A stretch of 63,487 bases of DNA, counting the filler, from Salisapilia sapeloensis CBS 127946 (taxonomy: Eukaryota; Protista; Oomycota), in NCBI GenBank assembly GCA_023334545.1. It is 11 parts of 11 records of this genome, joined end to end, with 100 filler letters (N's around TTAATTAATTAA, not from the genome) between each part and the next. Parts side by side here need not be neighbours in the genome. Positions count along the whole stretch, not along the records: positions 37,182 to 56,485 come from JAADVB010000310.1; 10 more parts are not named here. One strand, 5' to 3'. Under the pieces are notes generated by a model. It made no database searches and was not told the origin of the DNA. It saw only the letters and a program-made list of their open reading frames with translations. Each line of letters begins with the position of its first letter. Positions within the stretch are counted from its first letter, which is position 1. A program made the position numbers and the translations under genes. Positions 1 to 63,487 of the stretch are shown here, in pieces.

Positions 1-1230
1 CGAGTGGCTTTTACGTCTACCTACTAAGCTGGAGAGCTGTGTGTGTATTTAGAGAACTATTACGACTACCCAGATTGAACGATTGCAGCGCACTTTTATC
101 TTATCGGCATAGTTGAGAAGCTCGGATGATTGGAGCAGGAACTCGGAGCGAAAGTGGGTGCTTTGATGAGGTATGCCAATCTGATCGCTCGTAGTGGGCA
201 TAAGATCATGCAATCCCGTAGGGGAATACTAGGTGGTGTCGCAGAAAGGAGTCGAGCAATGTTGGTTGATATTTTACTACCTCTACTGCCATGGTCAATT
301 ATGCAATGTTCATATTATTTCATTTATAATGCTCCATTCACGCTCATTCAGCGCACAATTAGACCTCGCATTATTTTATAATCCATACATCAAGTTGTTT
401 GGTCGCACCTTGGCAGCCGAACTGACAGATACTGCGCTCTGAAGAGGATCATGTAGAAGGCTTCTGTAAAGATTGAGACCACCACAAGGGTTTTTGTTCC
501 TGAAATCTAGAAATTAAGACCAAGGACTTTGTACTATTTTACTATCTCGAGGAAATTGCGTCGAGAGGTAGCATGGGCTGCTGGAAATACCTTTGGACAG
601 TCGCTCCAATTAGCGACTAGATCAAGTCGAAAATCTGTTTCTTGTTGTGGCTATGCGTGTAAGGATAGTACTTGGTCAAATGCAAGCGAAAACAATGTGA
701 TTGTCAAAGAGTCTGTAGATAAAGATGATTTTCATTTATGTAGTTCAGACGATTAGATACAATGTTAGCTTTGAAACACTTGGCGGTAGATGTATGCCTG
801 ACTGGATCTGTGCGGACATTATAGGCGTTAGAAGATAGAGGCATAGCTTAAAACCTAAAGTGAAAGTCTGAGCAGTGCTGCGAGACAGCATTGGGTATGC
901 ATAGAGTCTTTTGCGAAATGGTTAACAGTGGCTTGGGCGGTGGTATTATCGGGATGCATGTCTACTGTTCGACTAGCCTCCATCTCCTATGCTATGCTTG
1001 CTGCGTATTGCACATCGTTGCTATTTATAGGCACTATAAACCATCCAGACAAAAGAGCAATCGTTGTACAACAATAGACCGCATCGAACTAATCGGACGA
1101 GTGTTGCTTGTGGAAGCACAATTTGCTCAGCATCAACCGCTTGTTGTTTACTGTCTGCACTACACGCCCGCCCGCCAGTTCCGCCCAACAGGGTCATTAG
1201 ACAACTTATTGCAAAAAGCAAGTAGTGAAA

Positions 1231-1330
1231 NNNNNNNNNNNNNNNNNNNNNNNNNNNNNNNNNNNNNNNNNNNNTTAATTAATTAANNNNNNNNNNNNNN
1301 NNNNNNNNNNNNNNNNNNNNNNNNNNNNNN
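1231..1330. other. Assembly spacer (44 N + TTAATTAATTAA + 44 N)
   Basis: Directly visible; 100 bp; linker gives stops in all frames. Confidence 0.99.
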
Positions 1331-3318
1331 AATGCAGCTCTGCATTAGACCCAGAAGCATTCGTTGCAACGATACCTGCCGTACTCAAGAAGGATTTGAA
1401 ATTGATTGATCGACAGACAGCTCACTTCTTACCAAGTGACATGTTAACAGATCTGGGAAGTGATCGAAATGAGTCAAGCTTTGCGGGCAACGGAATGGTG
1501 CACATCGTGATAGACCAAACTCAAACTCCGTGAGTATTTACCGTCATTTTAATGCCGAATGTGTTTAAAGTTCTTGCGGTGAAAGTACAAAAGATATGGT
1601 GCAGGCTTACACTGTAGCAATTGAGGATATGAATGGCTTGGTGTTGTTGTAATATACTTCTACTGATTCTCTTTATCAAAATAAAGTGAATCTGCGCCCG
1701 ACTCTATATACTAGACCACTGTCGATCTTTACCATCTTTGGACACAATTATCACACTCTTCTGTTGCTTTATGTCATTTCATTAATCGACAAAGCTTCGT
1801 CACTCTGGGTATAAAATCGTAGAGCATCCTGTCGTACTCTCAAGGCAGATCTGAGCTTGTTGTCAAGATATAATCAGACTTTTAGATGAAGCTGCGCCGG
1901 CTTTGTGTGCTAGTCCAAAGTAGAAGCGAAATCTTTATAAGCGGTAATCAAAACAGATTGCCCATCTCACAGTTGACCCACTCGTGCCCAACTCAGACGC
2001 GTGTGCATCTCGTTCGAGGCAACAGTTGCATCTGCAATTGTATCACGATCACCTCATCTGATAAAAGACTTGACCATGAATAAGATGTTACTGCTACGTA
2101 CCACTGTGTTATATAATCAATATGCCATCTCTAAAGCGTTTCACTTACGTGCTACTTTATTGCTTTAGTCTACTAGCGTTTGTTTTATTTGAAAGTATAC
2201 CACCATGGTGTCGCCATAAGCTACACTTGCCTCCATCGATATGAGTATGCGCTTTAAAAATGCTTATATACTCGCAGAAACTCTTTGCAGATTTATTTCT
2301 TGATATATCTGATAACTGTGCTGATTAACCGCCAAGATGTGGCGGAAGCGAATCTTTTTCATCTGAGACTACCCACCTTTCATCTTAGATGATAAAAACG
2401 TTGGATTTGAATGGTGTTACTACGTTGTTCATGACACGTGAGCACTATAAACTGATAGATATGATGGATGCAATGATACGTCCTTGATTGCATTGGAGTT
2501 GGAGCATTAAGTCAGTAGTATACGATTGCTGTGAATGCTAGTATAGTGCTGACATTCGTTTATCTATGGTAGCTTTCTCTAGCTAATTGATACATATGCC
2601 ATACAACATACTGACTCCACCGGTGCATCAAAACCACGTACAGGGCAGTTTTTATTATAGACCAAGACTGTGCAAACGAGATATCTTTTCTTCGTGTCTT
2701 TTAGACGCGAAGTATTGCTGGGTTTGTACTGAGTGGTAGCTTGGCTAATATATTCCAAGTCTAGAGGTTAGTCTTTACATGCTTGTGAAGGTTTCTGAAG
2801 CAGTGTTATAGATATATTTTCGTTCGTCGATGTCTAGCTCAATTAACTCGAGTGTATGGCAAGTAAAATCACATTCGCGAAAGCTCGAGCAACAGTCACA
2901 TTCGTATCTGCATTAAACGTAGCTTCCTATCGATCTCTAGCAGTTATGCCAAAGTATTTAAATCTTGATTTCCTATGTCTAAATCTTGTGATATTGTACA
3001 ACTAAAGAGCAGCAGACGATACAGCGAAAGTAATAATCCAAGTCACAGGTTATAGTATTGCTTTCAAAAGTCTTATTCTACCACCAGCAGCAGCATACCA
3101 TCTCATTCTACTTCTAAGTGACAAATCTTTATTTGTTATATGGATATTACCGCAGCCGAGACTAAAAAGTAAGGATTACGACATGGCCAGAGCGTAAGAT
3201 CTGTCGAAATGGCATTAATCCACCAATATTAAATATCGAGGTTTTTAATTGGTCATATCAATTCTTACAGTCACGACACAAAACAACTAAAGGAGCTATC
3301 GAGCCAGAGGAGGAGGTC

Positions 3319-4551
3319 ATGGCACTACATCCAGACGATTCCTTGGATGACCAGGAGACGTCAGCTTTATCCCAAGCTTCTACACTCGAGCTAGGTCTCA
3401 CGGGAATGCTATTTGGTATCATTCACGTCCTCACAGGTACACAATGCTCCGTACCAGAGCATTTGAGACATCCTTATTAGCGTTTTTCATCTTTCAGAGA
3501 CTGTATCTAACGTCCTGTACTATCAATCTAGGTCCAGACCATTTAAGTGCATTAGCAACATTGAGTTGTGGGTCTTCCTGGCGGTCATTCGCATTAGGTG
3601 TGCGATGGGGATGTGGGCATAGCCTCGGATTGATTATCATGGCTATCATTTTCCTCCTATTGGACGGTCAAATGGACTTTTCGCAGCTAAATGAAGTCAC
3701 AGATGTGATCGTTGGTCTATTCATGATTGCCCTAGGTGTCTACGGTGTCTTTTCAGGTGTCAAGAACAAAGACAAGATGATCAAAAAGCAGGATACAGAA
3801 GTCGAAAAGGCTGGTGGGAAACGTGGGTACGTCGAATGTGGTCAGCCAACAGATACAGAAAGCTCTGCGTCATCTCCACAGGTCAAACGACGGACAAGAT
3901 CGTCGAGTGTTGATAGTGACGAGCCAGTGGGTGAAGTAGAGTTAAGCGTTACTAGACTATCGAAGGTGAAGAAAGATGAAGTTGAGTTGGAAGACTCACT
4001 AGAAAAGGATGAGAACAGTCATGAAATGGAAACGGAGGAAACGGCTAGTCCAGCAGAAAGTGTCCGTGGCCTCTTGGCAGATGGGACACCTCGGAGCGAA
4101 GGAGTCAACATGGAGGATGAAGCGAAGCAAGAGAAGGATAAAGCCTGCTGTAGCTGCACATCGATTGACTTCCGGAACGCTCAGACACAAAAAGTAATAG
4201 CTTTAGGAGGTTACCGGTGTACCTTAGCTAACTTAATTGTAGGCAACCGCGTTGTTGGTAGGTGTTGTTCATGGCATCGCTGGACCAGGTGGTGTGCTCG
4301 GTGTATTGCCGGCAGTCGGACTGCATAACACATTCAAGTCTGTCGTGTACCTCGGTTCATTTTGTCTGTTTTCCATCGGTACGATGGGTCTCTTTGCTGC
4401 AATGTATGGAGAAGCAACGGGTCGATTGGGTGACCGAAGCGCGACGCTGGCGTTTCGATTAAATATCTTTTCATCGTTGCTTTCTGTTGTCGTTGGCATC
4501 GTCTGGTTGACGTTAACCGCGATGGGAAAGTTGCAGGATGTGTTTGGATAA
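3319..4551 (+). CDS. NiCoT/UreH-like (nickel/cobalt transporter-like) multi-pass membrane protein, 3 exons
   Basis: ATG 3319; GT-AG introns 3437-3531 and 4194-4242 with CTAAC branch sites join HVLTG-PDH and GVVHGIAGPGG His motifs; several hydrophobic helices; long acidic central loop. Confidence 0.75.
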
Positions 4552-6282
4552 GTAAAGTTGTAATAGGATGCAAGAAACTCTGGCTTTGTCGTAGACTTTC
4601 TGTATCTGTATGTGAAAGCAACATGCTCCCGTTTCTTTTGTCGACACGACTTGGAGGTCTTTAGGTACGTGATGCGTCATAGATGTTGATTTTCTGCGTA
4701 GAAAGAGGCCTATGCATTTGATTTTGGTGTATCTACCGTTACAGCTGCTAGGGAGGCTAAATACCAGTGGTGGTAGACTGCCATGATGCTTTAACTTGTA
4801 ACAACAACAACAAGAAAGACATTAACAAAGTCGTTGATGTGATGAATTTCTGAGCGTTTGAATAAAGGGGACAAAGATGCATTTTTTGCGATTGATATTA
4901 CGCAACCTATCGCTCTAACTCTAAGCAGCTTTAGGCGCCAACTGCCAGTCCATTCAAAGCTACAAATATGCAGATCCATTTGCTTACTTTCATGCATTAA
5001 GTTAAAGTAATGAGCAAGTTGCTGTTTGAAGGGTCGCTTCTCTGCTCAAAATTATTTTAAGCCACCCCCGGAGGTGGCTTGGATTTATATTAAGCATAAG
5101 CAAAGCCTCAATGTAAGCAGAATTTTTAGTAACTTCGACCCGTTCTAATGGGATTGAAACCGAAAGGAAAGAAATGAAAATAACGAATTCAACTTGACTC
5201 GACAAACAAATAGCGTTGTGTACCATAGCCCAAATGGACCTCTTGGTGCCGACGACATTCGTGATAAAAATATATAATACACTCCATTCCAGACCGCCGA
5301 TCTGATGTTCGACCATTTAATGGCGGTGTCCAGGTGTTCCTTCGTGTTATCACTGCAAAATCTCTCCTTTTTGTTTCCCTCCTCCTTTTTAGACTCTTCG
5401 TGTTTTTCATTATGGCTTTCGAATCGACGAGCTATTTCCCATCCTGCCAGTAACATCAAATCTTCATCAGTCACCTCGCAAGGCTGCATCGGAAATTAGT
5501 AAGTTATAGTTATTGCCGAAAAGACTGCTGCTTCGAGCACAAAAGAGAATGTGGGATCATCCAGCTCGACGATTCGGAGGGAAGAATGCAGCTTAGAGTT
5601 CGTCAGATGTTCCTACAAGGCGACAGATTACGTGAGCAGTGCTGTTCATGGAACTTGGAAGAGAGCTCTTGGAGGATGGTAGCTAGTCGCTCTCTTGATA
5701 AAGTGGTTTCAGGCAGGTTGCTTCGTGAGACATTTTCGCTGTGAACAATGCACACTCTAGAAAAAGCGCATGTTAAGACAACACGAGAGGGAAAGAAAGA
5801 TATAGGTAGACCATTTGCTCCCAGTACTCGAGAGCAAGCACATAGTGGCTTAGCACATAGTGGCTTAGGTTGCGTCCGATTTCAAGGCAAAAAATAGGGT
5901 TCATCCTTTCCTCGAAGCTCCAATAAGCCTTCTTCGTGGATCATACTCTCGTTTGTACCTACTTCCTCCGTGTCCTTAATCCTCTCCGTCCAGCTTCCAG
6001 ACTGATAGCAGGAACCGCAACCTCCCCCAGATTGTTTATACTTGGTATTTGTATGCAAAGAAACGATATTGAAGTTATGCCAACGCGTCCTTGAAGTTGT
6101 GTCTGATAACTAAAGAAAGGATTTTATATAACAAAAGAAGTATCATTTCCATCGAGCAGCAGAGGAAATAATAGACATTTCGATCTCTCCTTTTGACTGT
6201 TGCGTACAAAAAATTAGAAAAGGTGGTCAATATCTTTTTGCTGCTAAGATATAGTCTGCTTCAAGTCAGCGATCTGCATTTT

Positions 6283-6648
6283 CTAATCGTAAAAGCATTT
6301 CTTCAGATCAGCGTTGGCCGCGCGTAGGTCCTTCATCTCTTGCTGAAAGTCTTGGATTTGGGCAGCCAGAATGTCAACGTTTTCGACATCGACATTTTCA
6401 ACCGGAAACGTGTACACAGGTGCGAATTCATGATTAAAGTTTGGCTGAAAGACTATCTTTACCTCAATCCTTTTTATATTTGAATCGCAAAGCGGAACCA
6501 TCCTCATACTTGTTACCCAACTTTTTATACGATTCCTAAGCGCACGAGAATGTATGTTGTATAGAGTCATACGAATGTTGGAAAACGAAAGATATAGTGA
6601 CGAATGGGACGAGGGTAGTGCGTGAGATCTGGACATTCGACGGTCCAA
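6283..6648 (-). CDS. Hypothetical protein or relic resembling an oomycete family ending in YTF..V.V..VDILxAxIxDxQxE coiled-coil
   Basis: ORF C-terminal half resembles a recalled oomycete hypothetical family; no clear start. Confidence 0.3.
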   Translation of the reverse strand: MDRRMSRSHALPSSHSSLYLSFSNIRMTLYNIHSRALRNRIKSWVTSMRMVPLCDSNIKRIEVKIVFQPNFNHEFAPVYTFPVENVDVENVDILAAQIQDFQQEMKDLRAANADLKKCFYD

Positions 6649-7291
6649 ATTTCTTCATGCTTTCGTCGTCCACGACACATTTCCTGTTCAAGATTTAGCT
6701 CCTAGATCATGTTGAGGCAAGTGGAAATGGAGATTAACATTAAAGCTTATCCACTTCATGCTGCAAATTGATGACGGTTTCGCAATTGTCGGATACGATG
6801 TGAAACTCATATGAACCGCTGGGCATGCCCTTACAGCTCTTAAACTTGGAAATGTCAAAAGATTTACGCGTATCTTTGAAATGGGTCGGTAGAGCCTTTT
6901 TACTCATTTCGATTTTTCCGAGCTACTTGAACTGGAGGGAGAAAATTGTATAATGACACTAGATTACCATTCTTCATGCAAAGGTTTTTTATCCAATTGA
7001 ACAAGTTTCTACAAAACCTTGTGCATTTGATTCACCTTTATTCCTTGCAGAGACTAGTTAGTAACTCTGCTAGATGCTTGTTTATTTTGCAGATAACTCT
7101 CAGTAGATTTAGTGTACTGGTAAGGATAAAAATGTAGTAAACACTTCGTTTCCATGAACGCCGCACAGCAATATGCCACTGTCTAAAATATAACATTATC
7201 TAGTTAATTACTTAGCTGAATAGTGCTGTCATATATCTGTTAATTGTTGCAAACTGACAACGAATCGAGCAACAAGATCTGCAAACCGAGG

Positions 7292-9316
7292 ATGGCGTCT
7301 TCACTAGCTCTAGGCGCTACAGATCTTGCTATTTGCATAGTCTATATGCTCTCTGTTCTTACCGTCGGACTCTACTTTACATTACGAGAACGTTGGGCTA
7401 GAGAGAAAATCAAAGCCCAATTATCCAGTGGACAGGATGAGCAGGTGCTAGAAAATTACTACCTAGGGGGTCGCAAGATACCCTGGTGGGCACTAGCAGT
7501 CGCTGATGTCAGCTCCTATATTGACATTAGCGGTACTATGATCAATACGGCTCTAGTCTACGCTTTAGGAATCAGAGGGATGTACATTGAAGCTAGAGGC
7601 GGTCTGTGTCTATTTCTGGCGTTTCAATTAGGGTACACTGGAAAGTTATCTCGACGATGCCCTGTGAAAACCCGAGCTGAATGGTTATATAAATTCTTTG
7701 CTAGTGTATTCGACAAGTGAATCTTACATGTTCGATAGGATCAAATTTCGATTTGGAACGGACAAGCAAGCAGTATGGCTACGTACATTGATTGCTATTA
7801 CATCCATGCTCAGTGGTATGCTAATGGTAACCTACTTTGCCGTCGGCGGAGGTAGTTCTGTTGTACTTGCATATTCTTCACTGGAAATACTGAAGACTGT
7901 GTACTAGGAAAATTTGTGACTGAGTTTATCCATATCCCAGCATACCTGTCATTACCATCAGAATTCTGGGCCGCCTTGGGTCTCATGCTTACAGCACTAG
8001 TGTACACACTAGCTTCCGGATTCTCTTCCGTCGTGTACACAGATGTGTATCAGAGCTTTTTCATCTTTGCGTCTTTTACGATCGTTGCTGTCTTTGGGAT
8101 GCTCACTCCCTTACCACCCAGTTTTACAGTCTACCTTCCATCCCTTCACTCTTCTGTACCTGTTGCTCAGCATGTATCCTACGAGCACTGGGCCACGGCT
8201 TCTGTCCCACATCACTTGGACGTGCCGTCATCCAGTTCCTACGTTTCCTACGAACAGTTTCAAATTGTTATTGTAAGCTATTTGTTACTACAAATGCTTC
8301 GTTCGTCGTCAGGTCCTGGTGGATCTGGCTTACAGACGGTACTAGCTACCAAAAGCGAAAAAGAAGTACGATCTCAAACGTTTCTAGCGATGTTACTACT
8401 AGCTCTGCGCTGGGCTTTTAGCGGTGGCGTCGCAGTACTGGCTATCCACGCGACGCTCCAGTCACCAAGTACAGTCATTGAGCCAGAGAAAGTGGTTCCA
8501 TTTGTCATTGACCAGATGCTCCCTGTCGGCATCAAAGGTTTCGTCCTTGCATCTCTCTTGGCAGCTGCGTTAACGACCTTTGACACGACGATCAACAGCT
8601 CTTCCGCGTACTGGACGGTGGATATCTATCAAGCTCGATTGAACCCAGACGCAACGGATAAGCAGTTGATGTGGCATGCGAGAGTGTCCACACTAGTCGT
8701 CATGCTAAGTGGACTCTTCCTGTCGCTCTATGTCAATACGATCAATCGCGTATGGGGTTTCTCGACTGTTGCTCTTGCCGGTGGATTCGTCTGGCCATAC
8801 TTTTTGTCGTGGTACTGGGCTCGATTCAACGCCATTAGCTGTTTAGGAGGAATCGTACTAGGTGTCGGTAGTGCTTTCTTTCTATTCTTCTTCTACCCGC
8901 ATATGACGATGCTATCCTGTTTGCTCATCACCAACAGCGTTTCTGGTGCTGCCTGTATTATAATCTGTTTAGTGACAGAACCGACACAAATGAAGACCGT
9001 CCGACGCTTCTACAAGTTTGCACGACCGCCTGGAATGTGGTCACCCATCCGTCAGATGTGTTACGGAGAGGAAACGCTAAAGTCAATTACCCAAGAAAAC
9101 CGAACAGATCTGGCATCCACATTACTCATTGGCACCGTCCAAGTGTGCTGCTACATGTTGGCAGTGAGTGTCGTTGCCAGAGCTTGGGTCCAATCTGCGG
9201 TCTTGGGTGCTATTGTTGCGTTGGGAAGTCCGTTGATATACTTTAAGTGGTACAAGAAGCTACGAGATTATCCGGTCGGTATGAAGGAAAACGAGCTGTT
9301 GAATGAGGAAGAGTAA
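7292..9316 (+). CDS. Sodium:solute symporter (SSS/SLC5) family transporter, 3 exons
   Basis: YYLGGRKIPWW and AAALTTFDTTINSSSAYWTVDIY motifs; about 13 TM segments; introns 7684-7738 and 7852-7907 restore a continuous frame. Confidence 0.9.
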
Positions 9317-12300
9317 TAGTCGAACAGGGAACGTATAAGCTGAATGCAAATATAGACTCTGATCGGTACGAAGCGCTGTGTATGTTTAAACTCTTTAGCA
9401 GACATCCATTAGTTCATTTCGAGAGTACATCTAAACGTTGAACCTCATCTAGTGGTTTGTCCCTAGGCTAAAGGTAGCAATATGGATGAATGCAATCGAG
9501 CATGCTTGGGTAGAACAGTATGTGTTTATTGATGAAGCGAGATATGTGATCTCTGCTGCTTGCTCATAGTAAATGACTAGTTGCCTTTTGACACTGAAAT
9601 CATCCATGCTTCCAAGTAACTTGACGTTGTAGATCCCACTGCAGACGCAACACAGGACAGTTTATCATGCTACGAGATTGTCGTTTCTGAATTGATCTGT
9701 TTGGATATCCGTCATTTACGTCTTAACGGTAAAATGGTATGACTCACGTAAAATGAACTATTGTTTTGGTTCTCTTGACATATAGATGATCGCTTCTGTT
9801 GTGAATGGGAGAAAAAATTAATAAGTCGGTACAAAGAAATAGAAGACATTGACTCATAGAATTAGTACTGTCGTGCGTTTTTTGGTAAGATAGTCACAAC
9901 GACTGCGAGATCTTATAAAATTCGTTTTATATAAACAGAAGTAAGTCTTTATTGTGAGGCTATTTCAAAATAAAATACACAATTGCTGTTATATCGGTTT
10001 GGGTTCTTTCTAGATACACAACTACACTTGCTTCAAGTTTGTGAACGGAGAATCTTGTAGATTTGTACCGAAGACAATAGCGTATCTAGTAAAATATTGC
10101 CCAAAGGTTTATTTGCTTTACTTTGTACTGTATTAGGATGGCTCTGTATATCCAACTCTAGCTGCTTACAATGATAGAACTACGACGATAGTACATGTCA
10201 ATTAATTTTCCTCTCTATTATGGTGTATGCTAGAGCTTACAGATCTCGTCTTGAATTCAATGCAAGAAGCAAATGATGTATGAATGCCTGTTGTATTCTG
10301 TGCTGGAAGCATTTTTATTTGCTCTCGTGTAGTTTAGGGTCAGAGTAAGACAGCGAACATCGTGGTGGACAGTGAGGCCGATCATGCGAGATAAATCTTT
10401 CAAAAAGCCAGCAGTATCTACTTTGTTATTGCTTACAATTGCTATAGATGCCATCGTAAGCATTTCACGATGTAGATGAACGAAAGACACTCATTTCTTA
10501 CAGCCTCTGCAGACGAACATCACTCTCTGTACTCACCATTTCATTTAAGTTCAACGCAGGGTGCGCCTATGAAACAAAAAGCATAATATGGCATATTTAT
10601 TCCCGCCTAGCGACATCTAGATCTTGTGAATCTGGATGACATTTATTGTTTGCGTTTGAACCTAGAGGAGTTCATACTTTTATTCACGACAATTTTGCTT
10701 TCATTAGTCGCGTCTTTGATCAAATTATAGTCGTATTAATCTCGTTCGTGAAGGCTAGGACACAAGTACCATAGTCGTAGTTTGCACTTTTATAGGCTTT
10801 ATCTTGTGTACCATCACAGCTATTGACCAGAAGTATTTTATCGAATGTGCTATCTGCCAAATAGTTTGTAGTCTATCACTTCATGTATAAACTTTTTGTC
10901 GAAGCAATATTATGTTTTTTAAGTGTAGAAGATATCAATATCTGCATGGAGCACGCTAAGACACTTGCTTCCTGATATATTATTTGTTACCAAACGCATT
11001 AATGGGATCATTGAATCTTGGAAATGAGCAAACAGGATTGATATACATGTACTGACGGGTATCAATGACCGTATTAGGCAGTGAATACGCTTAGACAATT
11101 CTCTACAGTTACCTTATAAGCGATTCTTTCCAGCCAGTCTTGTTCTCTACTGTAATGCACGCTACAATCCAACTACGAAGATGTCTTCGAACGCGACACC
11201 ATTCGATCCAAGCAATGGACGACATCGACGCTGAGACCTTTTCCTCCTCTGCTTGGTGTGGCATAAACATATAAGCCACACACAAACAGCAACAGGAGTC
11301 TGTCACATCCTGTATTAGATTTTGTGACGACAACGCACATACGGGTGCTCTTGGCATCATCGCAGAGAGACTGGTGCGCATAGAGAAGGTTTGCAAGGCA
11401 TAAGAAACGCAAGTAGAGGTGCGGTGGATCCAGGATGCTGATGATGGACATTGAAGAAAGCGTGCCCTCTAGTGCTGGTGTTGTAGGTGATGTGGGTGAA
11501 AGAAGCGCTCGCCGTCGATGTACACAGTGGGACTTGGAGAATAAAGAATATTAGTATAAACATGGCGGGCGGTTAACTGCCCAGCACATGGGCACGAGGA
11601 CTGATTTGCATCCACGCATCTCGCTATGAGATGCGGACTGATATATTGCTGAACGCTTACAATGTTGCCTCTCTCATTCAGAGGAGATGCTCGAGGTGTC
11701 AGATACACCGAACTTGTACATGCACAGAATGCGAGTTGTGTCCATCTGTCTGGATACGCTCTTCCCTATGATCTGGCGAGAAAGTAGACCTACTCCGCGC
11801 CTTCTGACTCGCACTATGTTAAAGTATGATGCGCCTGCGACGAGCCATAAAGTTCGTAAGGCATCGTGTCAACAATGTCTCGCGCTTTCATAGCGCTTTC
11901 ATAGTTTATCTGGTCTGACTCGATCAGCAGGACGCTTTCTTCGGTTTCAACGAGGCGTTTCTAGGATTAGTTCGAGCCATTGGTAGACGGTAGAGCACAA
12001 CATAGACATGGGTTTTCCGGAAAAAATAAAAGGAATGGATCTTGTTCGATGTTGATGACCTCCTCGCGACGAGTCAGCGCACCTTGAACCGAGAGAACGA
12101 AAAAAGAAATCTCGATGGACGTCAAATGAAGTCCGATCCACTCATTGCATTTTGGATGGCCGACGCTTTCCGACCAAAAAACATTTCTCTGCGCCACCCC
12201 TTCGCCATCTGCCTCCGGCCTTAATAGCATAGTTTGGTCACGACGACGTACAGTCACGCACGTGCGGGTTCTCGAGCGCCAACCGACAAGATCCGCTGAC

Positions 12301-12351
12301 AATTTGACTTACCACTCGAAGGACACGCTATTTAATCCGCTACCGGGACGC

Positions 12352-13059
12352 ATGAGCCTCTACGCCCCCAACAGCGCCAGCGACCGTGGCAACTGGCGAC
12401 GCAAATATTTAAATGCGCTCAATATATTCCCCATGGACGCCCATAGCCGACCGCCACAGTCGCTCGGGTCGCGAACACCGTCTACGAAGCAACTAACGCC
12501 ACTATCAACCACTGCATCGACATCGGGAGACGACGTGACCTACTCGACGACTAAACGCGGTTGGAAAGGGTTTAAATCAAAAGGACGCAAATGGGCGAAC
12601 TGGAAGTCGACTAGTCAGTCTGAACCGAATAACAATAAGAACACATCGGCATCGGCACCGATTGCCATTCCCAAGACGTCACCGGAAATAGATGACGAAA
12701 GGACGCATCTGGATCCTGTTTCGGACGTGTTTGGCGCCAACAAATTCGGCCTCGACGACATTTGCGAGGAAAGTGGGGACGAAATCGAGTCCGAAAGTGA
12801 GTCATCGAGGTCGCCAGAGGACATGGACCCACTCTTTGATATGGACGAAGACGTGACATCGGCAACGATTCCCATTACGAAACCAAAGAAACAGAGCAAA
12901 AGGTTGAGCTCGAGTCGCCATCGGAAAGTTTCCGACGGGAGAGGCATGGGTTTCTCCGACTCGTTCGTGCCTCCGCATGAATTGAACAAGCCAGGCTTAT
13001 TCTCCCTCGGCGTCAAGAACGAAATGAAGCGCCATCGATACCATGGTGTCCGTATCTAA
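12352..13059 (+). CDS. Ser/acidic-rich hypothetical protein with SAPIAIP and FVPPHEL motifs
   Basis: Long open frame (12145-13059), first ATG 12352; conserved-looking C-terminal FVPPHELNKPGLFSLG. Confidence 0.7.
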   Translation: MSLYAPNSASDRGNWRRKYLNALNIFPMDAHSRPPQSLGSRTPSTKQLTPLSTTASTSGDDVTYSTTKRGWKGFKSKGRKWANWKSTSQSEPNNNKNTSASAPIAIPKTSPEIDDERTHLDPVSDVFGANKFGLDDICEESGDEIESESESSRSPEDMDPLFDMDEDVTSATIPITKPKKQSKRLSSSRHRKVSDGRGMGFSDSFVPPHELNKPGLFSLGVKNEMKRHRYHGVRI

Positions 13060-13310
13060 CCAACCACGGAAGCAACTTGAATAGGCTAGGAAAGCAACTC
13101 GTCGGGCAGTCAGTAGGACATGGACGTGACCATCGCACTAGGCGGAGGCAACGTTGCCACCCGAGAGAGACATGTGACGTAAATTAATTGAATCATAGTA
13201 AAACTGTAAACATTTCCGAGTCTTGCACCTTGCTTTCGTACAAAAACGCAGTCAAACGATCCTTGGATGGTATCTTGTGTATATTGCCTGTACACTAATT
13301 GATCCTCTCT

Positions 13311-13737
13311 TTATTCCGCCGCTGGCTCTGCCTCTTTCTCCGCTTCCTTCACTTCTTCTGTTGCTTCTGTTGCTTCCGTCGTTTCCTCCTTCTCTCCTAT
13401 CTTGATATGAGCAACTAGTTTTAAATCAGATATCAATGAAGTCCGTACCCTTTGTTTTCCAGTAGTCATCCATCTCGCTATCTAGTTTCTTACTGGCATG
13501 CTCCTCCGACTTGCCCCAATAGCTATCCATTTCACGGTCCAAATCTTCCGCCGTTCGAGGCTTTTGTGCCTTGCCTCCCTTGCGGCCACCTCGACCTCCT
13601 CGGCCGCCTCGACCACCTTTGCCTTTGCCTTTCTTCTCTCCCTGCGGCTTGGCAGAGCGTCTAGTGTTCTGCGGACGGTTGCCGCCATCGCGACCGCCGT
13701 CGCGACCGCCACGCCCACGAGGACCTCCACGAGCCAT
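13311..13737 (-). CDS. Small RGG-rich protein with duplicated FoP/CHTOP-type C-terminal motif, 2 exons
   Basis: RGG repeats followed by TAEDLDREMDSYW and KLDSEMDDYW; intron 13397-13448 gives an acidic tail ending at stop 13311. Confidence 0.8.
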
Positions 13738-14005
13738 TTTTGTCTGTCTTTGGTCGTCGTCCTATCTATTCAAAAACCTTGGACGGTGTACAGTATAAAA
13801 CTCTAGCGTACGTACAGTGCTTATGATAAATAGACGGGTAAGACGATCGCTGTCTTGATGAAATAGCAGCACAAATGTCTATCAAGTGTATCTAATAAAT
13901 CGAAAATTTAACCGAATGCAGACAAAGAAACGGAGTAGAAGCTTCAAGTAGGTATCTCCACGAGGCTACTCCTGTACCTCGTTTGCATCTATCTTTACTA
14001 CCAAA

Positions 14006-14794
14006 ATGTCCGATCTATCGGATATGAATGATCCCACGGACGCACCGACAAGTCTCAAACGCCCGCTTGATGCGATCCAAACGTCGGAGGTAGCGAATCT
14101 CGATAATTTGAATCAAGAAGAACTGGAGCTACAGCAAACTTCACTTGAGGACGTCCTCATTACTCCTCCATCCTCCAAGAAATTCAAACTTGATGCACAC
14201 AATGGCACGTCGAATCAATCGGACGAAGACTTGGAATTAGCCGAATTGCAGCCACCGAATGACGATGAGGAAATTCCGATGGACAATTTCCAAGCGTCCA
14301 CGACAAATGAGGTCGATCTAGTTGGCACACAAGACAGTGAGCAAGACGATACGCAGGATGTTTCTGCGAATGAAGAGGAGGACAGTGAGGCAGACGCTTC
14401 TAGCTCGGAGCGACAGGATCGACAGACAGCTCGTGTCCTCCTGTCTCAATTGGACAATGACACGCGATCGAGACTGTGTCTCTATGCGATGGAGAAGATT
14501 GGAGAAAGCATATTTGAAGGTCACGAGGATGAGCGTGATGCGATGCTCGTGGATGCGTCAACGAACTCGATTGTCTTGGACTCTATTCGAGAGACTGTAC
14601 ACGCCAACAGAGAAGAGCAGTTAGGTACATCGTCTGCACCGGTTGAAGTGGAGGAGGAGGAAGAAGACTTTGACGATGACGACGGAGAGATTGAGAATGA
14701 TGAGGATGAAGAGATTTGTCTTATTTCGGAGGAAGAAAATGGACAGGAGGATAGTCAGGAGCAGACAGGAGGCAATGCCAATGACACTTTTTAG
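14006..14794 (+). CDS. Acidic low-complexity hypothetical protein
   Basis: 262-aa ATG-initiated ORF, D/E-rich, basic patch PSSKKFKL (possible NLS). Confidence 0.65.
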   Translation: MSDLSDMNDPTDAPTSLKRPLDAIQTSEVANLDNLNQEELELQQTSLEDVLITPPSSKKFKLDAHNGTSNQSDEDLELAELQPPNDDEEIPMDNFQASTTNEVDLVGTQDSEQDDTQDVSANEEEDSEADASSSERQDRQTARVLLSQLDNDTRSRLCLYAMEKIGESIFEGHEDERDAMLVDASTNSIVLDSIRETVHANREEQLGTSSAPVEVEEEEEDFDDDDGEIENDEDEEICLISEEENGQEDSQEQTGGNANDTF

Positions 14795-15178
14795 TTTTCT
14801 TTTTCGTATGCTTTGGTTGCTGATACATGTTGCTCTCCATGGAGATACGTTTTCAGCGTATGCTTGCTGTATGTTTATGTAGGATGCAATCGGTTTATAC
14901 TCTCGATTCGGATGCAGTACTCTACCTTGTCTACTGCTTTCGTCTTGAGCTCCTTTCGTAGGACTGAGTTGATTCCATCATTTATACTTGTAGCATTTAT
15001 AAAGCAGGCATTGTAATTCACAATAGTCTTTTGATACATACTACAGGCCATGACATGAGGTATTGGGCTTATATGTACAAAAGTGTGCTAGAGTGGAAAA
15101 TGGAGACTGTTTTGTTTTGCTAAAGCAAGTTGTGCCTGCGTCTGTTGCTTCCTATCAAGAGAGGATGCCTTGCTACAA

Positions 15179-15384
15179 TTACCATGACATTAGCTTCCCT
15201 TCGTGATCATACCATTTGCGGCTAATGCTGGATGACATTTTCAGCAGTACGTTGCTCATGATGCTATTTGCGCTGTCACCGATACTGAGAGCTCCGTTAT
15301 GTCCGTCCAAGTTCGTAGACACGTGGCCTGGAGGTAAAAGGAAGACACTGATGCTCTCCTTCTTCATATCTTCACAAAGACTCA
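15179..15384 (-). CDS. C-terminal fragment of a short-chain dehydrogenase (C-factor/CsgA-like), truncated by gap
   Basis: Reads SLCEDMKKESISVFLLPPGHVSTNLDGHNG...RKWYDHEGKLMSW-stop, matching the PGxVxT and G.f.d..G..lpW tail of CsgA-like SDRs. Confidence 0.6.
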
Positions 15385-15484
15385 NNNNNNNNNNNNNNNN
15401 NNNNNNNNNNNNNNNNNNNNNNNNNNNNTTAATTAATTAANNNNNNNNNNNNNNNNNNNNNNNNNNNNNNNNNNNNNNNNNNNN
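15385..15484. other. Assembly spacer
   Basis: Same 100-bp N/linker structure. Confidence 0.99.
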
Positions 15485-16854
15485 GAATGCTACTGGGTCG
15501 ACGACGTTGCGTGCGAGTCTCTTGGACGCGTAGTATGTGTTGTAGTAGGACACTAGCCATACGACACCGAAAGCCCCGGATCCGAGGACCTTAATGTCCT
15601 GGATTTCTGAGAAGTTGAGCTTTTTGTCGATGAGCTCTCGGTCGCTCCAGATGTCGTAGACTTTCGGTTGAGGCGATGAGCTTTGAATCTGAGATGAAGG
15701 CTGGGCTTGCGATGACGTAAGAGATGGAGCCGAGGGCTGAGCCTGGGCTTGACGCTGAGGTTGAGTTGATGAGAGAGATGGAGCTGTTGGCTGAGGCTGA
15801 GCGGAAGGCAGAGGTTGTGATGAAGAAAATTCTGGAGCTGTAGGCTGAGCTTTAGACGCAGGCCCACTCTGAGGCTGATTTGAATGCATAGCTTGATACG
15901 AAGACAGAGTTTGGGTCACTGTCTCGGTCTGTGTCGCTGTTCCATCATGCGTGTACCAATCCTCTTCCTGCTCCTCACTCTTCGTCACCGAAGCTGACTT
16001 TCGGCAACGTTTCCACCAACCTACGGCAATAGCTACAAGGAAGAGAGCAATAACGATCGGAATGACGATAGCGAGTACGTTCGGTCCATCACTTTCATCA
16101 TCGAGTTTCCATGCAGCATCGCTCTGTGAGCTCTCAGCAGCTTCTGATCTGTCCCCTGGATAACCGCTCGTCTCCCCTGAATTACCTCCACCATCGTTAA
16201 ATCTACTACCCCATGAAAATGCACTATCTGATGATTCGCTATTCGAGTCAGAATCCGTTCCTTCGTCCTCGTCTTCATCAGACGCGGCATCGCTATCTGA
16301 AGAACTCTTGGGCCCATCTACATAGATTGATAATTATTATGAATGATTCATTGCCTACGGGTATAGATTGTACCTTTTGAAGACGATGCACTTGATGAGT
16401 CTGCGCTCTCATCCTCTGGGTCTGGGAAAATCTTTTCCAGTTTGCTGTCTGCAGTCAAATCGTTTAATTCAAGCCCACCATAGGATAACATGAGTCATAT
16501 ACCGCTTAAATTTTTTACGCTTGGTACCGTTCCACCTATGAAGAGATTGCGGCATACTTCGAGACAGCCATCAAGGAACTTGTATAGATTTATGTATCCA
16601 AACTCTTTCGTGCTGACCGCGCAGTCTGGCGTTATATCCTGTGAACTTTCATACAATAATTTGCAGTTGACCGAGCAGTCCGGAGTATAATCCCCCGAAG
16701 ACAGACAAGTGCCATCTTCATCACCTGACGTTGTAACTGCACGGATAACAGCGTCTACAGCGGACTCCTGGCCTATCGTGCAGTTTTTGCTCAGCACATT
16801 AGGTAGTAAAATAGAGCTGAAAAGCACTAGAATGAGGAAAGTTGGTCGAGTCAT
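15485..16854 (-). CDS. Receptor-like TKL protein kinase: signal peptide, elicitin-like Cys domain, S/D-rich linker, TM, kinase start (3' truncated by gap)
   Basis: ATG 16854 MTRPTFLILVLFSSILLPNVLS; 7 Cys with PDC and INLY motifs; inferred 54-bp intron removing TGA at 16495-16497; intron 16318-16373; TM VLAIVIPIVIALFLVAIAVGWW; kinase LGSGAFGVVW...YASKRL. Confidence 0.75.
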
Positions 16855-17416
16855 GGCAGATGAGCTCCTGGCCACAGTATTCTAATGTGATGGTGGGGAG
16901 AGTTTCCAGTGGAAATTGGAACCGTGCTCTTTGATAGCAATTCGGTATAAAAGACTAGACTTAGGCTACCGCCCGTCTGCAATATAACTGCATTAATGTA
17001 TGTCTTCTATGACAAATGCATGACGTGGACTTGAGATAGGGCTTCAAGTGGTGATGCTAAATGACAGGCTCGTGAGCTTTGGAAATACTGTCCACCTACA
17101 CTCCGAAGATAGGTATCATACCAGACCATTTATCCATTGCCTTTTTCGGAGATTTAGTACATTACGATGCAAAGTACAAGAGCGTAGCATCGCTGCATAA
17201 ACAACACAGCGATACGAGTGAACCTGCTCTTAGGTTGAAGGCTTGGTGGTACTTCAACCACTACTTGATACATTTCTTCTAGGCTCGTTCGGTTTCCACT
17301 TTCCAGTCAATATTTTGCTCGTTTTCATTTCAGACAAAATACAGTCCCAAGTTGAGGAGGTGCCAAAGAGACCATCATATTACCTCGAGCTCTTTAAGTT
17401 TCAAGATCTGTTCATC

Positions 17417-17516
17417 NNNNNNNNNNNNNNNNNNNNNNNNNNNNNNNNNNNNNNNNNNNNTTAATTAATTAANNNNNNNNNNNNNNNNNNNNNNNNNNNN
17501 NNNNNNNNNNNNNNNN
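17417..17516. other. Assembly spacer
   Basis: Same 100-bp N/linker structure. Confidence 0.99.
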
Positions 17517-17657
17517 TGTACTTATAAAATTCATCTTCCTTTTCCAAAACGCACCTTGGAAGATGCTTTCTGAGGCTTAATTTTGGAGGAATTGGCATTT
17601 CAAAAGTTAACAAAGTGTTCACGCAGCTCATTTTAGGTTAAATGAACATTCAAAGAC
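17517..17657 (+). repeat. 141-bp inverted repeat arm A-left (reverse complement of 20189-20329)
   Basis: Base-by-base reverse-complement match, mismatch immediately beyond. Confidence 0.95.
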
Positions 17658-17986
17658 AAAACAAATTTTTGAAGGCTGCTCGAATACACCCCTACTCCTT
17701 ACGCCATTGAAATTCATAGCTATTTTCGTACATCTTTACGTTATCAACCCATCCCTAACACCCGTTCTTGTATCTAAATCGGTCTATAAGTTAATTCTCA
17801 TCCCTTTAATACGTCTGACGGTACCTCACACACTCCAAGCATTATACGCATTAACCAGTAAATCTTATAGATACATTAACGACAAGTGTGGCGTGATACT
17901 AAGTGAACAAAAGCATGATTGTATTTCAATTAGTTGATCTGTCAAATACGATGCATGGTACGATAAGCGAGATGGAAATGTCCGAT

Positions 17987-18465
17987 CTAGTTCGTCCGGC
18001 GCTGCTTCCGCTGTTTCATTGAACCTTTGGCCGACCGCTTACGCTTTATTTGTTTGATTTCGTTGTCCATGTAGCTTCGGATGATGTCATCCATAGTCAT
18101 GATGTGACGAAGAAGGCGATCGGTGACTTTTTGCAGAGCGTTCCGTTCAATGTGGGAGTGACAATCGGGTATCTCGTTCCGCATGCGTCGAACGAGGAGC
18201 GTTTGATCGTTGACGGATCGAGCGAAGTTGGCGCGAAGAATGTCGAGCTGCACGGGGTTGGCCGTCAAGACGGAGCAGGACTCTCCCACTTGGTGAACAG
18301 TGGAATTGGACGATGCTTTACGTTTGCCGAGAGCTGACATGATCGGTGTGCGGGAGGCTGGGGCTTGTGCTCGACTTGGCAAACTGGGAAATGATGTGCA
18401 TTTGGTCGATGCTTCTTTCGCACTACTGACCATTTTAAAACTCCAGTTTTGTTGTTTGATCGACA
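17987..18465 (-). CDS. Hypothetical protein with basic C-terminus
   Basis: Open frame of about 160 aa, ATG at 18465, KRKRSAKGSMKQRKQRR tail; no family recognised. Confidence 0.5.
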
Positions 18466-20188
18466 TTGAGTCTGAATCCAAATCAGATCACTGTCGAACA
18501 TTACCGTACCTACGTGTATTGCAAAATTTTTATTTTGTTGCAGGTATTATGGAATTGGTTTTGAAGTGTTTGGTTTTGTTGGATGTTGACGGCAAAATTT
18601 TATTGTCACGACTGTATAGATATAATAGTGGCTGGTTGTACCGATACATTAGGCGTGTGTGATATGTAGCTCGTTGTACATGTTCAGGAATGCGTTTTTG
18701 CTGTAATAACATTAAGTCTGTTTCAATTCGACGCTGGTAGTATGTGGTTTATTTGGATGCTGCATGCGTCAAATTTCTGAGCAGTAATTTATCTATATGT
18801 TGATTTAAATGCGGTTCTTTTGGCGCGCTGTATAGAATAAGTTTCAGTATAGATATTAATCATACAAGCATATCTTTTAAATGTGAAGTTTTAATGTTTT
18901 GACCATAGTAGCATTAACTGAAAAAAGCTGGCGCATTTATTATGACTAACTGAAAGAGAGAACTAAATGTCTTTCTATTTATTTGTGTTGCATCGACTTT
19001 GCCAACTTAATGCATATGCGCATGTAAGACCTTCACTCAAATGCTAACTACTCAGCTCTTGATGCTACGATATTGTCTGCACTACTGCGTAAACTTAATT
19101 AAAAATAACAGCTGAACTAGAAGAACAACACGCTTGACGACACAAAGATCTTGCCCAATACTTATTGGCAGTCAGCATAAAGATATCCATGTGGGTACCT
19201 TGCAGTCTGGATGTTTATATATTCAGCTCATTTTGTCAGAGCAGGGTTTCCATGACAACGAAGAAAAACTAAACGCTCTCTGGCGTTATGCGTGCATTCT
19301 CGTCTCATTTAGCAGATACGTACCATCACAATTTATGCTGAGAAATCTACAGACCGTTTTGACCGCAAACGTTTTTGTACTGCCTTCCTCGCAAGTTGTC
19401 AAATTATCATTTTAAAAGTGCTTATTATTGTATCGTGCCTATGGTTTTATAAAAAATAGCAAACACACGAAGCAATATATAAGTAGGTGTATCCCGATAC
19501 TAATGTAACAAAACACGTATACGTTATATAGCCAGATCTCTGCATTGTACTATCAAACTGAAGTCATGTTATGATTTAAATGCACAAAAGTTTTGAGTGT
19601 GTTTATTTTGTCCTTGTAATGGGCCAACCATTACATGAGACACGATGCGAATCGTTCCCACAGAAGTATTGAGACTACTTCTGACATGGACCGGAAGTGA
19701 TGACGCACTCGTCATCATTCCGAATCGCCCTGTTGAAGATGTTCGAGGTACTTCAAGTACGGATCGACAACCGGCTGGTAAGTATCTCCCACGAAAATCA
19801 GCAAAGACATGCGACATTACTTGAAGCACAAGACTCTATAATCAGACGAAATGAGTGTCGCACGGCGGATAGCAAAGACACGCAGCGCAGGAACGACGCA
19901 GAACCGAATTCCAGTGACGTCAGCGCCTGCTTTCCATGACGCAAGAACCGAGATCTTCATTTTACTATGCATGTTGAACTAGACTGTCTTGATCAAGAGA
20001 GTACAGGATAGGATTAAATCTAGGACGCTCTCTTTGAGAGCTTATCTTTAATTCAGTTGCAATTTTTCCTTCTAACACTCAAGTCTTCAAGTCTTCGTTG
20101 GTCTCGGATGCCTTTCTAGGATCCGCTCTACTTCTCCTGCTTCCTCTGCTCATCTCTCCGAGAGACAGAAGAAACTAGTCCAATTACA

Positions 20189-20329
20189 GTCTTTGAATGT
20201 TCATTTAACCTAAAATGAGCTGCGTGAACACTTTGTTAACTTTTGAAATGCCAATTCCTCCAAAATTAAGCCTCAGAAAGCATCTTCCAAGGTGCGTTTT
20301 GGAAAAGGAAGATGAATTTTATAAGTACA
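20189..20329 (-). repeat. 141-bp inverted repeat arm A-right
   Basis: Reverse complement of 17517-17657. Confidence 0.95.
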
Positions 20330-20429
20330 NNNNNNNNNNNNNNNNNNNNNNNNNNNNNNNNNNNNNNNNNNNNTTAATTAATTAANNNNNNNNNNNNNNN
20401 NNNNNNNNNNNNNNNNNNNNNNNNNNNNN
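20330..20429. other. Assembly spacer
   Basis: Same 100-bp N/linker structure. Confidence 0.99.
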
Positions 20430-20730
20430 GACTCGCACTGTACGTCGTCCCACTGAATTGGCGAAGAGCTCAGTAGCGCAAGTAAATCGAATGCAGCTTC
20501 AACCTGAAGGACTGACGATCAACCACGATACGCTCGACACTATCCCCACCAAAGCATGACAGAGGAGCGGGCGACATGAGTAGGGAGGTGGATAGCAACG
20601 GAAGAGTAGGACATAATGCCAAATATTTAGGCATTGACTACTATTGTGGTCTTTGCGTCTTTGTTCACATAATGCCTTAAATGCCTGACATAATGCCCGA
20701 TGATCCGCTCAACCTACACGGCTTCAATGT

Positions 20731-23700
20731 CTACCGGTCTAGTACGGTTGGTGGCAAGACTAGCTCTTGAAGCAGTTTACTAATGTGAGAAGCGAAGAGT
20801 AAAGACTCTTCCTCCAAGGTCTTCTCCAAAGCACTTTTAAACCTCTGCAGATGCTCCTTGATACGTGTATGCTCTCCATGTACCGCTCGAATCATCAAGT
20901 GGTCCTGCGCCCCTGCTCTCGCTAGCTCCTTGGCCTGTTTCATGAATGGCTCAGTGTTCGCTTGAAGTTCCGCCGTCAGACGTCGAAGCGTGCTCTTGGT
21001 CGCAAGCAAATTTCGTCTCCATTGCTTGATCTCACGTATTCGGTCATTTGCACCTTCCACTGCACCGTGTATGCAGATGCATTCCACCTCCAGGTCTGCG
21101 AGTTCTGTCAAAATGGCCTCAATCTCGTCCGGCTTTAATGCCTGTAACTCTTTCTTGCGCTCGGTACAATCGCGCCATATTCGCGCTTGGAAGACAACGT
21201 TGTGATCATGAGCATCTTTGAATCCAAACACTTTATCGCGTCCACGGTCTATGCGAGATTGCAGAGATGAATTTGCTGATAGTCGAAACACAAGTCGCCG
21301 ACATAACGTCCGATACCATCCTTGGATGATCTGCGCATGGTGATTATGAAAGTTGATCACATCGAGACGAAATACTTTTGCTCGTTTCTTGGCAATATAT
21401 TCGATCCGGTCTTCATTATCCTGCCATCGTTTCTGCCGTAGCTTTTCTTCAATGAGCTGCCTCCATTTTCGCTTTCCAAGTTTCCCTCTCCAAGCTCTCT
21501 GGACGAGGTTTGCTGCTGCCGTTAAATACATACGATAGTCCTTTGCATACTGTCGATCTAAATGTCCACGAAACAATGCCTGAATCTTTGTTGCGTGAAG
21601 ATGTACTATCTGTAAGCGTGATGGTGGTTGCCATCCGCGAGCTTGAAGCGAAGCTCGGTAGAATGTAACGAGCAAGTGCACTGCACCAAGGCGGAGGAAG
21701 TGGTTTCGAGAGTGGACTTTGTCATCAGAGCAGCAAGCTAGACGTGCGTTCTCGGCCTGCTTCTTCCTTCGCCCTCTCTGCATTCGCACGACCGAAACGG
21801 AAACCTTACCCATCCACATCCGCCAGGTTGCTTGGATCTTGACGATGCACTCGCGTCGGTGGTGAATCAATGCATAAAAGTCCTGTAGATGTTTCACGAC
21901 GCTATAGCAAGTTATATACGTGAGTTCATTTACCTGGTTTAATACATCGAATAAAGTCAAAGCGAGGCTTACATGATACTGAGAATAAAATGAGAAATGA
22001 CACGAGCAGCCTTGTCACGTTGTACGTAGATTTGACGTGCCTTGTCTTGGCACTTATTGTAGTACATTCTGCCCTTGCCGCCACGATAAAGTCTCTGTAT
22101 GTCCTGAGCTATCTTGGTAGCAGTGTCTCTCCTAGCTTTCCATTCGATGGCGAAAGCTCGTGTGAAAATGGAAGATGACCCGATGAACAGTATTCGTGGC
22201 TGGTGGGTGAAGCCACGCTGCAGGACTAGTTGCCGTCCAGCTTGTCGACCTATATAGCCACGCCATACGCGCTGCATCGCTGTTGCTCCTCTGAAAAGTA
22301 CTCGGGAAAAATGAACACGCGCGAAATGAGCTCGATATGCTCGTTGGATAACTTTAGCGTTCTCACAGCGAAACCTTGCAATTTCATCGAGCTCCTTTCG
22401 TCGAGCTGATGCACGACAGCAACCGATAACTCCCCGTACACATATGGATATATACATACAACTACGTAAATGTTCCTCGTGAACCGCTATGGTTTCCAAA
22501 ACTTTCATCCGATGTTCAAACAGCATACTCTGCACGGTGCGTCGAGCGTGTTGCCCTCTCCAGATCCTTTGAATCGAGGTAGCTGATACACGCTGAAGTA
22601 GTAGCAGTGCCTCTCTTTCCTTTCTTGCCTGCCATGCTGTCTGTCGTCCGATATGTCCTCGATATGTCTTTTGAATGACCAAGAACGAACGAAGATGTAT
22701 ATCCTCATGGCATATCCACAGTCGAAGCTTTCTTTCTCGAATACCTTCCGCCCAAGCACACATGCGTGGATAAAGAGCTCTTTGGAGCGTACAAAAGTAG
22801 CTTAAAAAGTGCCATCTCGCGACAGCTTCATCCTTCCTCCGTTGCTTTTCTCTTGCAATCGCACGTCGCATTCGACGAAGTGCACAACGACGTCGATACC
22901 ACCGCTGGATAGCAAGCGCGCTACGCTTTCTATTTCGCACAGCATTTAGTGCAGACTGTTGGAGTACTACCGTTCGCTTATAGTGAAGCAGTCGACGCTG
23001 AAGCCAGCATGTTACCATCGACGCAGCTCGGTTACGTTGATTTTCATGCCGAAAAAACTTGACAACGTTAGAATGCTTTGGCATGAGACCATCCCGAGAA
23101 GCCACAACTAGGTTACTCAAGGATGCAAGTCGGCGCAAAGTAGCGTACGTGACTTCTGAGCACTGCCGCACATTAAGTGTTTCCAGTGTATCGATATTAT
23201 GCGTCACGAGCTCTTCCACCCCTTCATCCGTAATGCGCCAGTCTTGTGTCAATAGAACGCGCTCGAGTTTGCACCTTTTCCTACTAAGCGCCCGTAGCGC
23301 CAAATCGCTTATTTCTTCGCAGTAATCTAATTCTAAAACACGTAATTCTATGCATTCCCTTGCGATCACTAAGAAGCTGGACTCGTGGAAGTTACGGCTT
23401 CCTGAGAGACGTAATGAACGTAGGTTTGGACAGGTACGTCCGATGGCTGTGCAAAGTTTGTCGCTAGCGAGTGATGTGATGTCTAACGCAACCAAATGCC
23501 TTCCGAATGAAAGTCGTTCAGTCATTAACGTTGACAATGCGTCTACTTCGCACTTTGTGTGGCCAATGTAGAGCTTTCGTAGAGACTCCATCCTCGTGAT
23601 AGCAGAAAAAACCGGTAGGTCACATATCGGGACCGCATAGAATCCTGTCGATGTCAAAACTTCGCTCTGCGGACGACTGCTTTGGATGAGCATGCCTCGC

Positions 23701-24845
23701 CAGCTTAGCTTGTACAGCTCCGGACAATGACTAGCTAGTTGATCTATGCTTGTACTGGTAACCCTGTGTAATCCATCCATCTTTAGTACCTTCAGCATAG
23801 AACAATTCCGAGCAATGGCTTGGATACTTGTATCCGTGACTCGAAAGCAACCACAGACATTTAGCTCTCGCAGTTGACGACATCGATTATCTTTACGCTC
23901 ACTTGGCACATAGTGCATATCATTTTTACTGGCTCTTGCTATGCATTCAACTAACTGACGTAGACCGTAGTCGGTTACTAGATTGCATTTTACAAGCTCC
24001 AGTCTCTCTAACTTACAACAGTGCCGTCCGATAGTCATAAGAACTTCGTCATTTACTTGTGGATTATCGGAAAGATGAAGAACAACAAGACTAGGACCGC
24101 ATAATGCGCACATGTGTGCGATTGCACCTGCAAATAACTTTGGATTGTTCGACAAGTCCAGCTCTCGGATACGTCCAGGTACAGTTAATAAGCCAAGGAG
24201 GCTAAATCCATACAGCTTTGGAAGAGACGACATTAGCAGTTTGCATAGCTTTGGAAGTCTGGCTAGAATAGACAGAACGGCGACTTCTGTAAGGTTAGAG
24301 CAGGAGCTGATGTCGATCGCGATGATCGAAGAAGACGCTCTGTTCGTCAATGCTGCGATACCTAGATCACTGACTTTTAAGCAGCGTCTCATCGATAGTC
24401 GATCGAGCGCCTCGCACCGAGTAAATAGCGTTGTTACTACTTCATCGGTAACCCACGAGCAAAAGGATATATCTAGTTCACGAAGACTCGTAGGAAGGAT
24501 ACTAGCAATAGTTGAAGTGAGTCCCGTGCATCCATTGACGTCCAATCGCAGGAGACTACTTGGCAAGTGTTGTAACACATCCGTCGAGACTTGACGGCAT
24601 CCTGCAAGAGACATGGATTGTATATATTGGTCTTTCAACCACTGCAAATGTACGGGTTTAATTGTCCATCCACTGAGATCGATATCTGGCCAGCATTGGG
24701 AATACTGTTTATCACGAAAGATGGCTTGGAGAGGAATACTTTGGTCTGGTTGCTGGTTGGATGGAGAGGTAAGAGGTGGTAGCGTTGGAGGCTTTTGACG
24801 CTTTTGGACACCACGAGCGGTTCGACTGTTCGTCGGTATTGCCAT
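20731..24845 (-). CDS. Large protein with N-terminal FBXL/AMN1-type leucine-rich repeats, many IQ motifs and a C-terminal coiled coil, 2 exons
   Basis: Cys-containing LRRs (LxxLxLxxCxxVTDxGL); IQRIWRG, IQRAYRA, MQRVWRG, IQATWRM, IQALFRG, VQRAWRG; intron 21902-21972 (GTAAGC donor) joins the 958-aa and 409-aa ORFs. Confidence 0.85.
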
Positions 24846-26121
24846 TTCCGTTTAAATTTACCGACTACCGGCTATTCTAAGCGAAAACGAAAGAGCATTG
24901 GCATCCATACTGTCCTCCCGTATATGCTCAACAATATATGGGTGTAGACGGCTACACATATCTGCAGCACATGTGCCGCATAGCTTTCCGTCCACATGAA
25001 TCCCTCGCAATATCGCCGACGTCCACTTTTTCGTATGTATATCCTCAATCGCCCCACCTTAGCGCTCGCATCTCTTCGCTTTGCCCATCTTTTACGTAGA
25101 AGCTCAAAGTCGTGGCAGCCTTCACACGTCGACTCCATCGGACAGTCTTGCACCAAATGGTCTGACAGTGCAAGACATTTCAGTCACACTTCGAGCTACC
25201 TCCGATTGGCCGGCACACGTTTAGGAAGAAGTGACCTCCAGGATGACCCGGTCTCTCTGGAGGTCTTGCACGTTGAACGCAGGTGGCTGGTTGTCGGTTG
25301 CGCGCGCTGTGGGAAATCGGAGAATGAGCAGTTTTGTTCAAGGCTCGAAAGAGAAGATGTGACATTAGGTTGGAAAGATAGCCGAAAGGTCCGAGACGAC
25401 TACCATGGATAGATGTAGATAGATAAGAAAAGATTGAAGGTAACTAAGAATTGGCACTGACCAACGCGAAAAGCCTCTACACTGCAGCTATATTCCTCTT
25501 CCATCCATCGCCCTTCACATTATATCGAAAAAATAAAAGAGATTTTCTTACTGCTACCGTTCCGAGGACTGCTCCGCAAAGTCCTCTTCGTATTCTATTT
25601 ATCGGTAATTCATTTTTGGCAGTCTAATACATACATTTTAGAGATCTGGCGATTCGAGTCTGGCGATTCAATGAACCGCCGTAGGAAAGTTTGCGTAGAA
25701 CCAACAATAACGTCCCTTGAGAGGTTCATTATTACGCACAAGTCATCATGCAGATATAAGTATAAGGAATGCCACAAAAGACCCATCAGTTGGTTTTAGA
25801 TGAAGGTCGTTTTCGCACAAAATATCGATTCAGCAAAATGGTGAATTTATCTCTTGTAATTCTATTCATGATACCCTACTCGGCAAACTCTGCGTTCGTT
25901 GAAAGTGGCCGACTCGGTTTTGCCACTTGCCATTGGAAACTTAACAAAGCACTTCAATATAACTTTCATCCACTATATCTAATGCATAAGCGAGTGTTCT
26001 GCATTGCCAATGGAGGTACATGTTCATTTTCTTAGTCTTTTTCTGTCTTGGTCTTTGATGCAATCAGGAGAAAGCTATCTTCGAGACGACTTCAAGCCAT
26101 GGCCGGTGCTCGAAATGTGCA

Positions 26122-26221
26122 NNNNNNNNNNNNNNNNNNNNNNNNNNNNNNNNNNNNNNNNNNNNTTAATTAATTAANNNNNNNNNNNNNNNNNNNNNNN
26201 NNNNNNNNNNNNNNNNNNNNN
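26122..26221. other. Assembly spacer
   Basis: Same 100-bp N/linker structure. Confidence 0.99.
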
Positions 26222-26541
26222 AACGTAAGGGAAGCGTAAAACGCGGAGTATGAAACTCTTGTACTAAAAGTACGGAAGTAGTGTAAGACACTTGTGCTTT
26301 AGAAAGCAAAATGAGAACTGATTGTATTGAGGCTTAATCAGACTACTGGACTTTGAGTTTCTATATACCTACTAAATCCTAATACAATCTCCTTAATCTC
26401 CATCTTAGTATGGAAAGGTCTAACGACCATTCACATTCCTTGTAGCTTTGTATTTGTATCAGATGCTCTAATAAAAGGACCCACTTCAAGATCCGGAATG
26501 TTACCCCAGCTTGGGACACATTCATGTAACTTCCCGTTGCA
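26222..26541 (-). mobile_element. LTR copy 1 (320 bp, truncated by gap)
   Basis: Closely similar to 39210-39559 and 60553-60902; ends in ...CCCGTTGCA. Confidence 0.9.
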
Positions 26542-26931
26542 CATACGTCCGTTGTTCAAAGAATGGTATGTCCCTTAGTTGACGCGAAGTAGCTTCCTGG
26601 GTGTAAATTGAATCATAAAACGAGGTATCTCCGTTTAGCTTAGACTTTAATGATCTCACATATGGCGATCTATTGTGCTAGCAAATGAATGGAGACTCTT
26701 TTAATACCTCACATGCTTTGGTGACGGAATCCATCTGTGTTAAAACATTGATGGAAATCTTCCAATGCAATGCTTATTTCAAGTCGTATCACTACGTCTC
26801 ACGACTTCACAATCGCTGATAGATCTGGGTGATCAAGTGGCTCTACACGATACTCATCGTGTATTGCTAATTGACCCCAAACTTTACCAGAAATAGTTAA
26901 TAATTCCTTGATAATTTCGTATTTTTAGCTG

Positions 26932-27052
26932 ATGTAACATAATTTTAATTTATGCTCGAAATTATGTAACATTTTTTTAGTTTCTCAAATTGTATAACAT
27001 TTTTTTAATATAAATTTGAAAATGTAACATTCTTTTTATTTCCCCTAAATTT
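26932..27052. repeat. Degenerate AT-rich tandem array, 4 units of about 30 bp, core (TG)TAACAT-Tn...AAATT
   Basis: Cores at about 26932, 26964, 26994, 27022. Confidence 0.65.
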
Positions 27053-27305
27053 AAATATAAATATCAGATACAAGTTTCCTGCGCACGAACAACTTTTCAG
27101 TGTACTAACAAATTGCTATTCGAAATCTACCTATTTATATGCCATTCATGTTTGTTATTGCGTTGCATACACATAATTGCATTTGGGGTCTTATGAAGTA
27201 TCATTTAACCGTTAAGAATAATATTGAGTGGACACTAAATCTTTGATACATTTCAAAACACCTGACTACGAGTTCAATCTCAGACGACGAAACGCAATCG
27301 GAAGA

Positions 27306-28465
27306 ATGAGCGACCGGTCTTCCTCCGCTGCGGACCTCCTACTCTACATGACCCATCAGTTGTTGCAGGATCGATGGACGCCTTTGTTTACACTACCTAG
27401 TGATAACTATCATGGTGCGTCATCACTCGAGCTCTTTCAGCACGAGCTGGAATACGCTTTACCAACTTCAAGTGAGAATATTCTCGTCCGAGGCATTTCT
27501 GTCTGCGGCGGAACAAAGCTTTTTGTGCATTTCGTACGCGAAAATCAGTCTACTCGCCTAGCGCTAAGGTATATATATATATTGACCTATTTGCTCCTTA
27601 AGATGTTGCTAAACGTAGATCAACGTTCTTCGATTGTTTCATTTAGAGTATCCGACTATGTGAGTAAGCGCGTTGACAATGTAGACGCATCAGTGGGTAC
27701 TTTTAAAATCGAGTACAAATGCGGGTGGCGCTGCAACAAAGAAGTGCTACAGTGGAGGTAATTGACAAGTTCAGGATGAAAACTTTGTAAAATGCCTACT
27801 AACACATACCCGAAGACTGGACCGTGAACTATTTCCTCAGTTTAATCCTACACAGCCAGAAGAAAGTCACAAGCAAGATGCCGAACTATCTAGGCTGTCA
27901 TCTAGCCTATTGGATCGCATTTCTCTCTTTCTTCGAGGACACGAGTTCGCTCGTCTAACGCAAACAAACAAGGTGTCGTCAATTTCTATCATATACAAAG
28001 AGGCTTATGTCACGAATCAAATGCATAGACTCTCCACGAACTAGACTCAAACAACTTCCTTTGGGACCATTTTCTTCACTCTGGTACGTCTCCTTATAAT
28101 TCGCTCGAATTTAAGACTAGCTACGGCATATTTAAGTCCAATTTACAGAGTTCCCCTTCCGTTGGGCAAGTACCTCGACTCTCCAGAAAGAGCAATACAA
28201 AAGTTGCTACAAACTTGCCAAGCGGGAGAAAGCAGAAGCGTATCGAGAAGCACAGCGTTGGCGACAGCTCATGTACAATGACCCACCAATACCTCTTGGT
28301 CTTACCGCTCGTATGCCACTTCGGTCAGGTCTCCGAATCTGGCCCAACAACTATAACTTGAGCCGAGTTGATGATGATGATGACTTGCATCTATCGTTTG
28401 AGCGGCACTTACGTCAAATGAACCCTCGCCACCTGGTCGAGTACGATATGCTCAATCAGTTTTGA
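27306..28465 (+). CDS. Putative multi-exon F-box-like protein
   Basis: ATG 27306; introns 27569-27646 and 27758-27815 lead into ELSRLSSSLLDRISLFLRGHEFARLTQTNK (F-box-like); 3' exons not resolved. Confidence 0.45.
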
Positions 28466-29567
28466 ACAGACTTAAGTCTTAAGCAATGGACAAATAGTAC
28501 GTTTCGTCCTAGCACTTCCATTCTTATCAACATCGATACTTGCTCTATCGCATTACATTAATCATTTATCTCTAGCTTGGTCTCTATACGTATTCGAATA
28601 CCGATTGCTCCGTTTCAACATCTTCGCGATACTATTGAGTAGTCCATTCACAAGCAACTCAATGCTTAATATGACTCGTGGTCATTGCCATCTCCAACAT
28701 CCCAAAAACACTTCTGGGCATTCTTTCGGGTCATAAATGGAGACTAGGAACTGATTTCGTGAAATGGATTCGACCTTACTTATCTTCCCGTCGATCCAAC
28801 GTACCGGTCGAGCCTCTCGTGCGTCTTCTTTCCACACAGCCTGAGTACTAGCGCTAGTGTACATATTGATCGGCATGTTTACTCTTTCCGAATGACTGAT
28901 TTGGCAACCAACATTATCGTGGACTCGAAGGTCGGCTTTTAAGTTTCTGGACGGCCTTCACGATCCAACATGAAAACCATCTTCGCTCACTTGTCTGTCG
29001 ACACCAGAGAGCGATATCGTTTCCAACCACTTAGTTTATCAGAATCGAGGTCAGAGCATATAATGTAGGCTTTCGCTCATGACGGGCGACACCTGTACAT
29101 GAATGAGATTCCCTCAACAGTTCATATCAATCCCCATTAGGTATAGATAATGACGCTATGAAATAGACCGTAGCTCAACGAAAGGTAGCTAAGGGATGCC
29201 GAAACCAATTGAAAAAGATAGGGCATTCATCCAACTTACTTGAAACGAGCTATAGAGGTGGGAAAGGTGGGCAACTCGCCAATCTGAGAACTTTGGACAT
29301 GAGATGGATGCCAATTACAAAATGCGCGTCCGTCTAAAGGAGACTAGTGTAGACTTGATACGCATAGCCATGATATTGCTACAGATGGACAATTCAACGA
29401 TTCGTATGGGTAGCATTTCCGACTAGAGTACTGCAAGAGTGACCAGAAGCGATTTTAAATTGTCATACCAGATTTTTGCAATAAAACGGCAGGATGTCCA
29501 AGTGTCGATTGCTTCGTTCTATCTAATTATAGCAGGATGGTATACCAGCTCAACTTGCTAACTTAAA

Positions 29568-30857
29568 ATGACGAGATGGGAAGAAGCAACTCATAATAAC
29601 CACCGCAGTCTTGGTGATGCACTGCCTGCTTCGCTAGGAGTAGCTACTGCAAATTTGCAGTATCCTGGAGAGCGACGCTGGACAAAGTCAACTCTGAACA
29701 GCCAGAATTCAATGTCACGCTCATTTATACCATGCAAATCTTTCCGTCATTTTCTGGATGCGGATGCTGCCTCGCCTCCATTTCTCATTTGCGCCGGGAA
29801 AAGTTACAGTGCCAGCAATCAGGAGACCTCTCTCAATGATGAAGCATTGTGTGGCTCGTTCCAAGATACTAAAGAGGAAATTGGAGAGGCAAAGGGTGCC
29901 CGAGTCATTGATAAACATCGGTGTGATGAAGAAGTTTTTGATAAACTTTTAAATAGATTCCGACAGTATATTTCGTCCGAAGCATCGCTAACGGACGGGC
30001 ACGCGGTAGCACAGAGAAGATTGCGTCGGGCTGATAGTTGTGGGGCCAGTCATTCCGCTCCTATACTGCATCAAAGCTCGAAGACTGAGTCTTCTTCCTC
30101 GCTATATATCCGCAAGCATCTTCAGAATGAAGTAGAGCGAGTCGAAAATCCTGTTGGCACTACTTCATCCTCTCGGATGAAGAAAGTAGCGTCGTTAGTA
30201 AGCGTCAGTATGACACGCCTCACCGCGCCTCAATACTCTTCGACTTCATCTACGACCCAGGTTGATGAAACTCATCTGGATTGCATCAACGGAAATGGGG
30301 ACGATGCAAACAGACCCAATTTTCCCACTTTTACATGCATCGGTGAGCTAGATCCGGTTCTGATTCGTTCATATGGTACCGTACTACCTGTTGCTCCTCA
30401 GGGGCCTCGCAAGCAGGTTTCTAGTCTACGTCTGACGCCGGAAGCTCGACAATTGCCACAAAAGCAACAACGACAAGTTTCATCAGCATCGAGAATACGA
30501 TCGGAATCTTCTTTTCAGTCTAAAGGCAAGGTTACGGTTTCTCAAGTGACTCAACGTCAAAACAAAGTGTGCATTCGTGTCAAAATACCCTCCGTACATT
30601 TCTGCGCCGATGAGGATATCGACCATGATGAAGCTACCACCATAGGTTTCTTGGAAAGCAAGCAACTGAATTCCAGTCGCTCTAACCAAAGCGTCCAGTC
30701 TTTATCTGCAGCCTCGGATACTTATACCAAGAACCCAAGTAAGGCGTCTAGAAGTAGTACACGAAACAAATGTCGGCCTGGTAGTGCTTCCAATGCAATC
30801 CGAAGCAAGGCAAAGTTTAGAAAACCTAGGCCTGGAGGGTCGTCAGCGCGCTCTTAA
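29568..30857 (+). CDS. Ser-rich hypothetical protein
   Basis: 429-aa ATG-initiated ORF; no family recognised. Confidence 0.65.
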   Translation: MTRWEEATHNNHRSLGDALPASLGVATANLQYPGERRWTKSTLNSQNSMSRSFIPCKSFRHFLDADAASPPFLICAGKSYSASNQETSLNDEALCGSFQDTKEEIGEAKGARVIDKHRCDEEVFDKLLNRFRQYISSEASLTDGHAVAQRRLRRADSCGASHSAPILHQSSKTESSSSLYIRKHLQNEVERVENPVGTTSSSRMKKVASLVSVSMTRLTAPQYSSTSSTTQVDETHLDCINGNGDDANRPNFPTFTCIGELDPVLIRSYGTVLPVAPQGPRKQVSSLRLTPEARQLPQKQQRQVSSASRIRSESSFQSKGKVTVSQVTQRQNKVCIRVKIPSVHFCADEDIDHDEATTIGFLESKQLNSSRSNQSVQSLSAASDTYTKNPSKASRSSTRNKCRPGSASNAIRSKAKFRKPRPGGSSARS

Positions 30858-31030
30858 CGTGAAGGCGAGTCGGGAATGCAAGGTGCTTGCAGTCAATTTC
30901 TTTCATGAGCTTTAAACCGATAAGATGAAAATCGGAACTTTCATGTGAATAAATGGATTGTTGCTAGTTTAAATTCAAATACGAAGCTTCTTCTCTACTG
31001 CTCCTACCAAGTAGACTATCGTGTAGATTC

Positions 31031-34000
31031 TTATTCGATTTCTCTGTTGTTGATCAAGTCGGCGTCCAAGTGTATAGTGTGGTTGACGTCATCCATACTA
31101 GAAGCAAATTTACTGGGTGAAGACATTGCCTTCGAGCGATCCTGATTTTCATCGTCGGCTGCATCAATGCCTTTACTTGACGACTTTCCGTTGTCGGATT
31201 TACCCGCAGATCCTTTACTAGCTGTCGTCAGTTGGACGTCGAAAGCGCACTTTACATTCGAATTGTTGTGAAGGAACGCCACACCAAACGCTTTCTCAGC
31301 GGCTCGAAGAAGAACCTCTACCTGCTGATACAGACCAGCATCTTCCTCCGACACAGATAGATTCTGGAGACTGCTTTCTTCTGTCCCTGCTGACATCATA
31401 CTCGATGTGTTCAAGAAGTTCGTTATCGCTCCCTTCGGATCGACGTATTCCAGCAGCCAAGGCTTGATCCATGCCATTTCCTTCTTCATGTCAGGGCCGT
31501 TCTGGATCACGTACCGCGCAGTGCTCGACTCGTTTCCCTTTATGATAGCATACTCCAGCAGACGGAAGGTGTACTCATGATGCACCGCGTGATTACGATA
31601 GTATGCAGCTGCTTCAAATATGCCGTGCGACGGAGAGAAGACGTGCTCATGTACTTCGGTAACGTCAGGAGCATCGGATGGCTCTGACGTACTTCCTGTC
31701 TTACCTCCATTCTTTACTTCTTCCGTGCTGCTTCGTTCCTCCGGTTCAAGAACTGCATTGAGCACCAAGAAGATTTGGTCAAGGTGTTGTGTCTTCACAT
31801 CGTCCATAATAGCCATCAACAAGGATACGAGCGTCGCTCTCTGATTCCTGCTACCATGCGCAGCCACTGCCACAAGAACAGGCATCAGAGCTTGATCAAG
31901 GCCGAATTTGAACATGTTGTAGAGCGTTGCCTGATTCAGCACTACTTTGGTGTCAATCCAGTCCAAGATCGTTTCGCACCCATCTGGAATGGCTGCCTTT
32001 GACTCTTTATCTCCTAAAGCAGAGGATGGTTCATGCAAGAGTACTTCATTAAGTACAGCAACTTCGAATGCAGCCGTGGGAGACCCAGATTCTCTTTCCA
32101 TTGAACGATAGTCACTTCTCTCTTCTTCCAGCGACTTCGCAGGATGAATCGGGTAGTGGTACCCTCTACCATCATTTTCTCCCTCTTCGTCCACATTTTG
32201 AAGCTCGATCAGCACACGATTAACAATGTCTACATTGCGCACGAGTACAGATCTCAACGTGGATTGATACTTGCTGGACTGGCCTTGCGCTTGAGGCGAG
32301 CAGATGATATTTTCTAGGAAATTCCCAATATGCATGACGCTTTCATGAACGACTCTTTCGCTGACGCGTACAATGTTACCGGAGGTCATATCCATCATAC
32401 GGGCTTCGTTACCAGTATAGAAAAGATCAAGCAGTCTCGTCATAAACATGCAGACCGTTGACACCGCAGTCGACTCAGACTCGTCATCGCTGTTGGTCTC
32501 TCCAGCCGATTGTTCCGCATTAATGCTCTCAATTAGAGTTACAAAAGCTGTGCGCAAGAGCTTAAAGCACATTTCCGTCAACACTCGATCATCGCTCTCC
32601 ACGAGTAAGACGTCAGCAAGCCACGATCTCGTGACTGTCGAGCACTCAGCATCACTTAGCTCCAATGCAGCTGCAGGTGAGATTTCGGATGGGGATGACA
32701 CTATTCGTTGCAGCAACCACTCACTCCATTCTCGACGCTGGTTGTCGAGTACATTCCACGAGTGCACCCATGCGTAAACCTTTTCCAGCACTGATACTCG
32801 GTCAATGACCGAATCTTTTGGACGCAGGACACTGACACCAAACATATAGCTGCATACTAACTGACACACTTTTGTGCTCGCTGGAGGAATTCCGTTCCCA
32901 ACATCTACAGCGATACCGCTGCTAGATTCAGAGGGGACTGACCGATTCACGAGAGAGCGCAAAAAGTCAGCGTGTATTGGATCGAAGCTGTTTACGATTT
33001 GTTGGAATCGCAAGTTCTCGGCCATCGTTTGCTTCGCGTACTTCTGCACATTCTGTCCACCGGATTCAAGTGCGCTTTCGATTGCAGCTGAACCAGTCTT
33101 CACGTTCTGTCTTTCCCAGCTGCGTTGCTCGTAAATTAACATGTACGCACTGCGTCGCTTCATCTGTACAGTCGTCTCTAGTTCTTTCGTCTTTTGGTTC
33201 CAGCTACGCACATGTTCTTCACCACCAAAGCACTCCTCACCAAGAGTGTCAATATCGAAAGCGCGCACGACATCATCGTTAAACTCGAGCCATTCACCCT
33301 GCGCCCCTGATCTGTCCTTGATGAAGGAATAGTAATGACCGACATCCGAGCTACCCGAGTGCACAACGACTCCTACCAAATCGTACATGTCACTCTTTCC
33401 TGCATTCTCCTCATCTGAAGAGGACAGTCCTTCGCTTGTGTACGGATACATGTCAATCTCATCCGGGAAAGACAAATACTCGTTGATTTTCATCCGCTCC
33501 ATCGTCTCAAAGTCAAACTCAAATCGTTTGAGATGGAATACTAGCGTGTGAGGCAGTTTCTTGACGCAAATGCGTTTGGAAGCAGAAACCTTGCGCTGCT
33601 CCGCTTCGCAAAAGTAGGCGTTCTCTCCATCCAGCTTTTCGCTCTCGACGTACGAAGCAAGTGAATCCTCCATGCGCTGATGGTGAGCCACATCCAAGCT
33701 AAGCGCATAAAACTTTTCTTCGCGCTCAGACACATTACCTTGTTCAGTAATCACTTGTGTCACCAATTGTCCTCCAAAGCAGTCCGACAAAAACGTACTC
33801 GCTGAATTCGGACCGTCGTTGGCTTTGTTCACGCACGTTTCCAACCGATCAAGTAGGAGGCAAAAGAATTCGTCCGCGTCCATTTGGGTACGTAAATCCG
33901 TCCGATTGCCTTCCACATCCGTGTGAGATAGTGCAAACTCCGAAGGGTCATAGGCCCGATATGTCGTTAAAGCTAGTGAGACAAAGAGTTTCTGAAGCTG

Positions 34001-34044
34001 CTCCACTTCTTCCCTGGTGGTCCCTGACACATCCAGCTGCACGA
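31031..34044 (-). CDS. Ubiquitin carboxyl-terminal hydrolase (peptidase C19, USP9/24/34-like), 5' truncated by gap
   Basis: QMDADEFF, LPHTLVFHLKRF, His box YDLVGVVVHSGSSDVGHYYSFIK, WLEFNDDVV, AYMLIYEQ; Cys box lost in gap. Confidence 0.92.
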
Positions 34045-34144
34045 NNNNNNNNNNNNNNNNNNNNNNNNNNNNNNNNNNNNNNNNNNNNTTAATTAATTAA
34101 NNNNNNNNNNNNNNNNNNNNNNNNNNNNNNNNNNNNNNNNNNNN
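34045..34144. other. Assembly spacer
   Basis: Same 100-bp N/linker structure. Confidence 0.99.
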
Positions 34145-34285
34145 GGGCCGCCATGACTGTTTCTAAAGTCGGCAAATGCTTCGTCGTCCGCAGCATCCCT
34201 CACAAGGAAGATGGAAACCCGTAGAGCTGTCACAGATATCCACCTCCGTTGGAAATACATATCGCCCTATACATCATCCGTGTTG
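34145..34285 (+). repeat. 141-bp inverted repeat arm B-left (reverse complement of 36941-37081)
   Basis: Base-by-base reverse-complement match, mismatch immediately beyond. Confidence 0.95.
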
Positions 34286-34927
34286 GTTGGTAAGGCAAAG
34301 CCCAAACAATATTTGTAGCGAAGTGATGTGGTATCAAGTAGGAGCGTCATTTTTGAGGGGAACAATGGCAGGTGCAGGTTTATATTCAGCGTGTAGAGTT
34401 GTGAGTCTGAAAGTTCCATCCATCATACCACTTCAGTCAATTTACACCTTCGAAGTTAGATCCTGGCGTGTTGTGAGCAACGCACTTGTATCGCCCATAA
34501 GCAAGCCATATACATTCAACTACCATACTAAAGTCAAAGTCGCAAAAACACCGCTTGGGTTACAGCCTATTCATGCTGTACTTTGTTCACCGATTCTGCA
34601 CGTGCATAAAAATACTTTTGCAGTTTAAACGCTCACTCTTGAATTGGCAAGCTTTCCTTTTTATGGCAAAAATAGAAAAGTGAACAACTAAGTATTTAGA
34701 TACTCTTGCGTTGACTCGAGTATCAACTACTGATCAGTCGTTGTCAGCATAGAAATATTAATCAGATCGGAGTCCCATGCTGCTTTTAAGCATTGACCTT
34801 GTCAGTATAGTAAGAGTGAATCGAGCAATGCAAGATAGTAAATGCGCACTACTACGCGCAAGAAAAAGGAAATGGACAGTGTATTATTTGGTCCCATTGT
34901 CCTGCGTATAAACTTCCTGCGTGAAGT

Positions 34928-36058
34928 CTAGTAGCCGAGTTCCCAATTCACCTTGTATTGGAGCTTCTCTCCATTCAGGTAAGCATTCAAGTTCGACACG
35001 AAAACTTCTGCAGAGTCTTCGGGGAAACTCATACCGGACACGTGCGGAGTCAAGTGCACATTTGGGTGATCCCACAGCTTGCTGTCTTCCGGAAGAGGTT
35101 CTTGTTCGAAGACATCCAACACTGCTTGAGAGAACCAGCCGTTATCTAGTGCATCGATAACCGTCTGCTCCGCAATCACGTCTCCCCGACCGACGTTCAA
35201 GAACACTGGCTTCTTCTCCGCGCACACTGGAAGGTTTGACGCGTTCAGCAAGTGATGCGTGTCGTTCGTGCTGGGAAGCACGCTAATGATAAAGTCCGAA
35301 GTCTTCAGCACCTCGTCCAGGTCTGTCGTGATCTTGTCCGAGCAGTGCGACAGCGATGCACCACCGTCTGCCGGCATGTGATGCTTGAAGCCGGTAACCT
35401 TGAACTCAGCGTCCTTGAACAGCTTTCCCATAGCTTGACCGATGTCGCCAAAGCCGAGGATGCCAACTCGCAACGATCGGAAACGACGGTAGTGTAGGGG
35501 AGCTTTCGCGTACTCGTGCTTTTGCTGGAACTCCTTGGCTTTAGTGAACTTTCGCTCGATGGAGATGATGTAGCCAAAGACGTACTGCGCCAACGCCATG
35601 GGCATGACACCACCTGCACGCGTGGCGGTGAAGTTTGGAATAGTAGACTCCCCTCGCTCTTTCATGATCTCTAGCGTACGGTAGTAAGCATCGACACCGG
35701 CGTACGTGTTCTGCACCCACTTTACGTTGTCAAAGAGATGATGCTGGTTAGACTCTAGAGCTTGCTTCGTGTTGACCATAATTGGGGCAGATACATGAGC
35801 ATCCATGACAATGATCTCAGCGTTTTCAATGAGCTCTTTTTGACTATCTGAAATATCCCAGTGGACGGCATCCATGTTCGGACTGGGTTTGAAAGGAACC
35901 TGTGGTCCAGGAACTTGTTCGATCTCCAGTTTGTTGGAGCGATAGAGGTCGGAGGCTGGACCTTCACCATCTTGTAGACTAGTTTTGATGCATTCCGAAA
36001 GATTGGAGAAGACAGACACGACTGGAACGCGGCGCGTCGAGGAAGATGAGGTCGCCAT
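34928..36058 (-). CDS. D-isomer-specific 2-hydroxyacid dehydrogenase (GhrA-like)
   Basis: GILGFGDIG Rossmann motif, VLPST..T..L, FLNVGRG, AVLDVFEQEPLP, LTPHVSG; 376 aa, intronless. Confidence 0.93.
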   Translation of the reverse strand: MATSSSSTRRVPVVSVFSNLSECIKTSLQDGEGPASDLYRSNKLEIEQVPGPQVPFKPSPNMDAVHWDISDSQKELIENAEIIVMDAHVSAPIMVNTKQALESNQHHLFDNVKWVQNTYAGVDAYYRTLEIMKERGESTIPNFTATRAGGVMPMALAQYVFGYIISIERKFTKAKEFQQKHEYAKAPLHYRRFRSLRVGILGFGDIGQAMGKLFKDAEFKVTGFKHHMPADGGASLSHCSDKITTDLDEVLKTSDFIISVLPSTNDTHHLLNASNLPVCAEKKPVFLNVGRGDVIAEQTVIDALDNGWFSQAVLDVFEQEPLPEDSKLWDHPNVHLTPHVSGMSFPEDSAEVFVSNLNAYLNGEKLQYKVNWELGY

Positions 36059-36940
36059 TGCCGATTTAGGAGGAATTGTTCGAATGATGCAAATTTGGTG
36101 TTTGGTATCGAGTATCAGACGTATTTATACTTGATTTGTGTAGGGATAGATTGGAGTGTTTAGCTAATCTTTCCAACACGTGGGTTACTATTGGCTCTGA
36201 AGGCTGTTAAAAGTTGCAAAATGTCATACTTTTGGTTTAAAATACGCGAACATAACACTCATAAGAAGGAAAATGCCAAAAGAGAAGGACAGTGTGGTAT
36301 CCACAGCCAGGTTTCCGGTAATGTAAATTTTTCGGATACGCTGCAAGTGAGAGACTACGTACATACAACACTGGAAGCGATTTGGAGTTAGATGATCGTT
36401 CAAATCTAAGGAGAAGTCATACGTGCATGAAGAAGACAATGCCTGTGAAGAATAGGATCTAACCTGATAAGGTTAACACTACGAACCTACATAGCAGCAC
36501 TATGATTCATAGCTTTATCGTCTATGCAGAGCAGGACAACTCGCGTAGATGCATGAGAGCACTTCTTTGCATGAGCTAGCAGCATCAATGGACCAAACTA
36601 CAAATGATCTACTAGAATAGAAAATGGCACGCTTCATTTCCCCGCTTTATTCACTAGTCTAGCGTCTTCGCGATCTGTTTAACACAAGATAGCTCATTCG
36701 CATTTAACTATATCAACGAAGAGACTGTACACTAAGGAAACACATACAATGATTAAGAATACGCCTTCGTAATTAGAAATAGGTTATGAAGCTTTGCTTC
36801 GAGCATATCGTTCCTGTTTACTATTGATGTTTCTGTCATCGCATTATCAGTAGTTACGGGTGATCAAATGGGCTGCACCATCTTGTACATTAATTCTAGA
36901 TGCAAATCACTCTTAGAAATTCATCCTTGAAAATAAAACA

Positions 36941-37081
36941 CAACACGGATGATGTATAGGGCGATATGTATTTCCAACGGAGGTGGATATCTGTGACAGC
37001 TCTACGGGTTTCCATCTTCCTTGTGAGGGATGCTGCGGACGACGAAGCATTTGCCGACTTTAGAAACAGTCATGGCGGCCC
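36941..37081 (-). repeat. 141-bp inverted repeat arm B-right
   Basis: Reverse complement of 34145-34285. Confidence 0.95.
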
Positions 37082-37181
37082 NNNNNNNNNNNNNNNNNNN
37101 NNNNNNNNNNNNNNNNNNNNNNNNNTTAATTAATTAANNNNNNNNNNNNNNNNNNNNNNNNNNNNNNNNNNNNNNNNNNNN
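37082..37181. other. Assembly spacer
   Basis: Same 100-bp N/linker structure. Confidence 0.99.
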
Positions 37182-37351
37182 CGTTACTTTAGGCTAGGTT
37201 GCTATCTTTTCTTTTGTTACTGTCTTTCTGGTTTGGTGCATGTTTAGATGACCTACTGCCTTGTCTGATATAAGATATACGTAGTACTTGTAGTCAGAAA
37301 GGATGTGTAAGTAGGGAGGATCGAAAGGACCAAATAAAATCACTTCTAGTT

Positions 37352-37861
37352 TTATTGAGCTTCCCCTATCGCACGTGTAAGCCAAACCCACGGGTAATAC
37401 GAGTCCCGTGACATCACTGCTCGTCCTTTTATGTGCACGTTGAGCTGACTCCACAGTGTTTTAATAATCTCTTGGAAGATATTACCACTGGCTATTGTCT
37501 CGCCTAAGAACTGAGTAGACAAGTCGTGCTGGCCGACGGTGAACTTAAAAAACGGCTGTACCTGAAGCCGATGATGGTGTTTTACCTGAGGCCGCTGATA
37601 ATAATGTTGTTGGGAGCTGACTGGAACTGGCGTTGAAGGACTAGTCCGTGTCTGTGCCATTAGTTGCGAGACGGCTGGACAGTTGGCACCAGGACATGGC
37701 GTGACAACGTGAGATCGAAGCCAAGGAGTCGATTGCGCAGGTGTCTTCCGCGCTTGCAGAGACGGTTGTTGGATCGCGCGCGTGCAGATGTGCACTGACG
37801 CTTCATGGCGTCTGCTCCTGCGACGTGTTTGTTGTTGATTGGTCTTTATTATGCTGCACAT
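37352..37861 (-). pseudogene. Possible transposon-associated hypothetical relic
   Basis: 169-aa ORF inside a TE-rich block; only a vague resemblance to repeated oomycete hypotheticals. Confidence 0.25.
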
Positions 37862-38425
37862 GAAGACGTTCTGCTGTGGGAATTGTCTCTTCGTCTATGA
37901 CAGCGCGGGAAACACCAATAAAAACAAATTGAACGTGCTTTCACAACTTTCCTACTACTAGATAAATACAAATATGAAGTAAGAGAGGTTTGAGCGATTT
38001 GCGCGCGATTTCTTCGTGGCAATAGAACCAATTGCGCACAGAAGTTTAAAGTAGAAAACCCAATAGGATTCCAAAGAGTTTAACACACTAATTACAAACC
38101 TTAAAAGAGCAAACTGACGATTTACTAAAACTGAGCTCACGCTAATTCTTAGAATCCCCAATTCAGCTAAAACTGATTTCCATTTCTGAGACGGCCCAAG
38201 AAGGGAACCCGGTACCAGAATCATACCAAACATTTGGGAACCGCAAATGTGAGCATTTGCAAGATTCGTTCATGGAAAACAGCTCCTTTAAACTTGAGTT
38301 TAGTATGTAATGCCAGGAGTTTCTTTCATGCAAAATTTCAGACTGACAACAACTTGGGCAAAATAAATAAAACTTGATTTGCATGGCGTCGGCAATCTCT
38401 CTGATGAAAAGTAGACGAGATTTGA

Positions 38426-39162
38426 ATGCGCAAGCAGTCTCTGCACACTACGCACGGGCATCTGCTTCTCAATAGACCTTCTGCTCCCCCGTGTATGACA
38501 GTACGCACGTCTCCACCGCCGTCAAAGACGCAATTGCCGGCTTCATTCAGAAAGACGGAGTCATTTTTCCCCGCACAGCCAACGAACGGTCTCTATTATT
38601 TGACTACAGAATTCGGATTTAGCGGGCTGGGGAAAATGGACCAGAGGTTGGCTGGATTTGTCTTGCAAATGCGGCTTGTCGACGAGCACGAGTCTTTCGC
38701 CGCATCATTCAGAATCGTACATCAAAAGCTACGGATCATTTGCGAACGGAACATGGCCTTACTTCACCCAAGACGACTCAACAGCAAGCTTTTAAACCCA
38801 GCATTGTCGACCTTGCGTCAAAGATTCGAGATTCAGCTTTGTATCGTGAAGATTCGATGCGATGCACATTTTTGATTATAACGCGAAACATTGTTAACAA
38901 CTGTCTACCGAATGTGTTTGCTGGGTAGGAAGAAATAATGTTGCTCACAAGATTGCTATGGAAGTAAACAATGAAGATGTTTAAAGCGAGAGATGTCACG
39001 CATTCAATGCTGAAAATGTGTGATATTACAAGAAAAGAGGTTGCCCAGCGACTCGAAGATGCCAAGACGCCCGGGTTGACCTCATTCACGATAATGTTCG
39101 ACTTTCCTACTTGTAAAACGAAGCACACGATGTTTTTTGAAGCTGCGTGTCTATTTCATTGA
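38426..39162 (+). pseudogene. Degenerate hAT-like DDE transposase fragment
   Basis: Frameshifted pieces ATDHLRTEHG, LYRED..., NNCLP, FTIMFDFPTCKT (resembles the D.WT first catalytic Asp of hAT transposases); in-frame stops. Confidence 0.6.
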
Positions 39163-39209
39163 TGCAGAGTAGAATTTTTAATCCATTTTACTTGACACTC
39201 GTCATTTCC

Positions 39210-39559
39210 TGCAACGGGAAGTTACATGAATGTATCCCAAGCTGAGGGAACATTCCGGATCTTGAAGTGGGTCCTTGTATTGGAGCATATGATGCTAACA
39301 CAAAGTTACAAGGAACATGAATGGTCGTTAGACCTTTCCATACTAAGATGAAGTTTAAGGAGATTGTATTAGGATTTAGTACGTATATAGAAACTCGAAG
39401 TCTAGTAGTCTGATTAAGCCTCAATACAATCGGTTCTCCTTTTGCTTTCTAAAGCACAAGTGTCTTACACTACTTCCGTACTTTTAGTACAAGAGTTTCA
39501 TACTCCGCGTTTTACGCTTCCCTTACGTTCAAAGGGCTATCGTTGTGACTTCTGTCACA
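39210..39559 (+). mobile_element. LTR copy 2 (350 bp, TG...CA), solo or 3' LTR
   Basis: Starts TGCAACGGGAAG, ends GTCACA; matches copies 1 and 3; no PBS or TSD seen. Confidence 0.9.
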
Positions 39560-40120
39560 CCACACGTGCGCTTAGTAAGTCAACTGCAAATTCTCTTCTG
39601 TATTCTGCTTATACAAATCTTAATTGCTGGCTATATTTTCTTGTTCAACTGTCTGTTGTGCTTTCTCATGTCATGTATCATCCACCATACTGTTGTACTA
39701 TCATCATCCATGTACTGAGTCTCAGACCGGTTCTCGACCCCTGAGGTGCCTAGGTCCAGGTCTTTCACCCTGGGGTCCTGATCCGGGCCTGGCCTTTCGT
39801 TCGCATTTCTCATCCCCGTTGTCCTGTGGCCCCTCTTGACCCTCCATACCATGCTAGCTCAGCGCCTTCCGTGTAAAAACTCGGAGCTCGGACTCATCAT
39901 CTCCAGTCTTTGGTGCTCTGGTCTGTTCTCAGCCCTGGAACTCGGGTCTAGTCCGGACCCAGACCTCCCTAGGACCCAGCTTCCGAAGTGGGACCTAGGC
40001 CCCTGGGCACTGGATTGGTCAAATTTCCTTTGCTTTTTCGACGTTCCTTCTGATCAGCTGACGTCCGTCGCTTCTCAGCTCAACGATATTCTGTCAGTTG
40101 CGAAAAATGATGCCACATAA

Positions 40121-41213
40121 TCACACTTGCACCCTGGCTCTTTTTCCCATTGCCTTCTTTTCTTTCCACTGTGCAACCTTCCGATCGCGAATGGCTATCT
40201 TTGCATGTTTCGATGTCGTCGGACAGCCTTGCAAATGGTGTGCCTGTCCACACGCCCAGCACGTTATTGGTCTACTGGGTTTACCATCGGACTTCGTAGT
40301 CGCAGTCTTGATTGGCTTTCTTTTGTCGGTAGTTTGCTGCGTAGGCTTCTTATGCTTGTCCAAACCATTCTTACCGAAAACTCGGTATTGTTGCTGGAGA
40401 TGTGCCTGAGCCAGTATCAGCTCATGCAATGCACCATCATCAGTCCTAGTTTTCCGATATTGGATTGCCATCAATTCTTTGATCTCATTGCGCAAGACTT
40501 CTGGGGCGACACCCTCGCGGAGCAATTTGCACCTACTTCGCATACAATCGTCGTACCCTTAATCTTCCATCGAGCCTGATTGAAGCCAATGTTCTAGCCT
40601 ATAGTCTTCCACCATCCGATCGAAGCCCATAAATACTTCACAACTATTGTGTTTATGTCTTTTTCTTTGAAGTCCATTTTGACGTTTTGTTTTATGAACC
40701 CAATTAGCTCAGAAAGTTTTCCATTTTAGCAGTTCCGATCCTTTTGACGATATGCTCGAGTAATAGCACATCCCTAATCTCTTTTGCAGGTTTCTTGATG
40801 ATGTAGTGCGCCAGATAGTCGACTAGGCGAGTACCAATCGAGTTTTTGGCCGAGATTACCACCACATGGTACTCTTCGCCCATGCAGGCGCACCGATACA
40901 TTACCTTCTGCTTATAGAGCTTACGCTCTCGGTTCCATGCCACAAAAGCACCATGGTCCCAAGATCTTAGTCTTGGAAGCGCCACAATTTTCCACATTTG
41001 TTGGGGAACCGTCATTTTCACATCGCTGGAACTATCTCCAAAGTTGAGGTTTAGACGGTTTGAGTCCATCTTAACTTTAGCTTCGGTATCCGTACGGTTC
41101 TCTCGAGTTGATTTGGTGCCAAAATCTTTGTAGCACAAGTTGGTATTGAAATGCTTGTTTGTATTTGCTGGTAAGAGCTGAAGTGAATATCTGTCTACTC
41201 TAATCCAGCTCAT
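40121..41213 (-). pseudogene. Frameshifted gag of an oomycete Ty3/gypsy-like retrotransposon
   Basis: LPRLRSWDH...W.RER, KMDFKEKDI, CKLL..GVAPEVL, zinc knuckle CWACGQAHHLQGC. Confidence 0.75.
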
Positions 41214-41319
41214 CCTCGGTCATTCTCGGTACCTTATCGAGGATGAGGCTAGATCTTGAATAGTCGTAATGTGAGTGAAGTATGATTGAAGTTGGAGTCG
41301 TGTTGGGATGTCCGTATTC

Positions 41320-42400
41320 ACAAGCCTTCACAGGCAGTGGCAGATCAAAGCGTTACAACAGTAGTATTCAACTCCAGTGGGAAGAGACCGACACTGTGTC
41401 CTTAAACAACCTGACGTCTGCCATCTGCCATCGCACAATCCGCCAAAGTATCCTTTCTATTGCCGACAGCCGAAGTCTGCATGTTTACGGATGCCTCAGA
41501 TGCTGGATGGGCCGTTATTCTCACCCAAGTTATCACGTGGAATCTTGAATTTCCAGTCGAAAAGCAGAGCCACCAACCGCTCTTGTGTTAAGGAGGATTA
41601 TTCAGTGCAAGCCAACTGCACTGGTCGATGGCTGAGAAAAAGGCTTATGAATTGAAACTAGATATTAGCAACTGGGACATTTTGCTGCCTCTAGTACAAG
41701 TTTGTCTAAACCATACATCAATCGAGAGCCTAGGGAATGTCAGCCCGACAGAGCTTTTTACAGGATACCAACCGCCTGAGCTCCTTCCACCCGTGGTCCT
41801 TCCTTCGAAATAAGAAGGTGGTGATCAACTTCAAAAAAAATTGATCCAGAAAGGCATGTCAAGCACGTGGACACCCTGCGCAACAGCCTTGTCAAAATAC
41901 ATGCCAAACACACAACAAGTCCGTGCCAAACAGAAGAAGAAGTCAAAGAAAAAGTCTGACGAACGAGTACATACAAAGCCGTTAAACCTGCATGAAGGTG
42001 ATTTCGTACTCTGGTCATGAGTCGACCCAAGACTTAACGCAAGCAAACTGACAGTCCGATGGGTTGGAACATTTCAAATGATCAAGGCTAAAGAGTATTC
42101 GTTCGAGATTTAGCATTTGCTGACACAAGAGCGCTACGAAGTTCACTCATTCAGGCTCAAATTGTATCATGATCGGTCACTGGATCTTACAGAGGAGCTG
42201 CGCGAATATGTCGCGCTGCAAGGTGTAGTACTCGGAGTTTGAGGCATCGTTTCTAACCGGTACAATGATGCAGTAGGCAAATGGAAAGTTCAAGTAGCGT
42301 GGATCGGCCTAGAGGATCACGAAAATTCATGTGAACCATTGAAGACGACCTCTCAGGATGTACCCAAGTTGCTACAAGCGTATCTGGACGGTACCCTCCA
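41320..42400 (+). pseudogene. Deleted/frameshifted Ty3/gypsy pol relic (RNase H, integrase end, chromodomain)
   Basis: VCMFTDASDAGWAVILTQV, HWSMAEKKAY, LLPLVQVCLNHT...SPTELFTG, VQVAWIGLEDHENS.EP...QDVP. Confidence 0.8.
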
Positions 42401-42472
42401 ATGATCCGACCCTTGAACATCTTCAAGAATAACATGCAACGAACTCCCCTTTACCGTCTTAAAAGAGGAAGT

Positions 42473-42691
42473 TGTGGCAGCTCAGAACATTAAGCCGTGG
42501 AAATGAAACCGACAGACAAGAAAATGAAGTAGGAACGAGAATAGATAACCACAAAAACCTCACTTGCATCTTTGGCAGCTACGACACACTACACTGCCTT
42601 TGATACAGTACTCCCTTTGAAACGTATCATATAAAAGGATAAATCGTGTATCGGTAATCCTTTGTAGTTGTTCCTATCAAATTTTGTATCA
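42473..42691 (+). mobile_element. Possible degenerate 3' LTR of the pol relic
   Basis: Purine tract AAAAGAGGAAG at 42461-42471 followed by TGTGG..., TATAAAA inside, ends ...TGTATCA; no second copy seen. Confidence 0.3.
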
Positions 42692-42841
42692 TATACCTTT
42701 TATAAGTGGCAGGCGTACAAAAATAAACCTAAATGCTTTGGAAACGGCTACCACTGCCGGATGCAAGAAGATTGTAACATGTATAGGTGCTCATATAAAG
42801 AGTGTTGACTGTATAAGTCTATCCGAAGTAAAAGAAAAAAG

Positions 42842-42914
42842 CACCCGCCGTGGGGCTCGAACCCACGACCACTGGCTTAAAAGGCCAGCGCTCTACCGAC
42901 TGAGCTAGACGGGT
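42842..42914 (-). tRNA. tRNA-Lys, anticodon UUU
   Basis: 73 nt cloverleaf: ACCCGTC/GGCGGGT acceptor stem, AGCTCAGTCGGTAGAGC D arm, CTGGC-CTTTTAA-GCCAG anticodon arm, GGTTCGAGCC T loop. Confidence 0.96.
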
Positions 42915-44008
42915 TGTATTAGATATTAGTAAACGTTACATAAATAAAATAAAATTATACCATACATTATTAAGAAGTTGAAATTTTTTAAATCTGACTA
43001 TGAACAACTACTTTGGGCGTGCGTGATGTGAATGTATATTATCTCTATTAAAAAGCCGCGCTCAAAATGTATGGTATAACTTTATATTACATAGAAGTTT
43101 GTGGGCTATGGAGGGCATCAACTTGAAAATCATTCTAGTTGCATTCAGATCTGCTTCTTATTCGACATCATCATTCTGAGCTTGTTCACTGTTCATCATT
43201 TTTGCCATGCTGCCTACCTAAGCTAAGAACAACAGCATGCATGCTGGAGCCACGTAGAACGAATCTGTATTCGGCAGTGAACAGCATGTCAATGACCTAC
43301 AGAAGGTATTCAAGGTGATATTACTGTGCTGCGTCTCCGATTTTGTGTCTTTTGGAGTCCCATATAGAGCTAAGATTGAGATGAAGTAAGCTTTTTATTG
43401 AGCTTCATCTCTACGGATGTAGTGCTCGCGTCAACTCTATTTTAACCGACCCATGACGTAGCAACTTTGCCGTATATGTTCATACTCCGCACGTAGAACC
43501 TACCGTTAGAGCGTGAGATTCATTGTCAGTACCTTGTAGTGGATTATACACTTTAAATCGATAGACACTCGTATCGATTGCACCTAGACAATTGCGTAGG
43601 TGTAGTCTATTTGCATTTAATCGCACCAAGTATGTTTCGTATTAGATTGGCAGTTATGACCACAAATTCTCTTTAGTACAAAGAAAGTTTGAATGCCATT
43701 AAATGCTATCCGGATTATCGCGAATGAGAGCTAGTAGCGAACAAAGCTTTGCTCTTAGCTAGAGCTGCTTGCATTAGACTTTCATTAAACAATCCTCTCG
43801 TTAGACAACTTTCACTGTTTCTCTTATCAGCTTTTGCAATGCCGAATAATAAATAGCTTTACTATACGTGTAAAAGCACAGGGTGCAATCTACTAGCTTC
43901 TAAAGCCAACATTTGCATTCGCTTGTCTCGGTTCCCACGTCGCCAAAAGCACCCATTTCAACGCTGTTTGCAGCTACTGTACCGTAAAAATGCACACTTT
44001 GTCCCACT

Positions 44009-45427
44009 ATGGCAACACTCGAAAAAAGCCACGCGATGGAGCGCGAAGAGGAGCACAGCGACGTTGAATTTGTCGACCAGCAGGCTGTCTTAGACGAAGG
44101 ACAGTCGCTCGGATATTCGACTGAAACGTCGTCATTGCCAGATATAAACACCAAGTCGCCTGGTGCCAGTGATGGAGAGTGGGAAGCGATCCCATTTCCA
44201 ACTGCCCATGAGGATGGCGAAAGTGAACCGATTCTGCCAGAATACATTGAACAGAACTCTACATCGAGTGCAAGCGACATCCGTTCTTTGGATAACAGGG
44301 AATTTGAAAACCCTCTTTCTGTCAATAGTAGCCTACCGACTACCATCGGCGTCCGTGGTCCGCTTTCCACCCCAGTCGCCACGACGGACGTTGAGAGTGA
44401 TGATGGGTTAGAGGATAAAGAAGACGCATTGAGTATCTCACCATCCCATCCGGACCGTTTTCTGGAAGAAGACGAGAGTGAACGGTCTTCGCTGCAGGAT
44501 GAAGTTCCAGAGCCCGATTGTGAGATGGACGGCCGGCATCGAGCTCTATCATCCCTGAACCTCTCTCCCGTCCGCAAGGTCAGCAAAGACATTATCCAGC
44601 TACCGGACGGTCATTTTCAAAAGGAAGTTTTGCAGGACAATTGGAGTCTCGACAGTGATGACTACTATGCCCATCTTTCCAGTCGGTACGCCACTCCGAA
44701 CGACAGTGTCCGTCCCAGGGACAAGGCGCAAGAGAACCGGATCGCTAGTTTAGAAAAGCAGGTACAGGCCTTGCAGCAGCAGTTGGAGATTAAGGAGCAA
44801 GAGAATAGTCGACATCGGAAACGGATTTATGATCTGGAGCTTCAGCAGCAAGCGGCAGCTGCGAGCGCATTGGACCAGCATGGTCATTGTCGAGAGCAGA
44901 GGCATGAGCTTTGGCGGACGATACGCAAGCTGACCCTTTTCGTAGACCACTTTCGACTGGCAAAGGAAGAGATGGAGCGGCAGCGAGACGATGCGATGGT
45001 GTCTGCCAATCGAGCGTGGGCAGAGAATGCGTTCCTGGCAGGTCACCAGAACCATCGGCAGAAGATCAAATACATGGAATCCATCAAGGAGGACAATCGG
45101 AGACTCCACAAGAAGGTCAACAGTCTTCGGTCTCAGCTCGCTTCTGCCACGGGAAAGTCTTTGGTCGCAGTCGATGCCCTCGTGTCGAGTGATGCTGACG
45201 AGAGTGAAGACTTGGTGGACGATCGAGGCCAAGTGGACATACCTTCAGAAGTGGAAGAGCCCGCTCAAAATCAGGTCGTTCGGAAACTGTGGCAGATGCA
45301 AGAGAGGACACACAAGTGCATAGAGGAGCTCGAGAACGAGCGAGCGGATGTTCAGCGGCGTCTTCGACACCCGTGGCGCTTCCAGACGCCTACCGAGGAG
45401 CAGACCAAAGTGGCAGGAGTCGTCTAG
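44009..45427 (+). CDS. Acidic/coiled-coil protein with HMMR/KIF15 C-terminal-like motif
   Basis: 472-aa ORF; FLAGHQNHRQKIKYMESIKEDNRRL resembles LLGHQNxxQKIxxxxxLKxEN. Confidence 0.7.
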   Translation: MATLEKSHAMEREEEHSDVEFVDQQAVLDEGQSLGYSTETSSLPDINTKSPGASDGEWEAIPFPTAHEDGESEPILPEYIEQNSTSSASDIRSLDNREFENPLSVNSSLPTTIGVRGPLSTPVATTDVESDDGLEDKEDALSISPSHPDRFLEEDESERSSLQDEVPEPDCEMDGRHRALSSLNLSPVRKVSKDIIQLPDGHFQKEVLQDNWSLDSDDYYAHLSSRYATPNDSVRPRDKAQENRIASLEKQVQALQQQLEIKEQENSRHRKRIYDLELQQQAAAASALDQHGHCREQRHELWRTIRKLTLFVDHFRLAKEEMERQRDDAMVSANRAWAENAFLAGHQNHRQKIKYMESIKEDNRRLHKKVNSLRSQLASATGKSLVAVDALVSSDADESEDLVDDRGQVDIPSEVEEPAQNQVVRKLWQMQERTHKCIEELENERADVQRRLRHPWRFQTPTEEQTKVAGVV

Positions 45428-45456
45428 TAAGATATCATTGGTCTAAATAAGAATAC

Positions 45457-46881
45457 ATGCGTGTGATTGGCGAAAACGTTCCTCGGAGTCCAGGAAGACA
45501 CGAACGCTCGATGGAGACCTCTGCGAGGCCATCCACAACCATGTCAGAGGTCAAAGCCGACGCTCCCGAATCTAATGCAGAAGTAAATAGCACCTTGTCT
45601 ACTTGTACTGAAAACGAAACTTCGGATCGGAGCGAAACACCTTTCCCAAGAACAAACATTCAAGAAGCAGCTATAAAGTCCTGGACGGATGCCAAATGGG
45701 GCAGGCTGCCGCCACTTCCAGAAGGATGGACACAAGTGCAGCACCATTCTGGACTACTGTGCTATTTCCATGCTGCTTCGAAAACAGTTAGCTGGTCTCG
45801 ACCATACGTGCCTGAGCTTCCGACGGAAGAGCACGAGTGGGTGAATGCCATCGCGACCCACGTGCCTTCCATGGACATTTTCGCTCGTTTCGCGCCAGTT
45901 AAAACAGTTTTCGGCCCGGCTTCCAAGGTATGGTGCATGGTCATAGCAGGTGCTCAAATGAACTGAAGAGTGCTCACAAGTCTATGCGTAGAACCGAAAG
46001 CGCTCTCGGTCTCCGTCCGATGTTGTGAGTCAAAAAAGCAAGACGGAAGAAGCCAAGACGGATGAAAGCAAGAGGGACGAAAGCAGTAAAGCTGCGATCT
46101 CTATTGAGCAGTACCATTCACAAAAGTCTAGTGCAGCGGCTGACTCCACCTCTGACGTCGTCCAGAACGAAACTATTCCAGAGCAAGCTCCTCCTCAAGC
46201 CTATCCACCACCGGACAATTCTCCTCTTGTACGTTTGATTTCCCTTTTGGTGTCGGCGTCATCTCATCTGAATAGAGCTACGACGAGTTCAAGACTCTTC
46301 CGATCGGAGACCCTCGGATCGTATCTGTACGTCTCACTCGTCTCCAAACTCACCACTCCTACTCACCATTCTGCCTAAAGAACTGCCTCCATCTGTCTTT
46401 TAAGACACCCGTCCAAGTGCTGCAAGAGTACCAGTCACGCAACCGTGGCATATCTGTCATCTACAATTGGAGAGAGACCGATGGCACCAAGGGCCGGCGC
46501 CTCTACAAGACTACTGTGACTGCTGCCAAACACGCTGCCGAGGTACATGTGCTAGCGATCCTATCTTGATGCGCACTGAGCCTCTGATCCGAGTAGGGTG
46601 TAGCGTCGTCGAAAAAGGCCTCCAAACAACTGGCAGCTCAGGCACTCCTTTCCATCTTGCATGGCGACTCCATCAGTACATACGTAGATGTCGTCCGATT
46701 TTACGAGCGACGCGAGAAGCCTGTGTCGCAGCCGTCACCTTACGCGCCCGTGGCTCATGTAGATCAGAGTTTGGCGAATTACCCTTTGCATCCAGCCTCT
46801 ATCGGTAATTACTCTTCGGGACCAGACAGGTACCCTGCGTGGGTACCTCCACGCTCTACGAAGAGACCGAGGAAGCGATAG
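45457..46881 (+). CDS. DGCR8/Pasha-like protein (WW/Rhed-like domain plus one dsRBD), 5 exons
   Basis: LPEGWTQVQHHSGLLCYFHAASKTVSWSRPY; introns 45928-45991, 46229-46275, 46327-46380 and 46543-46596 give DPRI...KTPVQVLQEYQSRNRG...SKKASKQLAAQALLSILH; start may be 45511 or 45541. Confidence 0.78.
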
Positions 46882-46947
46882 AGAGACAACGAAGACTTGG
46901 ATTGTCATATTTACAACGCAAGAAGAACGAATAATGAGAGTATCGTG

Positions 46948-47235
46948 CTATTTCGTGGCATCTTGAATCATCACTTTTAGCTGCTTGTTTTGCTGCTGTA
47001 TCTGTGCGTTCGTCTTGGCATCCGTGGCGTGCCGGATCTCGTCCTCTTCCCTCGCAAAGTTCTGCTCCGCTCGACCAGTGGCCCAGTTCATGATAAAGTA
47101 ACCGCAGACGACCGGTGCTGTAAAGTAGACGACGCCCATGAGCGTCCGGCCATTCTTGGACAGAGGGATGCGAGTGCTGTGGATCCTCTTCTTCAGTTGC
47201 TCGTGGCGTTCCCCGAGTCCGCGCAGGAAGTCCAT
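46948..47235 (-). CDS. Small single-TM hypothetical protein
   Basis: 95 aa from ATG 47235; TM LMGVVYFTAPVVCGYFIM; coiled tail. Confidence 0.7.
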   Translation of the reverse strand: MDFLRGLGERHEQLKKRIHSTRIPLSKNGRTLMGVVYFTAPVVCGYFIMNWATGRAEQNFAREEDEIRHATDAKTNAQIQQQNKQLKVMIQDATK

Positions 47236-47420
47236 TCGAATGTCCACAAATGCGTCCGACCTCCAAGTCTGTATGTCTCTTAGAACATATAATAGCATGT
47301 TTACAACTTCAAGAACATCATGAGAAGATCAGCTCTATCTCGACAACCAGACGATGGCCGGATGGAACGAGCGAGAGGCGTCAGACTTGACTCCAAGTTA
47401 CTCATTCAGCTCCATACGGA

Positions 47421-48038
47421 ATGGAGGGCTACCTGCTCGTGTTCTCTTCTTCCTCTTGTGCACGCCTGTGCTTTGGTGTCGTCGACAGTGGGCAGATTAA
47501 ACTACAGGACAAGCGCGACGGCGTCACGATCGCGTCCATCCCGCTGACAAAGCACAGTGTGCGCGTGACGGCGCTGAATGGAGGCATTCCGAACCAGTTC
47601 GTAGTACACACGCTGGCTTTAAAGCGCAGTGATACCATTGGCAAGTTTATTCCTGCCGCTGAAAAGGAGCGAGCGCACGTACTCGCCACGACGTCGACTA
47701 CCAACGTCCATCGATGGAGTCAAGCAGTCTTTAAGTGGCGAATGCAGGCGTTCAAGGAACCTCGAGAGGATGCTGCGCATTCAGAACGAGCAAAGCTTTT
47801 GGAGGACGAACGAAGGAGCGTGCTGCAGCTCGCATCTCGTTTCGAAGTGAATCTTTTGCCGACGCCCAAGCGACGAAAGCGTCGACGTCCGTCAGATATT
47901 GTTCGTTGGTCTCGAAAGGTAGGAAGCAAAGACGCCTTGATCCCTGTCGAGTACGCCTCCAGCAGCCGCGTCCAGCCTCAGTCGTGGCTGGGCAACTTGC
48001 TGTCGACGACGTCTACGCCGAGCGTGTCCTACCTCTAA
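47421..48038 (+). CDS. Hypothetical protein with PH-like N-terminal domain
   Basis: MEGYLLV start, beta-rich core, terminal helix with RW; 205 aa. Confidence 0.65.
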   Translation: MEGYLLVFSSSSCARLCFGVVDSGQIKLQDKRDGVTIASIPLTKHSVRVTALNGGIPNQFVVHTLALKRSDTIGKFIPAAEKERAHVLATTSTTNVHRWSQAVFKWRMQAFKEPREDAAHSERAKLLEDERRSVLQLASRFEVNLLPTPKRRKRRRPSDIVRWSRKVGSKDALIPVEYASSSRVQPQSWLGNLLSTTSTPSVSYL

Positions 48039-48100
48039 TCGTAAGAAATTATAAAGACGTAACTGCTGTGCCAATCTTCTTGTATTCTGCTTTGGTCATT

Positions 48101-49438
48101 CTAGAGGTAGAGTCCTTCCGGAATGTTCGCCTTCTTCTTATACAGAGCCTTCTCCTTGGCCTTGCGGAAGTCCTGCTGGGTGACGCGCATCCGACGCTCG
48201 CGAAGCGCCAAGAGACCTGCTTCGGTGCACACAGCCTTGATGTCGGCTCCAGACAGCTCGTCCTTGGCCATGACAAACTCCTCCAGATCCACATCTTCCG
48301 ACAGGTTCATGCGACCAGTGTGGATGTTGAAGATACGCCGCTTCGTCTTGATGTCCGGCAGCGGGAACTCGATCTTTCGGTCGATACGTCCAGGTCGGAT
48401 GAGTGCAGGGTCTAGGCTCTCGATGGCGTTCGTCGCCATGATCACCTTGACGTCTCCGCGCTCGTCAAAGCCGTCCAACTGGTTCAACAGCTCCAGCATC
48501 GTACGCTGAATTTCGCGCGTGCCTCCGCTGCTCGAGTCATATCGTTTGCTTCCCACAGCGTCGATCTCATCGATAAAGACGATGGAAGGAGCATGGTCGT
48601 CGGCCACTCGGAACATCTCGCGAACGAGCTTCGGGCCGTCGCCAAGGTATTTTTGGATGAGCTCCGAGCCGACGACACGGAGGAAGGTAGCAGACGTCTG
48701 GTTCGCCACAGCCTTGGCGAGCAGCGTCTTCCCCGTACCAGGCTCTCCGTACAGGATGACACCCTTTGGCGGACGAATACCGATGCCTTCGTAGAGCTCC
48801 GGATGCGTCAGGGGCAGCTCGACGGCCTCCTTGATCTCCTGAATCTGCGTCTCCAGACCTCCGATGTCCGCGTAAGACTCTAGCGGAGCCTTGTCGACCT
48901 TCATGACAGAGACCATGGGGTCCGTGTCGTCTCCCAAGATACCCACGACGGACATGACCTTGTTGTGGAGGAGCACCGAGGATCCAGGCTCGAGCATGTC
49001 CTGGTTCACAAACGACATGACACCGACGTAGTACTCTGGTCCGACGCTGGAAGATACGATCGCGTGGTTGTCGTCGATGAGCTCCTCGAGGGTGCCGACG
49101 CCCATGGGCGTTCCGCGCAAGTCGTCCACCTTGCTGCGCTCCTCTTCGTCCTTCTCCTGCTTGGGCTTGAGCACCTCCTGGTTCTGGATAAACTCTTGTT
49201 CCATGAGTAAATAGTCCTTAATGCGCTCGAGCTTGAGCAGACGGAGCTTGCACTTGGCCGTCGGGTAGACCGGCGGGATGCGGACGGCTGCCGACGGCCC
49301 CTTCTTCTTGCGCCGCTTGCGCGTCATGGCGCCGGCGCCCCTGGGCTCGAACTTCTTTTTCTTCTTGGCCTCCTCCTTCTTCTTGTTGGGGTCCTCTCGG
49401 CCGCCGCGCGGCGGCATGCCGCTCTGTCCTTGGCCCAT
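48101..49438 (-). CDS. RPT2: 26S proteasome regulatory AAA-ATPase subunit Rpt2 (S4/PSMC1)
   Basis: MGQGQS start, [18 protein letters not shown], Walker A GEPGTGKT, Walker B VFIDEID, C-terminal PEGLYL. Confidence 0.98.
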
Positions 49439-49925
49439 CTTCTCGCTCTCTTAGCTCTGGTCTTCTTCGAGGCGAAAGATCGATGCGCTTTTCAGCCAAT
49501 GAGACGACGCGAGATCCTGAAGCGGCATCGCGGATCTTCCATACTCACGCCGAGTACAATGCGCCCAGGAGCTACTTGACCGCTTGTCTGTAACGAGCTT
49601 TTACATTCAAAGAGCTCTGTTCTCTCGACACTTATGAGTGAACAGTCCAACTTACTCCTAGTCCGACCATCAAGTATACAAAACACACAATAGCTGGCAT
49701 GGAGAAGGCAGAAAGTTTTCGTTCTTGCCCCAGCTTGAAGTGGAGAAGAAAGGGATGAAGCGACCGTTTCGTTGCCTAATAAGAACGGCTCCACACGCGC
49801 AGAGAGGCAGTCAAGAGTCGACGCTGCGAGCACTCTGTTGTTGGACTGTATTCATACTCGCGCTCGGTCTCGCTATCCTGCTCGAACTGCTACTTCCCTA
49901 TTACAACTGGCCTCCACTCGACCGA

Positions 49926-51534
49926 ATGGAAAACATCTACCAGGCACTCGGCTCCAGCACGAGTTCCAGTGAACGGTCGAGACGGGCAAGCGCGACGTTC
50001 GAATCCAAACCTGTGACTAAAAGCATCGAGCCTTCGCCCGTTGCAACAGGAGATGGAGGTCGGCCAGGAACCTACTCGCTTGTCGTCTCTGGAACGACCT
50101 TTCACATCGACAACAAGTACAAATATCTCAAAGTCATCGGCCATGGAGCCTACGGAGTCGTCATGTACTCGCAATCTTCACCACTACGTAACTATTCATC
50201 TGACTTGTATGTTCTAGCTCGGCACTGGACACCGAGACAAACGATAAGGTGGCGATTAAGAAAATTCCAAAGGCATTCGACGATCTCGTCGACGCCAAGC
50301 GGATCCTGCGGGAAATCAAGCTCCTGCAGCACTTTGATCACGAAAACATTATTAATATTGTAGACCTCTCGCCTCCGCCTTCTGCGGAGGAATTTGAAGA
50401 CGTCTACATCATCTCGGACCTCATGGAAGCAGACATGCACCGGATCATCTACTCGTGCCAGCCGCTCACAGACGACCACGTCCAATACTTTCTCTACCAA
50501 GTAATGCTCTTCGCTACTTGAACTCAAAGTCATATCTAACGTTCTAATTTTCCTGCATCCACAGCTTCTTCGAGCGATCAAGTACATGCACTCGGCCAAC
50601 GTGCTGCATCGAGACCTCAAGCCTTCCAACCTTCTTCTGAACTCCAACTGCGACCTAAAAGTATGCGACTTTGGACTCGGCCGAGGCGTCGAACCGGATG
50701 AAAACAACACTGAGTTGACAGAATACGTCGTCACTCGATGGTATCGAGCCCCAGAGATCATGCTATCCATCAAAGAGTACTCAAAAGCCATTGACGTCTG
50801 GTCCGCCGGATGCATCTTCGCAGAGCTACTAGGTCGGAAACCTCTCTTCCCAGGCGACGACTATATCCACCAGCTCCAGCTCATCTGCGAGAAACTAGGC
50901 ACTCCTTCCGAGAGCGACATGCACTTCATCACGAACGACAAGGCTCTGCAGTTCATGCGCAAACAGCCCATTCGACCCGGTGTCAAGTTCCAGCGGCTGT
51001 ATCCGGATGCATCACCAGACGCCATCGACCTGCTGGAGCGCATGCTCATCTTTGATCCGTCCAAGCGCATCTCCATCACAGAAGCCCTTGCGCATCCGTA
51101 CCTAGAGTCACTCCACAGCGAAGATGACGAGCCTTGTGCCGACAGCGTCTTTAGCTTTGACTTTGAGCGAGAAGATCTGACTAAGGAGCGACTGCAAGAG
51201 CTAGTGTTAGAGTACGACGGAACCTTTCTAGTAGCCTGCACTCGTACTTAACCATCGTATTGGAGTAGAGAGGTGAGAACGTTTCATCCCGAAGCTCCTA
51301 GGAGGATCCGCGTGAAGCATCTGGACACCGAGGCTACAGAGACGGAGAGCGAGCCGAAAGAGACCCAAGTGCAGAGCCCACGGTATGCACCATCGATCCT
51401 TCATTCATGCTTGTGCTGCCTCAAATAAAGTACTGCGGACCGGTTTTGATACTTAATTGACCTCTTTCTATGCGTGCGATATGTGTTGCTCGACGTGAAG
51501 AATTACTGATGACGAGAAGAAAGCTCCAATGTAG
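49926..51534 (+). CDS. Mitogen-activated protein kinase (TEY type), multi-exon
   Basis: [38 protein letters not shown]; introns 50165-50217, 50501-50564, 51212-51268; last exon tentative; in-frame upstream ATG at 49755. Confidence 0.92.
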
Positions 51535-52295
51535 GCTCCTGGCGAAAAGTGCCCACGCGAGCGCAGAGCAACCCAACTATTCCTAATTGATTAATAGACA
51601 TAGTGAAAATCACTACCTGGTGTCCATCAATACGTCTAGAAAGATATACTCTATGCGATACACAGCGCTGTGGCCAAGAACAATAGACATACTCAAGCCA
51701 TCATCACTCTGTGTTAAACACTTGCAGACATGCAACTCGCAATGTAGCGATCTAGGCGCTTCTACGACAAAGCGTATGCGCCACCCTGGAGACAATGGGC
51801 GCTGGCATGCTTGATGGTATGTTGCAAGCAGGTCATCAAAGCAGGGACAAATGGGATTTGGAAAGTTGGGCTTCGCGTGCCAACTATGCGATTTACAAAA
51901 GTATTGAACGAAATACTTGCTTTGGTTAGATATCGTCGTTCGCGCATCAGGCTACCTTATAAACATAGCTGCTTGAAGCAAAACGACAGCTACTTGCAAT
52001 GGACGATAACGAATATGCGTACGAAGCGATGCTGGTGTAGTCAATTTTTTCATCGTACACCAATCTGTGCAATTGACGGTACTTGCTAAAGACTGTAGGC
52101 AGTATATTTGATGCTGCGACAGCATGCACTCGGTAAGTCTGTTCTCACGAATAAGAGTTGTAGTGGCGACAGAGCAATCCGAATTTCCATCTGTCGGGAA
52201 AGCGTGCCTTTGTCGATCACATCCGATCTACCGAGCCAGCATGGTCCAAGCCCCAGCTTATTACTCACTGGCAATGCACCAAACGGAGATAGAAA

Positions 52296-52313
52296 GCTCA
52301 TTATTCAATTTGC
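52296..52313 (+). promoter_or_regulatory. Oomycete-type INR + FPR core promoter element
   Basis: GCTCATTATTCAATTTGC about 35-50 bp upstream of the pectate lyase ATG; matches GCTCATT initiator plus MWTTTNC. Confidence 0.7.
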
Positions 52314-52347
52314 TCTCAACTTTTAATTCAAAGATCTTCAACTTAAA

Positions 52348-53118
52348 ATGAAAGCTGTCTCCACTTCCATCGCTGCTATCTTCGCCTCGGTCGCTGCTGT
52401 GAACGCTGCTTCCATTCCAGACGGCACATGGCCTCAAAGTACGGGTACCGTTGAGCACAACGGCGTCATTGTCGTCCGCTCTGGCGAAACCTTCGACGGG
52501 AAGATGCAGACGTACCAGCGTTCCGACATGGGATGCAGTGAACAAGCGGAAGGCACGTGGCGCGACGCCATGTTCAGGTTGGAAGCTGGTGCCACCCTCA
52601 AGAATGTCATCATCGGTGAGAACCAGGCGGAGGGTGTCCACTGCAACGATCACGACTGCAACTTGGAGAACGTCTGGTGGGACGATGTCTGTGAAGATGC
52701 GTGGACGATCAAGAACGGAAAGTCATCCAGTGTGTCCAAAATCTCCGGCGGTGGTGCTCGTTACGCAGAGGACAAGGTGGTCCAATTCAATGGCGAAGGT
52801 CTGGTCGTTATCGACAACTTTTACGTCGAGGACTTTGGAAAGCTCGCTCGTTCGTGTGGTACCTGCGGTGACAAGCAGCGTAACTTTGAGATCTCCAATG
52901 TGTTGGCCGTCGATCCTAAAGTTTCTCTCGTCACTGTGAACGAAAACTTTGGTGATACCGCAACGTTGAAAAACATCCATATCAAATCCGACGACGACGA
53001 CGTGACGGTGTGCGCGTGGAGCAAAGGTACCAGCCACGGCGAGCCAGACGAGCTTGGAGAAGGCATCAAGAAGGGACTTTGCAACTACTCTGAGAGCGAC
53101 ATCCACATCAACGAGTAA
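52348..53118 (+). CDS. Secreted pectate lyase, polysaccharide lyase family 3
   Basis: Signal peptide; GATLKNVIIG, EGVHC, NVWWDDVCEDA, DKVVQFNG, FGKLARSCG; 256 aa. Confidence 0.95.
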   Translation: MKAVSTSIAAIFASVAAVNAASIPDGTWPQSTGTVEHNGVIVVRSGETFDGKMQTYQRSDMGCSEQAEGTWRDAMFRLEAGATLKNVIIGENQAEGVHCNDHDCNLENVWWDDVCEDAWTIKNGKSSSVSKISGGGARYAEDKVVQFNGEGLVVIDNFYVEDFGKLARSCGTCGDKQRNFEISNVLAVDPKVSLVTVNENFGDTATLKNIHIKSDDDDVTVCAWSKGTSHGEPDELGEGIKKGLCNYSESDIHINE

Positions 53119-54878
53119 ATGGAGTCGGTTTTATCAATCGCGTAAACAAATTCATCCCTTTTAATTCAGCAATCTTTGTTCCTCCGACTATACGACCATC
53201 AGTACTAGACCGAGATATGTTGATGTCTACGCAAAGATGGAATTGTAAGAGCTTGCTATCCTACGCTGCGTCCACCTATGGGGTGCATCGATAGATTCGA
53301 GGGTGACATGCTAACCAAATTCAAGGTACATACTATTCGTCTTAGCTTTCGTTTGTTCACATCTTGAATTTAATACGCTTAACGTGCCAAGTGTGTAGCT
53401 AGTGCGAATGCGTAAGGCCGCTCCAAGCCCAAACTAAGCGTAACGTTGCTAAGTTACCACAATAAAGTTTTATTACATCCAGGAAAGGCAAATGAAAATT
53501 GGACTACATAAATATATTTAAGAGATAGTCGTATCATTTCGAAACAAAGTAGAGCTTCTTACATCGCGAAGGGCATCAACTTTGGCAACTTTAATCAGCT
53601 ATGATACTGTGTGTTATTCAAGATACTCTACGTTTTACATTGGCTCTTAATTGAAGATTTGTCTGTAGCAATTATGATCGAGCTTTTTCAACCTCGTTGC
53701 AACTAGTTATCTAAGAGATGGCATTCAAAGGAGCATGCTTAACCTATAAATTGTGGTAAAAACAGAAGTGTGCATTTTCCACGCTACAAGCTGAAAGAAA
53801 TATATGCGTTGGATCGAGAAGTCACTAATATGCATAGCGTCAGATGCGGCTACTGCGTACACTTAAGCATAACACCTCAAGGATATGCGATCGATCAAAC
53901 CACCATGAGCGCGGCCAAAATTGGTGTGACACGCGCTTTGTCATTTAGGATGACTATATGGTAAAGCACACGACTAAATTTGGCTCTTGGTATCCTCTTC
54001 ACTTTCGTGTAGAGCTCATATTGTAGAGTTGTTTCGTGTGTAGCGAACAGTGTCGGTAAAGCTTTCCATCAAAGGTGCAGACCCCCTTTAGGTAAACGAC
54101 ATCTAGCCGTGCCGAGCGTAATCTACTTTCGATATCCTTGGTCAATAGTCATACCCTGGGCCATCGTTCAGCAAAGAGTAATTCCAAAGTTGTCCTTCGT
54201 ATACTACCAGGTGCCACGACCAACAGCACGATGATGCTATCCGGATGTACGATTTTGTCACTGCAGTAGCCCGAATCGTTAAACGTCCACATGAACATTT
54301 CGCTTATTACTTACACCTAGAGTTGGATGATTCATGGCAACTACTCGAAGTTGAAAGCGATATACGTGGCCTAGAATAGCCCAGCTCGCACATCCGGTTA
54401 CGTGGGCACAATCGAAGATCGTATGATGCCGTGGACTATCTTGCATTAATCGTGCCACAGGCACTGCACTCACTACGAACCTAGAGAGCACAACACAGAA
54501 GTACGCAATTCGTAATGGCTATCCTATGTATGCTTGGAATGGCTCTATTCAAATTTACGCGCGCTGCTTCGATATGTACTTAACCATTTTGATGTAGTCG
54601 ATTAAGAGGTTGACATATATGCCATTAGTCTAGACCATGCCATTCACACTCATGTCGTTTCTACGTCTAGCGCGTTAACTTCCTGGCTCAAGCTACTGTG
54701 GAGTAATGTCGATGATGTATAGAGAAGTCCACACTGGTCGGCTAAAGTCAGATGACTCACTGGATCGAAAACTGATCTGGTCTGGTAAGCACGCAAAGTC
54801 TTTCGCTCCATTTGCTTCAGCCTCACGTCCATTCTACAAATTGCATCTCATCGAAAAGACTCGACAGTCTCAAACACG

Positions 54879-56135
54879 ATGCCATCGATGGAGAAAGTTT
54901 TGGCCGACGGGCCAACGAGTGTAGGGCTAGGACCAGAGTCTGAAGCCGTATTAAAGGACATGACCGACGAAATTCTGCAAGAAACAATGACAGATTTTGA
55001 CACGCATCGAGATAAACACGATCGACGAGTGGACACGGAATATTGGAAACCTGTCCAGCGAGTTGACCATTGGCAAATGTTTCAAGATCGAAGAAACATT
55101 CGTGAGACTCCACGTATGCTCAAGACACCACGCGGTGGTTACACGGTCACCGATCCTAACCAATCCGTTCCTAAATTCCTTCTCGTGGGTAAAGTTCCAG
55201 GTACGGTAGGTGACTTCCAATTAGGAGATCTCTCAGCCACAGCTTCGGATTGGAAAGCTCGATCCATGTACGTTGGAGACAATTTAGTGAACATCCGTTA
55301 CCTGTGTACACTCGAAGAGCCGACTGCAGAGAATCCGTATCAGAGTTGCGCCATCGTATGGATTGCCATGGGTAGTTCGATTATCCCGTTCGTCGATACG
55401 AGAGACATATTGATGATCTTTAGAAAGGGTATGACGGAGGGAAAAGACGGCGAACAAATCGGCTACTTTATCGCACATTCGGTTGATATCCGTGAGACTC
55501 TTGCAAACAACGGAGTCGTGCGAGCAAAGGGCTCTTTCTGCTACCTCCGACGTCAGATGGATGATAACTTTGTCGAGCTGTATCATACTGGTTTCATGGC
55601 AACAATGGGGTCGATTCCGGAATTAGCATCGACCAAAGCTGTGAGCATGTTTCTTGCAACATCGGTGCAAGTCGGCGAGGCTGGTGTGTCCAGAAAGCTT
55701 CGTTCGATGATGCAACGATCATTTAAAAACCGATCTACACTAAGCCAAACGTCAGCGTCGGACTGCGCTGGTGGTTGTGGATCTGGAAAATCTTTGATCA
55801 GCCATGGCGTTTGTGTTATCTGTCAACAGCGACTTTGCAGTCATTGCAAAACGCGCCGCCGGATTATCATTAATCTAGATCGTGACGTTTTGAAGGCCAA
55901 AACCTTTGCGTTCTGCAAGGGATGCATTTTAACTGCGCGTCGAACAGATACAGAAGAGTGCATCCGTGCGGATTTAGAATCGTCGATTGCCGATTCGCCA
56001 TATCTGGATGTAGACAGTCTTACGATAGCATCCACCTCCGAGTCAGACATGACAACGAAAAGTGCTAATAGTACTCTGGATCTTTCGTACGTTGGACCAT
56101 CTAGCACCCCTACATCGGAGCGATCTGCTAGCTGA
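54879..56135 (+). CDS. Oomycete START-like + degenerate FYVE domain protein
   Basis: WKPVQRVDHWQMF, GKVPGTV, IGYFIAHSVD, Cys-pair zinc finger CVICQQRLCSHC...FCKGC. Confidence 0.85.
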   Translation: MPSMEKVLADGPTSVGLGPESEAVLKDMTDEILQETMTDFDTHRDKHDRRVDTEYWKPVQRVDHWQMFQDRRNIRETPRMLKTPRGGYTVTDPNQSVPKFLLVGKVPGTVGDFQLGDLSATASDWKARSMYVGDNLVNIRYLCTLEEPTAENPYQSCAIVWIAMGSSIIPFVDTRDILMIFRKGMTEGKDGEQIGYFIAHSVDIRETLANNGVVRAKGSFCYLRRQMDDNFVELYHTGFMATMGSIPELASTKAVSMFLATSVQVGEAGVSRKLRSMMQRSFKNRSTLSQTSASDCAGGCGSGKSLISHGVCVICQQRLCSHCKTRRRIIINLDRDVLKAKTFAFCKGCILTARRTDTEECIRADLESSIADSPYLDVDSLTIASTSESDMTTKSANSTLDLSYVGPSSTPTSERSAS

Positions 56136-56274
56136 ACGACTTCAGATATTACGCTTTGAGATCGCAGCTTCAACAATGCAACTTCAATACGTTAATCTTA
56201 ATCTTGGTGACTTCATCATGAGGATGGCCAGCGATCATAGACTGATAATCACAGTCCTAGAGTAGATATCATGC

Positions 56275-56485
56275 TCAATCCGTTAAACTTAAAGGATTGG
56301 TTTCACTTTGAACTTCATGATGCTTGAGTTTTAATCCCATCCCGTTGGACGTGTCTGCCGGCATGGAGAAGCCTTGGGACATCAGCATGTTGTGCGTCGG
56401 CATCTGGGCACTCCCATTGGACGCGTCACCGGCAGGGCGTTGGCCGGCAGCATCTCGTAGCATCGAATGAAAGCTATCCATGGTC
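56275..56485 (-). CDS. Possible C-terminal fragment of a gene cut by the gap
   Basis: Open frame running into the gap; GC-rich; no motif. Confidence 0.2.
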
Positions 56486-56585
56486 NNNNNNNNNNNNNNN
56501 NNNNNNNNNNNNNNNNNNNNNNNNNNNNNTTAATTAATTAANNNNNNNNNNNNNNNNNNNNNNNNNNNNNNNNNNNNNNNNNNNN
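56486..56585. other. Assembly spacer
   Basis: Same 100-bp N/linker structure. Confidence 0.99.
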
Positions 56586-56879
56586 AAACCCGAAGTTCGT
56601 GAAAAGAATTGGTTGATGGAAGTAAAGTATTAACATACACGAAAGACAAAGTAATTAAGCCTTGTTGCATTGGTATTGGTCAGCCAATGAAAGGAGTCGT
56701 CAGAGACAGACTCTGCAAATGACGATGTACTATAAACCAAAGGGGCCAAATGCACACGAGTGCAAGATCAAAATATCATGATAAAGTGTATTTTATCAAA
56801 GTTTTCTGCGAATCATTCCAAGTCTTTTAGCGCGCTTAAATCGCTATGCATGTACTAAGCTTTCCGCCTTCATTTATTT

Positions 56880-58415
56880 CTAAGTGTTTGAATCATCCTG
56901 TCGAAGTCGCAGCTCAGTCATCTTCAGCCACGCCAGTTGCCGACCACGCTCTTGATCGTTGAGAGAAAGCTCGGAGATGCTACCCCTCCATACATTCTCA
57001 ATCATCGTATTCAACTCATCTTCATCCTCTGCACCTCCCTGTGCGGAGGCATCTTCACCCGAGGACCGTCTTTTTGACTCGATAACTCGAGCGTTATTAC
57101 TAGATGATGTAAACTGAGCAAACGTGCTTAGTGAGCCTTCCGTCGATGGGCTACGTTGGTCATTCTCGAACTCGTAGACCTCACCAGCGCAGGATTCTTT
57201 GCCGGCTAGATCACTCAATCCTTCGGTCATCTGTGAGATCCTAGATGGCTCAACGACGGTGGATCCACTGCCTTCCTTCTCGTACCGCCCCGCTCGAATT
57301 TCCTGTCGAGCTACTTTATACGAGCTGACTTGGTTAGTGAGCTCATCGCAAATGGGGCAAAGGTGAACCTTCTTAGCCATGAGCTTTAACTTGGGAACGA
57401 CGTCGAATAGCTCAATGGGAAGAACGCACTTCCGGCAGATGAATGAGTCACACAAAGTACATGGGTAGGCTTTGCGTAAGGGGCCAAACTGCTTTTTGCA
57501 GGATCGACATTCCGACTTGTTTCCACTTCCACTGCTGCCGATCAAGTCCACGACATCATCCTTGTTCACATTTTTCCTCTGAAGGAGCCACGACAGTTTT
57601 TTCCTTTTTGCACACTGGGCTGATGACCAGTTGTCCATAAGTGCACTAGCCAAGGTGACAACGGCAATAGAGTCAAGAATGTTATATCCAGTTACTTCAT
57701 AGTATGCTTTGGTAAACACTTCAACCGATTGATCCGAAGTGGGCTTGAAAAGAACACAAGATGAGAGACGGGATCGTATGATGCCTTGCCCTTCAAGCGG
57801 AGGAGTAGAAGGCAAGTCGACTGAATGCATCAGATTGTACCCAATACGTTCGTCTTTATTGACTTGGAGGATTCCAGTCGCTCGAATATAGACAACATCT
57901 CGGTCTTTGACAACCCCTCGGAGTGCTGGACTTGGGCTACCAGCATGCCATTGGAGAACAGTACAGCGATATGGGTGCTCGAGGTCTGGCTTCTCAATCG
58001 TTGAAATAATCTGTGAGTCCGTCACTGGCGATCCCGCGTAGTTCATACCTTGCAAAGTTGCTGCTTCGTCGCCGTATGCAAGACCGAATAATAGATCATC
58101 CATACTGCGTGATATCGTCCCATTACCGACGATGACACGAGGCATTTGCCAGCCTGCACCATCAGTGTATGAATCTTTCACCGCGCGTCTAAGCGGATTT
58201 CGCTCACGGTACATGGTCACATTGTTCGATGACTTGATCGGCTTCCAGCGTTTTTCATCCATTCTGCGAGGTACCGAATGATCAAACTTATGATAGTGCC
58301 GGAGCGCCTCATGAACAAGTATCATCGCGATGCGCTTGCAATCAGCCTTTTTTTCCTCGGAGAGAGTCAAGTCTTCGTACGCGGCTGCTGTCCACTGTGT
58401 CGTCATGGGCTTCAA
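56880..58415 (-). CDS. Oomycete START-like + FYVE domain protein
   Basis: WKPIKSSNNVTMYRE, KDRDVVYI, IGYNLMHSVD, CRSCKKQF...CTLCDSFICRKC...CPIC; 511 aa. Confidence 0.9.
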   Translation of the reverse strand: MKPMTTQWTAAAYEDLTLSEEKKADCKRIAMILVHEALRHYHKFDHSVPRRMDEKRWKPIKSSNNVTMYRERNPLRRAVKDSYTDGAGWQMPRVIVGNGTISRSMDDLLFGLAYGDEAATLQGMNYAGSPVTDSQIISTIEKPDLEHPYRCTVLQWHAGSPSPALRGVVKDRDVVYIRATGILQVNKDERIGYNLMHSVDLPSTPPLEGQGIIRSRLSSCVLFKPTSDQSVEVFTKAYYEVTGYNILDSIAVVTLASALMDNWSSAQCAKRKKLSWLLQRKNVNKDDVVDLIGSSGSGNKSECRSCKKQFGPLRKAYPCTLCDSFICRKCVLPIELFDVVPKLKLMAKKVHLCPICDELTNQVSSYKVARQEIRAGRYEKEGSGSTVVEPSRISQMTEGLSDLAGKESCAGEVYEFENDQRSPSTEGSLSTFAQFTSSSNNARVIESKRRSSGEDASAQGGAEDEDELNTMIENVWRGSISELSLNDQERGRQLAWLKMTELRLRQDDSNT

Positions 58416-59792
58416 CTCCGCGATAGCGTGCTAATTTGGAAATGCCATGGAAGGACGGTAACAAATCCTGACGTGGAGACGATACGGCGGGAAAGAAGTC
58501 TGGCGTGCTTCTTACACAGTTGCTTTTGTCTCGTTTGATCTACGTTGCGCTAGATTGAGTAGCATAGCTCGAACAGAAAAGTGGCCAATGTAGCTGAAAT
58601 TCGTAGGCTTGTAGAAGTTGAATCGCAAACTTATTATATATCTTCTCGATGAGCGGATAGGCAAACAATACTTTTTTGCGCTAGTATAAAGATAAAGTTG
58701 CTTAAATTGGATGTCCTGCATTGCATCTACCCTTGAGAGCTACCAAAATCAAGCTCAACCTCTTGGAAGAACATGAAAATGACGTCGGCGAAATGTAGGA
58801 ATAGGAGGATACAAGGCGGGATAGATGATGATTCCACGCAACAAGCGAAAAACGGCATATCGTGCCGATCACACGTTGCTCTCTTGCTCTTTGTTTGCGG
58901 GCACCTTTTTATCCTTCGATAGAGGTAAAACCAAGTCTCATATTCCTCGTAGTAACTGCTGATAATAGTTGAACCAGACGTCGAGTAAACAGTATACATC
59001 ATGCTGGTCACTGCGTTCTCTCCTCTTCTACGACTACGACCGTCTTTGTAACTTTCGAGGGAAATGAAGGCAAGGATAAATGACAAAGTAGGAGTATTTA
59101 GTGATATCTTTATCTAGACTACTGTTAATGCAGCTTTTTCGGATCCAGTGGAAACCCAAAATCAGGGCATTTAAAGCGCACCTTGTATCGTGGATTGAGA
59201 CATTATCTACTAAGAGTGGGTCAAGGAACGACAGGAAGATTGATGCTAGGTAAGCCTTGAAGCTCAGGGTGAAAGGGCCAATGAAACCAACGACCTACTG
59301 ATATACATGGCACGATGCTCGGTTTACTTGCAGCCTGAGCATACAAAGACCAACTGGAGGTGGAGAAAAGAACAGCAATCTGTTTTTACTGCAGTAAAAT
59401 TTTTATCCTGTGCATTGAGCAACACTTGTGTTTCCATCGCATGGGCATCGGCACGATACTATGCCCTAAACTGAGGTCTGGTCCAGCGAGGTGACAATAA
59501 CCATGCGTTCTGGCCATGGAGACCGCAGCCAGAGAATGGTACCAGAATGGTTCAGTGATTTGAGGTTCTGTCTAGGGTTTAGTATCGGTCTGGTGAGAAA
59601 ACTAGGCCGTTTTTGACTTTGCTTTTACATTTGTCGGAAAGAAGACGACAATTCATCCGTGATGACAAAAATCCAGACTCCGAGACGTTGATCTGACGGA
59701 GGTACAGGTCGGCAAAGAGCCAAAAATGAGCATTTTTGTGAAAAGTCGATCGGAGACATGCTTCTAGAGATGCGATGAGAACAAGAAGGGTA

Positions 59793-60197
59793 TCATTCGA
59801 TGCGCCGTGGTCGGTTTAGTGGGGATAGGACCCACTCGTTTTAGCTATCTTGAAGTTATGTTGAAGTTAGGGTCGTTTTGAATCCTACAAAGTCGCTTGT
59901 TTGGTATGGTCTCTAGAGAGATAGCCCGTGGTATGGAAGTGTCCGAAATGCTTTGTGCGGTTGTTAATACACGTATGAGGCGATTGACACTGTTTTCAAT
60001 CCTTATCAATCGTCTAGGGTTGTTTTTGCCGGCACAAAGTGGATGGTTGCGAAATGCTGAAGCTGATCGATATTGAACGAGTCCACCGCTTTTTTTCCGC
60101 ATAAATTAGCTCATTCGATGCGCAATGATCGATTTAGTGGGGGTAGAACCCAACAGATTGGTCAGGAGGGGCTTCATGTTGAAGTTATGTTGAAGTT
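59793..60197. repeat. Pair of diverged direct repeats (59793-59868 and 60111-60197)
   Basis: Shared blocks TCATTCGATGCGC, TTTAGTGGGG.TAG.ACCCA and TGAAGTTATGTTGAAGTT in the same order. Confidence 0.7.
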
Positions 60198-60265
60198 TAT
60201 ACTTTGGTGAAGAATCTAGTTGTCCGCATCTTCCACGTTTGTGCGGTACTTCCGTAAGCTTCCAA

Positions 60266-60365
60266 NNNNNNNNNNNNNNNNNNNNNNNNNNNNNNNNNNN
60301 NNNNNNNNNTTAATTAATTAANNNNNNNNNNNNNNNNNNNNNNNNNNNNNNNNNNNNNNNNNNNN
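60266..60365. other. Assembly spacer
   Basis: Same 100-bp N/linker structure. Confidence 0.99.
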
Positions 60366-60479
60366 CCTCCGGCGTCATGCCATGGAACTGTTCCACAATG
60401 GATTGTCCTAAGATGGCTTGCATCTTCTTCAGGACATCCCACTCGGGATCCGATAGGTGAGGGAAATCACTTTTCTGCA
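60366..60479 (-). pseudogene. Start of a frameshifted retrotransposon gag
   Basis: MQKSDFPHLSDPEW, then -1 frame DVLKKMQAILG; resembles the FPHLSD.EW oomycete gag N-terminus; lies just downstream of LTR and PBS. Confidence 0.55.
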
Positions 60480-60542
60480 TTATGAATGCAACGCACAGAG
60501 TTTCAGGTCAATGATCCGCGTAGGTCGATGAAGAACTACAAG

Positions 60543-60550
60543 TGCTACCA
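60543..60550 (-). other. Putative primer-binding site TGGTAGCA
   Basis: 2 nt inside LTR copy 3 on the minus strand; consistent with a tRNA 3' end such as initiator Met (8-nt match only). Confidence 0.5.
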
Positions 60551-60552
60551 AG

Positions 60553-60902
60553 TGTGACGGGAGTCACTACGATAGCCCTTTGAACGTAAGGGAAGCGTTA
60601 AACGCGGAGTATGAAACTCTTGTACTAAAAGTACGGAAGTAGTGTAAGACACTTGTGCTTTACAAAGCAAAATGAGAACTGATTGTATTGAGGCTTAATC
60701 CGAATACTAGACTTAACGTTTCTATATACCTACTAAATCCTAATACAATCTCCTTAATCTTCATCTTAGTATGGAAAGGTCTAACAACCATTCACATTCC
60801 TTGTACCTTTGTATTTGCATCACATGCTCTAACACAAGGACCCACTTCAAGATCCGGAATGTTACCCCAGCTTGGGATACATTATTGTAACGGGAAGTTA
60901 CA
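60553..60902 (-). mobile_element. LTR copy 3 (350 bp), 5' LTR of a truncated element
   Basis: TG...CA ends, matches copies 1 and 2, followed by PBS-like site and gag start. Confidence 0.9.
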
Positions 60903-61689
60903 ATAATGTTATCGTCACCAACGTTACCGGACTGCCGAGCGTCCGGTGGTGTAAGGGTTCCTGACGTGGAGGACTCTTCGCTCATTTAGACCTGTTGAGC
61001 TGCGTGAGGGTTGATAATGGAAGGCCAACGATGACGACTGATTCGAATTTGTGAGTTGTTTTTCACTTGTCTTCACTATAAGTAATTGAACATGAATATG
61101 GAAACTTGGTATATTTCCTTTAGTTCAAACACTTAGAGCAATTATGGTCTAGTAGATGAAAATTTGATTTATTTACTCTTGTTCTGTGTATGAGATCTAC
61201 TGTCTCTATCTACTCAGAGGACACATCATCATGTCGACGCGTCATTACCTCCTCCGTGCTTTAATCGTCGATGCCGATGAATCCCACCTTTTAAATCTAG
61301 AATCGATAGCTTGCACTCGAAATTTACGCATTCTTCAGTGAAGATGTACTCAGAGATTTGTGCAAAAATATAGGTTTGAAAACCTATGTCGCGTTAACGC
61401 ATTCGGCTATAAAATTTACTCTACCTTAGCAAGCGTTCATTAAAATGTCGCAAAGGGAGTAGTGTTTAACGAATATAACTAGCTCTTCATAACGTTCACT
61501 GTCTTACATTGTCATTTTATTATCCTTACTGCATAGCTCAGCATCCGAGCATGGCAAGCCGCTTGTGGAGCGAGCGACAACAACAGGCACGATATACAGA
61601 CAGCAGCAGACAATAGTATCACGTTAATTGCTCTTCTGAAATAACTATACCCGAAAAGAGTAAACGCAACTTCACACCAGCTTTTCCAT

Positions 61690-62097
61690 TCAAGCATCAC
61701 GTTTCTCTTCTGCCCTCCATCCTACAGTGGTTACATCATCCTGGCGAAGTCGCAGTTCAGTCATTTTCAGCCACGCCAACTGCCGACCACGCTCTTGCTC
61801 CTTTAGGTCAAGTTCCACCGAACTACTTCTCCATGCGTTTTCAATGATCATGTCCCATTCCTCCGAATCAGTAGAAGCGCCTCGCATAATCGAACCTTCA
61901 TCTGATGAAGGCCCTCTCGACTCAATAATCGGAGTCTCGCCATTGACCGATGTGAACTGGGCAAAGGCGCTCAGTGAGCCTTCAGTTGAAGGACTGCATT
62001 GATCTAAGCCGAACTCATACACCTCGCCAGCGCAGGATTCCCTGTCAGACCAGGCAATAGATCGATCCGTCAGTTGAGAAATCCTAGCTGGTTCAAC
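61690..62097 (-). CDS. C-terminal fragment of a paralog of the 56880-58415 START/FYVE gene
   Basis: Shares EP.RISQ, ESCAGEVYEF, SPSTEGSLS.FAQFTS, QERGRQLAWLKMTELRLRQDD; 5' part lost in gap. Confidence 0.85.
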   Translation of the reverse strand, partial: VEPARISQLTDRSIAWSDRESCAGEVYEFGLDQCSPSTEGSLSAFAQFTSVNGETPIIESRGPSSDEGSIMRGASTDSEEWDMIIENAWRSSSVELDLKEQERGRQLAWLKMTELRLRQDDVTTVGWRAEEKRDA

Positions 62098-62197
62098 NNN
62101 NNNNNNNNNNNNNNNNNNNNNNNNNNNNNNNNNNNNNNNNNTTAATTAATTAANNNNNNNNNNNNNNNNNNNNNNNNNNNNNNNNNNNNNNNNNNNN
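62098..62197. other. Assembly spacer
   Basis: Same 100-bp N/linker structure. Confidence 0.99.
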
Positions 62198-63487
62198 CTG
62201 AAGCGACTGACGATTGGCGTGGAACTCGCTGCTCAGCCAAGTGTCTTGTTCTTAGATGAACCGACGAGTGGTTTGGATGCTCGAAAGGCCAAGCTCATCA
62301 TGGATGGTGTCCGTAAGGTTGCTGACTCTGGTCGGACGATCTTGTGCACCATCCATCAACCGTCGGCTGATGTCTTCTACTTCTTCGACAAGCTCCTCCT
62401 GCTCAAGCGTGGTGGTGAGACCGTCTACTTTGGTGACCTTGGACACCGTGGCAGCGCTATCGTAGACTACTTTTCGCAGTACCCGGGTGTCGATCCGATT
62501 CCAGAGGACTACAATCCTGCGACATGGATGCTCGAAGTCATTGGTGCCGGTGTCGGCCAGGCTGCTGACGCCGCTGGCAGCAAAGCGGCGCCAGACTATG
62601 TCGCTAGCTTCCAGGAAAGCCCTCAGAAGCAGAAGATGGACTCGGAATTGACACAGCCAGGTATGCTGTCTCCAGCGCCTGATAGCTCAGAGCTGTCCTT
62701 CACCAGCAAGCGTGCATCTGATGGCATGGTGCAGTTAAGGATGTTACTACAGCGATTCTTCCAGCTCTTCTGGCGCACACCGTCGTACAATTTGACGCGT
62801 CTTATTATCATGGCGGTTATCGCCTTCATCTACGGCCTCGCTTTTTTGAACAGTGACTACAACAACTACAAGGGAATCAACGGAGGTATCGGTATCACGT
62901 TCGTCGCAACTGTCTTCGTAGGCGTCGTGTCCATGCTCAGTGTACTTCCGATTGCTGCGGATGAGCGAGCTGCGTTCTACCGAGAGCGTGCTGCACAAAC
63001 GTACAACTCGCTCTGGTACTTTATCGCGTTCACGGTCGTGGAGATCCCATACGTGCTCTTCCTGGGTGCTGTCTTCAACGCCATCTACTTCCCCATGGTC
63101 GGCTTCACTGGCTTTGGCGTCTGGGTCTGCTTCTGGTTGGCACTCTGCACCCAGATCCTCTTCTTCGCCTACTTGGGCCAGTTCCTCATGTTTGCGCTGC
63201 CAAGTGTCGAAGTCGCAGCTATCTTCGCGACGCTGTTCAACATGATCTTCTTGAACTTCGTGGGCTTTAATCCGCCGGCTGCATCCATTCCAGCAGGATA
63301 CAAGTGGTTGTACGATATTTCTCCACCGAGGTACCCGTGGAGTATTGTTGCGTCGCTCACCTTTGGTAACTGCCCCGATGATCGGATGGACGAAATCATA
63401 GCATCCAACCGGACCATTGACACAAGTGATTGGGAATTGGGCTGCCGCTTGATGCCGGATGCACCGAGCACCGTTGGCATCAACAAC
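62198..63487 (+). CDS. PDR-type ABCG transporter, second NBD and TMD (both ends truncated)
   Basis: KRLTIGVELAAQPSVLFLDEPTSGLDAR, CTIHQPS, LLLKRGGETVYFG, NPATWMLEVIG, FWRTPSYN, FYRERAAQTY. Confidence 0.95.
   Translation, partial: MKRLTIGVELAAQPSVLFLDEPTSGLDARKAKLIMDGVRKVADSGRTILCTIHQPSADVFYFFDKLLLLKRGGETVYFGDLGHRGSAIVDYFSQYPGVDPIPEDYNPATWMLEVIGAGVGQAADAAGSKAAPDYVASFQESPQKQKMDSELTQPGMLSPAPDSSELSFTSKRASDGMVQLRMLLQRFFQLFWRTPSYNLTRLIIMAVIAFIYGLAFLNSDYNNYKGINGGIGITFVATVFVGVVSMLSVLPIAADERAAFYRERAAQTYNSLWYFIAFTVVEIPYVLFLGAVFNAIYFPMVGFTGFGVWVCFWLALCTQILFFAYLGQFLMFALPSVEVAAIFATLFNMIFLNFVGFNPPAASIPAGYKWLYDISPPRYPWSIVASLTFGNCPDDRMDEIIASNRTIDTSDWELGCRLMPDAPSTVGINN

Follow-up and report, generated by a model that had tools for sequence, protein, structure and literature searches.

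Oomycetes and other protists are rich in single-pass kinases that have a signal peptide, and these carry mostly lineage-specific ectodomains (PMC3019232, PMC10463195, PMC3681718). The reported numbers are 99 or 139 for P. infestans, depending on which of two counts is used, and 131 for S. parasitica, and the main recognisable ectodomain among the oomycete and protist members is the LRR (PMC3019232, PMC3681718, PMC10463195). An elicitin ectodomain is mentioned neither in the P. infestans kinome paper (PMC3019232) nor in a cross-kingdom survey of transmembrane kinases (PMC10463195). These protist receptor kinases are numerous, and almost none of them has an identified ligand or a recognisable sensor domain. 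Elicitins, for their part, are described as unique to oomycetes, and membership of the family requires six cysteines in a specific pattern (PMC3090399, PMC4742723). Membrane tethering through S/T/D/E-rich disordered regions and GPI anchors is frequent among elicitin-like proteins (PMC3090399; bioRxiv 10.64898/2026.04.09.717489; PMC12223298). In P. sojae the two kinds of protein are known to meet, in that sterol-loaded soluble elicitins bind the LRR receptor kinase SSRK1 (PMC11551405).

The locus that we compare with these systems lies in a window of 63,487 nucleotides, filler included, by which we mean the whole stretch of DNA that was analysed (11 parts of 11 records of the Salisapilia sapeloensis CBS 127946 assembly, GCA_023334545.1, joined end to end with 100 filler letters between parts). 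In the piece 15485-17416 (JAADVB010001002.1) a minus-strand gene starts with an ATG at 16854 and is truncated inside its kinase domain by the contig edge at 15485. Its exons (352, 75 and at least 833 nt) and two phase-1 introns give a single frame from the ATG to the contig edge, and the features along it are collected in Table 1. All of the features that the initial annotation had listed from the sequence are present on the minus strand where it had placed them. We consider it likely that this expressed gene, of which the 5' two-thirds fall within the piece, encodes a type I single-pass receptor-like protein kinase. The oomycete and protist transmembrane kinases (oomycete-specific TKL subfamilies 2-4 of P. 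infestans, and those of Saprolegnia parasitica) have the same signal peptide, one transmembrane helix and cytoplasmic kinase, and their ectodomains are often short or without an annotated domain (PMC3019232, PMC3681718, PMC10463195); the ectodomain here, however, matches none of theirs by sequence.

Table 1. Features of the minus-strand gene, in positions of the whole window.
Feature	Position	Strand	Basis and remarks
5'UTR, at least about 70 nt	16855..16925	-	spliced RNA contigs begin at 16875-16925
Exon 1: start codon, predicted signal peptide, 7-Cys domain; ends in phase 1	16503..16854	-	spliced contigs, sequence
Predicted signal peptide, residues 1-22	16789..16854	-	inspection and hydropathy
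Cys-rich, predicted helical ectodomain, residues 23-105, 7 Cys	16540..16788	-	predicted secondary structure, Cys positions
Intron 1: 54 bp, GT..AG, 39% GC, holds the TGA at 16495-16497	16449..16502	-	joint 16448/16503 in four of four runs
Exon 2: 75 nt, start of the acidic Ser-rich stalk	16374..16448	-	sequence and spliced contigs
Intron 2: 56 bp, GT..AG, 30% GC, phase 1	16318..16373	-	joint 16317/16374 in four of four runs
Exon 3, truncated by the piece edge: stalk, predicted TM helix, linker, kinase start	15485..16317	-	sequence and spliced contigs
S/D/E/G-rich stalk, predicted extracellular	16079..16317	-	composition; about 80 residues from exon 3 and 25 from exon 2
Predicted single TM helix, 22 residues	16013..16078	-	Kyte-Doolittle 19-residue mean 3.3
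Predicted cytoplasmic juxtamembrane linker, 117 residues, rich in S/Q/P/A/T	15662..16012	-	sequence
Degenerate tandem repeat in the linker: period 54 bp (18 aa), 2.7 copies, 72% matches	15707..15850	-	
Juxtamembrane motif V-Y-D-I-W-S-D-R-E-L-I-D and kinase subdomains I-II	15485..15661	-	PDB matches, shared 30-mer

Does the reading frame stay open in the mRNA? The genomic frame from the ATG, if left unspliced, runs into the in-frame TGA after 119 codons (the frame of exon 1 itself is 117 codons), and this would suit a reading in which, the TGA being retained, exon 1 makes a small secreted protein of its own or the gene is a pseudogene. The initial annotation had instead inferred a 54-bp intron that removes the TGA and a second intron further on. 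The transcript data that bear on this question are four public runs (X1-X4; two samples, one study), the assembled contigs of which are placed on the piece. The runs are labelled RNA by guess, and their RNA nature is taken from the coverage pattern: both introns and the intergenic stretch 16926-17330 (about 400 bp) are absent from the contigs, while the end of the neighbouring gene is covered, with cover resuming at 17331-17416, and we therefore treat the runs as transcriptome. Two-thirds of the words sampled from the piece are present in them.

Each run provides one contig of 1137-1187 nt that spans 15629-16317, 16374-16448 and 16503-16875/16925 with zero mismatches. The contigs join 16503 to 16448 (54 nt skipped) and 16374 to 16317 (56 nt skipped), and the ends of the skipped segments are CT..AC on the plus strand, which is GT..AG on the strand of the gene; for the first intron the GT stands at 16502-16501 and the AG at 16450-16449. 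Across 16440-16500 and 16318-16373, then, both joints are found spliced, and the two introns of the initial annotation are borne out to the base in all four runs. No contig of runs X1-X4 placed on the piece keeps the first intron; contigs drop rare variants, so that a minor unspliced form may exist. We regard it as confirmed that the mRNA is expressed, is spliced twice and has lost the TGA. A separate secreted protein or a pseudogene is very improbable, given that the spliced form is carried by all four runs and that its first joint restores the frame through to the kinase.

We turn to the layout of the protein, for which the signal peptide and the topology are judged by inspection and hydropathy and not by a trained predictor. 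In the putative signal peptide position 3 is basic, the core is hydrophobic and V-L-S precedes the likely cleavage site; the predicted cleavage after residue 22 puts the first cysteine at mature position 3. The stalk, with 19 S and 13 D among the first 73 residues of exon 3, is probably disordered to judge from this composition, and gives no Pfam family above cut-off. Directly after the transmembrane helix comes K-R-C-R-K, on the cytoplasmic side as the positive-inside rule has it. The signal peptide, the one transmembrane helix and the cytoplasmic kinase start are thus found on one spliced transcript, in a predicted type I single-pass topology. The portion of the linker at 15707-15850 has, as its repeat indicates, grown through internal duplication.

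Some candidate matches in this part of the protein are set aside. Weak FAM176/DUF Pfam matches on exon 3 fall far below the cut-offs and are low-complexity or transmembrane noise, and a metagenome match to exon 3 is confined to the Q/P-rich linker, where it reflects low complexity. A search of Rfam gives no match.

At the end of exon 3, L-G-S-G-A-F-G-V-V-W is followed by Y-A-S-K-R-L and then by the piece edge. Both marks by which a eukaryotic protein kinase is recognised in subdomains I-II, the GxGxxG loop and the beta-3 lysine, are found here, with the glycine-rich loop G-S-G-A-F-G at 15566-15583 and a candidate beta-3 lysine (in Y-A-S-K) at 15521-15523. With the last 67 residues as query, 206 PDB sequences come up at E<=10; the best 60 of these are all protein kinases, aligned in the N-lobe at the start of the catalytic domain, beginning just ahead of the glycine loop and ending at the beta-3 lysine. 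This supports, at the level of sequence similarity, the start of a protein kinase domain at the end of exon 3, in agreement with the kinase subdomains I-II originally noted. Pfam Pkinase gives no score on the visible fragment, whose roughly 40 kinase residues are too short for Pfam, and the juxtamembrane and kinase part of exon 3, used in a word search, gives no match within the length limits of the tool. The catalytic and activation loops, with any HRD, DFG and APE motifs, would lie past the edge at 15485.

The kinase groups score alike on the fragment. The E-values are 1.3e-4 for a tandem EGFR kinase construct, 0.074 for AKT1, 0.12 for PKC-theta, 0.14 for MAP3K12 and 0.15 for IRAK1, so that TK (EGFR), AGC (AKT, PKC, ROCK, PKA) and TKL (MAP3K12, IRAK1) are mixed among the matches, and with about 40 residues visible no kinase group is assignable. 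The TKL class that had been given to this kinase would be a guess, reasonable only for an oomycete, by analogy with P. infestans, where every transmembrane kinase is a TKL (PMC3019232). It is also conceivable, if improbable, that the gene product is a receptor-like pseudokinase or an incomplete kinase that serves as a scaffold or decoy rather than an enzyme. The visible kinase part consists of subdomains I-II only, the context of the beta-3 lysine is unusual (Y-A-S-K in place of V-A-[IV]-K), and in P. infestans many of the transmembrane TKLs are predicted to lack activity (PMC3019232). Against this reading, the glycine-rich loop has the canonical form, the lysine is there, and contigs of X1 and X2 reach the piece edge.

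The graphs of the RNA contigs fork at 15626-15658, where a 265-nt contig is found at several-fold depth. It has the 30-mer 15626-15655 (D-I-W-S-D-R-E-L-I-D) in common with the gene, diverges upstream of it while still encoding V-Y, and has a loose end at 15655. Since the 30-mer and the V-Y are common to this deeper transcript, the organism has one or more paralogues that share the juxtamembrane motif. In runs X1 and X2 a contig of 139 nt stops at 15485, precisely where the genomic piece has its edge. The genomic and the RNA assemblies probably both broke at kinase sequence that is repeated among paralogues, and this probable break would explain why the remainder of the kinase is missing from the piece.

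The ectodomain contains two P-D-C motifs and G-Y-I-N-L-Y, and its cysteines are at precursor residues 25, 50, 60, 64, 78, 97 and 101, with 24-9-3-13-18-3 residues between them, exactly the spacing first noted. It has one sequon, N-C-T at residue 24, and a second (N-L-S) stands just downstream. All searches and folds are run exon by exon, on single exons. A Pfam scan at E<=10 with three constructs (exon 1, the mature form and the trimmed domain) gives no family, and the match to the elicitin profile PF00964 that the initial annotation would have led one to expect fails to appear in any of them; since HMMER's filtering discards the majority of matches with E above about 0.1, a very weak Pfam match could escape. 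A word search with exon 1 (117 aa) and a search of the JGI metagenomes with exon 1 give no match, a feature search of the protein Atlas gives no usable match, and neither phmmer of the ectodomain against the PDB nor exhaustive HMMER over 1.84 billion representatives finds a true relative of the ectodomain. The read-through ORF of exon 1 is itself absent from the protein collections in an exact look-up, which indicates that the host lineage is poorly sampled there. By sequence, the ectodomain is an orphan.

Two matches from these searches are rejected. The sole phmmer match in the PDB, DIM1 (2av4, E 0.11), is due to chance. The single HMMER match, P0001 (1032 aa, E 4e-5), is a chance match inflated by repeats: the protein has an enzyme-like N-terminal region followed by repeats, and five copies of a roughly 20-residue motif resemble F-G-Y-I-N...G-C-L-E-V-C. 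Residues of about 560-1032 of P0001 comprise six or more repeats, some 80 residues long, in each of which a K-Y-F-G-Y-N-E-T-W...G-C-L-N-x-C motif mimics part of the ectodomain.

Is the ectodomain an elicitin-like module all the same? Canonical elicitins have six cysteines that form three disulfides, with intervals of 23-23-4-14-23, in a fold of helices, a two-stranded hairpin, an omega loop and a hydrophobic cavity. When Cys 1-5 and 7 of the ectodomain are laid against this pattern, four of the five intervals are within one residue and the second is 9 instead of 23. We take the stretch between Cys2 and Cys3 of cryptogein to hold the omega loop at the mouth of the cavity, and this stretch is about 14 residues shorter here. 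When seven cysteines are placed at random, a subset of six reproduces at least four of the five canonical intervals within one residue in 0.05-0.08% of trials, a value that applies to one pre-specified pattern whose target intervals are those of the initial annotation and of general background rather than of a paper. With many known cysteine patterns there are many chances of a fit for pattern-spotting by eye.

The structure models of the ectodomain add to this comparison. Both AlphaFold runs are single-sequence and poor because no alignment could be built, with a pLDDT of 53 for a 96-residue construct and 58.4 for an 84-residue construct, and a low-confidence loop between the first two helices. 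The two runs agree in the order helix, loop, helix, beta-hairpin, helix, the hairpin beginning at the cysteine of the second P-D-C. In a Foldseek search over 350,542 PDB chains, the first low-confidence model has beta-cinnamomin, three beta-cryptogein entries and sylvaticin at ranks 1-5 (E 0.23-0.87, probability 0.23-0.38, TM 0.34-0.40), and the second, also of low confidence, has the same five elicitin entries at ranks 1-4 and 6 (E 0.20-2.2, probability at most 0.51), with TM 0.51/0.47 for sylvaticin. A shape search of the Atlas has an elicitin cluster (PF00964, Oomycota) among its ten family rows, at TM 0.51/0.44 over 79 residues. The geometry-only scores of the ectodomain models against elicitins are within noise, and values of this kind show a common arrangement only. 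The elicitin signal therefore comes from the combined score for sequence and local structure and not from global shape. It overlaps with features already seen by eye in the sequence; the Foldseek search nevertheless acts as a database-wide control on the models, in that a family named beforehand is the one ranked first among all PDB families for both of them. For the elicitin-like fold as first proposed, these top ranks and the four cysteine intervals speak in favour, while the sequence-level match is missing, about 14 residues are lacking between Cys2 and Cys3, there is a supernumerary seventh cysteine, and the geometry, for these low-confidence models, offers nothing above noise.

According to the models, the ectodomain and the elicitins (beta-cryptogein, 1BEO/1LRI; beta-cinnamomin, 1LJP; sylvaticin, 2POS; PF00964) would be alike in being a small secreted helical domain with a beta-hairpin, and they share a cysteine at mature position 3 along with the four similar intervals. 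They differ in that elicitins have 98 residues and 6 cysteines and the ectodomain here has about 84 residues and 7 cysteines, is without a Pfam or HMMER match, lacks the 14 or so residues between Cys2 and Cys3, and is joined to a transmembrane helix and a kinase. The membrane-tethered elicitin-like proteins have the same small Cys-rich domain on a low-complexity acidic or Ser-rich stalk; their anchor is GPI, whereas here a transmembrane helix runs into a cytoplasmic kinase. The elicitins bound by SSRK1, an LRR receptor kinase, are free and soluble, while the protein here has no LRR and the elicitin nature of its ectodomain is putative; if it is elicitin-like, the fused form would be the single-chain equivalent of the P. 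sojae co-receptor, which pairs an elicitin with a receptor kinase.

How should this be read? It is an evenly balanced matter whether the ectodomain is instead a lineage-specific Cys-rich domain unrelated to elicitins, with a likeness in cysteine spacing and motifs that arose by chance and is amplified by the weight that Foldseek gives to cysteines. No family or true relative comes out of any of the sequence searches, the Foldseek E-values are all 0.2 or worse with probabilities at most 0.51, and the non-kinase domains that protist transmembrane kinases carry are for the most part lineage-specific (PMC10463195). Chance would have to account, however, for elicitins coming first of all PDB families with two separate models after the family had been named from the cysteine pattern, for an interval fit expected in about 5-8 of 10,000 cases for the single pattern, and for an order of secondary structures that fits elicitins. 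That the ectodomain is a strongly diverged, shortened elicitin-like module, with about 14 residues fewer between Cys2 and Cys3, we hold to be close to a balanced call, leaning if anything to the doubtful side. The elicitin reading as a whole is suggestive only.

A stronger version, the one with which the gene was first described, makes the ectodomain a true elicitin-like lipid- or sterol-binding module and the protein a self-contained sensor that couples binding to phosphorylation. This we think rather unlikely, and we rate it below the elicitin-like fold itself because accepted elicitin-like proteins are without most of the sterol-contact residues. The residues through which cryptogein contacts sterol are mostly divergent even among those accepted members, which may not bind sterols (PMC3090399). 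The absence of sequence-level support, geometry-only scores within noise and the shorter Cys2-Cys3 stretch tell against such a sensor as well. On its side are the elicitins that lead Foldseek for both models and the elicitin cluster in the Atlas shape search, the first cysteine at mature position 3 with four of five intervals within one residue, and the predicted beta-hairpin right after the second P-D-C with a C-terminal helix following it. The acidic Ser-rich stalk and the membrane anchoring are also like those of membrane-tethered elicitin-like proteins (PMC3090399; bioRxiv 10.64898/2026.04.09.717489), and the sensing of sterols by free elicitins and SSRK1 in P. sojae makes a fused form biologically plausible (PMC11551405).

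In the mechanism that we propose, a disulfide-stabilised, mainly helical 7-Cys domain would be displayed outside the cell, carried by an acidic Ser-rich stalk of about 100 residues that is probably glycosylated. The domain would bind an extracellular ligand, and the binding would alter the pairing or the conformation of the receptor and in this way switch the cytoplasmic kinase, by analogy with other single-pass receptor kinases. A lipid or a sterol is one possibility for the ligand.

Whichever origin the ectodomain has, the predicted product is a receptor kinase whose sensor domain is either new or diverged beyond recognition, from a gene that is expressed and whose model is verified to the base, and the outer domain of about 84 residues would be easy to express and assay. 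We can offer only tentatively, and with more doubt than confidence, the view that a shortened elicitin-like lipid carrier is fused here in one chain to a transmembrane kinase, as a natural single-chain form of the elicitin and SSRK1 co-receptor. If true, such an elicitin-kinase 'Rosetta-stone' fusion would be independent evidence for elicitin-type domains as ligand-presenting sensor modules of receptor kinases. An elicitin-like ectodomain would physically connect the elicitins, which have long been regarded as sterol carriers and as triggers of plant immunity, to a signalling kinase, and would lend weight to the co-receptor model recently put forward for sterol sensing (PMC11551405). If the ectodomain is unrelated to elicitins, it would be a new small Cys-rich sensor domain for which 1.84 billion representative proteins offer no relative, and of narrower interest.

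A few observations on the surroundings of the gene can be added. A possible TATA-like core promoter element, T-A-T-A-A-A-A on the plus strand at 16946-16952 and T-T-T-T-A-T-A on that of the gene, lies upstream of the outermost RNA contig end (16925) by 21-27 nt. The word depth of the contigs over the transcript 15629-16925 is 13-14 in sample S1 (X1/X2) and 65-128 in S2 (X3/X4), which is a hint of differential expression at most, as contig depth cannot rank expression. The donor sites of the two introns are G-T-A-T-A-T and G-T-A-C-A-A. Genes of Phytophthora, Saprolegnia and Pythium are GC-rich, and the coding part 15485-16854 differs from them with a third-position GC of about 0.46, next to the 30-39% GC of the introns. 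A further transcribed unit is found in the stretch 17331-17416, where each of the four runs has contigs that start at 17331-17371 and exit through the right edge, with one mismatch each. A minus-strand frame that enters from the right edge ends in ...L-K-E-L-E-V-I, with its stop at 17375-17377, and the unit looks like the 3' end of an upstream neighbour on the same strand, about 400 bp from the transcript start.

What the first reader, a model, noticed from the sequence alone, without database searches (positions are those of the whole stretch)
45457..46881. Spliced DGCR8/Pasha-like gene in an oomycete: WW/Rhed-like domain plus a dsRBD2-like domain, apparently lacking dsRBD1 and the heme Cys
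Seen: four GT-AG introns join fragments the ORF track shows separately into one protein containing LPEGWTQVQHHSGLLCYFHAASKTVSWSRPY...HVPSMDIF and EFKTLPIGDPRIVSNCLHLSFKTPVQVLQEYQSRNRG...GVASSKKASKQLAAQALLSILHGDSISTYVDVVRFY. Recalled knowledge: these resemble the DGCR8 WW/Rhed segment (LPEGW...HNSG..YLH...V.WSRPY...H.P) and specifically its second dsRBD (I.D.RV...SP.QIL.E...RN.G...KQLASQKIL.LLH...Y). The Drosha-Pasha Microprocessor is usually treated as animal/holozoan. Inference: this could be the partner of a Drosha-like oomycete RNase III, in a minimal form with one dsRBD and no Cys at the IPC heme-ligand position. I cannot tell whether this has already been annotated in other oomycetes.
Basis: partly seen in the sequence, partly recalled or inferred. 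Interest (0 to 1): 0.8.

Follow-up and report, generated by a model that had tools for sequence, protein, structure and literature searches.

The report
Pasha/DGCR8-like gene in an oomycete
This is a real, spliced and transcribed oomycete gene for a trimmed-down relative of DGCR8/Pasha, the RNA-binding partner of Drosha in animal microRNA processing; that protein family is usually regarded as confined to animals and their closest unicellular relatives.

Summary
Five exons (45457/45511-46881, + strand) are joined by four GT..AG introns of 64, 47, 54 and 54 nt. All four joints lie on a single RNA-derived contig, so the WW and dsRBD exons share one transcript.

The product is 401 aa, or 383 aa from the more likely start at 45511. 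It has a DGCR8-type WW domain, a low-complexity linker and one dsRBD.

The DGCR8 reading also holds:
- Exon 1 alone has DGCR8's dimerization domain as its best PDB match (E 9e-8).
- Exon 5 alone has DGCR8 dsRBD2 plus its C-terminal helix as its best match.
- A profile of 13 oomycete orthologs hits DGCR8 at E 1.5e-31; the next family, Staufen, scores 4.5e-10.
- Saprolegniales and Albugo orthologs keep both dsRBDs and align colinearly with the DGCR8 core (E 1e-40).

The window's protein lacks dsRBD1, the heme-ligand Cys, the rest of the Rhed domain and any recognisable Drosha-binding tail.

Orthologs occur across oomycetes but are annotated only as hypothetical, DRBM or WW proteins. No paper in the searchable library links oomycetes to Pasha/DGCR8, although oomycete DCL2 is repeatedly called Drosha-like.

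Partnership with an RNase III enzyme is inferred, not shown.

The parts
45483..47000 (+). Transcribed region seen in RNA-run contigs. The contigs run on past 47000, the end of the stretch laid.
   Evidence: the X1 contig starts at 45483 and the X3 contig at 45503. Word depth is about 45, similar to the neighbouring gene.
45457..45927 (+). Exon 1, coding. The first ATG is at 45457; ATG 45511 is the first start codon inside the observed transcript.
45715..45807 (+). WW domain of DGCR8 type (aa 87-117, L-P-E-G-W ... W-S-R-P-Y).
   Evidence: Pfam WW, aa 87-116; the best PDB match is the DGCR8 dimerization domain 3le4, E 9.3e-8. AlphaFold2 pLDDT is 92-96 over this part.
45856..45885 (+). T-H-V-P-S-M-D-I-F-A motif. 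It aligns with DGCR8's K-H-x-P-P-L-S-S-I-P-C segment. No Cys stands at or near the heme-ligand position.
   Evidence: alignments with oomycete orthologs and animal DGCR8.
45928..45991 (+). Intron 1 (64 nt, GT..AG).
   Evidence: joint present in X1 and X3.
45992..46228 (+). Exon 2. It encodes a low-complexity Ser/Pro/Lys/Glu linker that starts with a basic, NLS-like N-R-K-R-S-R. It stands where Saprolegniales and Albugo orthologs have dsRBD1.
46229..46275 (+). Intron 2 (47 nt, GT..AG). It is spliced in X3 and retained in the X1 contig; retention shifts the frame before the dsRBD.
46276..46326 (+). Exon 3. It encodes the N-terminal extension of the dsRBD (F-K-T-L-P-I-G-D-P-R-I-V), which matches DGCR8's F-N-H-I-S-I-E-D-S-R-V-Y.
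46327..46380 (+). Intron 3 (54 nt, GT..AG).
46381..46542 (+). Exon 4. It encodes the first helix and the three strands of the dsRBD.
   Evidence: dsrm profile positions 1-38.
46543..46596 (+). Intron 4 (54 nt, GT..AG).
46597..46881 (+). Exon 5. It encodes the second dsRBD helix (K-K-A-S-K-Q-L-A-A-Q), the DGCR8-like extra C-terminal helix (46672-46716), a Pro/Tyr-rich tail, a terminal K-R-P-R-K-R and the stop codon.
   Evidence: dsrm profile positions 46-66; the best PDB match is the DGCR8 core 2yt4, residues 178-220..

Best explanation
**What it is.** The locus is an expressed five-exon gene for an oomycete member of the DGCR8/Pasha protein family, in a reduced form. The parts are a DGCR8-type WW dimerization domain, a disordered basic linker, and a single dsRBD. 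That dsRBD corresponds to DGCR8's second dsRBD and carries its characteristic N-terminal extension and C-terminal helix.

**What is shown.**
- The gene structure and a single transcript.
- Specific homology to DGCR8.
- Presence of the family across oomycetes.
- Loss of dsRBD1 in this lineage.
- Absence of the heme-ligand Cys.

**What is inferred.**
- The protein dimerizes through the WW domain, without heme. This would give two dsRBDs per dimer.
- It enters the nucleus through its basic motifs.
- It binds double-stranded or hairpin RNA.
- It serves as the RNA-recognition cofactor of an RNase III enzyme in small-RNA biogenesis. The most plausible partner is the Drosha-like DCL2 that all examined oomycetes carry.
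For: **Gene model and transcript:**

**The window's own sequence against PDB.**
- Exon 1 best matches DGCR8 3le4 (E 9.3e-8), ahead of NEDD4L and YAP.
- Exon 5 best matches DGCR8 2yt4 (E 0.0038), over the end of dsRBD2 plus the following helix.

**Membership of the oomycete family.**
- BLASTP E 1e-51 to the Globisporangium ortholog over aa 85-343.
- E 2e-13 and 1e-9 to Phallusia DGCR8 for the dsRBD and the WW domain. These E-values are for a small local database.

**Family profiles against PDB.**
- 13 oomycete sequences: DGCR8 at E 1.5e-31 (113 bits), against Staufen at 4.5e-10.
- The two-dsRBD forms: DGCR8 at E 1.3e-40, with one colinear 110.7-bit stretch across dsRBD1, linker, dsRBD2 and helix. 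DGCR8 dsRBD1 (1x47) scores 1.3e-16.

**Other lines of evidence.**
- Language-model features place the Saprolegnia ortholog nearest the DGCR8 / 'partner of drosha' clusters.
- Foldseek with the AlphaFold2 model of that ortholog ranks DGCR8 chains first (1e-14), with TRBP next at 1e-6.
- The G-W of L-P-E-G-W is conserved. In C. elegans Pasha these residues are needed for dimerization and Microprocessor assembly (PMC12219410).
- Oomycete DCL2 is reported as most similar to Drosha and present in all oomycetes examined (PMC10080066; PMC4791657; PMC12857978).
- All four exon-5 differences in a related organism's contig are synonymous (codon phase read).
Against: - No interaction or activity data exist.
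- The window's protein lacks several features of the animal protein: the heme Cys, the C-terminal half of Rhed, dsRBD1 and any recognisable Drosha-binding tail.
- A conserved C-terminal motif in other oomycete orthologs resembles DGCR8's tail only by eye. It has no significant PDB match and is absent here.
- Bollmann et al. argue that DCL2 has a PAZ domain and is functionally more Dicer-like than Drosha-like.
- The window's sequence sits on a long branch (1.17 changes per column), which could mean a changed or relaxed function.
- The genome's RNase III genes could not be examined.
Confidence: 0.6

Rival explanations
1. It is a true DGCR8 homolog but not a Drosha-type partner. It might work with the canonical Dicer-like DCL1, as HYL1, TRBP or Loquacious do. 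Or it might act in another nuclear RNA process such as snoRNA or rRNA processing or exosome targeting, roles also reported for DGCR8.
For: - No recognisable Drosha-binding tail in the window's protein.
- DCL2 is said to have a PAZ domain and to be Dicer-like in function.
- DGCR8 has non-canonical roles, for example with the RNA exosome (title and abstract of PMC12862392).
Against: - The family co-occurs with a Drosha-like DCL2 throughout oomycetes, according to the literature.
- The conserved WW G-W motif is tied to Microprocessor assembly in C. elegans.
- Nothing here points specifically to DCL1.
Confidence: 0.3
2. The resemblance to DGCR8 is convergent. An unrelated WW domain and an ordinary dsRBD were combined independently in oomycetes.
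For: WW and dsRBD are both common, mobile domains. Pfam scores for the window's exon pieces are weak (13.9 to 14.8 bits).
Against: - DGCR8 is the best match separately for the WW exon, for the dsRBD C-terminal exon, and for both dsRBDs of the longer orthologs. Domain order and spacing are the same.
- DGCR8-specific flanks are shared: H-x-P-P-L after the WW domain, the extension before dsRBD2 and the helix after it.
- DGCR8 scores 113 to 143 bits, against 37 to 42 bits for the next family.
Confidence: 0.03
3. In this particular organism the gene is a decaying remnant that has lost dsRBD1 and the C-terminal motif and no longer has a function.
For: - Long branch.
- Only 35 to 39% identity to Phytophthora and Pythium orthologs.
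- An intron-2-retaining contig that would truncate the protein before the dsRBD.
Against: - The reading frame is intact across five exons and the splice sites are precise.
- Contig depth (a poor measure of expression) is about that of the neighbouring gene's contig.
- The conserved residues of the WW domain and the dsRBD are kept.
- Only synonymous differences are seen in exon 5 of a relative.
- Phytophthora, Peronospora and Globisporangium orthologs also lack dsRBD1 yet are well conserved.
Confidence: 0.05

Closest known systems
DGCR8 / Pasha (Microprocessor cofactor of animals and Ichthyosporea)
   Same: - The WW domain shares L-P-E-G-W ... V-(S/T)-W-S-R-P-Y, followed by an H-x-P-(P/S) motif.
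- The dsRBD is of the dsRBD2 type, with the same N-terminal extension and the same extra C-terminal helix.
- Saprolegniales and Albugo orthologs have the full WW, dsRBD1, dsRBD2 order, colinear with the DGCR8 core.
   Different: - No Cys at the heme-ligand position.
- No counterpart of Rhed beyond the WW subdomain.
- An extra helix of about 12 aa between the WW domain and the H-V-P motif.
- dsRBD1 is missing in the window and in the Peronosporales and Pythiales orthologs examined.
- No recognisable Drosha-binding tail.
- About half the length (383 to 401 aa against 773 aa).
- The host is a stramenopile, not a holozoan.
Dicer-partner dsRBD proteins (HYL1/DRB1, DRB4, TRBP, PACT, Loquacious, R2D2)
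   Same: They are dsRBD cofactors of RNase III enzymes in small-RNA biogenesis. That is the same general way of working proposed here.
   Different: - They have no WW domain.
- They score far lower against the oomycete profiles: TRBP 24 bits, PACT 27 bits, HYL1 22 bits, against 113 to 143 bits for DGCR8.
Staufen dsRBD3/4
   Same: It is the next-best dsRBD family by profile score (42 bits).
   Different: - The match covers only the second helix of the dsRBD.
- It has no WW domain and no DGCR8-type flanks.
Drosha-like RNase III of non-animals (oomycete DCL2; Plasmodiophora PbDRL)
   Same: This is the class of enzyme that a Pasha-like protein would be expected to assist. It is reported in all oomycetes examined and in a rhizarian.
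   Different: It is the putative partner, not a relative. No such gene lies in the window, and none of these papers mentions a Pasha/DGCR8 partner.

Membership tests
DGCR8/Pasha | WW-containing dimerization domain at the start of Rhed | tested here: met
   - Window exon 1 best matches PDB 3le4 and 4e5r (E 9e-8 and 3e-7).
- The oomycete profile scores 39 bits on the DGCR8 WW domain.
- The fold match of the window's AlphaFold2 model to 4e5r and 3le4 ranks first but is weak (E 0.04).
DGCR8/Pasha | Heme-ligand cysteine (I-P-C motif; Cys352 in human DGCR8, numbering from my own knowledge) | tested here: not met
   - The aligned segment is V-P-S-M-D-I-F-A-R in the window.
- No oomycete ortholog has Cys at that column.
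- Four of five Saprolegniales orthologs have a Cys two residues further on (G-C-G-M).
DGCR8/Pasha | Remainder of the RNA-binding heme domain (about 140 aa after the WW subdomain) | tested here: not met
   In the profile alignment, roughly 190 DGCR8 residues between the WW subdomain and dsRBD2 (about 388-580, that is the rest of Rhed plus dsRBD1) stay unaligned. The window has a 79-aa low-complexity linker instead.
DGCR8/Pasha | Two tandem dsRBDs | tested here: not met
   - The window has one dsRBD only, and no dsRBD1 is encoded anywhere in the piece.
- The feature is met in the Saprolegnia, Achlya, Thraustotheca, Aphanomyces and Albugo orthologs.
DGCR8/Pasha | dsRBD2 with its N-terminal extension and extra C-terminal helix | tested here: met
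   - Profile positions 177-307 align to DGCR8 586-716 at 57 bits.
- Window exon 5 matches 2yt4 residues 178-220.
- The window's dsRBD scores 27.9 bits on dsRBD2 against 6.0 bits on dsRBD1 of Saccoglossus DGCR8.
DGCR8/Pasha | C-terminal tail that binds Drosha | tested here: inconclusive
   - The window's protein ends in a Pro/Tyr-rich tail plus K-R-P-R-K-R.
- Other oomycete orthologs share a C-terminal L-K-S-E-L-R-K-S-L or V-T-A-N-L-R-N-Q-M motif. By eye this recalls DGCR8's L-A-K-L-Q-E-E-M-R-K-M, but it has no significant PDB match.
DGCR8/Pasha | Forms a complex with Drosha and supports cleavage of hairpin primary transcripts | not testable with these tools
   This needs co-purification, cleavage assays or small-RNA sequencing of mutants.
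DGCR8/Pasha | A Drosha-type RNase III in the same genome | not testable with these tools
   Only 19.3 kb of the genome is available. The literature reports a Drosha-like DCL2 in all oomycetes examined.
Generic WW-domain adaptor proteins (NEDD4, YAP type) | WW domain more similar to PPxY-binding WW domains than to DGCR8 | tested here: not met
   DGCR8 entries rank above NEDD4L and YAP for the window's exon 1. With the family profile the gap is wider: 45 bits against 29 bits.

The most novel reading that the evidence does not exclude
Oomycetes carry a working two-part Microprocessor-like module: a Drosha-like DCL2 plus this Pasha/DGCR8 homolog. If so, the Drosha-Pasha partnership is not an innovation of animals and their closest unicellular relatives. 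It would either date back to a much deeper eukaryotic ancestor and have been lost many times, or have crossed between holozoans and stramenopiles by ancient gene transfer. The single-dsRBD, heme-free form in this window would then be a natural minimal Pasha.
Probability: 0.35. Interest if true: 0.85.

Novelty: new variant of a known kind. Interest (0 to 1): 0.7.

Why it matters
The Microprocessor (Drosha plus Pasha/DGCR8) is treated as specific to animals and, since 2018, to Ichthyosporea (PMC6206976).

Oomycete papers list DCL1, a 'Drosha-like' DCL2, AGOs, RDR and Exportin-5. They name no Pasha.

A clear DGCR8 homolog conserved across oomycetes gives DCL2 a candidate partner. It also makes the origin of the Microprocessor directly testable outside Holozoa.

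The family offers natural reduced versions of DGCR8: no heme ligand, and one dsRBD in some lineages. These bear on which parts of DGCR8 are essential.

There is a practical side too. The family is a previously unlisted component of small-RNA pathways in a group that includes major plant and animal pathogens.

Tried and rejected
1. **Word-indexed homolog searches.** They say nothing about distribution outside oomycetes.
2. **Exhaustive HMMER search with exon 1.** It was dominated by multi-WW repeat proteins. Only a local re-scan with the full model picked out proteins that have both WW and dsRBD.
3. **Taxonomy by structure.** The AlphaFold DB cluster search gave no usable taxonomy because the organism column is blank for every hit.
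4. **Atlas search with the window's WW region.** It returned only generic WW clusters.
5. **C-terminal motif profile against PDB.** There was no significant hit, so homology to the Drosha-binding tail is not claimed.
6. **Fold search with the window's WW model.** The DGCR8 dimerization domain ranks first, but not significantly (E 0.04).
7. **Steps not run because the spliced protein has no reference.** The window's full spliced protein could not be handed to the structure, family or cluster tools. Typing its 401 letters was avoided. Exon pieces and orthologs were used instead, and the joined protein was analysed only in scripts.
8. **Organism look-up.** An exact-match look-up of a neighbouring ORF found no record.

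Full report
**1. The observation**

Reading 45200-47200 and joining the five proposed exons gives an uninterrupted 1206-nt coding sequence of 401 codons. The exons are 45457-45927, 45992-46228, 46276-46326, 46381-46542 and 46597-46881.

The four introns are 64, 47, 54 and 54 nt long. Each begins with GT and ends with AG.

Contigs of two runs labelled 'RNA?' from one organism were laid on 45300-47000 (run search, laying).
- Joints appear at exactly these four places.
- In run X3 all four lie on one 1523-nt contig, so the WW exon and the dsRBD exons belong to one transcript.
- The X1 contig keeps intron 2. That would shift the frame before the dsRBD.
- The upstream gene's contig ends at 45463, and this gene's contigs begin at 45483 and 45503.
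- The ATG at 45457 therefore probably lies outside the transcript. The likely start is ATG 45511, giving 383 aa.
- A weakly matching run from a related organism carries four differences in exon 5. Read against the codon phase, all four are synonymous.

**2. Domains of the window's own protein**

Pfam on the exon pieces finds three things.
- A WW domain at aa 87-116.
- The first 38 positions of the dsRBD profile in exon 4.
- The last 21 positions of the dsRBD profile in exon 5.

The dsRBD therefore exists only after splicing.

The stretch between the WW domain and the dsRBD is a 79-aa Ser/Pro/Lys/Glu-rich linker that opens with a basic N-R-K-R-S-R. The protein ends in K-R-P-R-K-R.

A profile of dsRBD1, built from orthologs that have it, finds nothing in the six-frame translation of the whole piece 37182-56485. 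The absence of a first dsRBD is real.

**3. Is it DGCR8-like?**

*The window's own exons against PDB.*
- Exon 1 alone has the DGCR8 dimerization domain as its best match (3le4 at E 9.3e-8, frog 4e5r at 2.8e-7). Both rank ahead of NEDD4L and YAP.
- Exon 5 alone has the DGCR8 core as its best match (2yt4 at E 0.0038). The alignment covers the last helix of dsRBD2 and the extra helix that follows it.
- Exon 4 alone gives only insignificant dsRBD matches.

*Finding the family.* An exhaustive HMMER search with exon 1 was re-scanned locally with the full spliced model. This picked out proteins matching both the WW domain and the dsRBD. By their database records they are:
- oomycete proteins from Saprolegnia, Achlya, Aphanomyces, Globisporangium, Plasmopara and [Pythium] brassicae;
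- two proteins named as animal DGCR8 (Saccoglossus, Phallusia), plus an insect protein (Lutzomyia) annotated only as a DRBM protein but carrying the DGCR8 I-P-C motif.

A further search added about 25 orthologs from Phytophthora, Peronospora, Hyaloperonospora, Pythium and Albugo. All are annotated only as hypothetical, DRBM-domain or WW-domain proteins.

The window's protein matches the Globisporangium ortholog at E 1e-51 over aa 85-343. It is only 35 to 39% identical to any ortholog.

*Profile and structure tests.*
- A profile of 13 oomycete orthologs hits DGCR8 at E 1.5e-31 (113 bits). The next family, Staufen, scores 4.5e-10 and NEDD4L scores 4.5e-6.
- That alignment includes the H-x-P-P-L motif after the WW domain, the extension before dsRBD2 and the helix after it.
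- A profile of the six two-dsRBD orthologs hits DGCR8 at E 1.3e-40. One colinear stretch of 110.7 bits runs across dsRBD1, linker, dsRBD2 and helix. The isolated DGCR8 dsRBD1 (1x47) scores 1.3e-16.
- Language-model features put the Saprolegnia protein nearest the DGCR8 / 'partner of drosha' clusters.
- Foldseek with its AlphaFold2 model (the domains at pLDDT 80-90) ranks DGCR8 chains first at 1e-14 to 1e-11, with TRBP next at 1e-6.
- An AlphaFold2 model of the window's own WW region is confident (pLDDT 92-96). Its top PDB matches are the two DGCR8 dimerization-domain entries, but not significantly (E 0.04).

I conclude that the family is homologous to DGCR8/Pasha and that the window's gene is a member of that oomycete family.

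**4. How it differs from DGCR8**
- In alignments with animal DGCR8, the I-P-C heme-ligand segment corresponds to I-F-A-R in the window. No oomycete ortholog has a Cys in that column. Four of five Saprolegniales orthologs have a Cys two residues later.
- The rest of Rhed has no counterpart.
- Oomycetes have an extra helix of about 12 residues between the WW domain and the H-V-P motif.
- dsRBD1 is present in the Saprolegniales and Albugo orthologs. It is absent from the window and from the Phytophthora, Peronospora, Hyaloperonospora and Globisporangium orthologs aligned.
- In a dsRBD2 tree the window groups with Albugo (support 84/87) inside the Peronosporomycete group, on a long branch. If that placement is right, dsRBD1 was lost more than once. 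Long-branch attraction cannot be excluded.
- Most full-length orthologs end in a conserved amphipathic motif. By eye it recalls DGCR8's Drosha-binding tail, but it gives no significant PDB match. The window's protein lacks it.

**5. Context**

The upstream ORF (44009-45427) has an HMMR_C coiled-coil domain. It matches the N-terminal half of the 941-aa Plasmopara model at E 3e-17. The partial [Pythium] brassicae model has the same HMMR_C-then-WW arrangement.

Gene order is therefore conserved. This supports an oomycete origin for the window. Those two public models are probably fusions of two neighbouring genes, since in the window the two genes are covered by separate RNA contigs, with an uncovered gap at 45464-45482.

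**6. Likely mechanism**

Established points from the literature:
- DGCR8 dimerizes through the WW region, binds the hairpin stem with its dsRBDs and anchors to Drosha.

The window keeps L-P-E-G-W, the second Trp, and the K-K-x-x-K of the second dsRBD helix.

I infer a heme-free dimer that presents two dsRBDs, is imported into the nucleus through its basic motifs, and hands double-stranded or hairpin RNA to an RNase III enzyme.

Three papers describe oomycete DCL2 as most similar to, or grouping with, Drosha. One of them stresses its PAZ domain and a Dicer-like function.

My estimates:
- homology to DGCR8: about 0.95;
- an RNase III cofactor role: about 0.6;
- pairing specifically with DCL2: about 0.4.

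**7. Novelty**

Full-text searches found no paper describing a Pasha/DGCR8 homolog in oomycetes. The searches paired oomycete, Phytophthora, Saprolegnia and stramenopile with DGCR8, Pasha and Microprocessor.

The 2018 paper that extended the Microprocessor to Ichthyosporea states that it had not been found outside animals. A 2026 study of a Drosha-like enzyme in Plasmodiophora mentions no Pasha partner.

The library misses most subscription journals. Automatic family assignments in InterPro or PANTHER could not be checked.

**8. Distribution beyond oomycetes is unresolved**

A GC-rich metagenome contig (L001) encodes pieces of a WW domain, a dsRBD1 and a dsRBD2, including an L-R-P-E-A-R-S-W-G-E-L-L helix very like DGCR8's. 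Its organism is unknown.

The tools that could have given taxonomy were saturated or gave no organism names.

Noticed in passing
window 44009-45427 (+): The upstream gene encodes a 472-aa coiled-coil protein with an HMMR_C domain. It matches the N-terminal half of the Plasmopara halstedii 941-aa 'WW domain' model, and the [Pythium] brassicae partial model has the same layout. Those public models therefore look like fusions of two neighbouring genes. Here the two genes are covered by separate RNA contigs, with a short uncovered gap between them.
   Followed up: partly
window 46229-46275: Intron 2 (47 nt) is retained in the run X1 contig but spliced in X3. Retention would shift the frame and give a WW-only protein without the dsRBD. 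This could be an alternative isoform or an assembler's path choice.
   Followed up: no
window 48101-49438 (-): An intron-free ORF of 445 aa with a proteasomal ATPase OB domain, an AAA domain and an AAA lid. This is a 26S proteasome regulatory ATPase. No identical product is on record in the public collection.
   Followed up: partly
L001:350-2700 (JGI metagenome 3300048856, contig Ga0496066_006785): A GC-rich (60%), intron-bearing eukaryotic contig encodes pieces of a DGCR8-type WW region, a dsRBD1 and a dsRBD2, including a DGCR8-like C-terminal helix. They are preceded by a Cys/His-rich segment that looks like a PBZ-type zinc finger. The organism is unknown. It may mark another lineage with a Pasha-like gene.
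   Followed up: partly
orthologs P0044, P0059, P0103, P0139, P0153-P0167 (C-termini): Most full-length oomycete orthologs end in a conserved amphipathic motif. Saprolegniales have L-K-S-E-L-R-K-S-L; Phytophthora and Peronospora have R-V-T-A-N-L-R-N-Q-M. By eye it resembles DGCR8's Drosha-binding tail, but it gives no significant match. It is absent from the window's protein.
   Followed up: partly
alignments A1 and A5; window 45715-45807: Nearly all oomycete orthologs have a Cys in the second strand of the WW domain (G-L-x-C-Y/F), where DGCR8 has Leu or Val. Four of five Saprolegniales orthologs also have a Cys (G-C-G-M) two residues after the column of DGCR8's heme Cys. Whether either binds a cofactor is unknown.
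   Followed up: no
P0175 (Albugo laibachii) and P0181 (Thraustotheca clavata): The Albugo model has both dsRBDs but no WW domain at its N-terminus. The Thraustotheca model carries an extra BSD domain. Both look like gene-model errors rather than real architectures.
   Followed up: no
window 46516-46715, run X5 (organism B): A contig from a related organism is colinear with the genome across intron 4, so it is unspliced RNA or DNA. It differs at nine positions: one at the end of exon 4, four in the intron and four in exon 5. All four exon-5 differences are synonymous.
   Followed up: partly
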